From contig WJMR01000378.1 of the NCBI GenBank assembly GCA_014727845.1, positions 1 through 48,144 on the forward strand: a DNA stretch of 48,144 nucleotides. The letters are read 5' to 3'. This document shows positions 1 to 48,144 of this stretch, piece by piece. A model generated the notes under the pieces. The model worked only from the letters and a program-made list of their open reading frames with translations. It had not been told where the DNA came from and searched no databases. Source of the stretch: Ignavibacteriales bacterium. GTDB lineage: Bacteria > Bacteroidota > Ignavibacteria > Ignavibacteriales > Ignavibacteriaceae. Both the position numbers and the translations under genes were made by a program. The stretch's first letter is position 1, and the number at the start of each line of letters is the position of its first letter.

Positions 1-1215
1 AAATGCGTTGACCTCGACGGTGTCGGCGCGGTTGTGGAAGAGCTTGACCGTCGCGAAGGCGGAGTCGCCGTAGTGGATCGCGCCGAAGTCGATTGTATCG
101 ACGTCGGTCTCGAAGTAGTTCGTCTCCCAGTCGAATTTGTACGATTTATACCGGTGCCCTCCGTTCGGGAAATCGATTTCAAGGGCGATCTCGTCGTCGG
201 GTTTCACTTCGGTTACGCCCGGAAGAGAGCTTTCGCCCCAGTCGATAAACCAATTGCCGTTGGGTAGTTCTTGAGCGGCGCCGCGCGAGGCGGTGTAAAT
301 ATCTTGTCCATGGTCGTATCGTCGGACGAGTGTGGCGGTCATCGAGTCCGTGTCGATTTCGTATTCGACGACGCTCGAGTACTGCGGAGAGGAGTAGTGA
401 CCGTTGTCGAAGATCGAGATGTTGCCGTTGGCGAGTCGGCGGACGTCGTGTTGTCTCCGAAATCGGCGTTCGTCGTTGACGAAGGTGAATTGGTTCTTCT
501 CGCCGCCGAGCCGCCAGATAATATCGCCCGTCTCGCGATGTATTTTCGTGATCTCGTTAAAATTGCGAGTCGAGAGGAGGATGTTCCCGTCGAAGTCGTG
601 CTCGACGGCGTTGCAATGGGTGAGGTCGATCGTCAAGTTGCTTAAGGAGATGTAATCGTCCACGTCGGTAATGTCGTAATGCTCGAGCGAGTTCCAGAGC
701 CAGAGAACGGAATCATTCGGCGCCGCGTGGAGTATATAGTTATAGATTACGCGCGCGTTTGTTCTACCGTTCGGGACCGTCTCGCTGAGGTCCATAACGT
801 GCGGGCGTTTTTCTATCATATAGTAGGAGCCGTCCTCGAAGCATTGCAACTCGTGGACGTCGATCGCGAGCGAGTCGGTCGTTAAGCCGTAGTTCTTCAC
901 GTATTGGAATGAGGAGTCGTAGCCGCGATAATCCACGGGATAGACGACGAAGGTGTGGTGACCGTTCGGTTGCCACTTGAAATCGTACACCGTTCCGCCG
1001 ACTTTTTCGTAATAGACGGGCGTCCCTTCGTTATCCACTATGGTTAAGCGGGTAACGCCTCCGCCGCCGAGCGCGAAGAAGATATAGCCCGGCGCCGGAT
1101 CGTTGGAAACGACGACGTCGATCTCGGGGAAGTCGTCCAAGAAGTTTGACGTCTGGGCGTGTGCCGCGGCGAACGCAAGAAGGATCGACAGAGTAAGCGT
1201 TGAACGAGAAACCAT
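1..1215 (-). CDS. arylsulfotransferase (ASST)-like beta-propeller protein, secreted; 3' end runs off the left window edge
   Basis: Absent from the supplied ORF track because it is open at the window edge. My own minus-strand translation from ATG 1215-1213 stays open to base 1 (405 codons). It starts with signal peptide MVSRSTLTLSILLAFAAAHAQ. Motifs LTHCNAVEHDFDGNILLSTRNFNEITKIHRETGDIIWRLGG and RRQHDVRRLANGNISIFDNGH match the ASST family pattern. The last ~35 aa (DFGAIHYGDSAFATVKLFHN) look like the start of an Ig-like domain. Confidence 0.6.
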   Translation of the reverse strand, partial: MVSRSTLTLSILLAFAAAHAQTSNFLDDFPEIDVVVSNDPAPGYIFFALGGGGVTRLTIVDNEGTPVYYEKVGGTVYDFKWQPNGHHTFVVYPVDYRGYDSSFQYVKNYGLTTDSLAIDVHELQCFEDGSYYMIEKRPHVMDLSETVPNGRTNARVIYNYILHAAPNDSVLWLWNSLEHYDITDVDDYISLSNLTIDLTHCNAVEHDFDGNILLSTRNFNEITKIHRETGDIIWRLGGEKNQFTFVNDERRFRRQHDVRRLANGNISIFDNGHYSSPQYSSVVEYEIDTDSMTATLVRRYDHGQDIYTASRGAAQELPNGNWFIDWGESSLPGVTEVKPDDEIALEIDFPNGGHRYKSYKFDWETNYFETDVDTIDFGAIHYGDSAFATVKLFHNRADTVEVNAF

Positions 1216-1574
1216 TATGCCTTGGGATTTGTTGTCTAATATGACGTGGAATTTACGAAGGTTCCGCAATAAACCACAGTCCGGAACAGCGTAACGATCC
1301 TTATCGGTTTGGGGGTGTGGATTTTAGCAAATAAATCCCGTAAATTAAAAGTTTATGTGTTCAAACGACGCGTTCGGTTAGTTTTTGGATGGGCGCGATC
1401 GAATGGCTTGACAGAACGGAACGCGGCGATTAATTTACCGCCCTTAAAACGGCGACATCGCCGATTGCAAACGAAAAGAAGGAGTCACGTCCGAAAATTT
1501 GCTACGTCATATCGGGAGCCGCGGAGCGACCGTCGGGTCCCGTGAATAACGGAAATCGCGAATAAAGCGAGCAT

Positions 1575-4500
1575 ATGATGTCAGGCAAATTAGCGGCGTT
1601 CTTTTCGGCGTTGGCGCCCGTTATTGCGTTCGCGCAATTGGGCGACGCGACGACGGTCGTCTCCACTCCGGAGCGACTCGTCTTCGATTACCGCCCCGCC
1701 GTCGTAATAGATTCGCTTTCCCCCGACAACGCCTCCCGACTTACGGATATCCGCGGCTGTCGCCTCGTCGAAGAGCGCGACGGAACGCTCGCTTATGTTC
1801 GATCGTTTCTTATCGGAACGCCTACCGAAACGGGCGCGACGCTCGAAGCGGTCGGTTACGATCCCGTCGAGTACGACGTCGCCTCGAATGACGAGCGCTA
1901 TGCGGACGCGTTCGAGTACGCCGACTCGCTCGACCTCGGCGGCGACGGCGTCCCGGGCGAATTAGTCTCGTTCGGCGCCTATCGCGAAGCGCGCGGCGCG
2001 GGCGTGCAGACGATCGTCGTCCGACCCGTCTTGCGAGTCTCGAGCGGACGAGCGCGCGTCTATTCACGAGTGCGCGTGAGCGTCACGTTCCCCGACGCCC
2101 CGACGAACGTTCGTCCGAACGAGGATCCGCTTATCGACGGCGTCGTACTAAACGCCGACGTCGCCAAACGGTGGCGACGCTCTTCGGCTACATCGAAACC
2201 CGCGCGCGTATCGAGCGTGTTGGCGAGCGGGACGTGGTACCGATTCGAGGCGCCGGAGACGGGGATGTATAAAATCGAACGCGACGAACTCTCGCGTTTC
2301 GGAATCGACCCGACGACCGTCGATCCGAGAACTATTAAGATCTACAACAACGGCGGCAAGGAGTTGCCCGAAGATATCGACGCCGAACGTCCCTTCGACC
2401 TCGTGGAATGCGCCGTGCAAGTGAGCGGCGAAGAGGACGGCTCCTTCGACGAGGGCGACTATGTTCTCTTCTTCGGACGCGGAGCCGTGCACTACGACTA
2501 TAACGAAACCTACAACGTAGTCGGACGATTCATTAACGACTTCTCGAACCGCAACTATTACTGGATAACCTCGGGCGGCGCGCTCGGCAAACGGATGCAA
2601 GACGTCCCCTCGATGAACGATCCCGCGGCCCTACCGAGAACCACCACCAAGGCGTACGATTACGTGGACGAGGACAAGATCAACCTCGGCAACTCGGGGC
2701 GCTTGTTCCTCGGCGACGAGTTCTCTTCCGTGCAACCGTCGCGGACCTACGAGACCGTCCTTGAGCGCCCCGTTCCGGGCGACACGACGACGTATCGATT
2801 CCATCTGGTTAACGCCACCACCGAGCCGGTCGATTACCGGGTTACGGAAAATGGAACGACGATTCGAGACGATGTGATAGGGGGCTTCAATCCCGATAAT
2901 TATTTGTGGGGGACCGCCGAGGAGTTCTGGACCGAATATACCGGAGCGTTTCCGAACGACGTCAGCCGAATCGAGATCGCCGTCTCGGGCGCCGAGTCGT
3001 TCTTCGTGTATTTGGATTTCATCCATATAATTTACCGTCGGTTGCTCGACGCCTTGGACGACGAGATTGTCTTTTTCTCGCGGCAAACCGAGGGGGGAGC
3101 GATCGCGGAATACCGACTGTCGGGGTTCTCGCACGACGACATCCGCGTTTTCGACGTTTCGGACTATAGCGACGTCGCGGCGATTGTCTCGCCGATAAAA
3201 CGCGCCGACGGGGAGTTTCGATTCCAAGCGCTCGAGCGCGATTCGACCATCCGCCAATACGCGGCTTGCACGCCCGAGCGATTTAAGACCCCGATCAATC
3301 CGGAACCCGTCGCGAACCAAGACCTGAAGGGTACGCTCGCCGAGTCGCGATTTATTATCGTAACGCATCCCTACTTCCGAACGGAAGCCGAGCGTTTGGC
3401 GACGCATAAGGAATCCTTGCCCGCTCCGATCTCGAGCGTCGTCGTGGACGTGGACGAAATCTACAACGAGTTTTCCTGCGGGTCGGTCGATCCGAGCGCG
3501 ATCCGCTACTTCCTTAAGTATTGTTACGACTTGTGGACGGTCAAGCCCGAGTACGTTCTCCTCTTCGGCGACGCGACGTTCGACTATCGCGACATGTACG
3601 GCAAGGGGCTGAATTTTGTGCCCACCTACGAAACGGTTTATTCGCTTGGCGAGATCAACTCGTATCCGACGGACGACTACTTCGTCGATCTCGAAGGAAC
3701 CAAATGGACCGCCGATATGGCGATCGGCAGGGCGCCCGTTCGTTCGCTTTCGGACGCTCGGGCGTTCGTCGATAAGGCGATCCTCTACGAGACCGCCTCT
3801 CCTCGCGACTCGTGGCGCAATCGAGCGGCGCTCGTCGCCGACGACCAGATCGCCGAAGGGAAGCGCGAATCGATCCTCCATAGCCACCAGTCCGAAAGCT
3901 TGGAGGAGGGGTATCTCCCCTCGCGGATGGAGGTGCGGAAAATTTACTTAGCCGCCTACCCGACCGCGGTTACGGGCGCCGGGTTGCGGAAACCCGCCGC
4001 CAATCGAGCCATCATCGACGCGATGAACGAAGGGGCGGTCGTCTTGAACTTCTACGGTCACGGCAACAGCGAGTTATGGACGCACGAGCAGGTGTACGTT
4101 TCCTCGTCGAGTCTGGGCAGGAACGTCACCGATCGTTTCTTCTTTCTCACCGCCGCCACATGCGGCTTCGGCGACTTCGATAAACTCGAGGGCCAAAGCG
4201 GCGCGGAGCAAATGGCGCTGAAATCCGACGGCGGCAGCATCGGCTCGATAACCGCCTCGCGCCCGGTTTTCCCGGGTGAGAACCAGCGATTAAACGAGAG
4301 ATTTTACGGCGGATTGTTCCAATCGGGTCGGGACACGCTCAACCTGCCCTATCCCGCGGGTCGCGCCTACTATCAAACCAAGCTCGCGGAAACGAGCGAG
4401 AACTCGCTGAAGTTTTCCCTCCTCGGCGATCCGACCGTGCGCTTGGCGTTCCCTCAATACGAGGCGACGATCGACTCGATTAACGGCGCGCTCTCGGGAA

Positions 4501-5522
4501 CGACGGCGACGATGCGCGCCCTCGGAACGATGCGAATCGAGGGAACCGTGCGCAAATCCGACGGCTCGAAGTGGAGCGAATTCTCGGGCGAGGGACGACT
4601 CTCGGTTTTCGATTCGGACTACGAAACGCCGCTACCCGAGGTAAGCTCGACGTTTGCGATGAACACGCAGGGCGGCGCGATCTTCAACGGCAGAGTCTCG
4701 ATTACCGACGGCGAGTTCTCGGCCTCGTTCGTCGCGCCGAAAGATCTTTCGCAATCGGGCGAGAAGGGGAAAGTCGTTTTCTATTTTGCGGACGACGACG
4801 TTGACGGATTGGGATACTCCGACGAGGTGATCGTTTCGGGCGTGAACGCTTCGGCGATCGACGACGGCGAGGGACCCGAGATCGAGATAACGTTCGACGA
4901 TCCCGCTTTCGACGGCGCTCGACTCGCCAACCGCGACGCGACGCTGGTGGCGACGATCTCCGACGAGACGGGAGTGAACACTTCGACGGCGGGCGTCGGA
5001 CACTTGATGAAGGCGGTGATCGACGGCGACGAGGCGAACCCGATTCCGCTCGGCGACCGCTTTATCGGCGACCTCGACGCGGGCGGGAAATCCGGCGTCG
5101 TCGAGTATCCGCTCGTCGATCTCGAACCCGGACGCCACAGCGTGCGCGTGGACGCTTACGACGTTTTCAATAACCTCTCCTCGCGCGAGCTCGAGTTCGA
5201 GGTCGTGGAGACGGGCGAGCTTACGCTGAAAAACGTGATGAACTATCCGAACCCGACCGCGGGCGCGACCGTCTTTACGTTTCAACACAACTACTCGAGT
5301 CCGCTCGACGTCACCGTCTCGATCTTCACGGTGGCCGGGCGCAAGATCCGCGAGCTAACCGCGTCCGCTCTCTTCGATCGATTCGCGAGGATCCGATGGG
5401 ACGGAAGAGATGATAACGGCGACCCGCTCGCCAACGGCGTCTATCTATATAAGATAACCGCGAAGACGATCGACGGCGAGGAGTCCGAAAGCGTTTTGGG
5501 CAAGCTCGCGATCGCGCGGTGA
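1575..5522 (+). CDS. porU: T9SS C-terminal signal peptidase/sortase PorU (peptidase C25, gingipain-like) with retained C-terminal sorting domain
   Basis: 1315-aa ORF with N-terminal signal peptide (AAFFSALAPVIAFAQ). C25-type His and Cys contexts are NFYGHGNSELW and FFLTAATCGFGDFD. The C-terminal T9SS/FlgD-Ig-like domain reads NYPNPTAGATVFTF...DGRDDNGDPLANGVYLYKITAKT. It sits directly upstream of a PorV homologue, the conserved porU-porV arrangement. Confidence 0.8.
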   Translation: MMSGKLAAFFSALAPVIAFAQLGDATTVVSTPERLVFDYRPAVVIDSLSPDNASRLTDIRGCRLVEERDGTLAYVRSFLIGTPTETGATLEAVGYDPVEYDVASNDERYADAFEYADSLDLGGDGVPGELVSFGAYREARGAGVQTIVVRPVLRVSSGRARVYSRVRVSVTFPDAPTNVRPNEDPLIDGVVLNADVAKRWRRSSATSKPARVSSVLASGTWYRFEAPETGMYKIERDELSRFGIDPTTVDPRTIKIYNNGGKELPEDIDAERPFDLVECAVQVSGEEDGSFDEGDYVLFFGRGAVHYDYNETYNVVGRFINDFSNRNYYWITSGGALGKRMQDVPSMNDPAALPRTTTKAYDYVDEDKINLGNSGRLFLGDEFSSVQPSRTYETVLERPVPGDTTTYRFHLVNATTEPVDYRVTENGTTIRDDVIGGFNPDNYLWGTAEEFWTEYTGAFPNDVSRIEIAVSGAESFFVYLDFIHIIYRRLLDALDDEIVFFSRQTEGGAIAEYRLSGFSHDDIRVFDVSDYSDVAAIVSPIKRADGEFRFQALERDSTIRQYAACTPERFKTPINPEPVANQDLKGTLAESRFIIVTHPYFRTEAERLATHKESLPAPISSVVVDVDEIYNEFSCGSVDPSAIRYFLKYCYDLWTVKPEYVLLFGDATFDYRDMYGKGLNFVPTYETVYSLGEINSYPTDDYFVDLEGTKWTADMAIGRAPVRSLSDARAFVDKAILYETASPRDSWRNRAALVADDQIAEGKRESILHSHQSESLEEGYLPSRMEVRKIYLAAYPTAVTGAGLRKPAANRAIIDAMNEGAVVLNFYGHGNSELWTHEQVYVSSSSLGRNVTDRFFFLTAATCGFGDFDKLEGQSGAEQMALKSDGGSIGSITASRPVFPGENQRLNERFYGGLFQSGRDTLNLPYPAGRAYYQTKLAETSENSLKFSLLGDPTVRLAFPQYEATIDSINGALSGTTATMRALGTMRIEGTVRKSDGSKWSEFSGEGRLSVFDSDYETPLPEVSSTFAMNTQGGAIFNGRVSITDGEFSASFVAPKDLSQSGEKGKVVFYFADDDVDGLGYSDEVIVSGVNASAIDDGEGPEIEITFDDPAFDGARLANRDATLVATISDETGVNTSTAGVGHLMKAVIDGDEANPIPLGDRFIGDLDAGGKSGVVEYPLVDLEPGRHSVRVDAYDVFNNLSSRELEFEVVETGELTLKNVMNYPNPTAGATVFTFQHNYSSPLDVTVSIFTVAGRKIRELTASALFDRFARIRWDGRDDNGDPLANGVYLYKITAKTIDGEESESVLGKLAIAR

Positions 5523-5586
5523 CGTCCGAACGATCCAAACGGTTTTACGATAACAAAAGGAAACCAACTATATTAGAGGAATGAAT

Positions 5587-6780
5587 ATGAGAATCTTCAA
5601 ATTAGGCGTTCTGGCGACGCTCGTCGCGCTCTCGTTTTTTGGAACCGCTCGCGCGCAAGGCGAAGCCGCCGTTCCGTTTTTATTGATCGCGCCCGATAGC
5701 CGCGCCGGCGGTATGGGCGAGACGGGTACGGGATTGGCGGACAACTCCTCCGCCGTGTTCTGGAACCCCGCGGGCGCCGCGTTCTTGACGGGACAAGAGC
5801 TGAGCTTCACGCATAGCAACTGGTTGCCGCAATTCAACCTCGACCTCTTCTACGACTACGCGACGTATCGCGCCTACTTCGAGGAGCTCGACGGAAACAT
5901 TATGGCGAACGTCACCTATATGAACTACGGCGAGTTCCAACGAACGCTCGAAACGGGACCCGAACCCGTCGCCACGTTCCGCTCCTACGATATGGCGGTC
6001 ACGGCGGGCTACGCGACCAAGCTGAGCGAGGACTGGGGCGTCGGCACGAACTTCCGGCTCATCCACTCTCGCCTCGCCGACGAACCGACGGGCGAGGAGC
6101 AGGGGAGCGGCGTCGCCACCTCCGTCGCCTTCGACCTTGCCGCGATGTGGCGACCCGATTCGCTCGTCCTGCCGCTTATCGGCGACGTGAGCAATCGGCT
6201 GAGCGTTGGAGCGAACCTGAGCAACCTCGGTCCCAAGATATTCTACATCGATCAGGATCAAGCCGATCCGATCCCGACGAACTTCCGACTCGGCTTCGCC
6301 GCGCAGGTCTTCGCGGACGACTTCAACAGTCTCACGCTCACGCTCGATTTCTCGAAACTCCTCGTCAGTCGCGAGCCGGCGGTCATCGACTCGGTGACCA
6401 ACGAGACGATCGAGGACGGCTCGGTCGCGCCGTTCTACGAGGCGATCTTCACCGCGTGGGCGGACGATCCGCTCGATCAAGAATTGGCCGACGTCGTCTC
6501 CACCGTCGGTATGGAGTATTGGTACGGCGAGCCGGGCGACTTCCTTTTCTCGCTGCGGTCGGGCTTCTTCTACGAAGACCCCAATCACGGCGGTCGGAAA
6601 TTCATCACCCTCGGCGGCGGCATTCGCTACGACCTCTACGGCGTGGACTTCAGCTACATCTCGACCGCGCCGTTTAAGGACGCCGAGAATCATCCGCTTA
6701 ATGAAACGTTGCGCTTCACCATCCTTGTCGGATGGGGCGGCGTCATCGAAGGACTCAACGGTTTCCCGCGCGGAATGTAA
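5587..6780 (+). CDS. porV: T9SS outer-membrane shuttle/channel protein PorV (LptO family beta-barrel)
   Basis: Signal peptide MRIFKLGVLATLVALSFFGTARAQ. N-terminal PorV/PorQ signature FLLIAPDSRAGGMGETGTGLADNSSAVFWNPAG. About 395 aa with an alternating beta-barrel pattern. The AGAGGA RBS ends 6 nt before ATG 5587; the in-frame ATG 5581 abuts the RBS and is less likely. Confidence 0.85.
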   Translation: MRIFKLGVLATLVALSFFGTARAQGEAAVPFLLIAPDSRAGGMGETGTGLADNSSAVFWNPAGAAFLTGQELSFTHSNWLPQFNLDLFYDYATYRAYFEELDGNIMANVTYMNYGEFQRTLETGPEPVATFRSYDMAVTAGYATKLSEDWGVGTNFRLIHSRLADEPTGEEQGSGVATSVAFDLAAMWRPDSLVLPLIGDVSNRLSVGANLSNLGPKIFYIDQDQADPIPTNFRLGFAAQVFADDFNSLTLTLDFSKLLVSREPAVIDSVTNETIEDGSVAPFYEAIFTAWADDPLDQELADVVSTVGMEYWYGEPGDFLFSLRSGFFYEDPNHGGRKFITLGGGIRYDLYGVDFSYISTAPFKDAENHPLNETLRFTILVGWGGVIEGLNGFPRGM

Positions 6781-6807
6781 CCGAGGGAATCCGCGTAAGG
6801 AGACGCA

Positions 6808-9800
6808 ATGAAGATTTGTATATCGACGCTCGCGGCGACGGCGCTTGTCGCGAGCGTCGCGTTCTCGCAAACGCCGACGGCGAACGCCGACGCCGAACGA
6901 CCGGCGACGCCCAAGCCGACCGGGAACTTCATCTCGCAAACGGTCCGAGGCGCCGCGCCCGATACGTTGCGGATTTTCGCCGCGATGGTCGAGTTCCAAA
7001 CCGACGACGACCGTTCGACCGTCGGCGACGGGACTTTCGGCTCAATTTATTCAGAGGACTACGGCGACGAGATCCTCGATCCGCTTCCGCACGACCGCGA
7101 ATACTTCGAGACGAAGCTGGAGTTCGCCAAGCGATATATCGAGCGCGTCTCGGGCGGAAAGACGATCGTCGAGTATTACGTCGCGCCCAACGTCGCGACC
7201 GTCTCCGAACGGATGCGCGAGTACGCGCCGCCGATCGCCACGAACGATTTCGCTCCGCTCGCCGACTTCGTTGCCGAGTCGTGGACGGTCGTCGATCAAG
7301 CGAACCCCGACGCCGACTTCGCGAGCTACGATCTTTTCGCGATCTTTCATGCGGGCGTCTCCCGAAGCGTCACGTTGCCCGGCTCGCTCGGCAACGAGCG
7401 CGATCTCCCCTCCATCTATTTCTCGTTGGAAAAACTTCGCGAATATTTTGGCGAATCCTACGCGGGCGTGGAAGTGAAAGGCGGCGCCTTCGCGATCCCC
7501 AACACCGCCGTGCTTCCGCAAACGGAAAACCGCGAGCTGGAGAGCTTCGGCGAGAAGTACCTCTTTGAATTGACGACGAACGGATTGATCGTCTCGACGA
7601 TTTGCAGCCACTTCGGATTGCCCGATCTCTTCGACGTCAACACCGGGTTGAGCGCCATCGGCAGGATGGGGCTGATGGACGGTCAGGGCATCTTCGCCTA
7701 TCTCGGCGCATTACCGCCCGCGCCCTCCGCGTGGGAGCGCGTCTTCCTCGGATGGGAGGAGCCGACCGTCGTATCGCCCTTGAGCGGCAAGGTCGAGCTG
7801 GAGGTGGCGGCGCGTCGGGCCGCCGCGGACGGCGACGAGACGGTGTACAAGATTCCGATCAACGAGACCGAGTACTATTTGCTAGAGAACCGACGACGGG
7901 ACGTCAACCAAGACGGCGCGCGCGTGCTCGTCCGAAACGGCGACCGAGAGTATTGGAAAACGTTCGCCGAGGACGAGGACGGCTTTCGCTCCTACGACAT
8001 CGACTCGCTCGAGGGCGTGATCCTCGACGTGGACGAGTTCGATTGGGCGTTACCCGGCGAGGGGATTCTCATCTGGCACATCGACGAGGAGACGATCTCC
8101 GCGACGCTCGACGCCAACGAGGTGAACGCCGATAAGTACCGGCGCGGCGTTGACGTGGAGGAAGCCGACGGAGTGCAGGATATCGGCGAGGAATTTACGA
8201 CCATCTTCGGCGACGTGGTCGTCGGCGAGGGATACTATTGGGATTTCTGGTACGCCGACAACGACGCGCCGCTCTATGAGAATAGGTTCGACGCCGACTC
8301 GCGTCCGAACACCAACGACAACGACGACGCGCGAAGCTTGCTCTCGTTCACGAACTTCTCGGCGATCGGGGATCATATGACGGTCGAGCTCGAATTCGGC
8401 GACGAAGAGATCGCGCCCGTCGCCTCCACGCGATTGGCGAGTGATTTCGAAGGCGAGACGTTCTTCTCGGCGACGGGATCCGCCGACGACGCGCGATTCG
8501 TCGGCGTCGTTAAAAAGAATCTCTACTCGCTTCGTCGCGACGGCACGGTCGCGTTTAGCAAAACGGGCTTCTCGGAACAAACGCTCGCCGCGTTCGAGAG
8601 CGACGCGATCGACTACTACGTCGGCTCCTTTCCGAATCGCGTCAACGTCTTTCGGCACGGCGTCGTCGCGGACGTCGATCGACTCTTGCTCGAGGATCTC
8701 GTTCCCGACGGCTCGAACGACGAAATCCTCACCGCTCCCGTCGTGGCGGCGGGAGAGACGACGCCGGTCGCGTATCTCGGTTTGGCGAGCGGTCGCGTCG
8801 TCGCGATCAAGCTCGGCGACGTTTCGCGCGCGCCCGCGACGGACACGCTTTACGACCTATCCCATCGCGGCAAGCCCGCGCAATTGCTTATCGCCGACGG
8901 CGAGCTCGTCGCGGCGATACAAAGCGACGGCGGTTATTATCTCGCCGCGTTCGACGGACGCGAGACGTTCGCCGACGGCGAGATAATTCGCGCGGCGGCG
9001 ACGAAAACGAGCGCGGGGGAGACGGCGATCGTCGCTTTGGTTGACGGAAATCGTTTCGACGTATGGACCCTCGCGGCGGACGGCTTCGCGGCGTTCTCGG
9101 AGTTCGACGCGCGAGGCGAAAACGTCGAGCGCTTCTCGATTGCGGATTTGCGAAACGACGGCGAGAACTACGTCGTCGCGCCCGTCGGAGGCGCCGTTCA
9201 CGCCTTCACGTTGGCCGGCGCGGAGGCGGAGGGTTTTCCCTTCGAGGACGAGCGATCGGTCGGGTTCTCGGCGCAAATCGCCTCGGCTGATTTCACGGGC
9301 GACGGCGCGAGCGAGTTGATCGCCGCGACGATCGACGGTCGCGTCTTCGCGATCAACTCGAGTGGACGCGTCGCTCGCGGTTTCCCGATCTCGATCGGCG
9401 AGCCGACGGGGGGCGCGCTTGCCGCGATATCTTCCGCAGACTCGACGCTCCTCATCGGCGCGAGCCGGCTTGGCTCGGCGCGCGTATGGAAAATCTCCGA
9501 TCGGTCCGCCGTGCTTGATTGGAACGGCGAATACGGCGACGCGGCGAATGGATCTTTCACCGCGGCGGCCGGCGCCTCGCGCTACGAGACGGCGTTCTTT
9601 CCCGAGGCGAAGGCGTACAACTATCCGAACCCCGTGTATGGCGACCAAACGTATATCCGCTACTATGTCGCCAAGGACGCGGACGTGACCGTGCGCGTGT
9701 TCGACCTCGCGGGCGACTATGTCGCCGAGCTGAGCGGACGCGGAATCGGCGGCGTCGAGAACGAAATTGTTTGGCGGATCGGCGACGTCGAGAGCGGCGT

Positions 9801-9879
9801 CTATCTCGCCGCGTTGGAAGTTCGCGCCGACGACGGAACGACCGCGTCGAAAATCATCAAGATTGCCATCGTAAAATAA
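6808..9879 (+). CDS. secreted M6 (immune inhibitor A)-like domain protein lacking the HExxH motif, with FG-GAP/BamB-like beta-propeller repeats and a T9SS C-terminal sorting domain
   Basis: Strong RBS TAAGGAGA 5 nt before the ATG; signal peptide MKICISTLAATALVASVAFSQ. M6-like blocks are LRIFAAMVEFQTDDD, SHFGLPDLFD, ILIWHIDEE and GVDVEEADGVQD. No HExxH occurs anywhere in the 1023 aa. Propeller-like repeats include ADFTGDGASELIAATIDGRVFAINSSG. The CTD reads YNYPNPVYGDQTYIRYYV...GVYLAALEVRADDG...IKIAIVK. Confidence 0.6.
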   Translation: MKICISTLAATALVASVAFSQTPTANADAERPATPKPTGNFISQTVRGAAPDTLRIFAAMVEFQTDDDRSTVGDGTFGSIYSEDYGDEILDPLPHDREYFETKLEFAKRYIERVSGGKTIVEYYVAPNVATVSERMREYAPPIATNDFAPLADFVAESWTVVDQANPDADFASYDLFAIFHAGVSRSVTLPGSLGNERDLPSIYFSLEKLREYFGESYAGVEVKGGAFAIPNTAVLPQTENRELESFGEKYLFELTTNGLIVSTICSHFGLPDLFDVNTGLSAIGRMGLMDGQGIFAYLGALPPAPSAWERVFLGWEEPTVVSPLSGKVELEVAARRAAADGDETVYKIPINETEYYLLENRRRDVNQDGARVLVRNGDREYWKTFAEDEDGFRSYDIDSLEGVILDVDEFDWALPGEGILIWHIDEETISATLDANEVNADKYRRGVDVEEADGVQDIGEEFTTIFGDVVVGEGYYWDFWYADNDAPLYENRFDADSRPNTNDNDDARSLLSFTNFSAIGDHMTVELEFGDEEIAPVASTRLASDFEGETFFSATGSADDARFVGVVKKNLYSLRRDGTVAFSKTGFSEQTLAAFESDAIDYYVGSFPNRVNVFRHGVVADVDRLLLEDLVPDGSNDEILTAPVVAAGETTPVAYLGLASGRVVAIKLGDVSRAPATDTLYDLSHRGKPAQLLIADGELVAAIQSDGGYYLAAFDGRETFADGEIIRAAATKTSAGETAIVALVDGNRFDVWTLAADGFAAFSEFDARGENVERFSIADLRNDGENYVVAPVGGAVHAFTLAGAEAEGFPFEDERSVGFSAQIASADFTGDGASELIAATIDGRVFAINSSGRVARGFPISIGEPTGGALAAISSADSTLLIGASRLGSARVWKISDRSAVLDWNGEYGDAANGSFTAAAGASRYETAFFPEAKAYNYPNPVYGDQTYIRYYVAKDADVTVRVFDLAGDYVAELSGRGIGGVENEIVWRIGDVESGVYLAALEVRADDGTTASKIIKIAIVK

Positions 9880-9906
9880 GGGCGGCGCGCCGCCCGCGGT
9901 AGGACT

Positions 9907-12900
9907 ATGAGGAACGTTATTTACGTCGCGATTATTCTCGCCTTCCTTGCGGGGAAGAGCGTCGCGCAGATCGACGACTATCATCCCGAGTTCCAATGGT
10001 ACACCATTAAAGGCGAGTACTGCGACGTCCACTTCCACGAGGGCGCCGAGCGCACCGCGCGAACGGTGGCGAGGATCGCCGACGCCGTGTACGAGCCGAT
10101 CACGTCGCTCTACGAGTATCGACCCGGGAAGACGCACTACGTTATCAAGGACATCGACGACTACGCCAACGGCGCGACCTACTTCTTCGATAATAAGATA
10201 GAAATCTGGACCAGCGCGCTGGATATGGATCTGCGCGGAAACCACAACTGGCTTCGCAACGTCATCACGCACGAGTTCACGCACCTCGTCCAGCTCCAAG
10301 CCGCGATGAAGGGATCGCGACGAGTTCCCGCGGTTTATCTTCAATGGCTAAACTACGAGGAGAAGCGACGCCCCGACATCCTCTACGGATTTCCGAACGT
10401 CATCGCCTCCTATCCGCTCCCGTCGATCAACGTGCCGGCGTGGTTCGCCGAGGGAACGGCGCAGTATCAGCGCGTCGAGTTTCGTTACGACGATTGGGAC
10501 AGTCATCGAGATATGATCCTCCGTTGCTACGCCCTCGACGACAATATGCTCACGTGGGGCGAGATGGGCGTCTTCGGGAAATCTTCGCTCGGCAACGAGT
10601 CGGTGTACAACGCGGGCTACGCGTTCACCCGTTACCTCTCGCAGAAATACGGCGAGGAGTCGCTCAAGGATCTTACCGATCGACTTGGGGACTTCACGAC
10701 CGTGACGATGGACGGCGCCTTCGAGGGCGCGCTCGGCGTAACGGGAGAAGAGGCGTACGAGGAGTGGCGGAGTTTCCTCCGAACCGATTACGAAAAGCGC
10801 ACGGCGAAAATCCGCGAGAACCCGGTCGTCGGCGACACGATCGCGGACGTCGGCTTCGGGAACTTTTATCCTAAGCGCGGCGAGGACGGCGCTCTCTACT
10901 ATCTCTCCAACAAGACCGCCGACTACTTCCTTCTTACGGGACTCTATCGCCGCGACACCGCGACCGAGGAGGACGAGCTACTCGTTCCCGGCGTCCACTC
11001 GGCGTACGACTTCCTACCCGGCAAGAACAAAATCGTCTTCGCGAAACTCTCCGACGACAACCCGAACGGCTACAACGTCCACGACCTTTACGTGTACGAT
11101 ATTGCGGAGGACGACGTGGAGCGGCTCACCGAAGGGCTCCGAGCCAATCAACCCGACGTTTCGCCCGACGGCGAGAAGATCGTTTTCCTTTTTCAGAAGG
11201 ACGGCACGTCGAACCTTGGCGTGGTGAACGCCGACGGGAAGAACTTCCGACAGATTACGTTTTTCGGAAACGGCGAGCAAGTGTACGCGCCGAAGTTCAA
11301 TCCCTCCGGGGACTCGGTGTATTTCGGAACGTCCTATCACGTCGGTCGCGACTTGGCGCGGGTGAGCGTCGAGGGCGGTCCGCACGAGGTGGTCATAAAG
11401 GGCGCGCCGGACGCGCGTAACGCGGCGTTTGACGACGAGGGACGCCTGGTGTACGTCGCCGACGAAACGGGCGTCTTCAACGTCTATCGCCTCGATCTCC
11501 AAACGGGCGAGCGCGAGCGACTGACCAACGTAATCGGCGGCGCCTTTCAACCTTCGATCGGCGACGACGGCGAACTACTCTATTCCGGCTACACGTCGCG
11601 CGGATTCAAGATTTTCCGCCTGGAAAACCCGGCTCCCGCGCGGGTGAAGGACGAGCTCGCGTACGACAAGCGCGAGAACCCGCCGCTCGACGATCACAAA
11701 GCCAAAGGCGACGTCGAGACGATTCTCCTCGACACGCTCGCCGCGTTCGACGATCGCGACATGCCGCCGGCGGAGAAGGAACGCTACTCGGGCGAGTTCA
11801 CGTCGCTCTCGTTTTTTCCGTTCCTCCGTTTCGACAACTACAATCAAGACGCCTCGCCGATCGAGCGGATTAAACCGGGCGTGTACGTCGCCTCTTCGGA
11901 TATGCTCAATCGCTACGCCGTCTTCGGCGGCGCGTCGATAAACGCGAACTTGGAGCGCGACCTGTTTCTGATCTTCGACTATCGCGACAAGTTGCCGCTC
12001 CTCTTCGATCTCGGTCTCAATCCAACGATCTCGCTCGAGGCGTATAATATTAGTAGAAAAGCGAACGTCGAGCTGAATTTCGAGGAGGATGAAAATCTCC
12101 CCGACGCGCTACCCACCGTTTGGACGGACGTGGCGTACAACCTGATGGAGTTCGATCTCGTCGCGCGCGACAAAGTGTTCGGCAAGTTCGACGAGTTGGA
12201 GTTGCGCTACATCTACAGTCGCTACACCGCGACGCTCGAGAGTTTCACGCTACCGATCCCGGACAACCCGCAGCTCTACCCGACGACGCACGACACGTAT
12301 CTCTCGGCGGGCAACCTGCAGGCGACGTATCGCGTGGAGCGCTATCTGCCGTACCGCGATCGCGACATCAACCCGATCGGGTGGGAGGCGGAGTTCCAAT
12401 ACAATTACGAGATGAACGAGTTCAACGACGAGGGGGAGTACGAGATCGTGGACGGCATGCTCAAGCCCGTTTACAACACGTACGACTTCCATCGGATCGA
12501 GACGAACCTACGATTTGCCGCGCCTTTCCGGGGGTTGCACACGCTCGGCGCGAGCGTCCGCTACGGCTCGATTATCGGGGAGACCGTGCCGGATTTCTTC
12601 GACTTCTATCTCGGCGGATTGATCGGGATGAAGGCGTATCCGTTCTACGCGCTGAGCGGCAACGAATTGATCCACGGAAATCTCACCTATCGGTTCCCCT
12701 TGTGGCGCGGCATCGACGCGCGGCTGGGTCCGCTCTATCTCGACAAGATGTTCTTCTCGCTCTACGCCGACGCGGGCAACGCGTGGACGGGCGAGATGGA
12801 TTGGGAGAACGACTGGAAGCGCGGCGTCGGGGCGGAGCTCCGCGTGAAGCTCTTCTCGTTCTACCTCTTCCCGACGAGCGTCTTCTTCAACGGCGCCTAC

Positions 12901-12999
12901 GCGCTGGATAAAATCACGCGCGAGATCGACGACGAAATCGTAACCTATGGAGAGGAGTGGCGCTTCTACGGCGGCGTTCTCTTCGGCTTCGACATCTAA
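9907..12999 (+). CDS. three-module outer-membrane protein: peptidase-MA-like zinc metalloprotease domain + TolB/PD40-type beta-propeller + C-terminal Omp85-like beta-barrel
   Basis: Signal peptide MRNVIYVAIILAFLAGKSVAQ. Zinc motif NVITHEFTHLVQ followed by PAWFAEGTAQY (Peptidase_MA_2-like HExxH...EG). PD40-like repeats include QPDVSPDGEKIVFLFQKDGTSNLGVVNADGKN, PKFNPSGDSVYF and FDDEGRLVYVADETGVFNVY. The last ~400 aa have alternating hydrophobic strands ending GVGAELRVKLFSFYLFPTSVFFNGAYALD...YGGVLFGFDI, which resembles the end of a bacterial-surface-antigen barrel. Confidence 0.65.
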   Translation: MRNVIYVAIILAFLAGKSVAQIDDYHPEFQWYTIKGEYCDVHFHEGAERTARTVARIADAVYEPITSLYEYRPGKTHYVIKDIDDYANGATYFFDNKIEIWTSALDMDLRGNHNWLRNVITHEFTHLVQLQAAMKGSRRVPAVYLQWLNYEEKRRPDILYGFPNVIASYPLPSINVPAWFAEGTAQYQRVEFRYDDWDSHRDMILRCYALDDNMLTWGEMGVFGKSSLGNESVYNAGYAFTRYLSQKYGEESLKDLTDRLGDFTTVTMDGAFEGALGVTGEEAYEEWRSFLRTDYEKRTAKIRENPVVGDTIADVGFGNFYPKRGEDGALYYLSNKTADYFLLTGLYRRDTATEEDELLVPGVHSAYDFLPGKNKIVFAKLSDDNPNGYNVHDLYVYDIAEDDVERLTEGLRANQPDVSPDGEKIVFLFQKDGTSNLGVVNADGKNFRQITFFGNGEQVYAPKFNPSGDSVYFGTSYHVGRDLARVSVEGGPHEVVIKGAPDARNAAFDDEGRLVYVADETGVFNVYRLDLQTGERERLTNVIGGAFQPSIGDDGELLYSGYTSRGFKIFRLENPAPARVKDELAYDKRENPPLDDHKAKGDVETILLDTLAAFDDRDMPPAEKERYSGEFTSLSFFPFLRFDNYNQDASPIERIKPGVYVASSDMLNRYAVFGGASINANLERDLFLIFDYRDKLPLLFDLGLNPTISLEAYNISRKANVELNFEEDENLPDALPTVWTDVAYNLMEFDLVARDKVFGKFDELELRYIYSRYTATLESFTLPIPDNPQLYPTTHDTYLSAGNLQATYRVERYLPYRDRDINPIGWEAEFQYNYEMNEFNDEGEYEIVDGMLKPVYNTYDFHRIETNLRFAAPFRGLHTLGASVRYGSIIGETVPDFFDFYLGGLIGMKAYPFYALSGNELIHGNLTYRFPLWRGIDARLGPLYLDKMFFSLYADAGNAWTGEMDWENDWKRGVGAELRVKLFSFYLFPTSVFFNGAYALDKITREIDDEIVTYGEEWRFYGGVLFGFDI

Positions 13000-13021
13000 C
13001 CCGACGATAAAAGGAGACGGT

Positions 13022-13894
13022 ATGAGATTAGCGTTAACCGCGGCGGCGATTGTTTTGGCGGGAATCGCGACGACCGCGCAAACCGTGTCCGAACCGACGG
13101 GCGTGTGGGCGTTGGACGCCGAGACCCTCGCGCAATCCGCGGACTATGACGCCGGCTACTCGGTGGCGCCCGTGCAAGAGGGGCGCAAATCCCCGTTCCT
13201 CGCGGCCGTCCTCTCGGCGATCCTCCCCGGCGCGGGCGAAATCTACAACGGACAATACCTCAAGGGAGCGATCTTCCTCGCCGCCGAAGCGACGCTGATC
13301 GGCGTCGCCGTCGCCTACGATCAAAAGGGGATAGACAAGACGGAGGAGTTCGAGGCGTACGCCGACGAGCATTGGAGCGCGGCGCGATACGCGAATTGGT
13401 TGATGCACTACAAAACCGAGTTCGGAATTACGGACACGATTCGCGTCAACCCCGACGTCTCGCTTCGGCCGTGGGAGCGCGTCGAGGATTGGGAAGAGTT
13501 GAACCGCGCCGAAGAGCAAGTTATGTATCAAGGCAACGCGATGTCCCACCAACTCCACTACTACGGCGAACAACAATACTACGAGATGATCGGCAAGTAT
13601 CGGCAGTTTAGCAGGGGGTGGGAGGATAGCGATCTCTCGCCCGAGTGGTGGGAGGAGGTCTCCCCGATGATGACGCATTACTCGGGGATGCGCGGCGACG
13701 CGAACGACTACTACAACACCGCCTCGACCGCCGTCGTCTTCATCTACGTCAACCACATCTTGAGCGCGATCGACGCGGCGTGGTCGGCGGCGTCGATCAA
13801 CAAGGACCTCGCGATTAAAATGCGAGTCGAACCGAACTATCTCGCCACGCGCGTCGAGCCGGCGCCGCGACTCGCGCTTTCCTATCGCTTCTAA
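13022..13894 (+). CDS. DUF5683-like membrane protein with an extended C-terminal domain
   Basis: ATG 13022 is preceded by AAAGGAGA and gives signal/TM MRLALTAAAIVLAGIATTAQ. The track ORF start 12947 overlaps the upstream gene and is rejected. The motif SPFLAAVLSAILPGAGEIYNGQYLKGAIFLAAEATLIGVAVAY matches the DUF5683 core (PG-G-IYN plus hydrophobic helix). The remaining ~190 aa are unassigned. Confidence 0.5.
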   Translation: MRLALTAAAIVLAGIATTAQTVSEPTGVWALDAETLAQSADYDAGYSVAPVQEGRKSPFLAAVLSAILPGAGEIYNGQYLKGAIFLAAEATLIGVAVAYDQKGIDKTEEFEAYADEHWSAARYANWLMHYKTEFGITDTIRVNPDVSLRPWERVEDWEELNRAEEQVMYQGNAMSHQLHYYGEQQYYEMIGKYRQFSRGWEDSDLSPEWWEEVSPMMTHYSGMRGDANDYYNTASTAVVFIYVNHILSAIDAAWSAASINKDLAIKMRVEPNYLATRVEPAPRLALSYRF

Positions 13895-13959
13895 CGATTC
13901 TTCGGACGCGTCGATTTCGTATATTGACGACAACCTTTACCGTCAACACGGAGCGTTCA

Positions 13960-15012
13960 ATGTCGCGTCGTCGATTGCTCGCGCTAACCGAGGGACTCTC
14001 GGATCCGCACCGGGGCAAGGTCGCCCGCAATCTTCTCAAGTATAAACCCGAGGAAGTCGTCGCCGTCTTCGATCGCGAGAACGCCGGCAAGCGCGCCTCG
14101 GAGTTGTTCGGATTCGGCGAGGACGTTCCCGTCGTCGGTTCGCTCGACGACGCGGCTGAGGCGAACGCGGTCGTTGTCGGCGTCGCCGTGCCCGGCGGCG
14201 TGATGCCGGAGTCGTACGTCGAGATCATGCGCGAGGCGATCCTCCGAGGGATGGACGCGATCTCCGGCTTGCACGACTTCCTCTCCGGATACCCGCGACT
14301 CGTCGATGCCGCGGAGCAAAGCGGCGTTCGACTGATCGATCTACGAAAGACCGCGACCAAGCGGGTCGTGTCGCGAGAGGGGATCGACGAGAGTTGCTAT
14401 CGCGTTCTCACCGTCGGCAACGATTGTAGCGTCGGGAAGATGGTCGTCTCGCTGGAGGCGACGCGCGAGCTTATCCGACGCGGCTACGACGCGAAGTTTG
14501 CGCCGACGGGACAGACGGGGATGCTGATCGAAGGGGAGGGGGAGCCGATCGACGCGATACCGGGGGACTTCATCGCGGGGGCGGTCGAGGGGCTGGTGGC
14601 GCGCAATCAATCGCATGAGGTTCTAATGGTCGAAGGGCAGGCGTCGCTCGTTCATCCGCGTTACTCGGGGGTGACGCTGGGGCTCCTCCACGGCGCGACG
14701 CCCGACGCGTTGGTGATGTGCTACGAGCTTGGTCGCGAACGAATCCACGGCGTCGAGTCGATGAAGATTCCGCCGCTCGCCGACGTGATCGAGTTGCACG
14801 AACGACTCGGGAACGTGATGCGTCCGACCGAGACGGTCGCCTTGGCGATCAACGGCAGGAAAGCCGCGCCGGAGGAGATCGACGCCGAGCGCGAGCGAGC
14901 GCGCCGCGAGCACGGCATGCCCGCCGCCGACGTGATGCGACACGGCGTCGGCGAGATCGTTGACGCGATTATCGAGCGCGGCGTCCGAATCGGCAAACTA
15001 TCTCCTCGCTAA
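13960..15012 (+). CDS. DUF1611 domain protein (DgcN-like family)
   Basis: Blocks VVGVAVPGGVMPE...AILRGMDAISGLHDFL, VLTVGNDCSVGKMVVSLE, FAPTGQTGMLIEG, DFIAGAVE and MVEGQASLVHPRYSGVTLGLLHG are the DUF1611 pattern. ATG 13960 has a GGAG RBS about 7 nt upstream; the track start 13924 is a TTG. Confidence 0.8.
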   Translation: MSRRRLLALTEGLSDPHRGKVARNLLKYKPEEVVAVFDRENAGKRASELFGFGEDVPVVGSLDDAAEANAVVVGVAVPGGVMPESYVEIMREAILRGMDAISGLHDFLSGYPRLVDAAEQSGVRLIDLRKTATKRVVSREGIDESCYRVLTVGNDCSVGKMVVSLEATRELIRRGYDAKFAPTGQTGMLIEGEGEPIDAIPGDFIAGAVEGLVARNQSHEVLMVEGQASLVHPRYSGVTLGLLHGATPDALVMCYELGRERIHGVESMKIPPLADVIELHERLGNVMRPTETVALAINGRKAAPEEIDAERERARREHGMPAADVMRHGVGEIVDAIIERGVRIGKLSPR

Positions 15013-17501
15013 AACTGCGCTTCGATTCCCAAGACCGGCATAAAAGCGAATTGGTATATCGTATCCGTCGTGCCGTCGGAGTTGTAGGCGTACATAAAGA
15101 CGTTCTTGCGATTGTAGAGGTTCTGCACTTGTAGGAAAATCGTCAAGCTCCACGAGGAGAAGTGGTAGCGGCTGTTGAACGCGACGTCGAGGCGATGATA
15201 GTCGGGATAGCGCTCGCCGTTGAGATCGTCGCTTCGTTTCCATGTCCCGTCGCTCCACGCCATATCGGCGATTCGGTACTGCGCCGTTCGGTCGAAGTGG
15301 CGCGCGGTGTAGGGTCTGCCGGAAGCGTAGCGCCATCGCGCCGAGATCTCCATATCGTCGGAGAAGGGGAGGAGGTACGAGGGATATTTCAGATAGAAGG
15401 GCGCGTCGTCGAGCGCCGAACGGAGCTCGTGGAAGCGCTTGCCCGCGATGATCGAGACAACCCACGGGTAGTCGTAGTCGCTCGTGAACGTCCCGCCCTC
15501 GAAGCCGATTCGAGGATCGTAGTTGTTCGTCCACGAACGCGAGACGCTAACCGTTCCGTAAATATCCTCGACCATTTTTTGTTGCAGGAAGAAATCGACG
15601 CCCCACACGTCGCGCGATCCGACGTTGAGCAATTTCTCCGAGCGGTCGGTCTCGTTCCATGAGATGAACGACTCGCGCGTCGGGATGTCGATGTACTCTT
15701 TGAAGTATCCCTCCAACGAGACGCGTAGCCCGGGCGCGAGGATGTGCTCGACGCCGCCGACGTAGTGTGTGGCGAGCGCGGACTCGAGGCGGCGATTGAT
15801 TTCGGAGCTGAAGCGGTCCCCGAAGAGCGGGAGCGCGGGCGTTTGAAAAAACATACCGTAGGCGAAGTTCACACTCGTGAGGTCGGGGACGAGATAGTAC
15901 GCCGCCGTTACGCGCGGGCTGAACGTCGCGTTCTCGGGGTAGGAGAAGTAATCGACGCGACCGCCGAGGTTGAGGACGAGGCGATCGTCGAAGAGCTTTG
16001 CGCGCTCGTTGAGGTAGCCATACGCCTTAAACTCGTCCGGAAACTTGAAGTCGTAATCGACGTACGCGTCGCCGGTCGTGACGACCGTATCAAAGACGCC
16101 GTCGTCGTCGAAGTCGTATCGGTCTTCGGCGTCGCTCGCGAATTGATCGGCGTCGAATCTGACGAACTTAATCGCGCCGCCGAATTCCAGTTGATGACTT
16201 TTAGCGACGTTCCAGACGAACTCGGACTTAAACGCGTTGACCCCGTTGTCGTCGTCTTGCTCGAAGACGCGCCGTTTACCGATAACTTCCGTGTCGGTTA
16301 CGTCGCCCGCGCCGTCGTAACGCCGCTCGACGTATTCTTGATTGACCGTCGTAGCGTTGTGGTAGTTCGTCCCGAAGATCGTCAGCGCCGAGTAGAAGTT
16401 TTCCGACCAGACCGATTTCAGCGTAATACCCGCGGCGTATTGCCACTGTTCGACGTTCACGTTTTCAAGCCCGACGGAATCCGTTTGATTCGCCATCACG
16501 GGGTCGTTGTGATCGGCGTCGCCCTCGATGTCGATCCGATCGTTGCCGTACACGCCCGAGATTTGGAGTTTGTGATCGCGAGTTAGATTGTAGGACGCCT
16601 TCCACTGCGCGTCCCAATAGTAGGGGATGGCGGTCAAGCCGAAGGAGCCGGCGATGAGGTTGATGTAGCTCTTCCGGGCGGAGACGATCCATGAGCCGCG
16701 CTCGCCGAGTTTCCCTTCGAGGACGGCGCCGTATCCCGCCATCGAGAGGTTGGCGTTGCCCGCGAAGTTCCGTTCTCGCGTTCCGTCGCGCGTCTCGATT
16801 CTCGTGACCGACGAGAGCTTGTCGCCGTACTTGGCGATAAAGCCGCCCGTCGAGAACTCGATGTCGTCGATCATATCGACGTTGATCATGTTGATCGGTC
16901 CGCCCGAGTTGTATTCGTTCGGGTAGTGGTTCGTCGAGTGGACTTCAATGTGATCGAGGACGGTGAGGTTCTCGTCGGGCGCGCCGCCTCGGACGAGCAG
17001 CTCGTTGGTTTGGTCGGAGGAGAACGAGACTCCGGGCATCGCCTGCAGGATGCGCTGATAGTCGAGCGACGAACCGGGAGAGCGTCGCACTTCCTCGGCG
17101 TCGAGCGAGAGCGCGCTCACCTCGTTCTCGATTTTCGATTGGTCGAAGTAGTCGGCGACGACGGTAACCTCGCCCATCTCGACGAGGGCCTCCTTCATCT
17201 CGAAACCGATTTGCGAGGCGCGACCCGAGCGTACGACAACGCCCGTCTTGACGACGGTTTGGTATCCGATGAGCGACGCCTTGATCGAATAGCCGCCGGC
17301 GGGAACGCTCGGAATTTCGAACGCGCCGTTTACGTCGGTCGCCGCGCCGACGTTTTCTAAATCGGTTACGACGACGTTAACCCCGACGAGCGGCTCCGAC
17401 GTACGCGCGTCGATCGCCGTTCCCGTGATCGATCCCGTTTGCGCCTGCGACGACGCGACGCACAGAAGCGCGACGAACGCGGTTCCACGAAAGTTGACCA
17501 T
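15009..17501 (-). CDS. TonB-dependent receptor with N-terminal carboxypeptidase-regulatory-like domain
   Basis: CarboxypepD_reg block GSITGTAIDARTSEPLVGVNVVVTD...TDVNGAFEIPSVPAGGYSIKASLIGY. Plug-like region EVRRSPGSSLDYQRILQAMPGVS...LVRGG. Long barrel ending in the typical terminal ...PVLGIEAQF. ATG 17501 is preceded by GGAGA and gives signal peptide MVNFRGTAFVALLCVASSQAQ. The track start 17573 adds an implausible hydrophobic extension. Confidence 0.85.
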   Translation of the reverse strand: MVNFRGTAFVALLCVASSQAQTGSITGTAIDARTSEPLVGVNVVVTDLENVGAATDVNGAFEIPSVPAGGYSIKASLIGYQTVVKTGVVVRSGRASQIGFEMKEALVEMGEVTVVADYFDQSKIENEVSALSLDAEEVRRSPGSSLDYQRILQAMPGVSFSSDQTNELLVRGGAPDENLTVLDHIEVHSTNHYPNEYNSGGPINMINVDMIDDIEFSTGGFIAKYGDKLSSVTRIETRDGTRERNFAGNANLSMAGYGAVLEGKLGERGSWIVSARKSYINLIAGSFGLTAIPYYWDAQWKASYNLTRDHKLQISGVYGNDRIDIEGDADHNDPVMANQTDSVGLENVNVEQWQYAAGITLKSVWSENFYSALTIFGTNYHNATTVNQEYVERRYDGAGDVTDTEVIGKRRVFEQDDDNGVNAFKSEFVWNVAKSHQLEFGGAIKFVRFDADQFASDAEDRYDFDDDGVFDTVVTTGDAYVDYDFKFPDEFKAYGYLNERAKLFDDRLVLNLGGRVDYFSYPENATFSPRVTAAYYLVPDLTSVNFAYGMFFQTPALPLFGDRFSSEINRRLESALATHYVGGVEHILAPGLRVSLEGYFKEYIDIPTRESFISWNETDRSEKLLNVGSRDVWGVDFFLQQKMVEDIYGTVSVSRSWTNNYDPRIGFEGGTFTSDYDYPWVVSIIAGKRFHELRSALDDAPFYLKYPSYLLPFSDDMEISARWRYASGRPYTARHFDRTAQYRIADMAWSDGTWKRSDDLNGERYPDYHRLDVAFNSRYHFSSWSLTIFLQVQNLYNRKNVFMYAYNSDGTTDTIYQFAFMPVLGIEAQF

Positions 17502-17600
17502 ACGTCTCCAAATGCGAGTGAGAAGAGACAGAAATATGAAAAAGAGAAATGAAATCGGAAAGACGACGAACAAGACGTAAAGAATACGTAACGCGTCGGT

Positions 17601-17633
17601 GAAAACAAAGCCCCGACTCGGGAAAGTCGGGGC
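17601..17633 (-). terminator. Rho-independent terminator downstream of the thioredoxin gene
   Basis: 9-bp GC-rich stem GCCCCGACT / AGTCGGGGC (17610-17618 / 17625-17633) with a 6-nt loop. On the minus strand it is followed by TTTGTTTTC. Confidence 0.6.
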
Positions 17634-17668
17634 ATAGCAGGGAAGCGTTATTGTGTGTTAGGAAGCGC

Positions 17669-18043
17669 TTAGTTGTTCGACGCCGGTTCTTTTTTAAGGA
17701 GGACGTTGTCGATGGCTTCTTTCAGCGCCTCCTTCGGGAGCGCGCCCATCGCCATCTGCGGCTTGTCGTCCTTCGGGCAGAAGAGCAACGAGGGGATGCT
17801 TCGGATGCCGAAGACGCCCGCCAGCTCTTGCTCTTTCTCGGTGTCGATTTTATAGATATTAATCTCGTCTTTGTATTCTTCGGAGAGTTCCTCCAACACG
17901 GGCGCAACCATTTTGCACGGTCCGCACCAGTCGGCGTAGAAGTCGATGACGCACGGTTTCTCGCCCGAGAAGGTCCACTCTTTATTGTTTTCGTAATCGA
18001 ATACTTTTTTAAGGAACGTTTCCTTCGTCAAGTGTTCGGTCAT
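17669..18043 (-). CDS. trxA: thioredoxin
   Basis: Active site DFYADWCGPCKMVAPVLEEL plus the downstream cis-Pro context GIRSIPSLLF. ATG 18043 is preceded by AAGGA about 8 nt upstream; the track start 18097 is less likely. Confidence 0.85.
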   Translation of the reverse strand: MTEHLTKETFLKKVFDYENNKEWTFSGEKPCVIDFYADWCGPCKMVAPVLEELSEEYKDEINIYKIDTEKEQELAGVFGIRSIPSLLFCPKDDKPQMAMGALPKEALKEAIDNVLLKKEPASNN

Positions 18044-18125
18044 GCGGTTATCCTTTTTCGATTTTAGTGTTTTCTTATTGTTGAACGTATGATGCAACGA
18101 ACGAGAAAAGGATTCGGGGAGGTCG

Positions 18126-18160
18126 AAAAAAAATCATAAAAAAGGGAGCGCGCGGCTCCC
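18126..18160 (-). terminator. Rho-independent terminator downstream of the ABC permease genes
   Basis: Stem GGGAGC / GCTCCC (18144-18149 / 18155-18160) with a 5-nt loop. On the minus strand it is followed by CTTTTTTATGATTTTTTTT. Confidence 0.6.
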
Positions 18161-18186
18161 TTGAAAAACGGTCGTGTTCTTGGGGC

Positions 18187-19029
18187 TTATCCCTTCATAC
18201 CGCTGAAGGTGATGCCCCGTACGAAGTGCTTCTGCGCGATGACGAAGAAGATGATGATCGGGAGCAGCACGATTACCGCCGCCGCCATCTGGTGGGGCCA
18301 GTCGGTGGAGTACACGTTCGAGAAGTTGGCGATGCCGACCTCGACGGTGCGCATATTCGTCTGGTTGGTGACGATGAGGGGCCAGAGAAAATCCTTCCAC
18401 GCGTTCATAAAGCTGAAGATCGCCAGCGTGGCGAGCGCGGGTTTGGAGAGGGGGAGGATGATCGTCCAGAAGATGCGCAACTCCGAGGCGCCGTCGATGC
18501 GCGCGGCGTCCTCCAAATCCTTGGGGATGGTGAGGAAGAACTGCCTGAGCAGGAAGATGCCCCAGACGTTTGAGATCCAAGGACCGACGAGCCCAAGGTA
18601 GCTGTTCATCAATCCAAAGGTGTTGACGAGCAGGAACGCGGGGATGATCCACACGATCATCGGGATCATCATCGTCGAGATGTAAACGGCGAAGATTTTG
18701 TCCGAGCCGATGAATTTCACGCGCGCGAAGGCGTAGGCCGCCATCGAGCAGAAGAGGAGCTGCCCCGTAACCGCGACCGCCGAGATGATCGCCGAGTTGA
18801 GAAAGTAGCGCCCGAAGGGCTGCAGCGTCATCGCCTCGATAAAGTTCTCCCACCGCCATGTGTCGGGGATAAACTTCGGGGGGAAGTTGTACACCTCGAG
18901 CTCGGTCATCAGCGAGGTGCTGAGCATCCAGATGAACGGCATCAACATCGATAAGCCCAGCAGAATGAGCGCGATGTAAACGAGGACCGTTCCGAAGCGG
19001 CGGTACCAGGGTTTACGAGTAGTCGACAT
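18187..19029 (-). CDS. carbohydrate ABC transporter permease (MalG/CUT1-type)
   Basis: Six predicted TM segments. EAA-loop motif EDAARIDGASELRIFWTIILPLSKPAL. It overlaps the upstream permease gene by 17 nt (19013-19029). Confidence 0.85.
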   Translation of the reverse strand: MSTTRKPWYRRFGTVLVYIALILLGLSMLMPFIWMLSTSLMTELEVYNFPPKFIPDTWRWENFIEAMTLQPFGRYFLNSAIISAVAVTGQLLFCSMAAYAFARVKFIGSDKIFAVYISTMMIPMIVWIIPAFLLVNTFGLMNSYLGLVGPWISNVWGIFLLRQFFLTIPKDLEDAARIDGASELRIFWTIILPLSKPALATLAIFSFMNAWKDFLWPLIVTNQTNMRTVEVGIANFSNVYSTDWPHQMAAAVIVLLPIIIFFVIAQKHFVRGITFSGMKG

Positions 19030-21298
19030 TTTTACCCACGAGTTTAAATTGAATTCCGGTGAACACCAGCACGATGAAGAAGAGGAACCACGCCATCGCC
19101 GAGGCGTAACCCATACGCAGCTGATTCCATGCGGCGTCGTAGATGTGATAGACGAACACGTCGGTGGCGCCGACGGGACCGCCTTGCGTCATTACGTAGA
19201 TCGTCGTGAAAATCTGGAACGAGCTGATGACCGACGTGACGAGGATGAAGAACGTCGTCGGTTTCAGCAGCGGAAGCGTTACGCGCCAGAACTGCTTCCA
19301 CGGGCTCGCGCCGTCGATGCGGGCGACTTCGTAGAGCTCGTCGGGTATGCCTTGTAAGCCCGCGAGGAAGATGACCATTTGATAGCCGATTTGTAGCCAG
19401 ACGGTGAAGATGATGACGGACATCATCGCCGTGTCGGTCGAGTTCAACCAGTCGAGCTTGGGGAAGCCGAAGACGGTGAGCATGTAGTTCGCCAATCCGT
19501 ACTGCGGGTTGTAGATCCACATCCAGACGAGCGAGATGGCGACGAACGACGTGACGCTCGGGAGGAAGTAGAGCGTTCGCAAGAACCCGATGCCGCCGAG
19601 TCGCTTGTGCATCATCAACGCCACGGCGAGCGAAATGGTCATCGTAACGGGCACGTTCAAAAGGTAGAGGAACGTGTTGCCGATCGAGTTCCAGAACGTC
19701 GGGTCGTTGAACATCTCGATGTAGTTGTCGAATCCGACGAACGGCTTGTCGGGCACGACGATATCCCACCGATGGAAGCTGAGATACAACGAGAAGACCA
19801 TCGGCGTGATGAGGAAAAAGATCAGGTGGATCATCGAGGGGGCGAGGAAGACGAAGCCGAAGCGGGTCTTCGCGCGATCCCTACCCTTGGCGCGGCGGTA
19901 GAGGATAAACAGCAGAATCGCGACGACGACGGTGACGCCCAAAAGGAACTCGACGACCTCGGTGTGTTGTTCGATTTGCTTGAACTCGAACGAGGCGTTC
20001 TCGCGGATGTGTTCGAGCTTGTCGTCCACCTTCACGGCGTACTCGTCGAGCATGTCGTCGAGCGGCTTGTCGTTGAGGATCACCTCGTCGATCATATCCT
20101 GGAGGATCATCTCGATCTCGGTGAAACGCTCGATGCGGCTGCCCCACGGTTGGCGACAGTACTCGACTTCGTCGAGGAACTTCTGTTCCCAGCCGTATTT
20201 GTCGGTGCGCGCCATTTCGTGCGCCACTTCAATGTGCGCTGAAAGTTCGAGTCGGGATTGGGAGCGCACACGACTTGCGTATTCGCCCGTCATAAAGGCG
20301 GCGAGCATTACCGCTTCCTTCTTATGCGGCGCGATGACGGGAACGCAATAGCCCGATTCGTACATCACGTTCACCTTGCCGGAGTCGGGTCCGCGCGGGA
20401 AGCCGACGACGCCGAGATCGAGCACGCCGCTTTCCATATAGTCGAGCATACCGGGGATGCGCCAGTGCCCGTCCACGATCATCGCCATCTTGTTATTAAG
20501 GAAGAGCGCGCGGACGATGCCCGTCTTGCCCGATTGGGACCAGCTACCTACGTCGGGCGCGACGTCGTACTTCTTGCGAAGGTCGATGAGATATTGGAAC
20601 GTCTTACGATTTGTTTCGGTGTTAAGGTATCCGCTCGCCTTCTTTTCGTCCGGACCGATAACGTCTCCGCCCGCCGACCAAACCCACGGGATCCAATTGA
20701 AAAAGTAGTTGGTGAAGTTCGTGCCGTATTGATCGGTCTCGCCGTCGCCGTCGAGGTCTTTCGTGAGTCGTCTCGAGATGCGGAGGTAGTCGTCCCGCGT
20801 CCAATCGTTCGTCGGATAGGGAACGCCCTCTTTATCGAAGAGTTTTTTATTATAGTAAACCATCAACGGGGTGAAGCCCTTGGGGAACGAATAGAGGGCG
20901 TCGTCTTCTCGGGCGATGTCGGTTACGCGACTGAACCACTGGGTGGTGTCCACGCCGAGCGAATCGACGTAGGGGTTGAGGTCCAGCAGAACCTTCTTAT
21001 TATTGAAGGAGGGGATGGACTTCGAGTCGAGGAGGAAGACGTCGGGCGGTTCGCCGGCGGCGAGTCCCGTGAGGATCTTGTTTTCGTATTGCGCGTCGGG
21101 CGTCGGTTGGAAGACGACCTCGATGTGGGGGTGGCGGCGCATAAACTCGTCGACGATCTGTTGCGTTAGCGGCACCTCGTGGATGCCCGCCCAGTTGACG
21201 ACGGTGAGTTTGATCTTTTCGTCGCCGCCGTTATCCTGCGAGAAGAGGGTCGGCGCGAGGAGGAGCGCAAGCGCGAGAATCAAGCCGGTGCGTTTCAA
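19013..21298 (-). CDS. fusion of an extracellular sugar-binding protein (CUT1 SBP) with a MalF-type ABC permease
   Basis: The N-terminal ~450 aa look like a family-1 solute-binding protein (KLTVVNWAGIHE..., YPTNDWTRDDY, WSAGGDV). A TM anchor VVEFLLGVTVVVAILLFILY follows, then a permease with EAA motif EVARIDGASPWKQFWRVTLPLLKP. The start is uncertain: TTG 21298 gives a clean signal peptide (M)KRTGLILALALLLAPTLFSQ with GGGAAG upstream, while the track start 21370 is also a TTG. Confidence 0.75.
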   Translation of the reverse strand: MKRTGLILALALLLAPTLFSQDNGGDEKIKLTVVNWAGIHEVPLTQQIVDEFMRRHPHIEVVFQPTPDAQYENKILTGLAAGEPPDVFLLDSKSIPSFNNKKVLLDLNPYVDSLGVDTTQWFSRVTDIAREDDALYSFPKGFTPLMVYYNKKLFDKEGVPYPTNDWTRDDYLRISRRLTKDLDGDGETDQYGTNFTNYFFNWIPWVWSAGGDVIGPDEKKASGYLNTETNRKTFQYLIDLRKKYDVAPDVGSWSQSGKTGIVRALFLNNKMAMIVDGHWRIPGMLDYMESGVLDLGVVGFPRGPDSGKVNVMYESGYCVPVIAPHKKEAVMLAAFMTGEYASRVRSQSRLELSAHIEVAHEMARTDKYGWEQKFLDEVEYCRQPWGSRIERFTEIEMILQDMIDEVILNDKPLDDMLDEYAVKVDDKLEHIRENASFEFKQIEQHTEVVEFLLGVTVVVAILLFILYRRAKGRDRAKTRFGFVFLAPSMIHLIFFLITPMVFSLYLSFHRWDIVVPDKPFVGFDNYIEMFNDPTFWNSIGNTFLYLLNVPVTMTISLAVALMMHKRLGGIGFLRTLYFLPSVTSFVAISLVWMWIYNPQYGLANYMLTVFGFPKLDWLNSTDTAMMSVIIFTVWLQIGYQMVIFLAGLQGIPDELYEVARIDGASPWKQFWRVTLPLLKPTTFFILVTSVISSFQIFTTIYVMTQGGPVGATDVFVYHIYDAAWNQLRMGYASAMAWFLFFIVLVFTGIQFKLVGKNVDYS

Positions 21299-21535
21299 TG
21301 TCGTTCGCTTCCCTTCGGTGAGATAGCCCGTGAATTTCGATGGATGAAAAAATGGTGTTAACGCTAACAAACGAAATCAAAAAGTAACGGTTTATTAAAA
21401 GAAATGCAAAACTCCTTTGCCGATTTCGAGGACGCGCCGCACGCGTTCGCGCCGATTGTCGCGGCGGCGCGCGTCGCCCCCGTTTTCAGAACGAGCGAGA
21501 AAGTCGTAAATTACGGAAAACCAAAAGGAAGAACA

Positions 21536-22384
21536 ATGACGAAGACCCAAGACGACTACGCCTACGCTATCGGCGACGCGCCGTTTTCGCGCGAAGAGAT
21601 GATCGCCGCGCTCGACGAGTTCGCCGAGCTCTACGAAAAACGTCCGATAAAAGACAACCATGGCGGTATGCTCTCGCCGCACATGTTTCCGCTTTGGTTC
21701 GCGACGCGTCGGCTCAAACCGAAGGCGGTCGTCGAAAGCGGCGTCTTCAAGGGACAGAGCACGTGGCTCATCGAACAAGCCGCGCCCGAGGCGAAGATCT
21801 ACTGCATCGACCCCGAGCTCGATCGCGTCGAATACCGTTCCGAGCGCGCCATGTATTTGTCGGAGGATTTCTCGCGCCACGATTGGACCGATTTGCCCGC
21901 CGAGGATACGCTTCTCTTTTTCGACGACCATCAAAACGCGTACGACCGTTTGAAAGCCGCCGCATGGTTCGGTTTCAAAAAGATCATATTCGAGGACAAC
22001 TATCCGCTCGGGCAAGGCAACTGCTATTCGATTAAGCACGCTCTCTCCAAAGCGGACCCGCAATTCGCCGAACTCGCGAAGACGTTCAAACCCGAACACA
22101 ACGTCGCTTGGTGGAAGCGGCTCTTGGGATTAGACAAACACGTTCCATCCTACGAACCGACGGTCGAACCCGAAACAGACGCGAAGTACTTACGACGCAA
22201 CCTCGCCGTATATTACGAATTCCCGCCCGTCGTTAAGCTCGATCGGAATCGCTGGGGCGATCCTTGGAACGAATCCTACCCGACGCCCGCGCCGTTGTTG
22301 GAAGGAACGCCCGACGGGGCGCGTAAGATCTACGAAGAAGAGGCGGCGTCCTATACGTGGATGGCCTATATCGAGCTTCGTTAG
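21536..22384 (+). CDS. hypothetical protein, possibly a class-I methyltransferase fold (CmcI/TylF-like)
   Basis: ATG 21536 is preceded by AAGGAAG. The segment PHMFPLWFATRRLKPKAVVESGVFKGQSTWLIEQAAPEAKIYCIDP...LLFFDDHQNAY loosely resembles the CmcI/TylF Rossmann core (xxE-G-x-x-G-S...D). This is recognition-level only. Confidence 0.35.
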   Translation: MTKTQDDYAYAIGDAPFSREEMIAALDEFAELYEKRPIKDNHGGMLSPHMFPLWFATRRLKPKAVVESGVFKGQSTWLIEQAAPEAKIYCIDPELDRVEYRSERAMYLSEDFSRHDWTDLPAEDTLLFFDDHQNAYDRLKAAAWFGFKKIIFEDNYPLGQGNCYSIKHALSKADPQFAELAKTFKPEHNVAWWKRLLGLDKHVPSYEPTVEPETDAKYLRRNLAVYYEFPPVVKLDRNRWGDPWNESYPTPAPLLEGTPDGARKIYEEEAASYTWMAYIELR

Positions 22385-22725
22385 CGCCGGCAACGTCGGC
22401 AAAAATCCGGACGCGAAGGCGCGGTTGCACGTCGGTGTTTGTAGCATATCCAGCGACGAGACTGTCGGATATTCGATGATTCCGCGCTCTTGCGCCCGTT
22501 TTTGATTGCAAGCGCTTTAATATTAGCGTTCTTTTTTATACATTTCGACCAATCGGAGGATCCTACGGGGGGTCTCCCGAATAAGCCGCTCGAAAATAAT
22601 CTTTCTCCACCGCGAGCAGTAATCGACTAATAATTGATTAGGCGTTAATCATGACGCGCCGTTTTGACCCTTGTGGTCCAAGCGGCGATGGTCGTACATA
22701 TGGGGAATAGCTCGTAGGAAGGGAA

Positions 22726-23520
22726 ATGCGGTACAAATTCCAGCTCAAGCTTGCGGGGGAACCGCACATTGCGCACAACTATCACGCGTCGCTCGGCGAC
22801 GCCGTTTACAAACTGCTCCGCTTCGACGGGGACGAGTTCTTATCCGACGAGGTCGCGAAGCCGGCGCTTGCGGACGGCGAGCGATACGAATACTACTCAT
22901 ACGCGCTCCGCTTTAGCGAGGTGGCGCCGCAACGCGACGGGTTGAAGCTCAAGAAACCCTACGCCGCGCTCATCTTCAGCGCGCCGGGGGTGGAAGAATA
23001 CATCGCGGGGCTATCCGAACGACTTGAAGGCGAACGCCTCGAGATCTTCGCCGACGGCATCAGAACCGAGTTCGAGATCTCGAAGGTGGAGCCGATTCGA
23101 GATCCGCAGATTAAGCGGATCGACTCCTACACGCTCCTCTCGCCGATGGTCTTGGCGTTGCCGGAGGATCCGAACCAACGCTACTTGCGGCACAACGACG
23201 ATCCCGGGCTCATCAACGAGGCGTTCAACGAATCGCTTCGACGAAAATTTGAAATCGTTAACGGCGAGAAGTACGACGGCGATTCGGCGCGACTCTACTG
23301 GGACCAGAAATACATCTCGAAACGTCTGAAACGCGGCAAGAAGACGACGAAGAAAATCCGCATCTCGAGGAACGGTTCGGCGCCCGAGGAAATCGTCGCG
23401 CTCGAGATTCCGTTCACCGTCGAAGGCGACCCCGAGCTTATCAGAGCCGGTTACCTCGCGGGCTTCGGCGTGAAGAACAACCTCGGCTTCGGGTTGGCGG
23501 AAAAGAAACGATCTCGGTAA
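22726..23520 (+). CDS. cas6: CRISPR-associated endoribonuclease Cas6 homologue (stand-alone in this window)
   Basis: 264 aa, a typical Cas6 size. N-terminal MRYKFQLKL...HIAHNYHASLGDAVYKLL follows the Cas6 first-ferredoxin pattern (xNY...L...iY..L). The C-terminal glycine-rich loop GFGVKNNLGFG fits the Cas6 hallmark GhGxxxxxGhG exactly. RBS AGGAAGG lies upstream of ATG 22726. Confidence 0.75.
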   Translation: MRYKFQLKLAGEPHIAHNYHASLGDAVYKLLRFDGDEFLSDEVAKPALADGERYEYYSYALRFSEVAPQRDGLKLKKPYAALIFSAPGVEEYIAGLSERLEGERLEIFADGIRTEFEISKVEPIRDPQIKRIDSYTLLSPMVLALPEDPNQRYLRHNDDPGLINEAFNESLRRKFEIVNGEKYDGDSARLYWDQKYISKRLKRGKKTTKKIRISRNGSAPEEIVALEIPFTVEGDPELIRAGYLAGFGVKNNLGFGLAEKKRSR

Positions 23521-23528
23521 GCGGTAAT

Positions 23529-23561
23529 AAAAAAGCCGCGCTCAATCGCTCGAACGCGGCT
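23529..23561 (-). terminator. putative Rho-independent terminator of the minus-strand gene 23582-24667
   Basis: Stem AGCCGCG / CGCGGCT (23534-23540 / 23555-23561) with a 14-nt loop. On the minus strand it is followed by TTTTT(T)AT. The loop is long, so confidence is moderate. Confidence 0.5.
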
Positions 23562-23581
23562 CGGAAACGAAAGATAGAAAG

Positions 23582-24667
23582 TTACTTCTCGGGCGCGCTT
23601 CGGGCTATCACGTTCCCGCTCTCGTCAACCATCACGTAATCGACGTTGACCTCGGTCCCGTTGTCAACCATTCCAAACGTCGCCAACGCGAACGCCATCT
23701 CGACCGCGGAGTCGATGCCGTCCAACGTTTCGAGAGCGTCCACTTCGAGTGTCATATATTGCTTCTCGGCGGTTCCCTTCAGCGGCGTATCCTCGTCCAT
23801 CTCGTACTCGAACGCGAGATCGTCCTTCTTGATTTGCATCGCCAATTCCTTGAACGAGCCCTCGGCGCCGCCCATCGAAAACGCGAAATCGAACTTGAGA
23901 GGGACGGTTCCAAAGATCGCGGTCGTCGCCAACGCGGTGAGCGATTCGTTGGAAATCTTGCTCGGATCCTCGAGTTTCGAAATCTCGATATCGCCAAGAT
24001 ACACGTTCTCGAAACCGTGTACCTTCATCTTATTAAGCGCTAAAGCTTTCCGCTCGGCGGTTTCGTCGCCTTCGACGGTCTCCTTTTCTTGCGACGCGGC
24101 GGTTGCGGCAACGTTCTCTTCGGCTTCGGCGTTTTCGCCCGCTAATTGCTTGCCTTCGCCCGACTCGTCGTAGGTGGTGTAGAGCACCTCGCCGGAATTG
24201 TCCTTAATCTCGTAGTTGAACATATATTGCGTCGTCGATTCGTGCTCGCCGAGCGTTGCGATCTCCCACGCCAGATCGACCGCCGCGTCCATACCGTCGG
24301 CTACTTCCAGCGCGTCCATCTCGATTTGCATTACGTTCTCTCCCGGCGTCGCGTTGATTTGCTTCTCGTCGTCCATCTCGTAGAAAAACTCCGAGTCCTC
24401 GCTCTTAATCAGCAAATCCATCTTCGAGAAGGTACCCTGAAACTCCTCGTTTGTCTGAAAGGCGAGGTCGAACTTAAGCGGCACCGTTCCGAAGATCGCG
24501 CTTGTCGCCAGCGCCGTTAGATCGGACGTCGGGATGTCGCTCGGATTGCTAAGCGCGGAAATCGCGATGTCGCCCAGATACACATTCTTAAACGCGAAGT
24601 TCGTTAATTGCCCGTAGCTCGTCGCCGCGAACGCGACGACAATAACCGTTAGTAATAGCTTTCTCAT
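23582..24667 (-). CDS. secreted protein of unknown function built from two tandem ~140-aa repeats joined by an acidic linker
   Basis: Signal peptide MRKLLLTVIVVAFAATSYGQ. Repeat 1 (FKNVYLGDIAIS...LTALATSAIFGTVPLKFDLAF...EMDALEVADGMDAAVD) and repeat 2 (FENVYLGDIEIS...LTALATTAIFGTVPLKFDFAF...EVDALETLDGIDSAVE) are clearly homologous. I recognise no family. G+C is lower than in neighbouring genes: three sampled 60-nt lines gave 45, 50 and 58%. Confidence 0.6.
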   Translation of the reverse strand: MRKLLLTVIVVAFAATSYGQLTNFAFKNVYLGDIAISALSNPSDIPTSDLTALATSAIFGTVPLKFDLAFQTNEEFQGTFSKMDLLIKSEDSEFFYEMDDEKQINATPGENVMQIEMDALEVADGMDAAVDLAWEIATLGEHESTTQYMFNYEIKDNSGEVLYTTYDESGEGKQLAGENAEAEENVAATAASQEKETVEGDETAERKALALNKMKVHGFENVYLGDIEISKLEDPSKISNESLTALATTAIFGTVPLKFDFAFSMGGAEGSFKELAMQIKKDDLAFEYEMDEDTPLKGTAEKQYMTLEVDALETLDGIDSAVEMAFALATFGMVDNGTEVNVDYVMVDESGNVIARSAPEK

Positions 24668-24683
24668 AATTACGCCCTAACTT

Positions 24684-24730
24684 TTTGTGAAATGCCGTTT
24701 GTGAAATGCCGTGCCGTTTGTGAAATGCCG
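24684..24730. repeat. three direct copies of a 14-nt unit TTTGTGAAATGCCG immediately upstream of the minus-strand gene start
   Basis: Exact copies at 24684-24697, 24698-24711 and 24717-24730. Copies 2 and 3 are separated by TGCCG. The nearest copy ends 16 nt upstream of ATG 24667. Confidence 0.9.
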
Positions 24731-24989
24731 TGACTTGCCGCCGCGAATATAGTTACAAGCGCGCCGCCACACAATAGGGTATTGCACTATTTGAGATTTG
24801 TTGATAACTTGTTGTAACGGTGCATGTGCTTTGGGTCACATAGCTCTCAAGACCAATTCTATATATTATAATCTATGCGCTCGGCTTCTCCCGGAATGGA
24901 ATTGCCGACGCTAATTGAACGCCATCGTCTCCGAAGCGTTTGCGTTGGTATGGGCTCGGATTCGGAGCGACACAAGGAAGGGAACGGGT

Positions 24990-25817
24990 ATGGAAGGTAG
25001 AACGGGCGACCGCGGAGCGTCGCGCGAATGTTGCGATCCGATAATACGACACCTCGATAGATTCTGCGTCGCGGCGAGCGGCGCGGGCGCGGTGATGACC
25101 GATAGAATCGATTCCTCGGAGGAACGATTTCGACAAGCGGCGTCGTACGCCGGCTTCGTATGCGAAGAGTTCAAATCAACGATTGAACAAACCCGACGCG
25201 ATCCCGAAGAGATTTGGATGAGCTTTCAAGAAGGAGATCGCGTTCTTTCCTACACGAGCAAATCGTTTACCTATCTCGGCGAAGCGACGAGCTTCGTCTA
25301 TGAGGAGCGGATTTTCGCGGGTAGGCGCGCGCTGTGGGACGCCTATTACGCGGGCGAGGACGAGCTCGACGAAATAAGAGCCGGCGAACCCGTTTTTCTT
25401 CGCCGCCGCGAGACGCTCGAATCGCTCGAACGACTTTCGCCGTATCACACGCTCTACGCGCTTCGCACGCCAATCGAAACGGCGTACTGCACGCGCGAAC
25501 GACTTCGTCACATCCTTCACGAGCATGACTACGCCCGCGATCGACTCGAGCGCCTACTCGACGCGCTCGACGCGCCCGAGGAGATTTTCGAGACGGTCGA
25601 GGGACATAATCGCCATCACTTCTATATCGGCGCCACCGACGAGGGCGCGCACATCGTCGCCGTTCGGTCGCGCGAGACGGACGGAGACGTGGTGGACGCG
25701 TTTCCGCTCGACGGATGTCGGGAGATCGAGCAGTTCCGAACGGGCGAGCGTATCTATTCGCTCAAAGCGCGGCGCGACAAATCGCCTCGATTGAGAATAA
25801 TGACGGGCTTGCTTTAG
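24990..25817 (+). CDS. hypothetical protein; the C-terminal region has a weak RelE/barnase-EndoU-colicin-like (BECR) toxin-domain flavour
   Basis: Long ORF with coding-like composition. ATG 24990 is preceded by AAGGAAGGGA; alternative starts are ATG 25095 (MTDRIDSSEERF) and the track TTG 24915. C-terminal pattern: RHILHEHDYARDRLERLLDALDAPEEIFE...HHFYIGATDEGAHIVAVRSRETDGDVVDAFPLD. No family is confidently recognised. Confidence 0.5.
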   Translation: MEGRTGDRGASRECCDPIIRHLDRFCVAASGAGAVMTDRIDSSEERFRQAASYAGFVCEEFKSTIEQTRRDPEEIWMSFQEGDRVLSYTSKSFTYLGEATSFVYEERIFAGRRALWDAYYAGEDELDEIRAGEPVFLRRRETLESLERLSPYHTLYALRTPIETAYCTRERLRHILHEHDYARDRLERLLDALDAPEEIFETVEGHNRHHFYIGATDEGAHIVAVRSRETDGDVVDAFPLDGCREIEQFRTGERIYSLKARRDKSPRLRIMTGLL

Positions 25818-25892
25818 CGAGAGGAAGTTAGTCGTCGTTTTCGCGATCACGGAGCGCGATCAATTCGGCGTCGGATATCTCCGAAGGCGGGC

Positions 25893-25923
25893 AAAAAAAA
25901 GGTCTCGCGTGGAGACCTTTTTT
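25893..25923. terminator. bidirectional Rho-independent terminator between ORF 24990-25817 (+) and tRNA-Ser (-)
   Basis: A8 run, stem GGTCTC / GAGACC (25901-25906 / 25912-25917), 5-nt loop, then a T6 run. It reads as hairpin plus U-tract on both strands. Confidence 0.65.
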
Positions 25924-25939
25924 ACGAGCAAACGCCCGT

Positions 25940-26032
25940 TGGCGGAGAGGGCGGGATTCGAACCCGCGAAGCCGGTTTACCCGACTTGACGGTTTAGCAA
26001 ACCGTTGGTTTCAGCCACTCACCCACCTCTCC
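25940..26032 (-). tRNA. tRNA-Ser (anticodon GCU), long variable arm, CCA encoded
   Basis: The reverse complement reads GGAGAGGTGGGTGAGTGGCTGAAACCAACGGTTTGCTAAACCGTCAAGTCGGGTAAACCGGCTTCGCGGGTTCGAATCCCGCCCTCTCCGCCA. Acceptor stem GGAGAGG/CCTCTCC. Anticodon stem ACGGT/ACCGT with loop TTGCTAA. T-loop GGTTCGAATCC. The long extra arm is typical of tRNA-Ser. Confidence 0.9.
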
Positions 26033-26142
26033 GTGGTAATTGGCTAAACGTTTCGCAAAGGTATAAAAAAACGGATAGCGAAACAAGCGCCGTTCCCGCC
26101 GATTTTTTTAAACAATAGTACATGTTCCGAAAAGTCGCGTCG

Positions 26143-27822
26143 CTACTTTAGTAATATCGCCTTCGTTGTCGCGGCGCTCCCCTCGGCGCGGAGGCGGATG
26201 AAATACACGCCGCTCGGTAAGTCGCTCGCGTCGAACGCCGTCTCATGGTCGCCCGCCGTTTTATATCCCGCGTATAACGTCGCCACCGGCTCGCCGAGGG
26301 CGTTGAACGCGGCCAGCTCGATCTCGCCCGCGCGGGGCAGCGAGAAGGCGACGGTCGTCGTCGGGTTAAACGGATTCGGATAAGCGGGCTTCAGCGAAAA
26401 GCGCTCGGGGCGCTCGGAGCGATCGACGCTCGTTGCGCCGTACTCGAACGCGCCGACGTCGGGCGAGGCGTCTCGGGCGGCGCCGAGGAAATCGGTCGTG
26501 ACGGAAGTGGCGACGCCGGCGTCTATGGCGGGGGATCCGGACGCGAGCGCGTATCCCTCGGGCGCTCCGCCTAATACGTGATTAACAAACGCGGGATCCC
26601 CGACCGACTCGCTCGGATCGCTCGCCCACGAGGGGGCCGCCTCTTCCCACAAGTTATTCGAGGACGTCCATCCCGAGGCGTCGGGTAGCGACGAGGAGAA
26701 TCCACCCGCGCCAAATATGTTGTTCCGCAACTCGCAGCCCGTAGGTTGATCGTATCCGTCGGGTATGTCGTCGAAGCGGACGGCGCCCCACACGGGATCG
26801 ACGACGACGTTGTGATAGAAGCGCATATCCGAGTACGTGTTCTCCGCCACGAGGTTGTCGGTCGCGAGCCAGAAGCGAATGCCCGCGCCGACGCCGACCA
26901 TCACGTTGTTATAGGCGAGGACGTCGGAAACGGGGAACTCCTTCTCGTCGAATCCCATCTCGTTGCCGAACCAGAGTCCCGCGCCCGGCAGTTCCGTGTC
27001 GGGACGGTCGTAGGTCGAATCGGCGACGTAGATGTAGTTGTTCCGGACGACCGCCGCGCGCGCTTTGCCGAGGTAGATGTACACGCTCCAGATATCGTGC
27101 AACACGTTTCCCTCGATCGTGACGCCGACGGTTCCCGTAACGAGGATCCCCTCGCCCCAGCAATCGTGGACATGGTTCTCGGCGATCAAGATATCCTCGC
27201 TCGGATCGTTCCGCCCGGGGGCTCCCTCCTCCGCCCATCGATTATAGCACTGGATAACGCCGGGCCAACCGCCGCCTTGGTAGGAGCCGTTCTCGTTCGT
27301 CATCGCCGCGCGGTACACTTCGTTGCCTCGGATCTCGACGTTCTTGCCCGAGCCGCCGATCGCGTAGAAGTCGATGTCGTGCACGACGCAGTCGCGGATC
27401 GTCAGTCCGTCCACGTCGCGGAAGCCGACGCCCCGCCCCGAGGAGTTGCGCACTTCGATCCCCTCGATCGAGTAGTGGCGGATCGTGTCGCCCCAATTCG
27501 AGATATCGAGAAGCTTCTCGTTGGAAGCGAGCGCGAGTCCCGCGCCGTCCACAATAGGAAGCTCCTCGCCGTAGGGCCGGACGACGATCGGCGCCTCGGC
27601 GGTTCCGTTCGCTCCGTTGATTTGCTGTACGCGATTGTAAACGCCGCCGCGCATGTGGATCGTGTCTCCCGGCGACGCCTCGCGGGACGCTTTGGAGAGC
27701 GTGGCGTACGGCGCGCCGAGTGAACCGTCGCCCGTCTCGTCCGATCCGTCGGGCGCGACGACGATGGATTGCGCGGAGACCGCGGCGAACGCGAGTAGCG
27801 CGAGAAAGATGACGCGAATCAT
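26143..27822 (-). CDS. right-handed parallel beta-helix protein (pectate-lyase-fold, DUF1565-like) with T9SS C-terminal sorting domain
   Basis: Signal peptide MIRVIFLALLAFAAVSAQ. N-terminal block IVVAPDGSDETGDGSLGAPYATLSKA...PGDTIHMRGGVY is typical of the beta-helix/DUF1565 family. Repeated xNxxIxG coils follow. The CTD reads AYPNPFNPTTTVAFSLP...GVYFIRLRA. The start lies 12 nt downstream of the heparinase-like gene stop, so the two are probably co-transcribed. Confidence 0.75.
   Translation of the reverse strand: MIRVIFLALLAFAAVSAQSIVVAPDGSDETGDGSLGAPYATLSKASREASPGDTIHMRGGVYNRVQQINGANGTAEAPIVVRPYGEELPIVDGAGLALASNEKLLDISNWGDTIRHYSIEGIEVRNSSGRGVGFRDVDGLTIRDCVVHDIDFYAIGGSGKNVEIRGNEVYRAAMTNENGSYQGGGWPGVIQCYNRWAEEGAPGRNDPSEDILIAENHVHDCWGEGILVTGTVGVTIEGNVLHDIWSVYIYLGKARAAVVRNNYIYVADSTYDRPDTELPGAGLWFGNEMGFDEKEFPVSDVLAYNNVMVGVGAGIRFWLATDNLVAENTYSDMRFYHNVVVDPVWGAVRFDDIPDGYDQPTGCELRNNIFGAGGFSSSLPDASGWTSSNNLWEEAAPSWASDPSESVGDPAFVNHVLGGAPEGYALASGSPAIDAGVATSVTTDFLGAARDASPDVGAFEYGATSVDRSERPERFSLKPAYPNPFNPTTTVAFSLPRAGEIELAAFNALGEPVATLYAGYKTAGDHETAFDASDLPSGVYFIRLRAEGSAATTKAILLK
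26184..26395. repeat. 212-nt near-identical DNA repeat, copy 1 (encodes the T9SS CTD of the beta-helix protein)
   Basis: Aligns without indels to 27876-28087 at a constant offset of 1692 nt. I counted about 13 mismatches by eye (~94% identity). Flanking sequence on both sides is unrelated. Confidence 0.9.
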
Positions 27823-27834
27823 AACGAGCTCCCT

Positions 27835-30414
27835 TTACTTAATGAGAATGACTTTTTGTGCTGCGGAAAAACTTGCGGCGCGGAGGCGGATGAAATACAC
27901 GCCGCTCGGTAAGTCGCTCGCGTCGAACGTCGCCTCGTGGTCGCCCGCCGTTTTATACCCGGCGGATAACGTCGCCACCGGCTCGCCGAGGGCGTTGAAC
28001 GCCGCCAGCTCGATCTCGCCCGAGCGGGGCAGCGAGAAGGCGACGGTCGTCGTCGGGTTGAAGGGATTCGGGAAGGCGGGCTTCAGCTCCGGATATTCCG
28101 GGAGCGTCGAGCGATCGGGCGCTTCGTTCGGGGCGTTGAAGACGATCGCGTCCCCGTCGCGAGAGAAGGGCGTCGCCTCGCCGTTCACGGTCAACGTCGT
28201 CGCATCGGGGGCGTGGATTGTTACCGGCGCGGCGCCGCCGTCGTAGGCGACGATAGCGGCGGTCCCCGCGAACTCGACGTCGATCCATATCGGAGCGGCG
28301 TCGGCGCGGACGAACGTCGTCGTCGCGGAGGTTTGCGAGAGCGTCGTCCCTTCGGCGAGGAAGTATCCGACGACGTTGTCGCCGCCGTCGCGGGATACGG
28401 TCGCCGCCTCGCCGTCGAGCGCGTAGTCGCCGATCGTCAAGCCGGAGGCGTCGGCGACGTCGGGCACGATCGCGTCGGTCGCGACGGCGCCTTGAACGAT
28501 CCGCAAGGCGAGCCCTTCGTCAACGTCGGCGAGCGTCGTAATTGTCGGTTTGGCGTTCCACTCGGCGTTGCTCGTCGCGTGGAGCACGTGCGCGTATCGG
28601 ACGTCCGACCCCGACGCGGAGACGGTTAGGCGCGGTTGATCGGGATAGCCCTCCTCGGGGTGGAGTGTGACGCCGAGGGACGTCGAGGCGCCCAACGGAA
28701 CGGCGGTGAACACGCCGAACGCTTGTCCCTCGGGCGTCTCGGATTTCGTCCACGATCCCTCGATCGTGTTCGTCGCGTCAACATTGAGGTGGCAGATCCA
28801 CTCGTGCGCGTGGGAAGACCCCGACTCTATGTCGTCAACCACGACGAGCGTGGCGGGACGGAGGTAGAGGACGTCGCGCGTCCACTTCGCTACGTCGCCG
28901 ATATTCCGAAAGCGGTTCGTCCCGTCCGAAGAGAGGAAGGCGCGTCTTCCGAGCGAACCGCTCGCGTTCAAGTAGGCGCGGCTCTCCGCCATCGTGTCGA
29001 TGAACGCGTCGTAGTCGGTGATCGGGCGATAGTGCCCCTCGCCGTCGATCAAGACGACGTTGTGGTATCGGGCGTCGATGTCGCCGTAGGTTACGCACTC
29101 GGGCGCGAGCCACTCGCCGTTCCGATGAAGATAGAACCCTTGCATATCGTCGTGGTCGTGCCCCGCGTTCAAGTTGGCGTCGGGATGCTCGAACGGATAC
29201 GCGTCGTTCATAACCGCGTCGGCGACGAACGTTCCGCCGTACGCGCCGCTCTTGAATCCGAAGACGAGCGCGTCGTCCTCCCAACTCTCCCTCCAGATCG
29301 CGGCTTGTAGATCGTCGAACGTCGCGCCGAAGGGGACGTCGTCGGGCGCGGCGGCGGCGACGGTCGGGTCGTGATGGAGGAACTGAAGCGTTTGGGAAAA
29401 GGCGCTGTATTGATTGCAGTAGCGCGTCACGTGATCGTAGTAGCGTTCGACGAGCCATTGCGCCGTCGGGTCGTCGTACTCGTTCGCCGCGAACGTAAGG
29501 GCGAGCATGCCGCGTTCGTCGTACCAATCCCAATGGAAGTTGCCGAACGCGAGAATCCGATGATACGATTGGGGCAGATAGTTGAAGGCGCGGTAGCGGA
29601 CGAACGCGCGATAGTAGTCGTGTGGGAAAATATCCACTCCCTCGACGCGCCGATAGTTATACATAAACTGCGCGGAGTATGAGGTCATATACCCTTGGTA
29701 GCCGCCGCCTTCGTGCCAAGAGCCGTCTCCGATTCCCTCGAGCATGTAGGCGATCCGCCCGATTTTCTCGGCCGCCTGCGCGATCCACGCGTCCGCCCCC
29801 GCCGCTTCGCCCTTGAGCGCCAACGCCGCGACGCCCATCGTTCCGTTCGTCGTCGAAGTGTGGTTCTGCGCGTAAGAGTGGCGCCACCAATTGTTCCACG
29901 TCTCGTTTTTCTCTTCGGCGGCGCTCGCTTCGTACATCTTGCGCGTCCACGAGGCGAGGGTGTCGCGGAGGAGCGTCCGCTCGGCTTCCGACAAGTGCGG
30001 ATAGAGCCAGTCGTAGGCGACGGCGTTTCCGAAGAGCATATGCCCGTGACCGAGGTCGCGCATCTCTTCCTCGCCCCAATATTCCCACGAGGCGTAGGCG
30101 AGCATATAGTCCTTCGCGTGTTGGATGAACCGCTCCTCCTCGGTGATCGCCGCGACGAGCGCGAACGCCGCGAGCTTGTCGCCGCCTAATCGGAAAAAGT
30201 TCAGCCCGTTGCCGGGATCGGAGGTGGCGGGCGGCGGAACGTCGAGCTCGTCTTCGGCGTAGCCGCGAAGGTTTTGCCAGATGTGCGCGCGAGCGCCGGC
30301 GGTGTCGGCGCGGAGTTGCGGAAGATCCGACGCGTCGAAATATAATCTCGGATGGTCTTGCGCGTGCGCGGCAAAGGAGAATGCGGCGAGCGCCGCGAGG
30401 AAGAGGCGCGTCAT
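27835..30414 (-). CDS. heparinase II/III-like polysaccharide lyase with T9SS C-terminal sorting domain
   Basis: ATG 30414 gives signal peptide MTRLFLAALAAFSFAAHAQ; the track start 30492 is a GTG adding 26 aa. N-terminal alginate-lyase/DUF4962-like block HPRLYFDASDLPQLRAD. Toroid-like block NNWWRHSYAQNHTSTTNGTMGVAALAL. Hepar_II_III-like block NLNAGHDHDDMQGFYLHRNGEWLAPE. The CTD reads AFPNPFNPTTTVAFSLP...GVYFIRLRA. Confidence 0.8.
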   Translation of the reverse strand: MTRLFLAALAAFSFAAHAQDHPRLYFDASDLPQLRADTAGARAHIWQNLRGYAEDELDVPPPATSDPGNGLNFFRLGGDKLAAFALVAAITEEERFIQHAKDYMLAYASWEYWGEEEMRDLGHGHMLFGNAVAYDWLYPHLSEAERTLLRDTLASWTRKMYEASAAEEKNETWNNWWRHSYAQNHTSTTNGTMGVAALALKGEAAGADAWIAQAAEKIGRIAYMLEGIGDGSWHEGGGYQGYMTSYSAQFMYNYRRVEGVDIFPHDYYRAFVRYRAFNYLPQSYHRILAFGNFHWDWYDERGMLALTFAANEYDDPTAQWLVERYYDHVTRYCNQYSAFSQTLQFLHHDPTVAAAAPDDVPFGATFDDLQAAIWRESWEDDALVFGFKSGAYGGTFVADAVMNDAYPFEHPDANLNAGHDHDDMQGFYLHRNGEWLAPECVTYGDIDARYHNVVLIDGEGHYRPITDYDAFIDTMAESRAYLNASGSLGRRAFLSSDGTNRFRNIGDVAKWTRDVLYLRPATLVVVDDIESGSSHAHEWICHLNVDATNTIEGSWTKSETPEGQAFGVFTAVPLGASTSLGVTLHPEEGYPDQPRLTVSASGSDVRYAHVLHATSNAEWNAKPTITTLADVDEGLALRIVQGAVATDAIVPDVADASGLTIGDYALDGEAATVSRDGGDNVVGYFLAEGTTLSQTSATTTFVRADAAPIWIDVEFAGTAAIVAYDGGAAPVTIHAPDATTLTVNGEATPFSRDGDAIVFNAPNEAPDRSTLPEYPELKPAFPNPFNPTTTVAFSLPRSGEIELAAFNALGEPVATLSAGYKTAGDHEATFDASDLPSGVYFIRLRAASFSAAQKVILIK
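27876..28087. repeat. 212-nt near-identical DNA repeat, copy 2 (encodes the T9SS CTD of the heparinase-like protein)
   Basis: See copy 1 (26184-26395). Same orientation, no indels, ~94% identity by eye. Confidence 0.9.
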
Positions 30415-30490
30415 TGGTCGTCCCGGTTTGTTGATAGCACAGAATTCTCTCATCCCTGTGACGCCATAATAAAAATCGCGTCGCGCAAAC

Positions 30491-30504
30491 ACAATATATA
30501 TTGT
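30491..30504. promoter_or_regulatory. perfect 14-bp palindrome ACAATATATATTGT in the divergent promoter region; candidate operator
   Basis: It lies in the 152-nt gap between the heparinase-like operon start (30414, -) and the GH31 start (30567, +). A second inverted repeat TTGCGG-CGAC-CCGCAA at 30523-30538 is followed by another CCGCAAC at 30544-30550. Function is inferred from position only. Confidence 0.3.
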
Positions 30505-30566
30505 ATGGAGAGATTATTATCTTTGCGGCGACCCGCAACTTATCCGCAACCAAAACCGACAACGCT

Positions 30567-33500
30567 ATGCATACGCCGTTCCGCCGACTCCCGTTCTTAC
30601 TCGCGTTCGCCGCGCTCTTCGCGACCGCCGCGCGCGCGCAATTTCCGACGCAGGAGGACCTCGCCAATCCTTCGCCCCACCCCGACGCCGTCGTTGAGGC
30701 GGGAAAGGCGCGTTTCACGGTGTTAACGTCCGGGCTCGTCCGGATGGAGTGGAGCCCCGACTCTACGTTCGAGGATCGCGCGTCGCTCGTGGTTATCAAT
30801 CGCCGCCTCGATCCGCCCGGCTTCGAGTCGATGCGCGTCGGGGAGTGGCTGGTGATCGAGACCGAGCGGATGCGTTTACGATACAAGCTCGGCTCGGGCG
30901 CGTTTGGCGCGGATAATCTTGAGGTCGCATTCGAGGCGGACGGAGAGAAAACGTCATGGACGCCCGGCAAGGAAAATCTCGGCAATCTCGGCGGAACCAA
31001 TCGGACGCTCGACGGCGTGAAAGGCGCGGCGGAGCTTAACCCCGGCTTGCTCTCGACCGAGGGGTGGACGTTGATCGACGACTCCGACCGCCCCCTCCTC
31101 GACTCCTCCGACCGGAAGTGGTTTGTCGAGCGCGCGGACACGTCGGCGACGGATTGGTACCTCTTCGTGTACGACGACGACTACAAGCGAGCCCTCGCCG
31201 ATTACGTCGCCGTCGCGGGTCGCGTGCCGCTTCCGCCGCGTTTCGCGTTCGGATTATGGCAGTCGCGCTATTGGGCGTACACGGATCGAGAGTTCAAGCA
31301 ACTCGTCGAGGAGTTCGACGTCCATGACGTGCCGCTCGACGTCCTCGTGATCGACATGGATTGGCACAAAACGTACGGTTTAACGTTCTACAACTACACG
31401 CCCGACCAAGCCGGGCAACATCTCGGCTGGACGGGGTACACGTGGGATCCGAACCATTTCCCCGACCCGGAGGCGTTTCTCGATTGGTGCGAACGGCGCG
31501 GATTAAAAACGCCGCTTAACCTGCATCCCGCCTCGGGCGTGCAACCGCACGAGGAGAGGTATCCCGAAATGGCGCGCGCGATGGGGATCGACCCGGCGAC
31601 GGAGCGATACGTCCCGTTCGACATCACCGATAAGAAGTACGCGAAAAACTACTTCGAAATTCTTCACCGGCCGAAGGAGGAGATCGGCGTGGATTTTTGG
31701 TGGCTCGATTGGCAGCAGTGGCAAGAGTCCCCCATCCGCAATCTGAACAACACGTGGGCGTTGAACTACGCGCACTTCACCGATATGGAGCGGCAAGGGA
31801 AGCGCCCGATTATCTACCACCGTTGGGGCGGGCTCGGGAATCATCGGTATCAGATCGGGTTCTCCGGGGACGTCCACACGTCGTGGGAGTCGCTCGCGTT
31901 CCAGCCGTTCTTCACCGCCGCCGCGTCGAACGTCTGCTACGGCTATTGGAGTCATGACATCGGCGGGCACTTCGAAGGCGAACGCGAACCCGAGATTCAA
32001 ACGAGATGGGTGCAATACGGCGTCTTCAGTCCGATTCTTCGACTCCACAGCGCAAAAAGTCCGCGCATCGACCGCCGTCCGTGGACGTATCCGCTCGAGC
32101 ATTTCCAAGCGATGCGAGAGGCGATACGTCTGCGCTACCGACTGGCGCCGTACGTTTACGCCGCCGCGCGCGAAACGTACGAAACGGGCGTCTCGATCGT
32201 CCGCCCGATGTACTACGAACACCCGCGCGAGCCGGAGGCGTACGAGCGAACGCGCCAATATTATTTCGGAGACGATATGATCGTCGCGCCCGTTGTTTCG
32301 CCGATCGACGACTCGACGGGGATGGCGACCGTCGAAGTGTGGCTACCCGAAGGCGCGTGGCACGATTGGGCGACGGGCGAGGCGCTCGTCGGACCCGCCG
32401 CGTACGAGCGACCCTACGCGCTCGACGAGATTCCGGTATTCGTGAAGCGCGGCGCCGTCGTTCCGATGCAGACGAACAAACAACGCGCCGACGTCGCGTT
32501 CGTGGACCCCGCCGTTTTCGTCGTCTTCCCGGGCGACTCGGGGAGCGCGGAATTGTACGAGGACTCGGGCGACTCGCTCGGCTACCGAGAGGGCGAGTAC
32601 GCGAGAACCCGCGTTACCCAGAGGCGAACGGGGAGAGATCGCGTATCGATCACGATTGACGCGACCCTCGGCGAATACCGAGGGCAAGGAAACGAGCGGA
32701 CGTACGTCGTCGAATTGCTTAACGCGCTTCCCCCCGCGGAGGTGTACGCGAACGGCGAGCCGCTCGCCCACGCACCGTACGGCGGCGCGGGGTGGCGCTA
32801 CGACGGTTACGACGTGAAGACGATCGTCGAAGCGCCGCGATCGTCGATACGCGAACCGTTGGAGATCGACATCGTCTTTCCCGACGCGGATCCCAACGAA
32901 GTCAAGACGCTCCTCGACGGCTTCAAGGGGCGGCAGAATCGCCTCGTCCGCGCGCGACCGCTTATGAACCGCCTCTGGTCGCGCGCGTGGTCGCCCGACG
33001 AGTTAATATACGCCGTGCAAACGGGCAACCGCATAGAGCTTTGGCCCGACTCGGCGCTCGTCGAATTGCGGCGCTTCCGAGCGAACTTCGCCGACGTGTT
33101 GGACGCGATGTTCCAACGGCGGCGATACGGATGGGACTTGACGATGAACGCGATCCGACGCGTGCAACCGCATGCGCCCGTCGTGGAGGCGGCGCAAAGT
33201 CACTTCCTCGACAATCTTGCGATTACGATCGTATCGCCCGACCCCGACGCGAACGTCTTCTACACGCTCGACGGTTCGACCCCGACGCTCGAGTCGATCC
33301 GCTACGACGAACCGTTTGCGATTGATAGGACGACGCGCGTGCGCGCCAAGGCGTTCCCGCCGAACGAGATCAACGACTTCGTGTTCGACACGACGTTCGT
33401 TAAACTCGATTTGTCGCCCGCCGTCGATCCGAGCGGGGAGCGCGCCGACGGATTGCGTTACGAGGTGTTCGAGACGCGCGCGAACTTTGTGCCGGATTTC

Positions 33501-33869
33501 GACACGCTCGAGGTCGCCGCGTCCGGAGTCGCGCCGGCGCCGAGCGCGGACGGACTCGATTCTCCGGAGGAGTTTTTCGCCGTCCGTTTTACGGGATACA
33601 TCGAAGTTCCCGAGGACGGCATCTACGAATTTTGGACGACCTCGAATGAAGGAAGTCGATTGTGGATCGACGACGTCGAGGTCGTCGAGAACGACGGCAG
33701 GCACGGGGCGGATACGAAGTCGGGGAAGATCGCGCTGGCGAAGGGCGCGCATATGATTCGAGTCGGCTACTTTCAGTATTGGGGACGACGTTTGCTCGAG
33801 GTCGGTTACCGCGCTCCGTCGGGAGAAGAGACGCCGCTTACGGAGGCGACGCTCTTCCATATAAAATAA
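30567..33869 (+). CDS. glycoside hydrolase family 31 enzyme with C-terminal chitobiase/Hex-C-like and PA14 domains
   Basis: ATG 30567 gives signal peptide MHTPFRRLPFLLAFAALFATAARAQ. GH31-like blocks are GLWQSRYWAYTD, DVLVIDMDWH, GVDFWWLDWQQW and YWSHDIGGH. ITIVSPDPDANVFYTLDGSTPT...YDEPFAI is a CHB_HEX_C-like module. GLRYEVFE...FAVRFTGYIEVPEDGIYEFWTTSNEGSRLWIDD is a PA14-like module. No T9SS CTD is present. Confidence 0.8.
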   Translation: MHTPFRRLPFLLAFAALFATAARAQFPTQEDLANPSPHPDAVVEAGKARFTVLTSGLVRMEWSPDSTFEDRASLVVINRRLDPPGFESMRVGEWLVIETERMRLRYKLGSGAFGADNLEVAFEADGEKTSWTPGKENLGNLGGTNRTLDGVKGAAELNPGLLSTEGWTLIDDSDRPLLDSSDRKWFVERADTSATDWYLFVYDDDYKRALADYVAVAGRVPLPPRFAFGLWQSRYWAYTDREFKQLVEEFDVHDVPLDVLVIDMDWHKTYGLTFYNYTPDQAGQHLGWTGYTWDPNHFPDPEAFLDWCERRGLKTPLNLHPASGVQPHEERYPEMARAMGIDPATERYVPFDITDKKYAKNYFEILHRPKEEIGVDFWWLDWQQWQESPIRNLNNTWALNYAHFTDMERQGKRPIIYHRWGGLGNHRYQIGFSGDVHTSWESLAFQPFFTAAASNVCYGYWSHDIGGHFEGEREPEIQTRWVQYGVFSPILRLHSAKSPRIDRRPWTYPLEHFQAMREAIRLRYRLAPYVYAAARETYETGVSIVRPMYYEHPREPEAYERTRQYYFGDDMIVAPVVSPIDDSTGMATVEVWLPEGAWHDWATGEALVGPAAYERPYALDEIPVFVKRGAVVPMQTNKQRADVAFVDPAVFVVFPGDSGSAELYEDSGDSLGYREGEYARTRVTQRRTGRDRVSITIDATLGEYRGQGNERTYVVELLNALPPAEVYANGEPLAHAPYGGAGWRYDGYDVKTIVEAPRSSIREPLEIDIVFPDADPNEVKTLLDGFKGRQNRLVRARPLMNRLWSRAWSPDELIYAVQTGNRIELWPDSALVELRRFRANFADVLDAMFQRRRYGWDLTMNAIRRVQPHAPVVEAAQSHFLDNLAITIVSPDPDANVFYTLDGSTPTLESIRYDEPFAIDRTTRVRAKAFPPNEINDFVFDTTFVKLDLSPAVDPSGERADGLRYEVFETRANFVPDFDTLEVAASGVAPAPSADGLDSPEEFFAVRFTGYIEVPEDGIYEFWTTSNEGSRLWIDDVEVVENDGRHGADTKSGKIALAKGAHMIRVGYFQYWGRRLLEVGYRAPSGEETPLTEATLFHIK

Positions 33870-33920
33870 AAGCGGCCCGTCGCGTTCGACGAACCGCTCT
33901 CGCTTGAAAAGGCGCGGGCG

Positions 33921-35639
33921 CTACGATCCTTTGACGAACTGTTTCGCGTAGTATTTCGCGGTCAGCTTCTCGCCCGTCGCTCGCTCGATCATTTCGTTCC
34001 ACGAGTAGCGCGCGCCGGGAGCGAAAACGTTCTCGCGGAAGAACTCGCCGACCGTCTCGTCGTTGGCGAAACTCAAACCGAGCACGTCCTCCGCGGTCGC
34101 CTCCTCTACGTCGAGTTTTCGCTCGGCGACCGTGAAGTAGAACTGCGACGCGAGCAACTCGCCGAGCAGATAGTTGTGGTAGTAGGCGGGATAGAGCGCG
34201 ATGTGAATCTTCGTGACCCAGTCGGGTTCGTCGCGACCCTCGGGGCGCTCGATCATCTGATACTTCTCGACCAAATCCCACCAGAGTTTGTTCAAGTCTT
34301 GATCGGGATTTTCGTACATCGCCTTCTCGAATCGATAGACGACCTGCGCCCACCGGCTGAAGACGAGCTGCTCCAAACGCAAGGTCTCGAAGCTCGCTTC
34401 GGCGATCGCCGCCTTCTCGGACGCGGGCAACACTTCCATCGCCGCCATCCACTCGGCGTTCGCCGCCATCCGACCGAAGAACATCGCGACCGCCTCGGTG
34501 GTGAAGGTATGCGCGGGCGAGCGGAGCGAATAGGGGAGATCCATATTGATGTACTTGTCGTACACCGCGTGTCCGAACTCGTGGAGCGTCGTGTTCGTCC
34601 AGCTATAGTTCGGTTTGATGTTGCACACCACGCGCACGTCGCCGCTCCGATCTATGTCGGTGCAGTAGGCGTGCTGGTATTTCCCTTCCTTCTCGTAGAG
34701 GTCGCTCTTGGCGAGGAGGTCGTCGATCTCCAGCCCGACGCCGTCGAAGTACGTGTCCGTCAGCGCGGCGATATCCTCGTCCTTATAATATTTGTCGAGA
34801 TCGACGTCGTGGATTTTCGGCGCCTCTTGGAAGAAGCGGTTTTGGTAGTGCCACGGTTCGAGCTCGTCTTCGGATATCCCGTAGCGCTTGGCGAGTCGCG
34901 CGTCGATTTCCTTTTTCGCGCGGGCGAACTCGTCGCGGGTGAGCTCGTCCAGCTCGTCCATCAGCGCGAGAATTTCCTCGGGGTCCTGCTCGTCGAGCGT
35001 CAAGCTCATCGCGTGGTGATTGTCGTAGCCCAACTCGCGCGCCGCCTCGTTGCGGAGCTTGACCAATTCCAACGCTTGCTCGACGATCGTCGGACCGATC
35101 GCTTTGCTCGCCTTCCACGCCGCCTCGAGCCGCGCGTTGTCGGTCGAGGTTTTTAGGATTTCCTCGATTTGATTGTCGCTGAACTCCTTGCCGTCGATCG
35201 TGGCGCGGAACGTCGAGAAGCGATTCTCGAGATCGGTTTGCGCTTGGATAATCTTCTCGAGTTTCTCTTCCTCGATCTGCGAACCGGCGTAGGCGTTATA
35301 GAGAACCTCGAGTTGGCGCTTGAGGAGTTCGTCCTCGACCGCCTCCGATTCTTTGATCTCCTTCAACGCGGCGAACGCCTCCTTATCCGCGTAGATCTTG
35401 CTCAGCTTCACCTGCAAGTCGCCCGCGCGTTGGTAGTCCTCCTCCTTGCCGGAGATGGTCGCCTCGAAGTAGGCGACGTTCGCCTCCTTTTCGAGCGGCT
35501 TTACTTTCGCCTCGTAGTCGGCGATGAAATTCGTCAGCTTCGATTCCATTTCTTCCTTACTCGGTTGACATCCGATAATCGCGACGACTCCGACGACGAG
35601 CGCGAGCGCCGCCGTCGATCGCCGAACTATACTATTCAT
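33921..35639 (-). CDS. M2-family (angiotensin-converting-enzyme-like) zinc metallopeptidase, lipoprotein
   Basis: HEFGHAVYDKYINMDLPYSLRSPAHTFTTEAVAM parallels the ACE zinc site as I recall it ([29 protein letters not shown]), with the same spacing to the third ligand Glu. ATG 35639 is preceded by GAGGG and gives lipoprotein signal MNSIVRRSTAALALVVGVVAIIGC. The track start 35666 is a TTG. Confidence 0.8.
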   Translation of the reverse strand: MNSIVRRSTAALALVVGVVAIIGCQPSKEEMESKLTNFIADYEAKVKPLEKEANVAYFEATISGKEEDYQRAGDLQVKLSKIYADKEAFAALKEIKESEAVEDELLKRQLEVLYNAYAGSQIEEEKLEKIIQAQTDLENRFSTFRATIDGKEFSDNQIEEILKTSTDNARLEAAWKASKAIGPTIVEQALELVKLRNEAARELGYDNHHAMSLTLDEQDPEEILALMDELDELTRDEFARAKKEIDARLAKRYGISEDELEPWHYQNRFFQEAPKIHDVDLDKYYKDEDIAALTDTYFDGVGLEIDDLLAKSDLYEKEGKYQHAYCTDIDRSGDVRVVCNIKPNYSWTNTTLHEFGHAVYDKYINMDLPYSLRSPAHTFTTEAVAMFFGRMAANAEWMAAMEVLPASEKAAIAEASFETLRLEQLVFSRWAQVVYRFEKAMYENPDQDLNKLWWDLVEKYQMIERPEGRDEPDWVTKIHIALYPAYYHNYLLGELLASQFYFTVAERKLDVEEATAEDVLGLSFANDETVGEFFRENVFAPGARYSWNEMIERATGEKLTAKYYAKQFVKGS

Positions 35640-35714
35640 AACGACCCTCGTTGGATTAGTTGACAATCCGACAAAGTAACGATAAACGCGTAAAGAGGGA
35701 ACGCCGGCGCCGAA

Positions 35715-36647
35715 TTAAATCCGTCTTCGGAATCCTTTGCCGAGCACCTCGTGGACGTTGTTGATGATGACGAACGCGTCGGGATCGATCTCGCGGATGA
35801 CCTCGGTGAGCTTGCCGAGCTCCTTGAGGGTGACGACCGCCATCAATACTTCGCGATCGACGTCGCGATAGATGCCGCGCGCTTTAATCGCCGTGGCGCC
35901 GCGGCTGAGCTTGTTCATAATCGCGTCGGAGATCTCCTCGTATTTATCGGAGATGATGTAAACGGCGCGCGCGTAGTCGAAGCCGTCGATCACCGCGTCG
36001 ATAATGCGGCTCGAGACGAAAAGGAGGAAGACGGCGTAGAGGGTCAGCGTCATCGCGGGCCGGTCGGGGGATAAGTCCTTCGCGTAGATGATGACGCCGG
36101 CGATCGCGACGATAATCAAGTCGATCGACATAATCGCCATGCCGGGTTTGACGCCGAAACGCTTTTGCATAATCGCGGCGACGATATCCGACCCCGCCGT
36201 GGTGCCGCGAAACTTGAAGATAATTCCCAACCCGATGCCGAGACACGCGGCTCCCAGCAGGATGAGAAAGAAGAAATCGTGTTGGAGGATGTCTTGGACG
36301 GCGCTCGTTTTTTGTAACGCCAAAAACTCCAAGCCGGGATACTCGCCTCGGAAAAGATCGATGCCGATCGAGCTGATTGTGAAACCGTAGAACGTGCGGA
36401 CGCCGAAATCCTTGCCGAGTTCTTTAATGCCCCAGATGTAGAGCGGAACGTTCAGAACCCAGACCATAATACCGACGGGAATCGCGCCGCCCGTGAGGTA
36501 GTAAATCGCCATCGATAATCCGCTCACGCCGCCCGGCACCACGCGCGCGTCCACAAGGAAAACGCCGATCCCGATTGACATAATGAGCGCGCCGATGGTG
36601 AGGAAGACGTAGTCGGTAAAGGCGCGTTTATTAAACCATTTTTTCAT
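35715..36647 (-). CDS. YitT-family membrane protein (DUF2179 C-terminal domain)
   Basis: Multi-TM N-terminal region with the GGVSGLS and GTTAGSDI motifs. C-terminal soluble DUF2179-like domain: ATAIKARGIYRDVDREVLMAVVTLKELGKLTEVIREIDPDAFVII. Confidence 0.8.
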   Translation of the reverse strand: MKKWFNKRAFTDYVFLTIGALIMSIGIGVFLVDARVVPGGVSGLSMAIYYLTGGAIPVGIMVWVLNVPLYIWGIKELGKDFGVRTFYGFTISSIGIDLFRGEYPGLEFLALQKTSAVQDILQHDFFFLILLGAACLGIGLGIIFKFRGTTAGSDIVAAIMQKRFGVKPGMAIMSIDLIIVAIAGVIIYAKDLSPDRPAMTLTLYAVFLLFVSSRIIDAVIDGFDYARAVYIISDKYEEISDAIMNKLSRGATAIKARGIYRDVDREVLMAVVTLKELGKLTEVIREIDPDAFVIINNVHEVLGKGFRRRI

Positions 36648-36736
36648 TCGTGCCTCGGTAAATTGCTTCGTATGGAAAAACCGTAGCGAAAGACAATCTT
36701 AATGGTACCAAATATCGGGCGACGAAAAAAGGGAAC

Positions 36737-36760
36737 GTTTCTTTTTATGAAAAAAGAAAC
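36737..36760. promoter_or_regulatory. 10-bp perfect inverted repeat GTTTCTTTTT-(ATGA)-AAAAAGAAAC in a divergent intergenic region
   Basis: It lies 90 nt upstream of the YitT start (-) and 61 nt upstream of the BNR-protein start (+). It is an AT-rich hairpin or operator candidate. Function is not established. Confidence 0.25.
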
Positions 36761-36820
36761 TAACTTACAAAGTTTGACGCTTTTGCCACCAATTTATCGG
36801 ACAGTCGAACGGAGACGACG

Positions 36821-39800
36821 ATGACGCGATTCGCCTTTCTCACGCTTCTCGCCACGACCCTACTACATTTTCCCGTAACTCATGCGCAACCGCTCGCTAT
36901 GGAGGCGCTACCGGGCGTCCGCGCTCGCTCGATCGGTCCGGCGGGAATGAGCGGACGAGTGACGGCGATCGAGGCGTCGGTCGCCGACCCGAACGTGATC
37001 TACGTCGGTTCGGCGTCGGGCGGTTTGTGGAAATCCACGAGCGGCGGCGCGGACTGGGAGCCGATCTTCGACGACCAACCCGTCGCGTCGATCGGCGACG
37101 TCGCGATCGATCCGAACGCGCCCGACGTCCTCTGGGTCGCGACGGGCGAGGGGAATCCGCGTAACAGCGTTACGGCGGGCGACGGCGTTTTTAAATCGCT
37201 CGACGGCGGTCGGACGTGGCGGCGCGTCGGTCTCGAACATACCCGCCACATCCATCGGATCGTCGTTCACCCGCGCGACCCGAACACGGTGTACGCGGGA
37301 GCGACGGGCGCCGCGTGGGGCGAGAACCCGGAGCGGGGCGTCTATCGGACGACCGACGGCGGCGCGAGCTGGACGAAGTCGCTCTACGTGAACGAGAAAA
37401 CGGGCTGCGCCGACTTGGCGATGGACCCGCGCAATCCGAACAAACTTTTCGCCGCAATGTGGGAGCATCGGCGGTATCCGTGGTTCTTCAACTCCGGCGG
37501 CGAGGGTTCCGGACTCTACGCGACTCACGACGGGGGCGAGAGCTGGACGCGACTCGACGAGACGAACGGTTTACCGAAGGGACCCCTCGGTCGCATAGGC
37601 GTGGCGATAGCTCCGAGCGATCCCAACGTCGTATACGCCCTGGTGGAAGCGGAGAAGAACGGACTCTACCGCTCCGACGACGGGGGCGCGAGCTGGCGAC
37701 TCGTCGCCTCGGGGAACATCGGCAATCGACCGTTCTACTACGCGGAGATTCACGTCGATCCGAAAAACGAGAACCGCGTTTACAACCTCTACTCCAAAGT
37801 GGACGTGAGCGTGGACGGCGGCAAAACGTTCGAGACGCTGATCGACTATAGCGAGGCGCACCCCGACCACCACGCGTGGTGGATCCATCCCGAGGATCCC
37901 GACTTCATCATCGACGGGAACGACGGCGGGTTGGCGATCTCCCGCGACCGAGGCGAGACGTGGCGTTACGCGCGCAACCTGCCGCTCGGGCAGTTCTATC
38001 ATATTTCAATCGACGATCAAACGCCGTATAAAATCTACGGCGGTTTGCAGGATAACGGGTCGTGGACGGGACCGAGTTGGTTGCCGAGGAGAGGGGGACT
38101 CCGTAGCGGCGATTGGTCGCTCATCTCCTTCGGCGACGGCTTCGACGTGGCGCCGAACCCCGCAAACCCGCGCTACGGCTACTCGATGTGGCAGGGGGGC
38201 AACCTCCTCCGCTACGATCTCGAGAGCGGCGCGCGGCGATACGTCCAACCCGTTCACCCCGAGGGCGTCGAGTTGCGATTCAATTGGAACGCCGCGATCG
38301 CGACGGATCCGCACAACCCCGACGGCGTTTATTTCGGTAGCCAGTTCGTCCACTATAGCTCGGACGGAGGCGCGACGTGGGAGATTCTCTCGCCCGACTT
38401 AACGACGAACGACCCCGAGAAGCAGCGGCAAGAGGAGAGCGGTGGATTGACCTTTGACGTTACAGCCGCCGAGAACCACACGACGATCACGACGCTGGCG
38501 CCGAGCGCGCTCGATCAGAACGTGGTGTGGGCGGGAACCGACGACGGCGCGGCGCAAGTAACGACCGACGGCGGCGCGACGTGGCGCAACACGATCGAGA
38601 ACGTTCCCGATTTGCCCGCCAACTCGTGGATCGCGCAAATCCGCGCCTCCCGATACGACCCCGCGGCGGCGTTTCTCGTCGCTAACAACTATCGGATGAA
38701 CGATTGGGGGCTTTACGTTTTTTATACCGACGACTTCGGCGAATCGTGGCGGCGTGTCGCGCGCGAGGAGGACGTCGAGGGATACGCGCTCTCGATTCTC
38801 CAAGACCCCGTCGAGCCGCGGCTCCTCTTTCTCGGAACGGAATTCGGACTCTACGTTTCGATCGATCGAGGCGCGACGTGGGCGAAATGGACGAACGGCT
38901 ATCCAACCGTTTCGACAATGGACTTGGCTATGCAGGAACGGACGGGCGATCTCGTGATCGGGACGTTCGGTCGTTCACTATATATAATAGATAACGTAAC
39001 GCCGTTGCGCGAGCTCGCGGCGCGCAAGATCGGGAAGGAGGCGCTCGTCGTTTTCCCGATTCGCGACGAGACGATGTGGAATATCGCCGACATACAAGGC
39101 GTGATGTATCACGGCGACGCGGAGTTCGTCGGGGAGAATCGTCCGTTCGGAGCGTTGGTCTATTACTATGCGAGCTTCGACACGCTCGCCCCCGGCGACG
39201 GCGAATCCGAAGAGACGTCCGACGCAAAGGGGAAAACGCGCGAGGCGACCGTTACGATTTTTGACGCCGACGGGGATACGACGCGCGTCCTGAATACGAC
39301 GGCGAAGAACGGCGTCAATCGGTTCGTATGGGATTTCCGCGCCGACGGCGTACGGTTCCCCGAACAAGCCAAACCGAAAAAGCCGGGAGCGCCGCCCGCG
39401 GGATTGCAAGCGGCGCCGGGAACGTATCTCGTCGAGGTCGCGATTGAGAACGGGAAGGACACGGCGACCGTAACGCTATCGTCGGATCCGCGCGTGGATT
39501 TCCCTACGGCGGCGATCCGAGCGCGCATAGAAGAAGCCGAGCGGTTGTATCGCGCCATCGAGAGGGCGACGGCGGCGGCGGACCAAATCCGAGACGCGCA
39601 AAAGACCGTCGAGTTGGCGACCGCGTTGGCGAAGGAGCGCGGGGGCGAGCGCGCCGACTCGTTGGCGAAACTCGCGAGCGCTGAATCCGACACGCTTCAA
39701 ACGTTGCTCGAACTCTTCACGCAATCCGAAACGAAGGGGATTAAGCGCGATCCGAATCGCGTCGAGAGTTTGCTCCACTCGACGTTCTACTACTTGGAGA

Positions 39801-39994
39801 GCGCGCAAGCCGCGCCTACGGAAACCTATGAAGCGAAGAAGCGACTCGCGCTCGAGAAGACGCGAGCGGCGGTGGAGGCGTCGAACGATTACTTCGCGCA
39901 CGGTTGGATGGAGTTCCGTCGCGAGATCGAGACGGCGGAGTTGAGTCCGTTCGGCGATGTTCGTCGGATTGAGACGTCGGTTTTCGATAAGTAG
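36821..39994 (+). CDS. sortilin/VPS10-like BNR (Asp-box) repeat beta-propeller protein, secreted
   Basis: GGAGA RBS and signal peptide MTRFAFLTLLATTLLHFPVTHAQ. Repeated Asp-box motifs: KSTSGGADW, SLDGGRTW, TTDGGASW, THDGGESW, SDDGGASW, SVDGGKTF, SRDRGETW, SSDGGATW, TTDGGATW and SIDRGATW. Confidence 0.75.
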   Translation: MTRFAFLTLLATTLLHFPVTHAQPLAMEALPGVRARSIGPAGMSGRVTAIEASVADPNVIYVGSASGGLWKSTSGGADWEPIFDDQPVASIGDVAIDPNAPDVLWVATGEGNPRNSVTAGDGVFKSLDGGRTWRRVGLEHTRHIHRIVVHPRDPNTVYAGATGAAWGENPERGVYRTTDGGASWTKSLYVNEKTGCADLAMDPRNPNKLFAAMWEHRRYPWFFNSGGEGSGLYATHDGGESWTRLDETNGLPKGPLGRIGVAIAPSDPNVVYALVEAEKNGLYRSDDGGASWRLVASGNIGNRPFYYAEIHVDPKNENRVYNLYSKVDVSVDGGKTFETLIDYSEAHPDHHAWWIHPEDPDFIIDGNDGGLAISRDRGETWRYARNLPLGQFYHISIDDQTPYKIYGGLQDNGSWTGPSWLPRRGGLRSGDWSLISFGDGFDVAPNPANPRYGYSMWQGGNLLRYDLESGARRYVQPVHPEGVELRFNWNAAIATDPHNPDGVYFGSQFVHYSSDGGATWEILSPDLTTNDPEKQRQEESGGLTFDVTAAENHTTITTLAPSALDQNVVWAGTDDGAAQVTTDGGATWRNTIENVPDLPANSWIAQIRASRYDPAAAFLVANNYRMNDWGLYVFYTDDFGESWRRVAREEDVEGYALSILQDPVEPRLLFLGTEFGLYVSIDRGATWAKWTNGYPTVSTMDLAMQERTGDLVIGTFGRSLYIIDNVTPLRELAARKIGKEALVVFPIRDETMWNIADIQGVMYHGDAEFVGENRPFGALVYYYASFDTLAPGDGESEETSDAKGKTREATVTIFDADGDTTRVLNTTAKNGVNRFVWDFRADGVRFPEQAKPKKPGAPPAGLQAAPGTYLVEVAIENGKDTATVTLSSDPRVDFPTAAIRARIEEAERLYRAIERATAAADQIRDAQKTVELATALAKERGGERADSLAKLASAESDTLQTLLELFTQSETKGIKRDPNRVESLLHSTFYYLESAQAAPTETYEAKKRLALEKTRAAVEASNDYFAHGWMEFRREIETAELSPFGDVRRIETSVFDK

Positions 39995-40088
39995 TTTACG
40001 CGCTTGTTTTTATGTGGATAAATGGATATCTTTTGGTTCTGTAGCAGATTTGGCTCAATCTAAAAATCCGTTAAAAAGCGGGCGCGTT

Positions 40089-40400
40089 ATGACGAAAGCG
40101 GACATAGTCGATATTGTAGCCGCGGGCACCGGCTTAACGAAGCTGGAGACCGAAGCGGTTATCGAAGGTTTTTTTAAGAGCGTCGTCGAAGCGTTGCGAA
40201 ACGGCAACGGCATCGAAATTCGCGGCTTCGGTACGTATAAAGTTAAGAAGAAGAACGAGCGATACGCGCGCAATCCAAAGACGGGCGAGAAGGTTTTTGT
40301 GCCCGAGCATTACGTGCCCGTGTTCAAATTTTCGAAGAACTTCAAATCGTCGGTTGACGAAGGAATGAAGGAGCGCAAAGACGAGCGCGCCTCCGAGTAA
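40089..40400 (+). CDS. hup: HU/IHF-family DNA-binding protein
   Basis: MTKADIVDIVAAGTGLTKLETEAVIEGFFKSVVEALRNGNGIEIRGFGTYKVKKKNERYARNPKTGEKVFVPEHYVPVFKFSK is a canonical HU fold sequence (RGFG...RNPxTGE...P.FK). The track start 39957 adds 44 implausible residues. Confidence 0.9.
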   Translation: MTKADIVDIVAAGTGLTKLETEAVIEGFFKSVVEALRNGNGIEIRGFGTYKVKKKNERYARNPKTGEKVFVPEHYVPVFKFSKNFKSSVDEGMKERKDERASE

Positions 40401-40402
40401 TT

Positions 40403-41092
40403 ATGAACTTTTGCCCTTCCTGCGGAAAGCAACTCAAGTCGGATTACAAATTCTGCCCCGCCTGCGGCGCCGATCTTAAAGGCGGCGGAACGTCGGGGAA
40501 GAGCGGCTCGTTGACCGCGCCGACGATCGGCTTGGCGATTGCCGCGCTGCTGTTGGTCGTGGTTATCCTTTGGGGCTCGGGGATGTTCGACGCCCCCGAA
40601 GCGCCGAAGAACGCGGCGACGGGAAGCCAAGTCGCGCCGCCGAACTCGGGTCCGAACGCGCCCGCGCGCGATCCCGCCGCGAGCGCGGCTATAGAGCGGC
40701 GACTGAAGGAGTTACGATTAGCGACCGCCGCCGATCCGAGCGACGCCGAAGTCGCGCTGGAGCTGGCGAACGCCCTCAACGACGCGGGACGGTATCGTCA
40801 AGCGATCGAGGGCTACGAGAGCTACCTCGCGCTTGAGCCCGACAATCCGAACGCCGTGATCGATATGGGCGTGTGTTATTTCAATTTGGCGGAATACGAC
40901 GTCGCCGATTCGGTGATGCGTTCCGCCCTGAAAATAGACCCCGATCATCAGATCGGATATTACAATCTCGGCGTGGTTAACCTCTCCAAAGGAGATCCCG
41001 CCGAAGCGATGCGCATGTTTGAAAGGTGTGTCGAGATAGACCCGAATTCCGAACACGCGAAACGCGCCAAAGAATTAATTGAATCGCATTAA
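40403..41092 (+). CDS. zinc-ribbon / single-TM / TPR-repeat protein
   Basis: N-terminal CPSCG...CPACG zinc ribbon, TM helix TIGLAIAALLLVVVILWG, and C-terminal TPR-like repeats (ALELANALNDAGRYRQAIEGYESYLALEPDNPNA...). It starts 2 nt after the HU stop. Confidence 0.7.
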   Translation: MNFCPSCGKQLKSDYKFCPACGADLKGGGTSGKSGSLTAPTIGLAIAALLLVVVILWGSGMFDAPEAPKNAATGSQVAPPNSGPNAPARDPAASAAIERRLKELRLATAADPSDAEVALELANALNDAGRYRQAIEGYESYLALEPDNPNAVIDMGVCYFNLAEYDVADSVMRSALKIDPDHQIGYYNLGVVNLSKGDPAEAMRMFERCVEIDPNSEHAKRAKELIESH

Positions 41093-41113
41093 CCGATTGG
41101 AGGTTACCTCTCT

Positions 41114-41206
41114 ATGCCTTGTGGTAGAAAACGTAAGCGCCATAAAATGTCCACGCATAAGCGTAAAAAACGACTTCGTAAGAATCGTCATAAAAAGAAA
41201 AAATAA
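41114..41206 (+). CDS. 30-aa highly basic protein, bS22 / AURKAIP1(mS38)-COX24-like ribosomal protein
   Basis: Below the ORF-track length cutoff; found by reading the sequence. GGAGG lies 11 nt upstream of ATG 41114. Translation: MPCGRKRKRHKMSTHKRKKRLRKNRHKKKK*. This matches the conserved Bacteroidota small protein of the type MPSGKKRKRHKMATHKRKKRLRKNRHKKK as I recall it. Confidence 0.7.
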   Translation: MPCGRKRKRHKMSTHKRKKRLRKNRHKKKK

Positions 41207-41277
41207 TGTAACCGTCGTTTGAATTTTAGAAAGTAAAAACGTAATTTAAATGACGTACTTTTTGAAGTTCGCGACGC

Positions 41278-41350
<73 letters not shown>

Positions 41351-41354
41351 CCCC

Positions 41355-41382
41355 AAAGGAACCCATCGGTTCCTTTTTTTTT
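41355..41382 (+). terminator. Rho-independent terminator after tRNA-Thr
   Basis: Stem GGAACC / GGTTCC (41358-41363 / 41368-41373), loop CATC, followed by a T9 run. Confidence 0.7.
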
Positions 41383-41416
41383 GTACCTTATGTGTTCGAT
41401 TTGGGGGTTCATTTAG

Positions 41417-42250
41417 TTGGAAAACGGTTTGTCGGGATTGCACATAAGTATGCTGGGCAGTTCGAGCGCGGGCAACGGCGCGGCGATATGGAACGACTAC
41501 GGCGCCGTGATGATCGATCTCGGGCTGGGGCAGCGCTATCTTGAGCCGCGTCTTTCTCGGTTTGGCCTTCGCTTTGCGGATTTCTCCGCCGCCGTGATCA
41601 CCCACCTCCACGCCGACCATGTTCGCGAACCGACGCTCCGCCGAATGCGACGCGAGCGCGTTCCCGTTTACGTTCACGAACGCGCCTTCCCCATACTGCA
41701 AGCGCGCCATATCGCCGCGCGCGAGATGGCCGACGAGGGCTCGCTCCGTTCGTTCGGCGACGAAGGGATAGAGGCGGAGGGATTCGAGATAGAGAGTTTT
41801 CCCGTTTCGCACGACGCCCCCGGCGGGTGTCGAGGATACGTATTCCGCGCCAAAGGGGACGACGGCGACAAGATAATCGCCTACGCCACCGACCTCGCCT
41901 ACGCCGACGACGCGCTCGTTGAACGATTCATCGACGCCGACGCGTTCGTTCTCGAATCGAACCACGACGTCGAGATGCTCGAAAATTCCGGCAGGCCCCG
42001 CGAGTTGATCGACCGCATCCGAAACACGGGACACCTTTCCAACGACGAGAGCGCCGAGGCGTTCGGCAAAATACTCGACGGATCGCGACGCCCCCCCAAG
42101 CTCGCTATGTTGGCGCACCTCAGCGACGAGTGCAATCTTCCCGAACTCGCGATCGCCGCCGCGAACCGTGCGAGGGGCGCGCGACGAGTCGGCGACGTAG
42201 AGATCCGCGCCGCGAAACGATTTGAACCGACGGAGCCGTTCCGTGTTTGA
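41417..42250 (+). CDS. MBL-fold metallo-hydrolase
   Basis: HxHxDH motif VITHLHADHV preceded by LHISMLGSSSAGNG...VMIDLG, a typical beta-lactamase-fold N-terminus. Later SNHD and LAHLS blocks follow. The start is TTG 41417, because the first beta-strand begins before the first ATG. Confidence 0.75.
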   Translation: MENGLSGLHISMLGSSSAGNGAAIWNDYGAVMIDLGLGQRYLEPRLSRFGLRFADFSAAVITHLHADHVREPTLRRMRRERVPVYVHERAFPILQARHIAAREMADEGSLRSFGDEGIEAEGFEIESFPVSHDAPGGCRGYVFRAKGDDGDKIIAYATDLAYADDALVERFIDADAFVLESNHDVEMLENSGRPRELIDRIRNTGHLSNDESAEAFGKILDGSRRPPKLAMLAHLSDECNLPELAIAAANRARGARRVGDVEIRAAKRFEPTEPFRV

Positions 42251-44429
42251 CCGACCGACGCATAGCGACGACAAGGAATCCGCGCGGCTGAAGGGCGTCG
42301 TTAAATCCTACACGTACTTCAACGAGGAGAACGGCTTCAGCGTTATCCGTTTGGAAAATCGGAGCGTCGTCGTCGGGAACCTGCCGCGTTTCGACGAGGG
42401 GGAGTCGGTCGTCTTTCTCGGCGAATGGACGAAGCATCCGAAGTACGGCGCGCAGTTCGCCGCGACGGGCGTGGAAAGCGGCGAGACCTCCACGCCCGAC
42501 GCGCTGCGGAACTTTCTCGCCTCGGGCGCCATCAAGGGCGTCGGGGAGACGATCGCGGATTTGATCGTCGCGAAGTTCGGCGAGCGCGCCATATCGATTC
42601 TCGACGACGAGCCGGAACGACTTCTGCAAATCGAGGGGATCGGTAAGAAAAAACTGAAAGCAATAAAGGCGAGTTGGGACGAACGTCGCGAGGCGCGGGA
42701 GTCGATTCTCTTCCTGCAAGAGCTCGGCGTCTCCGGCGCCTACGCGTATCGGATCTATAAAAGATTCGGCGCGCGGACGTCCGAAGTGGTTCGAGAAAAT
42801 CCGTATCGACTCACCTACGAAGTGTGGGGCGTCGGATTCAAGACCGCCGATATGATCGCGCGGAAGCTCGGCTTCGACGAGCATCATCCGTTGCGCGTGA
42901 AGGCGGGACTCGAATACGCGCTGACCGAGGCGGCTAACCAAGGGCACTGTTTTTTACCGGAGGACGAGTTGATTGGCGCGTGTCGCGACTTGCTCGGCTA
43001 CGAGTTGACGCGCAACGATCCGCTTGTGGAGGATTTGTTCTTCGAGGGGCGGTTGGTCGTCGAAGAGAATCGCGTGTATCTCGCCGCCTACTACGCCGCC
43101 GAACGAGGGACCGAACATCACATTGCGCGTCTGACGTCGTTCGCGAAGAGGGAGCCGCCGCAAACCGACAAGATCGACGCGACCGGGGACGTCGCCTATA
43201 CGGCGGAGCAACGAGAGGCGATCGCCCTCTCGACCGCGCCCGGCGCGGCGATTCTCACGGGCGGTCCGGGGTCGGGCAAGACCACCGCGCTCAAAGGCGT
43301 CGTCGAGATCAACAAGGAGCTGAAGCGGAAGATCGCCCTCGCCGCCCCGACGGGCAGAGCGGCGAAGCGAATCGCCGAAGTGGTCGGCGTCGAGGCGAAG
43401 ACGATCCACCGTCTGCTCGAGTACGACCCGATGACGAATCAATTTGCTTACGACGAGAACCAACCGCTCGGCGTCGATCTCTTGGTCGTGGACGAGGCGT
43501 CGATGATCGACGTCCTGCTGATGTATTCGCTCGTGCGCGCTCTGCCGGATAAGGCGACGCTCTTCATCGTCGGCGACAAGGACCAGCTCCCTTCGGTCGG
43601 CGCGGGGGACGTATTGCGCGACTTGATCGCGTCGGATATCCTCCCCGTCGTTCGTCTTAATCTCGTCTTCCGTCAAGCGACGAGGAGCGACATCGTCGTC
43701 GCGGCGCACGAGATCAATCGCGGCGAGTTGCCGGGGTTCCGCAACCGAGAGGAGGGCGACCTTTTCTTCATCGAGGAGCCGGAAACCGAGGCGATTCCCG
43801 AACAAGCGCTTAAGCTCTTCGCGGATCGATTGCCGAAGGCGTTTGGGTTGGACCCGCGCGAAGACGTGCAGGTGATTACGCCGATGTATCGCGGCGACGC
43901 GGGCGCCAACAATATCAACGCCTATTTTCAAGAGCGCTTCAACAAGGGGCGCGTGGTTCTTGTGCGCGGGGAGAGAATCTTTAAGGAACGCGACCGCGTA
44001 ATGCAGCTTCGGAACAATTACGAAAAGGAAGTCTTCAACGGCGACTTAGGGTTGGTGGTCGATTACGACAAGGAGAAGGAAAAGCTCGTCGTGGAATTCC
44101 AGTCGCGAAAAGTCCGATACGACGCCACCGAGCTCGACGAGTTGACGCTCGCCTACGCAATCACCGTCCACAAAAGTCAAGGGAGCGAATATCCCGCCGC
44201 TATTCTGTTGCTCACCACGTCGCACTATCGGATGCTTCAGCGTAATCTTTTTTACACCGCGATAACGCGCGCCTCGCGAGCGATGGTGATTCTCGGAGAG
44301 AAGAAGGCGGCGCGCGTCGCCGTAAACAACGACCGCGTTCGACGGCGGCACACGTGGCTCGCCAAACCGCGCGGCGAGTCGTCGGGACGTCCGGACGAGC
44401 TCTTCGACGACTTCGACGCGCCTCGCTAA
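42222..44429 (+). CDS. recD2: SF1B ATP-dependent DNA helicase RecD2
   Basis: Walker A ILTGGPGSGKTT, motif Ia LAAPTGRAAKR, Walker B LLVVDEASMID, motif III IVGDKDQLPSVGAGDVLRDL, and C-terminal AITVHKSQGSEYP. The N-terminal OB/HhH region (IKGVGETIADLIV, IEGIGKKKLKAI) is typical of RecD2. The start is uncertain (TTG 42222 or GTG 42243); either overlaps the MBL gene end. Confidence 0.85.
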   Translation: MNRRSRSVFDRPTHSDDKESARLKGVVKSYTYFNEENGFSVIRLENRSVVVGNLPRFDEGESVVFLGEWTKHPKYGAQFAATGVESGETSTPDALRNFLASGAIKGVGETIADLIVAKFGERAISILDDEPERLLQIEGIGKKKLKAIKASWDERREARESILFLQELGVSGAYAYRIYKRFGARTSEVVRENPYRLTYEVWGVGFKTADMIARKLGFDEHHPLRVKAGLEYALTEAANQGHCFLPEDELIGACRDLLGYELTRNDPLVEDLFFEGRLVVEENRVYLAAYYAAERGTEHHIARLTSFAKREPPQTDKIDATGDVAYTAEQREAIALSTAPGAAILTGGPGSGKTTALKGVVEINKELKRKIALAAPTGRAAKRIAEVVGVEAKTIHRLLEYDPMTNQFAYDENQPLGVDLLVVDEASMIDVLLMYSLVRALPDKATLFIVGDKDQLPSVGAGDVLRDLIASDILPVVRLNLVFRQATRSDIVVAAHEINRGELPGFRNREEGDLFFIEEPETEAIPEQALKLFADRLPKAFGLDPREDVQVITPMYRGDAGANNINAYFQERFNKGRVVLVRGERIFKERDRVMQLRNNYEKEVFNGDLGLVVDYDKEKEKLVVEFQSRKVRYDATELDELTLAYAITVHKSQGSEYPAAILLLTTSHYRMLQRNLFYTAITRASRAMVILGEKKAARVAVNNDRVRRRHTWLAKPRGESSGRPDELFDDFDAPR

Positions 44430-44481
44430 GAATAGCGGACGCGTACATAATTAAAACAACAAATAATGTCTCTATAACAAT

Positions 44482-46833
44482 ATGAGCTTGAAAGAATCTA
44501 TGAAGCCGATATCTCTCCCTCTTTCCGTTCCGCGACGCGATTTCGTTCCCTTTGGATATATCGACAATCCTTGGCACTCGGGAGTCGCCAACCGTTCGGG
44601 CGTTATTCGTTCCGTGCCGCCGCTTGGGTTTGGATTCTGGCGGCGTCGTATGCCGTGGGGATACGCCGACGCGACGAAGGGACCGCGCCACTATCTTTCT
44701 TTTCTACACTTGAGCGTCCGAATCGGCGAGAGTGTTTTCCACGAGTCGGAGGATTTTGAACAACACGACACGCGGCTTGTCTCCCGTTATCACACCAAGA
44801 CGATGACGAGCTTCGACTTCAACCGCGACGGCTTAACGTTGAGCGCCAAATACTTCGCGCCCGAGGAAAGCGCGCTATTGTGCGTCGTTGAAATCCAAAA
44901 CGAAACCGACGAGAGCAAGCGAATCGAGTTGACGGCGACGAACATTTACGGACATCGCGAGGAGAACGATCGATGGTGGGGCGGCGACGGGACGCTCGGC
45001 GTCTATCGCGAAGAGGCGGACGCTTTCGTCGGAAAGATTTGGGCCGGCGGCGACGTCTTTACGATCAAAGCGGATTGCCCGACGGCGGCGCGGCTCGCGA
45101 CGCACGACCGAGAACGATGGAACGAGTGGGTGCGCGAATCGAACAAAGAGAACGTCGATCACAGCGCGGACACTTTTCCCGGCGCCGTGCATAACGCGCT
45201 CCGATTCGACGTCGAGGTTCCGCCCGAAGGCGTTTCGCTATCTATAGTACTTAGCGGCGACACGAACGAACGATACGCGACTGACAAGGCGCGCCGCGTT
45301 CTCAACGACGCCGAAAAACTCGCCGCCTCCGCGTTACTCGAGGACGAGGCGTTCTACAAAAACGCGCCGACGCTCGAGGGCGACTGGAGCGAAGCGTGGA
45401 AGGAGGGGTGGCTGCACGACGTCGAGACGCTCCGCGCGACGGTGCGTCCGCCGAAGGGGATATTTAAGAGCCGGTGGGACGGTATGCAGATTTTCAATCC
45501 GAGGGTTGCGCTCGGCGAAACCGCGCTGGATATGATGTCTATGAGTTACGCGGACGTCGAACTGGCGAAGGAGGTGTTGCTCGGAACGTTCCGCGACGCG
45601 CCGCTTCCCAACGTACCGTGCACGCGCGAGGACGGAAGCATGAACATGATCGGGATGAGCGGGGAGGAGTGCGGCACCGCGCCGACGTGGGGTATGCCGT
45701 TTCACGTGATCCGCTCGATCTACTTGCGGGACGGGGACAAGGAATGGCTCGACCGGATTTACCCGCTCTTGGCGGAATTCCTTGCGTGGTATCTCGATAA
45801 CCGCACCGACGAGGAGGGCTGGTTCTATTCGGACAACAGTTGGGAGTCGGGGCAGGACGGCTCGAAGCGCTTTCTCATCAAGGAAGGCGAGGAGGGCGCG
45901 CAGGCGAAATACGTCCGCACGGTGGACGTCGAGGCGGCGATGGCGAACGCGTTTCGAAATATGGCCGAGTTCGCCGAGGAGCTCGGCAGAGTGGAGGACG
46001 TCGAGAAGTGGGGACGTCTTTCAAAGGATCGCCTCGAACGCGTCGCGTCGATGTACGTTGACGGTTGGTTCCGCGACTTCGACGGCAGGACCGACGAGCC
46101 GATCATCCTTAAAGATTACTTCGACGCGATGATGTTGATGCCCGTCTCGCTCGGGATGGCGACCGACGAGCAAGTCGAGGGCGTGAAGCCGATGTTCCGG
46201 TACTTCCGCGATAATCCGAAGCATTGGCTCGAATGGCCCTCGTTTATGTTCCCCTTCACGGAAGCCGCTTGGAACGCGGGGCTACGGGAGTTCGCCGCGG
46301 AATTGTTGATTGAAACGGGCGACCGCGCTTACGGACGCTCGACGACGCCGGATTTGCAGCCCGTCTCGAAGCGGCATCCGAAACTACCCGACCCCTACCA
46401 CTATCGGATTCCCGGTTGCTCCGGCGAGTTTTGGCCCCTCGAGCTCGACGAGAACCTCTTGAACGGATGCGAGCACTATGGATGGGGCGCGACAATGCAG
46501 CACTTGGCGATTCGAAATGTGATCGGATTCCGCGAGCGCGACGACGCGACCGAGGCGTTTATTCTCGCGCCCGCGTTGCCGGAGCGGTTGCGTCGAGTTG
46601 GCGCGGCGTACGCGATCACTAATCTCCGACATCGGGACCTCGCCTTCGACCTTGAATACCGAGTGGTATCCGAGAAGGAGATTACGATAGTCGTGCGACC
46701 GAAGAACGGCGAATTCTTGATACGTCTCGCCGACGACGGTGGCGCGGCGATCGAGACGAAACGCGAGGAGGGCGCCGTCGTCGCCGTCGTCGCGAATCTC
46801 GGCGTCTATCAGGCGAGCTACGAAAGGGTGTGA
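44482..46833 (+). CDS. cytoplasmic (alpha/alpha)6-barrel glycoside hydrolase, GH63/MGH1-like
   Basis: No signal peptide. The block FYSDNSWESGQDGSKRF resembles the WESGMDNSPR-type motif of GH63/GH37-clan enzymes, and EHYGWGATM resembles their C-terminal acid/base region. The N-terminal ~300 aa are probably a beta-sandwich. Recognition-level only. Confidence 0.5.
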   Translation: MSLKESMKPISLPLSVPRRDFVPFGYIDNPWHSGVANRSGVIRSVPPLGFGFWRRRMPWGYADATKGPRHYLSFLHLSVRIGESVFHESEDFEQHDTRLVSRYHTKTMTSFDFNRDGLTLSAKYFAPEESALLCVVEIQNETDESKRIELTATNIYGHREENDRWWGGDGTLGVYREEADAFVGKIWAGGDVFTIKADCPTAARLATHDRERWNEWVRESNKENVDHSADTFPGAVHNALRFDVEVPPEGVSLSIVLSGDTNERYATDKARRVLNDAEKLAASALLEDEAFYKNAPTLEGDWSEAWKEGWLHDVETLRATVRPPKGIFKSRWDGMQIFNPRVALGETALDMMSMSYADVELAKEVLLGTFRDAPLPNVPCTREDGSMNMIGMSGEECGTAPTWGMPFHVIRSIYLRDGDKEWLDRIYPLLAEFLAWYLDNRTDEEGWFYSDNSWESGQDGSKRFLIKEGEEGAQAKYVRTVDVEAAMANAFRNMAEFAEELGRVEDVEKWGRLSKDRLERVASMYVDGWFRDFDGRTDEPIILKDYFDAMMLMPVSLGMATDEQVEGVKPMFRYFRDNPKHWLEWPSFMFPFTEAAWNAGLREFAAELLIETGDRAYGRSTTPDLQPVSKRHPKLPDPYHYRIPGCSGEFWPLELDENLLNGCEHYGWGATMQHLAIRNVIGFRERDDATEAFILAPALPERLRRVGAAYAITNLRHRDLAFDLEYRVVSEKEITIVVRPKNGEFLIRLADDGGAAIETKREEGAVVAVVANLGVYQASYERV

Positions 46834-46836
46834 GGG

Positions 46837-47241
46837 ATGACCTCGATAAAACGAACGACGACGTTCGCCGAGTGCGATCCCGCCGGCGTGGCGTTCTTCA
46901 GCCGCGCGTTCGAGTGGTGCCACGCGGCGTACGAGGCGCTCGTCTCGGAGGCGGAGCGCGACTACTTTCATGATACCGAACTCGCGCTACCGATCGTCGA
47001 CGCCCGCGCCGACTACCGGCTCCCGCTTACGCGCGGAGAGACGATCGTGGTGAAGGCGGCGACCGAAGAGGTCGGCGAGTCGTCGTATAAAATGATCTAC
47101 GAGATTCTCGACGAGGAGGGGCGCGTCGCGACAACCGCGCGCACCGTCCACGTCTGCGTATCCAAGCAAGAACGGCGCGCCGTTTCGATACCCGACGATC
47201 TGCGGGATTTGTTAAACAGACATCGCGCGGAGGCGCGGTAG
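46837..47241 (+). CDS. hotdog-fold acyl-CoA thioesterase (4HBT/YbgC-like)
   Basis: 134 aa. The N-terminal FAECDPAGVAFFSRAFEWCHAAYE matches the 4HBT catalytic Asp region (xxxDxxGhVxxxxY). It starts 3 nt after the upstream stop. Confidence 0.7.
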   Translation: MTSIKRTTTFAECDPAGVAFFSRAFEWCHAAYEALVSEAERDYFHDTELALPIVDARADYRLPLTRGETIVVKAATEEVGESSYKMIYEILDEEGRVATTARTVHVCVSKQERRAVSIPDDLRDLLNRHRAEAR

Positions 47242-47243
47242 CT

Positions 47244-47888
47244 ATGGCTAAGAAGAAGCTCGACGAAGCGTCTCGCGCGGCGGAAATTCTCGCAATCCTC
47301 AAAGAGTCGTACCCCGACGCCAAGATCGCGCTCGCCTATCGTACGCCGTTCCAGCTGTTGGTAGCGACGATTCTCTCTGCCCAATGCACCGACGAGCGGG
47401 TCAACATCGTTACGAAAGAATTGTTCAAGAGATATAAAGCGCCGAAGGATTACGTCGCCGCGGACGACGAGGAGTTGAAGAAAGACATCTACTCGACGGG
47501 ATTCTTCAACCGGAAGGCGAAGAGCTTGAAGAACTGTTGCGCGGCGCTTGAGGAACGGCACGGCGGAAAGGTTCCGAAATCGTTCGAGGCGCTGGCGGAG
47601 TTGCCCGGCGTCGGGCGGAAGACCGCGTCGGTCGTGGCGGGAAACGCGTTTGGCATACCCGCCGTCGCGGTGGATACGCATGTGCGACGACTCTCAAATC
47701 TACTCGGGTTCATCGACACGAAGAACCCCGACAAAATCGAGTTCCGCCTCCGCGAATTGTTTCCCGAATCGGAGTGGGTGACGTTGGGGCATCTCCTTAT
47801 GTCCCACGGCAGAGCGGTGTGCAAGGCGCGCAAGCCCGAGTGCCCGCGCTGTCCGCTCGCCGAACTCTGTCCATCCGCGAAGACCTAA
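47244..47888 (+). CDS. nth: endonuclease III (DNA glycosylase/AP lyase)
   Basis: FQLLVATILSAQCTDERVN, HhH-GPD block LPGVGRKTASVVAGNAFGIPAVAVDTHV, and C-terminal 4Fe-4S cluster CKARKPECPRCPLAELC. Confidence 0.9.
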   Translation: MAKKKLDEASRAAEILAILKESYPDAKIALAYRTPFQLLVATILSAQCTDERVNIVTKELFKRYKAPKDYVAADDEELKKDIYSTGFFNRKAKSLKNCCAALEERHGGKVPKSFEALAELPGVGRKTASVVAGNAFGIPAVAVDTHVRRLSNLLGFIDTKNPDKIEFRLRELFPESEWVTLGHLLMSHGRAVCKARKPECPRCPLAELCPSAKT

Positions 47889-47898
47889 CCTCGCCGCG

Positions 47899-48144
47899 TT
47901 ATTTCGCGTCCTTCACACACCGGAATCCTACCGTCGCTTGACGGTCGTAGCCGGGCGAGACCATAAGTAGCATCTGTTGCCGACGCACGTTGTGCGGACC
48001 TCCCTCGACGTACCACCAGCTCGAGGTCGGTTTGAAGAAGCTCCCGCCTTTTAGAATCTGGAAGTAATACGTCACGTCGTCGTACACGTCGTTGGTCATC
48101 TGCCACACGTTCCCCACGAGATCCGCGACGCCGAATTGGTTCTC
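47899..48144 (-). CDS. formylglycine-generating-enzyme (SUMF1/FGE-sulfatase) family protein, C-terminal fragment; 5' end lies beyond the right window edge
   Basis: The minus-strand frame is open from the window edge: ENQFGVADLVGNVWQMTNDVYDD...ILKGGSFF...TVGFRCVKDAK*. GNVWEW-like, RGGSW-like and GFRC blocks are the FGE-domain signature. The track lists only the part from an internal Met (48117). Confidence 0.75.
   Translation of the reverse strand, partial: ENQFGVADLVGNVWQMTNDVYDDVTYYFQILKGGSFFKPTSSWWYVEGGPHNVRRQQMLLMVSPGYDRQATVGFRCVKDAK

Follow-up and report, generated by a model that had tools for sequence, protein, structure and literature searches.

What do the genes that follow porU and porV in an Ignavibacteriales bacterium contribute to its T9SS? 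We analyzed the 48,144 nucleotide sequence that carries them (GCA_014727845.1 WJMR01000378.1:1-48144, designated the window). The initial annotation had described a six-gene envelope operon in which three uncharacterised partners of porU-porV could be lineage-specific attachment-complex components, analogous to PorZ and PorQ, or a dedicated cargo-processing module. The coordinates of all features are given in Table 1. The six ORFs and their common direction were reproduced, as were the exact gaps of 64, 27, 27, 22 and 65 nt between them. Upstream, the genes are bounded by a divergent arylsulfotransferase gene on the minus strand, which ends near position 1212 (placed after a coordinate shift of 97 nt). 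Downstream, the limit is a TonB-dependent receptor gene of convergent orientation (15009-17573, minus strand).

Table 1. Features of the porU-porV locus in the window
Feature	Position	Strand	Evidence
Divergent intergenic region 5' of porU with the presumed block promoter	1213-1574	.	inference only
Gene 1, porU, T9SS C25-family sortase, 1315 aa, signal peptide and C-terminal CTD	1575-5522	+	NF033707, Pfam
Gene 2, porV, T9SS outer-membrane shuttle barrel, 397 aa	5587-6780	+	NF033710, Pfam PorV
Gene 3, M6i, secreted M6-like pseudo-protease with beta-propeller and type-A CTD, 1023 aa	6808-9879	+	NF052323, TIGR04183
M6 HExxH-equivalent position of gene 3, S-T-I-C-S, aa 263-267, ahead of conserved HFGLPDLFD	7594-7608	+	our alignment reading
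Type-A CTD of gene 3, aa 939-1023	9622-9876	+	Pfam Por_Secre_tail, TIGR04183
Perfect GC palindrome between genes 3 and 4 (GGGCGGCGCGCCGCCC), without T-run on the plus strand	9880-9895	+	
Gene 4, signal peptide, gluzincin (peptidase MA), TolB-like 6-bladed propeller and predicted Omp85-type barrel, 1030 aa	9907-12999	+	Pfam, AF2, Foldseek
HEFTH of gene 4, aa 122-126, zinc-binding/catalytic; E182, encoded at 10450-10452, is the third ligand	10270-10284	+	conservation
TolB/PD40-like propeller of gene 4, aa 310-572	10834-11622	+	PDB profile, Foldseek
C-terminal barrel of gene 4, Omp85-like, ~16 strands, aa 624-1030	11776-12996	+	AF2 (~16 long strands), Pfam
YLGGLIGMKAYPFY of gene 4, aa 901-914, presumed Omp85 loop-6 counterpart	12607-12648	+	invariant in Ignavibacteria
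Gene 5, DUF5683 protein, 290 aa, signal peptide, hydrophobic segments and invariant C-terminal Phe	13022-13894	+	Pfam DUF5683 5e-10
Gene 6, DUF1611/DgcN-like cytoplasmic protein, neighbour outside the module	13960-15012	+	Pfam DUF1611_N, DUF1611

Signals between the genes also agreed with the initial annotation. Purine-rich, Shine-Dalgarno-like sites precede porV (AGAGGAA), gene 3 (TAAGGAGA), gene 5 (AAAGGAGA) and gene 6 (ACGGAG); the site of gene 4 (GGTAGGA) is weak, as described before, and so is that of porU. In a scan of the window, none of the five gaps contained a plus-strand hairpin followed by a T-run; the plus-strand terminator-like matches were all located within ORFs and were not in excess (24 versus 18.9 +/- 5 in shuffled sequences). 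The palindrome between genes 3 and 4 folds no better than shuffled sequences (z = -0.09) and is probably not a terminator. Upstream of porU, TTGACA is found at ~1408 with a weak TAATTT 17 nt further, a pair that falls below the threshold of the promoter scan. The genes are packed more tightly than by chance: in 80 species genomes of Ignavibacteria, median gaps computed from our own ORF calls were 72 nt for porU-porV, 6 nt for porV-M6i, 29 nt for M6i-gene 4 and 14 nt for gene 4-DUF5683. With gaps that are short, conserved and free of terminator-like sites, porU-porV-M6i-gene4-DUF5683 is most likely a single transcription unit, as predicted from sequence. In metatranscriptomes, matches were confined to three short contigs, of which two map to porU and the third to gene 4.

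Genes 1 and 2 encode canonical PorU and PorV, and both products exceeded the cut-offs of their NCBIfam models. PorU scored 936 bits against NF033707 (T9SS_sortase, cut-off 420), matched Peptidase_C25 (5.5e-88) and contained a CTD/FlgD_ig match at aa 1224-1298; an assignment to PorU2 was ruled out (162 bits, cut-off 450). PorV narrowly passed NF033710 (T9SS_OM_PorV, cut-off 250) with 256.3 bits and matched Pfam PorV (8.8e-32). PorQ (76 bits, cut-off 220) and PorV2 (27 bits, cut-off 325) were rejected for this gene. Gene 5 scored 39.9 bits against PF18935 (cut-off 26.7), a match limited to the N-terminal third of the model, and 66 homologues share the motifs PGxGxxY, QQYYEMIGKY and NHxxSAxDAxW. 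The initial readings of genes 1 and 2 as PorU and PorV, and of gene 5 as DUF5683-like, were thus borne out by matches above the gathering scores or cut-offs, and those of gene 3 (M6-like, propeller and CTD; NF052323 and TIGR04183) and gene 4 (peptidase MA, TolB propeller and barrel; Pfam, Foldseek and AF2) proved essentially right. Gene 6, on the other hand, was rejected as a member of the block. No signal peptide was found in its product, which scored 270 bits against NF041892, below the cut-off of 480, and a DUF1611 gene was downstream of the block in none of 158 other loci examined. Its position here would be an accident of rearrangement, and the conserved unit consists of five genes rather than the six originally proposed.

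We examined 80 GTDB species genomes of Ignavibacteria and a distant set of 80 metagenome loci with gene 4 identities of 33-58%, counting for each gene the testable loci. In Ignavibacteria, gene 4 was accompanied by M6i in 74/74, porV in 70/70 and DUF5683 in 72/72 loci, with porU directly upstream in 60/62. The corresponding values for the distant loci were 49/49, 38/38, 64/64 and 22/34. The order porV-M6i-gene4-DUF5683 was kept in all testable loci of both sets; these four genes are the tightest core, and porU is detachable. Linkage of the three partners to the porU-porV pair therefore held up in related genomes, being total for porV. Their supposed lineage specificity did not, since the module extends beyond Ignavibacteria to several other phyla: distant gene 4 relatives are labelled KSB1/Zhuqueibacterota, Kryptonia, Calditrichaeota, Marinimicrobia/Fidelibacterota (Fidelibacter), Electryonea, Krumholzibacteriaceae and others. 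The same order was recovered by independent gene calls for two contigs (2.4 and 5.4 Mb) and for Ca. Kryptonium, whose M6i and gene 4 ORFs share 4 nt.

The surroundings of the block are far more variable. In typical Ignavibacteria, the block follows nth-HD-Prx and precedes der-upp-relA-ruvX-BMC, the window has arylsulfotransferase and DUF1611 genes in these positions, and glyA-nrdR, gatB, accA or gcvP are found upstream in other lineages. The very long co-linear strings around the block in typical Ignavibacteria would fit a gene order that was simply inherited without selection, so that adjacency has no meaning. We regard this as very improbable: the order survives phylum-level distance (33% identity for gene 4 and 25% for M6i) amid wholly different flanks, it outlived the rearrangement that placed nth 32 kb away in the genome of the window, and the intergenic gaps are short or overlapping. 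Some insertions into the block were also observed, and the inserted genes, too, encode CTD proteins.

Gene 3 scored 879.6 bits against NF052323 (T9SSA_dep_M6i, cut-off 600) over aa 45-1023, a family named "T9SS-dependent M6-like inactivated metalloprotease" in NCBIfam. Orthologues from a KSB1-like locus and from a locus closest to Marinimicrobia sequences were also above the cut-off (676 and 644 bits), and two more distant syntenic orthologues were below it (536 and 500 bits). No HExxH was present anywhere in the gene 3 protein, and the family consensus at the M6 site, ASIASHLGLPDLFD, likewise lacks it. As judged from these residues, gene 3 is an M6-fold protein that has lost its catalytic site, a dead protease. 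Foldseek searches with the AF2 model (pLDDT 75) gave generic 7-8-bladed propellers. The CTD scored 25.3 bits against TIGR04183 (cut-off 23), and its YNYPNP is invariant among 44 homologues. Because this CTD is of type A, the protein is predicted to be exported by T9SS. In local alignments, the gene 3 CTD scored 95 against the PorU CTD and 82-88 against ordinary cargo CTDs, and the PorU CTD scored 43-45 against two ordinary cargo CTDs of the window. The gene 3 CTD is thus about equally similar to both types, which counts against a subunit rather than cargo status; the family name, which casts the protein as T9SS-dependent, also speaks against a role in the machinery.

Gene 4 has a different architecture (AF2 model: pLDDT 77, pTM 0.74). 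None of H122, E123, H126 and E182 varies among 46 close homologues, and the equivalent residues do not vary among 20 distant ones. Although the score against Pfam Peptidase_MA_2 was slightly below the cut-off (30.5 versus 32.4 bits), the N-terminal part has an intact HExxH...E zinc-peptidase site and is predicted to be active. The propeller matched TolB in a PDB profile search (7e-9), in Foldseek (1e-9) and in Pfam TolB models, and Pfam searches gave no POTRA match. The C-terminal part is predicted to be an outer-membrane barrel of the Omp85 type. It scored 20.3 bits (E 4e-4) against Omp85 (PF01103), below the cut-off of 24; only 1/27 close homologues had an Omp85 match at E < 0.01, and a profile search of the barrel against PDB sequences gave no matches. 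Among distant members of the family, at least 10 come with a precomputed PF01103 match, and PGAP names two clusters "BamA/TamA family". For the barrel of the window itself, the Omp85 assignment hangs on the sub-threshold Pfam match. We take YLGGLIGMKAYPFY to correspond to Omp85 loop 6, with the motif defined as (V/I)RG(F/Y); it reads GGLxGLRGYPFY in distant homologues and is degenerate (GGLIGMKAYPFY) in the window and Ignavibacteria.

Proteins of this architecture have been classified before. Heinz & Lithgow (2014) described "WD40-like Omp85" proteins, a subfamily of the Omp85/TpsB superfamily in which, as in gene 4, the Omp85 barrel is preceded by an aminopeptidase-like domain and a TolB-like propeller and POTRA is absent, and read them as resembling a BamA-BamB fusion (PMC4104836). 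In the supplement, their best structural matches were TolB and an M1-type aminopeptidase (tricorn-interacting factor F3), and a few non-FCB UniProt entries were included (PMC4104836). That study assigned no function to them and noted no link to porV or T9SS, and gene 4 is likened to them by architecture. Hence two of the three partners initially called uncharacterised, genes 3 and 4, already belong to named classes. Our literature search found no paper describing the five-gene module, nor a description of the linkage of gene 3 to porV, gene 4 and DUF5683. The non-FCB organisms are presumably devoid of T9SS, and the WD40-like Omp85 fold is therefore not T9SS-specific.

A fold of this kind could serve a single substrate. 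Omp85 barrels with N-terminal enzymatic domains other than POTRA are known, for example PlpD (PMC11116518), and gene 4 might act on M6i alone, either as its maturation protease or as a transporter of the type-V-like (PlpD/TpsB-style) kind. The pair and DUF5683 would use PorV as a shuttle for this one protein and form a self-contained surface structure (adhesin or S-layer anchor) outside the general T9SS. M6i adjoins gene 4, at times with the 4 nt overlap, and 12/34 distant loci keep porV without porU. However, the type-A CTD of M6i is normal and points to a need for the general T9SS translocon, gene 4 lacks POTRA, no sign of export of its N-terminal domains was seen, and porU adjoins the block as a rule in Ignavibacteria. 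We consider such a system improbable.

The P. gingivalis attachment complex (PorU-PorV-PorQ-PorZ) allows a further comparison. In this complex, PorZ binds anionic LPS and is held at the surface by PorQ via its uncleaved CTD (PMC12365241). The sortase PorU and the shuttle barrel PorV are common to it and to the block of the window; both also have a second outer-membrane barrel and a further large surface protein that bears propeller and CTD (M6i in the window, PorZ in P. gingivalis). However, PorZ has two propellers, whereas M6i has a dead M6 domain and one propeller, with no sequence similarity beyond the CTD. The PorZ model NF052228 (cut-off 260) did not match gene 3 of the window at E <= 0.01, distant orthologues matched only its positions 669-757, the CTD (22-39 bits), and a PDB profile search with gene 3 did not retrieve PorZ at E <= 10. 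No block gene exceeded the cut-off of the PorQ model NF033711. The gene 4 barrel was rejected as PorQ: it is Omp85-like, with ~16 strands and a predicted live zinc peptidase and TolB-like propeller, unlike the 14-strand barrel of the PorV/PorQ type. The DUF5683 protein is extra. Thus, the earlier suggestion of PorZ and PorQ analogues found no support from homology; a functional analogy is possible. In P. gingivalis, porQ and porZ presumably do not adjoin porU-porV, whereas the genes of the window are clustered.

A second precedent is the BamA-BamG pair of the Bacteroidota BAM, in which an Omp85 barrel is tightly joined to a 14-strand barrel of the FadL/PorV type, the anchor for subunits exposed at the surface (PMC12578637, PMC12611786). 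Gene 4 differs from BamA in having a protease and no POTRA, and PorV is the T9SS shuttle rather than BamG; the pairing of gene 4 with PorV is a prediction from gene linkage, the BAM pair serving as its precedent. BamD-like (YfiO) and BamG-like genes were found near the block in some lineages, which fits a general role in outer-membrane biogenesis equally well.

Such a role would make the block an operon but not a part of the secretion machinery. M6i would be a universal T9SS cargo, for example an adhesin or binding protein on a dead protease fold, and gene 4 and DUF5683 a general pair for outer-membrane biogenesis or periplasmic quality control, with gene 4 as an Omp85 paralogue carrying a tethered protease, like BamA/TamA fused with a DegP-like function; co-expression with porV would mean only that all are envelope housekeeping genes. 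The NCBIfam name, the likening of WD40-Omp85 to a BamA-BamB fusion (PMC4104836), the BamD-like and BamG-like genes that flank the block in one lineage and the long co-directional housekeeping strings around it in typical Ignavibacteria all favor this possibility. However, the flanking housekeeping genes vary by lineage, whereas the core is unseparated in 38-74 of 38-74 testable loci from several phyla, and linkage so tight and so old usually reflects physical or functional interaction rather than mere co-expression. In addition, what is inserted into the block is more CTD proteins, and synteny with porV over such distances is not seen for ordinary cargo genes. On this evidence, we find a purely housekeeping role rather unlikely.

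M6i, gene 4 and DUF5683 are probably unrecognised T9SS parts or dedicated clients. We would give roughly even chances to the block being an ancient, vertically conserved T9SS module of non-Bacteroidia FCB that forms an extended attachment/processing complex outside the model Bacteroidia; as to its function, we infer either a PorZ/PorQ-like accessory complex or cargo plus quality control. As part of an extended complex, M6i would be a fixed surface subunit rather than ordinary cargo. A PorV-type barrel would hold it through its CTD, in the way that PorV holds PorU and PorQ holds PorZ in P. gingivalis, and M6i might assist the sortase as a scaffold without catalytic activity or by presenting substrates to it. 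Gene 4 would lie beside PorV in the outer membrane, following the Omp85 and FadL-type barrels of BamA-BamG, and its propeller-gated peptidase on the periplasmic side could process, or else clear, T9SS substrates or intermediates that bear the CTD. DUF5683 would be a small membrane partner of gene 4.

More tentatively, and with a less than even chance in our estimate, M6i may replace PorZ, and gene 4 with DUF5683 may replace or supplement PorQ, so that the T9SS attachment/sorting station of Ignavibacteria, KSB1, Kryptonia, Marinimicrobia/Fidelibacterota and related FCB would depart in its construction from that of P. gingivalis. If so, T9SS would gain a previously unrecognised proteolytic, Omp85-based component, and the PorQ/PorZ arrangement of Bacteroidia could have diverged from an ancestral state that the module represents.

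Genes for the T9SS sortase PorU and its partner PorV were found to be genetically locked to three further genes, encoding an M6-like inactivated metalloprotease (M6i, gene 3), an HExxH-containing protein (gene 4) and a DUF5683 protein (gene 5). A gene 4 profile searched against one genome per GTDB species detected at least 577 relatives, and the best 80 were all from Ignavibacteria, including Ignavibacterium and Melioribacter. We examined these 80 loci by tblastn with the window's proteins, counting contigs that reached the expected position and requiring the same strand and order. M6i (74/74), porV (70/70) and porU (60/62) occurred upstream of gene 4 and DUF5683 downstream (72/72), which bears out the proposed synteny of the three partners with porU-porV. 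Median gaps at these loci, based on our own ORF calls, were 72 nt (porU-porV), 6 nt (porV-M6i), 29 nt (M6i-gene 4) and 14 nt (gene 4-DUF5683). The same order was present in independent public gene calls for a Kryptonium MAG, with a 4-nt overlap between M6i and gene 4, and for contigs of 5.4 Mb and 2.4 Mb, the latter without porU.

The block was also detected far from the window's own lineage. When 1.8 billion cluster representatives were searched exhaustively with gene 4, 693 clusters were obtained at E < 1e-30, with many full-length relatives at 30-46% identity. Named sources of the distant clusters were candidate division KSB1/Zhuqueibacterota, Calditrichaeota, Ca. Kryptonium, Marinimicrobia (including the cultured Fidelibacter multiformis), Ca. 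Electryonea clarkiae and Krumholzibacteriaceae. A profile built from distant gene 4 sequences then gave 80 metagenome loci, 33-58% identical to the window's gene 4, in which M6i (49/49), porV (38/38) and DUF5683 (64/64) were always present and porU was found in 22 of 34; thus, porV is a fixed member and porU a detachable one. Loci sharing 64-76% identity with named KSB1 and Electryonea proteins also had the block. The initial annotation's suggestion that the partners could be lineage-specific does not hold, since they also occur in KSB1, Kryptonium and Electryonea-like loci beyond Ignavibacteria. For all five block proteins of the window, nearest relatives were from Ignavibacteria. Gene 4 shared no more than 59% identity with any species representative, and the host is therefore placed on a deep, high-GC branch. 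The window's DNA occurs in microbial-mat and marine-sediment metagenomes, and its proteins are 99% identical to those of a 172-kb contig of an ENA metagenome assembly.

The genes surrounding the block are unrelated housekeeping genes that vary by lineage. Typical Ignavibacteria have nth-HD-peroxiredoxin directly upstream of porU and der, upp, relA, ruvX and bacterial microcompartment shell (BMC) genes downstream, the BMC genes lying in a long conserved co-directional string, whereas other lineages have glyA-nrdR, gatB, accA or gcvP upstream. In the window the ancestral flanks are gone and the five genes are still together; nth (endonuclease III) lies 32 kb downstream, which shows that the ancestral neighborhood was rearranged and the five-gene block left intact. 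Given the synteny counts and this persistence amid changing flanks, the conserved unit is porV-M6i-gene 4-DUF5683, usually headed by porU. Linkage so tight and so old points to physical or sequential cooperation of the products; that the gene order is inherited and meaningless appears very improbable.

Within the window (G+C ~60%), the six co-directional ORFs previously reported were recovered, with recomputed gaps of exactly 64, 27, 27, 22 and 65 nt. The purine-rich ribosome-binding sites were likewise found, as GGAG-type Shine-Dalgarno-like sequences before porV and genes 3, 5 and 6, and were weak before gene 4 and porU. A consensus scan detected no hairpin plus T-run on the + strand in any gap, as had been noted; terminator-like sites overall numbered 24 versus 18.9 +/- 5 in shuffled sequence, i.e., no excess. 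A perfect GC palindrome without a T-run, overlooked in the initial annotation, occupies the gene 3-gene 4 spacer, and its folding energy is ordinary for its composition (z = -0.09 versus shuffles), as is folding of the gene 5-gene 6 spacer. A terminator or attenuator role for the hairpins in these two spacers was rejected, as they fold no better than shuffles. The block is limited upstream by a divergently transcribed arylsulfotransferase gene and downstream by a convergent TonB-dependent receptor gene, whose stop overlaps that of the DUF1611 gene by 4 nt. Metatranscriptome contigs covered the block in three short pieces only (two in porU, one in gene 4), and contigs from sequencing runs of unspecified type were fragmented and of low depth and do not decide co-transcription.

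Coordinates of the porU-porV block, its surroundings and features at compared loci (L-numbers)
Feature	Locus	Coordinates	Strand	Remarks
porU (gene 1)	window	1575-5522	+	
porV (gene 2)	window	5587-6780	+	signal peptide ends before Q (...AQ)
M6i (gene 3)	window	6808-9879	+	signal peptide ends before Q (...SQ)
Gene 4	window	9907-12999	+	signal peptide ends before Q (...AQ)
DUF5683 (gene 5)	window	13022-13894	+	signal peptide ends before Q (...AQ)
DUF1611 (gene 6)	window	13960-15012	+	
GC palindrome	window	9880-9895		gene 3-gene 4 spacer
Hairpin	window	13909-13931		gene 5-gene 6 spacer
TonB-dependent receptor	window	15009-17573	-	
Orphan cas6	window	22726-23520		
PBECR2 protein	window	24915-25817		
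T9SS cargo pair	window	26143-27822, 27835-30492	-	
nth	window	47244-47888		
porU called as two genes	L002	1671-5616		ENA assembly, same organism
M6i-gene 4 insert	L003	8524-9936		also L006, L008, L012
M6i-gene 4 insert	L013	9276-9878		
BMC genes	L014	21529-22776		and equivalents
CreD-family inner-membrane protein	L100	8632-9942		inside block, KSB1-like locus
Unannotated genes, 409 and 349 aa	L164	8757-9986, 13093-14142		either side of gene 4, 5.4-Mb contig
BamG-like barrel	L113	353-1561		~4 kb upstream; NF053685 167 bits, below cut-off
BamD/YfiO-like lipoprotein	L113	14013-14819		directly downstream of DUF5683

Several other features of the window were observed. For an orphan cas6, the ORFs scanned included no further cas gene, and no CRISPR array was found within 21-26 kb; a nearby gene encodes a protein with a PBECR2 (Barnase/EndoU/RelE-like) nuclease domain. 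Two T9SS cargo genes lie side by side, one for a right-handed beta-helix protein and the other for a DUF4962 protein, and their C-terminal sorting domains (CTDs) are identical at 75 of 93 positions, which suggests a recent duplication or conversion of the CTD.

The initial annotation had read genes 1-2 as porU-porV, gene 3 as an M6-like/propeller/CTD protein, gene 4 as a peptidase-MA/TolB-propeller/barrel protein and gene 5 as a DUF5683-like membrane protein, and all four readings agree with our searches. PorU (NF033707, 936 bits, cut-off 420) has a C25 peptidase domain and a CTD, and PorV scored above the cut-off of its own model (NF033710, 256 bits, cut-off 250) and just 76 bits with the PorQ model. 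porU is a single ORF of 1314-1315 aa in the window and a Logan assembly, and is called as two genes (231 and 1085 aa) in the ENA assembly, probably through an assembly frameshift in an N-terminal extension of ~214 aa outside the PorU model. The signal peptides of all four secreted block proteins end just before Gln, the pattern known as the 'Q-rule' of Bacteroidetes signal peptidase I substrates (PMC5837995).

M6i belongs to the NCBIfam equivalog NF052323, 'T9SS-dependent M6-like inactivated metalloprotease', with a match over its full length (880 bits, cut-off 600). It contains a signal peptide, an M6-like domain without any HExxH, in which S-T-I-C-S occupies the expected place ahead of a conserved HFGLPDLFD, a propeller at approximately aa 540-925 (AF2 pLDDT 75; matches to generic propellers) and a type-A CTD, and is thus a predicted T9SS-exported pseudo-enzyme. 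Homology to PorZ was rejected: the PorZ model did not match gene 3, PorZ was absent among PDB profile matches at E <= 10, and Foldseek with the whole model returned generic propellers alone. Comparison of CTDs did not separate 'retained' from 'cleaved' types.

Gene 4 has a signal peptide followed by a helical HExxH domain, in which residues H122, E123, H126 and E182 do not vary among 46 close and 20 distant homologs, a TolB-like propeller matched by sequence profile (7e-9) and by Foldseek (1e-9), and a C-terminal barrel of ~16 strands (AF2 model, pLDDT 77, pTM 0.74). Foldseek with the whole model was dominated by TolB-like propellers and uninformative on the barrel, and a barrel sequence profile had no match in PDB. 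Of 27 barrel sequences scanned with Pfam, one matched Omp85, that of the window, and the match was weak (20 bits, cut-off 24); distant relatives have PF01103 matches and a GGLxGLRGYPFY motif, and some are annotated by PGAP as 'BamA/TamA family outer membrane protein'. In its domain layout, gene 4 corresponds to the 'WD40-like Omp85' class described by Heinz & Lithgow 2014, for which TolB and tricorn-interacting factor F3, an M1-type aminopeptidase, are given in the supplement as the best structural matches (PMC4104836). Together, these features suggest that the barrel is Omp85-like and that gene 4 encodes a predicted outer-membrane protein of the Omp85 type whose gluzincin site is intact. It is not a PorQ homolog, and this candidate was rejected. 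With neither homology standing, the proposed PorZ/PorQ analogy of the partners can only be meant in a functional sense.

The product of gene 5 is a predicted small membrane protein that has a signal peptide, hydrophobic segments and several invariant motifs; its C-terminal Phe is likewise invariant. Gene 6 is DUF1611/DgcN-like (270 bits, cut-off 480), lacks a signal peptide and is predicted to be a non-envelope protein; it follows the block in this lineage only, being downstream of gene 4 in 0 of the Ignavibacteria loci, and the six-gene envelope unit originally proposed is reduced to five genes.

How might these proteins cooperate? As the N-terminal domains of Omp85 proteins are periplasmic, the targets of the propeller-gated peptidase of gene 4 would be T9SS substrates, intermediates or CTDs in the periplasm. 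Its barrel may be seated against PorV, by analogy with BamA-BamG, a pair formed by an Omp85 barrel and a FadL/PorV-type barrel (PMC12578637). M6i would most simply be a CTD-anchored surface subunit partnering the sortase, in the manner of the PorU-PorV and PorZ-PorQ pairing of the attachment complex (PMC12365241). We give about even credence to the module being such an extended attachment/processing complex. A dedicated single-substrate system seems rather unlikely. The main rival, possible but less probable than the extended complex, treats M6i as a universally conserved cargo, and gene 4 and DUF5683 as factors of general envelope biogenesis or quality control. Consistent with it are the wider occurrence of WD40-like Omp85 proteins and the BamD-like and BamG-like neighbors of one distant lineage (L113, with similar surroundings at L108, L124, L143 and L156), which hint that the module is connected with outer-membrane biogenesis genes. 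If it were true, the block would offer a useful annotation rule and leave the T9SS picture unchanged. Genes occasionally inserted between M6i and gene 4 in some Ignavibacteria are themselves CTD proteins, either a 470-aa C25 peptidase with a CTD (mini PorU/gingipain-like) or a 200-aa CTD protein.

The partners had been called uncharacterized; their families are in fact already catalogued (NF052323, WD40-like Omp85, DUF5683). The searchable literature contained no paper tying porV/porU to M6i, gene 4 and DUF5683, or treating DUF5683, and what appears to be new is the invariant association of these families with porV/porU. To our knowledge, understanding of T9SS comes almost wholly from two Bacteroidia models, and its component list beyond Bacteroidia is essentially unexplored; questions in the field include cargo handover from translocon to sortase, supply of the anchor, and the fate of cleaved CTDs and stalled substrates. 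The module is real, phylogenetically broad and T9SS-linked, with a putative functional role. Four to five genes locked to porV across several phyla provide three concrete candidate T9SS components, including a barrel of the Omp85 family whose predicted peptidase site is intact, and cultured carriers are available in Ignavibacterium album, Melioribacter roseus and Fidelibacter multiformis. The module would place two orphan families, 'WD40-like Omp85' and DUF5683, in a functional context for the first time, and is clearly of interest to specialists on T9SS and Omp85.

Follow-up and report, generated by a model that had tools for sequence, protein, structure and literature searches.

A stand-alone Cas6-family protein of the Ignavibacteriales, without the canonical catalytic residues and probably a non-catalytic RNA binder

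Cas6 is usually viewed as a dedicated crRNA-processing nuclease. The canonical Cas6 proteins of type I-B and III-A systems (M. jannaschii 5YI6, P. furiosus 3PKM) combine a double-RRM fold with a GhGxxxxxGhG loop, and the catalytic triad of the P. furiosus enzyme is Tyr31-His46-Lys52. Pyrococcus PH0350, also called Cas6nc (3QJJ/3QJL/3QJP), and 3UFC likewise have the Cas6 fold and the glycine-rich loop, without the histidine and the lysine. We take the deposited PH0350-RNA complexes to indicate that PH0350 binds CRISPR repeats, and to our knowledge the role of Cas6nc is still unsettled. PH0350 has been described as a non-catalytic Cas6 homologue (PMC3902920). The Tyr/His/Lys catalytic residues are not universal among Cas6 proteins (PMC3652601, PMC3150331), and Cas6 active sites are plastic, as illustrated by Sulfolobus SsoCas6 (Sso1437/Sso2004), which lacks the canonical catalytic histidine and still cuts (PMC3652601). 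The trans-acting Cas6 of Anabaena PCC 7120, an experimentally active maturation endonuclease, is encoded away from the arrays (bioRxiv 10.1101/2020.04.14.041012).

Here we describe a Cas6 homologue encoded in a window of 48,144 nucleotides of Ignavibacteriales DNA, by which we mean the whole stretch analysed. A sequence-only reading of this window had singled out a 264-aa open reading frame with a good ribosome-binding site, and had assigned it to Cas6 from its N-terminus and a glycine-rich loop. The frame, the N-terminus and the loop are as described, with an AGGAAGG Shine-Dalgarno-like motif directly 5' of the ATG that is the same in a second, related lineage, and the assignment holds: the product is a Cas6-family protein, on which the Pfam, NCBIfam and PADLOC profiles and the predicted RAMP fold agree. 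It scores 57.2 bits against Pfam PF01881 (cut-off 23), 59.0 bits against NCBIfam TIGR01877, barely over the cut-off of 58.65, and 75.5 bits against the PADLOC Cas6 profile over residues 1-259, that is, over its full length. The loop GFGVKNNLGFG (residues 246-256) fits the GhGxxxxxGhG hallmark, and G246, F247, G248, G254, F255 and G256 are invariant across a 35-sequence alignment. An AlphaFold2 model (pLDDT 92.4, pTM 0.88) predicts two tandem ferredoxin/RRM domains, and every Foldseek match to this model at E <= 1e-6 was a Cas6-family structure (Cas6, Cas6b or Cse3/Cas6e), with E down to 1e-18 and TMq up to 0.75. The highest TM-scores, 0.72-0.75, were obtained with two Pyrococcus structures, 3qjj (P. 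horikoshii PH0350) and 3ufc (a Cas6-related protein of P. furiosus). The protein thus shares with canonical I-B/III-A Cas6 its length, the double-RRM fold, the loop, the tyrosine of helix alpha1 and full-length profile matches.

Unlike a canonical cas6, the gene is not the first of a cas operon, and neither a CRISPR array nor another cas gene lies within the 48 kb, as the sequence-only reading had reported. TRF, a direct-repeat search, Rfam and a k-mer chain search all returned no array in the window, and Pfam found no further cas gene among its 23 large ORFs. When 311 proteins from the cas operons of relatives were compared with all six frames of the window by tblastn, a single marginal match was obtained at E 0.002, which is not significant given 311 queries. 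An HMM of the CRISPR repeats of relatives had no significant match in the window (best E = 19). A 99% copy of the gene lies at about 126.6 kb on a 172-kb contig, contig_9732 of ENA assembly ERZ1757541 (171.8 kb), of which about 21 kb was read, and it is possible that the protein serves a distant array elsewhere in the genome. The gene also looks monocistronic, in agreement with the sequence-only reading: 341 nt of non-coding DNA separate it from the gene upstream, and a convergent gene lies downstream beyond a terminator-like hairpin with a 13-bp stem and, on the minus strand, a T-run after it. The features of the locus are given in Table 1.

Table 1. Features around the stand-alone cas6 gene, in positions of the window.
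Feature	Position	Strand	Basis and remarks
326-aa protein	21404..22384	+	ORF; no significant family, only sub-threshold methyltransferase matches
Conserved non-coding leader of cas6, 220-nt	22507..22725	+	80% identity to second lineage
Leader hairpin CGGAGGAUCCUACGGGGGGUCUCCCG	22554..22579	+	MFE folds of both lineages; stem sequence conserved
Second leader hairpin	22657..22687	+	Alignment A1 and folds; outer stem CGCCG/CGGCG conserved
Cas6-family CDS, 264 aa	22726..23520	+	ATG start; ORF call
G+C-rich terminator-like hairpin	23533..23562	.	In the gap that separates cas6 from the convergent 361-aa gene; consensus scan
361-aa protein, convergent to cas6	23582..24667	-	No family above cut-off
PBECR2-domain protein	24915..25817	+	Pfam PF18810 41.4 bits (cut-off 27.1)
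tRNA-Ser(gct)	25940..26032	-	ARAGORN and Rfam

The sequence-only reading had pointed to the catalytic His/Tyr/Lys as the residues to locate. The tyrosine is there, as Y28, while a profile alignment places V43 and E55 in the columns of P. furiosus His46 and Lys52, and a second lysine, invariant in the His-bearing relatives, is replaced by E52. The same alignment puts E/S and W in the histidine and lysine columns of 3ufc/PH0350. Across 20 close relatives that carry the histidine, Y28, H43, K52, K55, N170 and K250 are 90-100% conserved, the histidine and the two lysines (columns 43, 52 and 55) being invariant in 20/20, whereas conservation in these six columns is at most 47% in 19 His-less relatives. 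Common to both groups are the fold core, the GFG..GFG loop, K174, P229-F230 and W192, and the window protein retains Y28 and K250. As judged from this alignment, the canonical Cas6 active site is absent, V43, E52 and E55 standing in place of His/Lys/Lys, and we infer that catalysis has been lost and RNA binding retained. The low identity to PH0350/3UFC (16-18% in structural alignment, with a phmmer E of 0.03 for PH0350) implies that the residues were lost separately in a bacterial lineage and that the window protein is not an orthologue of PH0350; closest to it in sequence are bacterial Cas6 proteins at 30-37% identity.

His14, His17 and His20 of the window protein lie close to the beginning of helix alpha1, which is where Cas6e and Cas6f carry their catalytic histidine. 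An alternative active site is hence conceivable, given these residues and the plasticity of Cas6 sites. The comparison with SsoCas6 is less close: that enzyme is active and dimeric, relies on a network of basic residues and belongs to CRISPR-rich genomes, whereas the window protein has glutamate in place of the basic residues at the equivalent site and its model is structurally less similar to SsoCas6 (TMq ~0.45-0.52).

The relatives that bear the histidine are mostly from Ignavibacteria and are 27-38% identical to the window protein; beyond its own small clade, identity to the nearest relative is only 36%. A scan of 185,579 GTDB species genomes, with loci picked by the G-loop pattern, which favours canonical proteins, gave no relative above 38% identity. 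A survey of gene neighbourhoods, as the sequence-only reading had proposed, separates the two groups. Core cas genes stand beside 49 of the 54 His-bearing relatives, and three of the remaining five have I-B Cas8/7/5 clusters; nearly all head a type III-A or I-B operon with cas6 as its first gene, and within the subfamily all operon-linked members keep the histidine, K52 and K55. At least one solo relative, L048, also keeps the histidine and the lysines, and solo active Cas6 therefore occurs in the family. The His-less lineages with a readable context, namely the window clade, L069/L073, P0006, P0007, P0010, P0012, P0025 and P0047, were solo in 9/9 cases, with no cas gene, no array and non-cas neighbours in contexts read up to 10 kb per side, less on short contigs. 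Loss of the histidine is associated with solo position (Fisher p ~4e-7, with relatives counted as independent and phylogeny ignored). The neighbourhoods of solo homologues elsewhere are stable and include spoVG/yicC or motA-exbB/motB.

At least 19 clusters of solo His-less homologues, at 50% identity, are found among the closest relatives. They come from Ignavibacteria and other bacteria, and the genomes that encode them include GCA_942492055.1, GCA_029567265.1 and the MAGs of L069/L073. The grouping is one made here, not a curated family, and is defined by two features, loss of the His/Lys residues and a gene that stands alone with non-cas neighbours; the window protein has both. It scores 233 bits against an HMM of the His-less proteins and 212 bits against one of the His-bearing proteins, 21 bits apart. 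In neighbour-joining trees built without the active-site columns its nearest neighbour was His-less in 92/100 bootstraps, and a large His-less clade was recovered in only 32/100; the placement may in part reflect long-branch attraction. Loss of the catalytic residues accompanies exit from the cas operon, either repeatedly or in one broad group.

On balance we think that the window protein probably derives from Cas6 and binds RNA without catalysis, comparable in function to Pyrococcus Cas6nc. This stand-alone derivative keeps the predicted double-RRM fold, the glycine-rich RNA-binding loop and a basic C-terminal hairpin, the canonical acid-base residues having given way to Val43 (for His), Glu52 and Glu55 (each for Lys). 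It would bind RNA by sequence or structure without canonical Cas6 cleavage, and would be expressed from its own promoter through a long conserved leader. Its candidate targets are speculative: a distant CRISPR repeat, its own leader, in an autoregulatory fashion, or another cellular RNA.

The strongest competitor is that the protein is an active, trans-encoded Cas6 which processes the pre-crRNA of arrays elsewhere in the genome with a non-canonical site. Precedents exist both for Cas6 enzymes that serve distant or orphan arrays, as in Anabaena (bioRxiv 10.1101/2020.04.14.041012), and for active enzymes without the histidine (PMC3652601); the full-length profile matches, the intact G-loop, Y28 and K250, the purifying selection and the retention of histidine and lysines in at least one solo relative (L048) are all consistent with it. 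However, the window protein has lost three residues that are invariant in its subfamily, two of them to acidic ones, which sets it apart from the Anabaena enzyme too, and the cas operons of its relatives have a cas6 of their own as first gene. Furthermore, in the MAG CALODP01 a solo His-less homologue (P0007) co-occurs with a complete I-B locus that has two arrays and encodes a separate Cas6 with the histidine, and the repeat HMM came up empty in the window. We therefore regard an active trans-acting enzyme as rather unlikely. The sequence-only reading had offered two options, a trans-acting Cas6 for a distant locus or a RAMP RNase recruited to a non-CRISPR RNA. Its Cas6 assignment and stand-alone position are supported, but the sequence speaks against a canonical form of the active RNase that both options assumed: the replacement of His/Lys/Lys by V43/E52/E55 weakens the ordinary trans-acting option and shifts the second from a recruited RNase to a non-catalytic Cas6-derived RNA binder, whether its target is a CRISPR repeat or not.

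The sequence-only reading had also drawn an argument from the setting, a lower-G+C islet at a tRNA gene next to a protein with a nuclease-like C-terminus. The nuclease-like neighbour is real, being a PBECR2-domain protein by Pfam; we take PBECR2 to be a barnase/EndoU/colicin-E5/RelE-like nuclease domain. Its gene probably starts at the ATG at 24990, giving 274 aa (gene calls give 274-275 aa), and has a dN/dS of 0.18. The protein encoded between it and cas6 begins with a hydrophobic stretch that resembles a signal peptide and contains an internally duplicated segment, seen as a repeat by blastn, and is 94% identical in amino acids to that of L007, with a dN/dS of 0.10. The tRNA-Ser and the low G+C were also correctly noted, at 0.52-0.56 for 22-25 kb against ~0.60 overall, but there is no discrete islet: the ABC transporter genes at 17-22 kb are equally low. 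A search for an att-like repeat of the tRNA-Ser 3' end that might delimit a genomic island found none, and this reading was rejected; PHROGs were uninformative on a phage origin of the cas6 neighbours.

A mobile or defence islet at tRNA-Ser, in which Cas6 and the PBECR2 protein would form, for example, an RNA-targeting toxin/immunity or abortive-infection pair, is in our view improbable. Both lineages have cas6, the gene for the 361-aa protein, the PBECR2 gene and tRNA-Ser in the same order, the G+C is slightly lower around cas6, and the flank of the tRNA is variable, L001 (a contig 96-97% identical) having a 1.4-kb insertion beside it that contains a fragment of a DNA methyltransferase (blastn). 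The shared order says little, however, because the two lineages have diverged by only ~17% in DNA. The three protein genes form three transcription units, convergent and then divergent, there is no integrase, the neighbours have no PADLOC match, and no other solo His-less relative lies next to a PBECR2 gene, so the setting makes a weak argument.

The cas6 leader is a probable promoter followed by a 5' UTR of ~175 nt, both the promoter and the UTR length being deduced. Between the two lineages its 120-nt core is ~90% identical compared with 75% for the third codon positions of cas6, a conservation higher than that of synonymous sites. Folding z-scores of -1.9 and -1.4 in the two lineages place it marginally above shuffled sequence, and Rfam gave no family for it at E < 3 and only noise at E <= 10. 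The first hairpin has no further copy in the window, where it is unique, and one metagenome scan, of a collection without the known JGI contigs, gave two unrelated chance matches. The inner stem of the second hairpin reads GACC/GGUC here and GUUCC/GGAAC in the second lineage, a compensatory change that is suggestive only, since just two independent sequences are available.

Several other readings of the leader were discarded. The segment GTAATCGACTAATAATTGATTA at 22619-22640 resembles by eye the 30-nt repeats of relatives (GTTTTAATCGAACTATTATAGAATTGAAAT), but a degenerate solitary CRISPR repeat was rejected since an nhmmer model of nine repeats had no match in the leader, its matches in the window lying elsewhere at E >= 19. 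A leader common to other solo homologues was rejected as the upstream regions of L069/L073, L091, L092 and L094 are dissimilar; L069 and L073 have only a promoter-like block in common. A small leader ORF was likewise rejected, as the one candidate, of 19 codons from an ATG, is missing from L007.

The gene itself is under purifying selection. Compared with the second lineage, whose Cas6 is 87% identical, dN/dS is 0.14-0.16 at dS 0.43-0.49, and an intact ORF is found on contigs of at least six samples in one lineage and two in the other. The dN/dS of 0.16 together with the conserved leader indicates that cas6 is not decaying. Hence a functionless relic of a lost CRISPR-Cas locus, to which the missing catalytic residues, the disappearance of all neighbouring cas genes and L092, which resembles a I-B operon reduced to its first two genes, might point, is very improbable in view of the low dN/dS (at dS ~0.45), the intact frames, the confident fold prediction and the conserved leader and ribosome-binding site.

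Returning to the non-catalytic RNA binder, a broader proposal is that the solo triad-less Cas6 homologues were exapted to bind non-CRISPR RNAs independently of CRISPR-Cas, the window gene being a divergent, high-G+C member of the group. We put this forward tentatively, as possible but doubtful; under it the window Cas6 may control its own expression by way of the 5' leader. A review of CRISPR exaptations names no stand-alone Cas6 (PMC8730458). We have found no earlier description of a solo, catalytic-residue-less Cas6 as a probable RNA binder.

For annotation, a "Cas6" label assigned at the TIGR01877 cut-off is not proof of crRNA processing. The solo His-less homologues provide a concrete set of proteins with which a non-catalytic role of Cas6 can be tested. 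Cleavage-dead RNA-binding modules are now made in synthetic biology by mutating Cas6, and if our reading is true, naturally cleavage-dead, sequence-specific modules would be added to these. The pattern of residue loss, exit from the operon and purifying selection points to RNA binding as a second life for a RAMP protein.

The sequence-only reading had called the 264-aa ORF a Cas6 homologue. The ORF itself, its quoted N-terminus and the glycine-rich loop GFGVKNNLGFG (residues 246-256) were all confirmed, and the family assignment held in both profile searches and structure prediction. The protein matches PF01881 at 57 bits, past the curated cut-off, barely passes TIGR01877 (59.0 against 58.65 bits) and is matched over its full length by the PADLOC Cas6 models. 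An AlphaFold2 model built from 35 homologues was confident (pLDDT 92.4, pTM 0.88), and every PDB match to it at E ≤ 1e-6 was a Cas6-family structure (Cas6, Cas6b, Cse3/Cas6e). The lowest E-value was that of M. jannaschii Cas6 (1e-18) and the top TM-scores (0.72-0.75) were those of 3UFC, a P. furiosus Cas6-related protein, and 3QJJ, the P. horikoshii protein PH0350, which has been termed a non-catalytic Cas6 homologue (PMC3902920). Hence the protein belongs to the Cas6 family as judged by sequence and predicted fold.

When the catalytic His, Tyr and Lys were sought, only the Tyr was present. In a profile alignment His46 ('YLHE') and Lys52 ('PKLF') of P. furiosus Cas6 coincide with the 'FLH' and 'YKLF' columns of the relatives, where the window protein carries V43 and E55; E52 replaces a further Lys invariant in the relatives, and the Tyr31 equivalent is retained as Y28. 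The His and Lys are likewise missing from 3UFC and PH0350. We divided the 39 nearest representatives of 50%-identity clusters on the His column into 20 His-bearing and 19 His-less proteins. Y28, H43, K52, K55, N170 and K250 are 90-100% conserved in the former and at most 47% in the latter, while the fold core, both GFG triplets, K174, P229-F230 and W192 are common to both groups, the pattern expected if catalysis were lost and fold and RNA contacts retained. With active-site columns removed, the nearest neighbour of the window protein was His-less in 92 of 100 NJ bootstraps, and a His-less HMM scored it at 233 bits against 212 for a His-bearing one; these data support its affinity to the His-less group, which formed one large clade in just 32 of 100 bootstraps of the same distance tree.

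The window protein is, on database searches, isolated in sequence space. A word-indexed search of 5.8 billion proteins gave just one 99% and one 87% copy, and an exhaustive search of 1.84 billion cluster representatives placed the next relative at 36% identity. No close relative was found in 185,579 species genomes, which gave 80 loci at 26-38% identity, mainly in Ignavibacteria and Melioribacteraceae MAGs. Neighbours were clustered and representatives annotated. Directly downstream were Cas10, Csm2-5 and CARF genes (type III-A) or Cas3, Cas4, Cas1 and Cas2 (type I-B), and arrays with 30-nt repeats lay within reach of 10 of the 80 loci, proportions that are not a census since the retrieval pattern, Yx[AC]GFG[EV]KN, favours canonical G-loops. 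The 'FLH' His is present in all operon-linked Cas6 proteins of this set and absent only from the window clade and two solo loci (L069, L073). Short tandem repeats with ~50-90-nt units, found near relatives' cas loci by k-mer chain search (L025 7996-8150, L062 20602-20764, L013 19748-19928), are non-CRISPR repeats and form no array of the 30-nt family.

Further His-less relatives were picked by rank, blind to context. Within 10 kb each side, less on short contigs, P0006, P0007, P0010, P0012, P0025 and P0047 had no cas gene and no array. Next after P0007 come a short second Cas6-like gene and then non-cas genes, and P0047 adjoins a GGDEF-EAL gene. P0010 and P0025 each adjoin a divergent motA-exbB/motB pair. 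P0006 and P0012 each lie upstream of spoVG, one with an intervening WYL/WCX regulator gene; in L098 yicC, gmk and rpoZ follow. That the spoVG and motA-exbB/motB neighbours are kept across distant lineages (L096 1075-3170, L098 10001-11133, L094 5489-7374, L100 8828-10795) suggests long vertical residence. Counted by lineage, nine of nine His-less proteins were solo, against one (L048) of 54 His-bearing proteins whose flanks were long enough; 49 of these had core cas genes, three had I-B Cas8/7/5 clusters and one was unclear. Residue loss is associated with the solo state among the relatives (Fisher p ~4e-7, lineages counted without phylogenetic correction).

P0007 shares the MAG CALODP01 with a complete I-B locus (L034) that has two arrays and a His-bearing Cas6 of its own, so the solo protein is not needed there for crRNA processing. 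In the MAG with L034, L092 10001-11525 (GCA_942492055.1, CALODP010000031.1) holds tandem solo Cas6 homologues among non-cas neighbours, a 284-aa His-less form and a 217-aa short form resembling the second Cas6 gene of I-B operons; the pair appears to be the opening two genes of such an operon, retained after loss of the rest. The truly solo Cas6 of L048 (334-1146; neighbours GHL10, FHA, VWA and PP2C) keeps His and Lys ('YLHKQGF'), and P0018, an otherwise near-identical cluster representative, has 'YLFKQGF'; this lineage may have been caught while losing the His.

On balance we lean towards a Cas6-derived protein that would bind RNA without canonical Cas6 cleavage, its gene being kept as a single-gene unit under its own regulated leader. 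We infer the retained binding and lost cleavage from the conservation pattern. Its RNA targets could be distant CRISPR repeats, its own leader or other cellular RNA; a repeat target is suggested for PH0350 by deposited PH0350-RNA complexes. A trans-encoded Cas6 that is active through an unorthodox active site is conceivable but rather unlikely. Cas6 active sites are plastic, a caveat on inferring lost cleavage: Sulfolobus Cas6 cuts without the canonical His (PMC3652601), M. maripaludis Cas6b tolerates single His mutations (PMC3479195), and the start of helix alpha1 in the window protein carries His14, His17 and His20.

The absence of an array and of other cas genes within 48 kb, as first read, was upheld. 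Tandem Repeats Finder, direct-repeat search, Rfam and k-mer chain search concordantly found no CRISPR-like array, and Pfam scans of 23 large ORFs found no cas gene besides cas6, instead giving Bacteroidota/FCB-type genes (C25 peptidase, PorV, Por_Secre_tail proteins, GH31, ABC transporter, RecD2). When 311 proteins encoded in relatives' cas operons were compared by tblastn with the six reading frames, a single marginal match resulted (E 0.002), not significant for 311 queries. One ORF (19013-21370, minus strand) encodes a 785-aa fusion of a solute-binding protein (SBP_bac_1, residues 69-363) with an ABC permease (BPD_transp_1, 579-774); gene calls for it in L001 and L002 give 761-788 aa.

Features around the Cas6-family gene
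Feature	Position	Strand	Remark
Leader	22507-22725		220 bases upstream of cas6
Leader hairpin	22554-22579		predicted; kept in both lineages
Leader hairpin	22657-22687		predicted; inner stem GACC/GGUC, GUUCC/GGAAC in the other lineage
Cas6-family CDS	22726..23520	+	ATG start, 264 aa
Terminator-like hairpin	23533-23562		between convergent cas6 and 361-aa genes
361-aa gene	23582..24667	-	ORF, downstream of and convergent to cas6
tRNA-Ser	25940-26032	-	

The setting of the seemingly monocistronic gene was borne out, with 341 non-coding bases after the upstream 326-aa gene (end 22384) and the convergent gene downstream. The neighbour credited with a nuclease-like C-terminus proved to be a PBECR2-domain protein (Pfam). 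The proposed lower-G+C islet at the tRNA gene is weak: G+C is indeed low at 22-25 kb (0.52-0.56), but 17-22 kb is equally low and no att-like repeat of the tRNA-Ser was found. We regard it as improbable that Cas6 and the PBECR2-domain neighbour act as partners within a small islet. Between the PBECR2 gene and the tRNA, the 96-97% identical contig L001 carries a 1.4-kb insertion (13137-14562, against window 25895) with two small unknown ORFs and an N6/N4 DNA methyltransferase fragment, which makes this flank a strain-variable spot. The window-L001 alignment stops exactly at 24679-24732, where TTTGTGAAATGCCG stands in three tandem copies (14/19-nt units) in the divergent promoter region of the 361-aa and PBECR2 genes; this suggests a differing copy number, and the repeats are possibly operator sites. 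The acidic 361-aa protein matches no family; its N-terminus is hydrophobic and resembles a signal peptide, and internally it holds two ~170-aa repeats.

Selection argues against a dead remnant, which we consider very improbable: against the 87% lineage (L007) cas6 has dN/dS 0.14-0.16 at dS 0.43-0.49. Comparable values were found for the PBECR2 gene (0.18) and the 361-aa gene (0.10), whose product, 94% identical between lineages, is more conserved than Cas6. Contigs from at least six samples in one lineage, and from two in the other, carry an unbroken cas6 ORF.

The leader is 80% identical between lineages and its 120-nt core ~90%, above the 75% at cas6 third codon positions. No Rfam family matched it. 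Given two independent sequences, whose folds have z-scores of -1.9 and -1.4, its two hairpins suggest a structured RNA but do not prove it. The L007 and L008 contigs (87% lineage) end within ~20 nt of each other, ~220-280 nt upstream of cas6 and just outside the conserved leader. A single sample may have been assembled twice; if not, the break hints at a strain-variable junction or a repeat there.

Stand-alone Cas6 enzymes (PMC5965381), Cas6 enzymes serving orphan arrays (bioRxiv 10.1101/2020.04.14.041012), active Cas6 without the His (PMC3652601) and a non-catalytic archaeal paralogue (PMC3902920) are known. In full-text searches and a CRISPR-exaptation review (PMC8730458) we found no description of the present type. 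New relative to known Cas6 types would be bacterial, chromosomally stable, solo homologues whose catalytic residues are gone.
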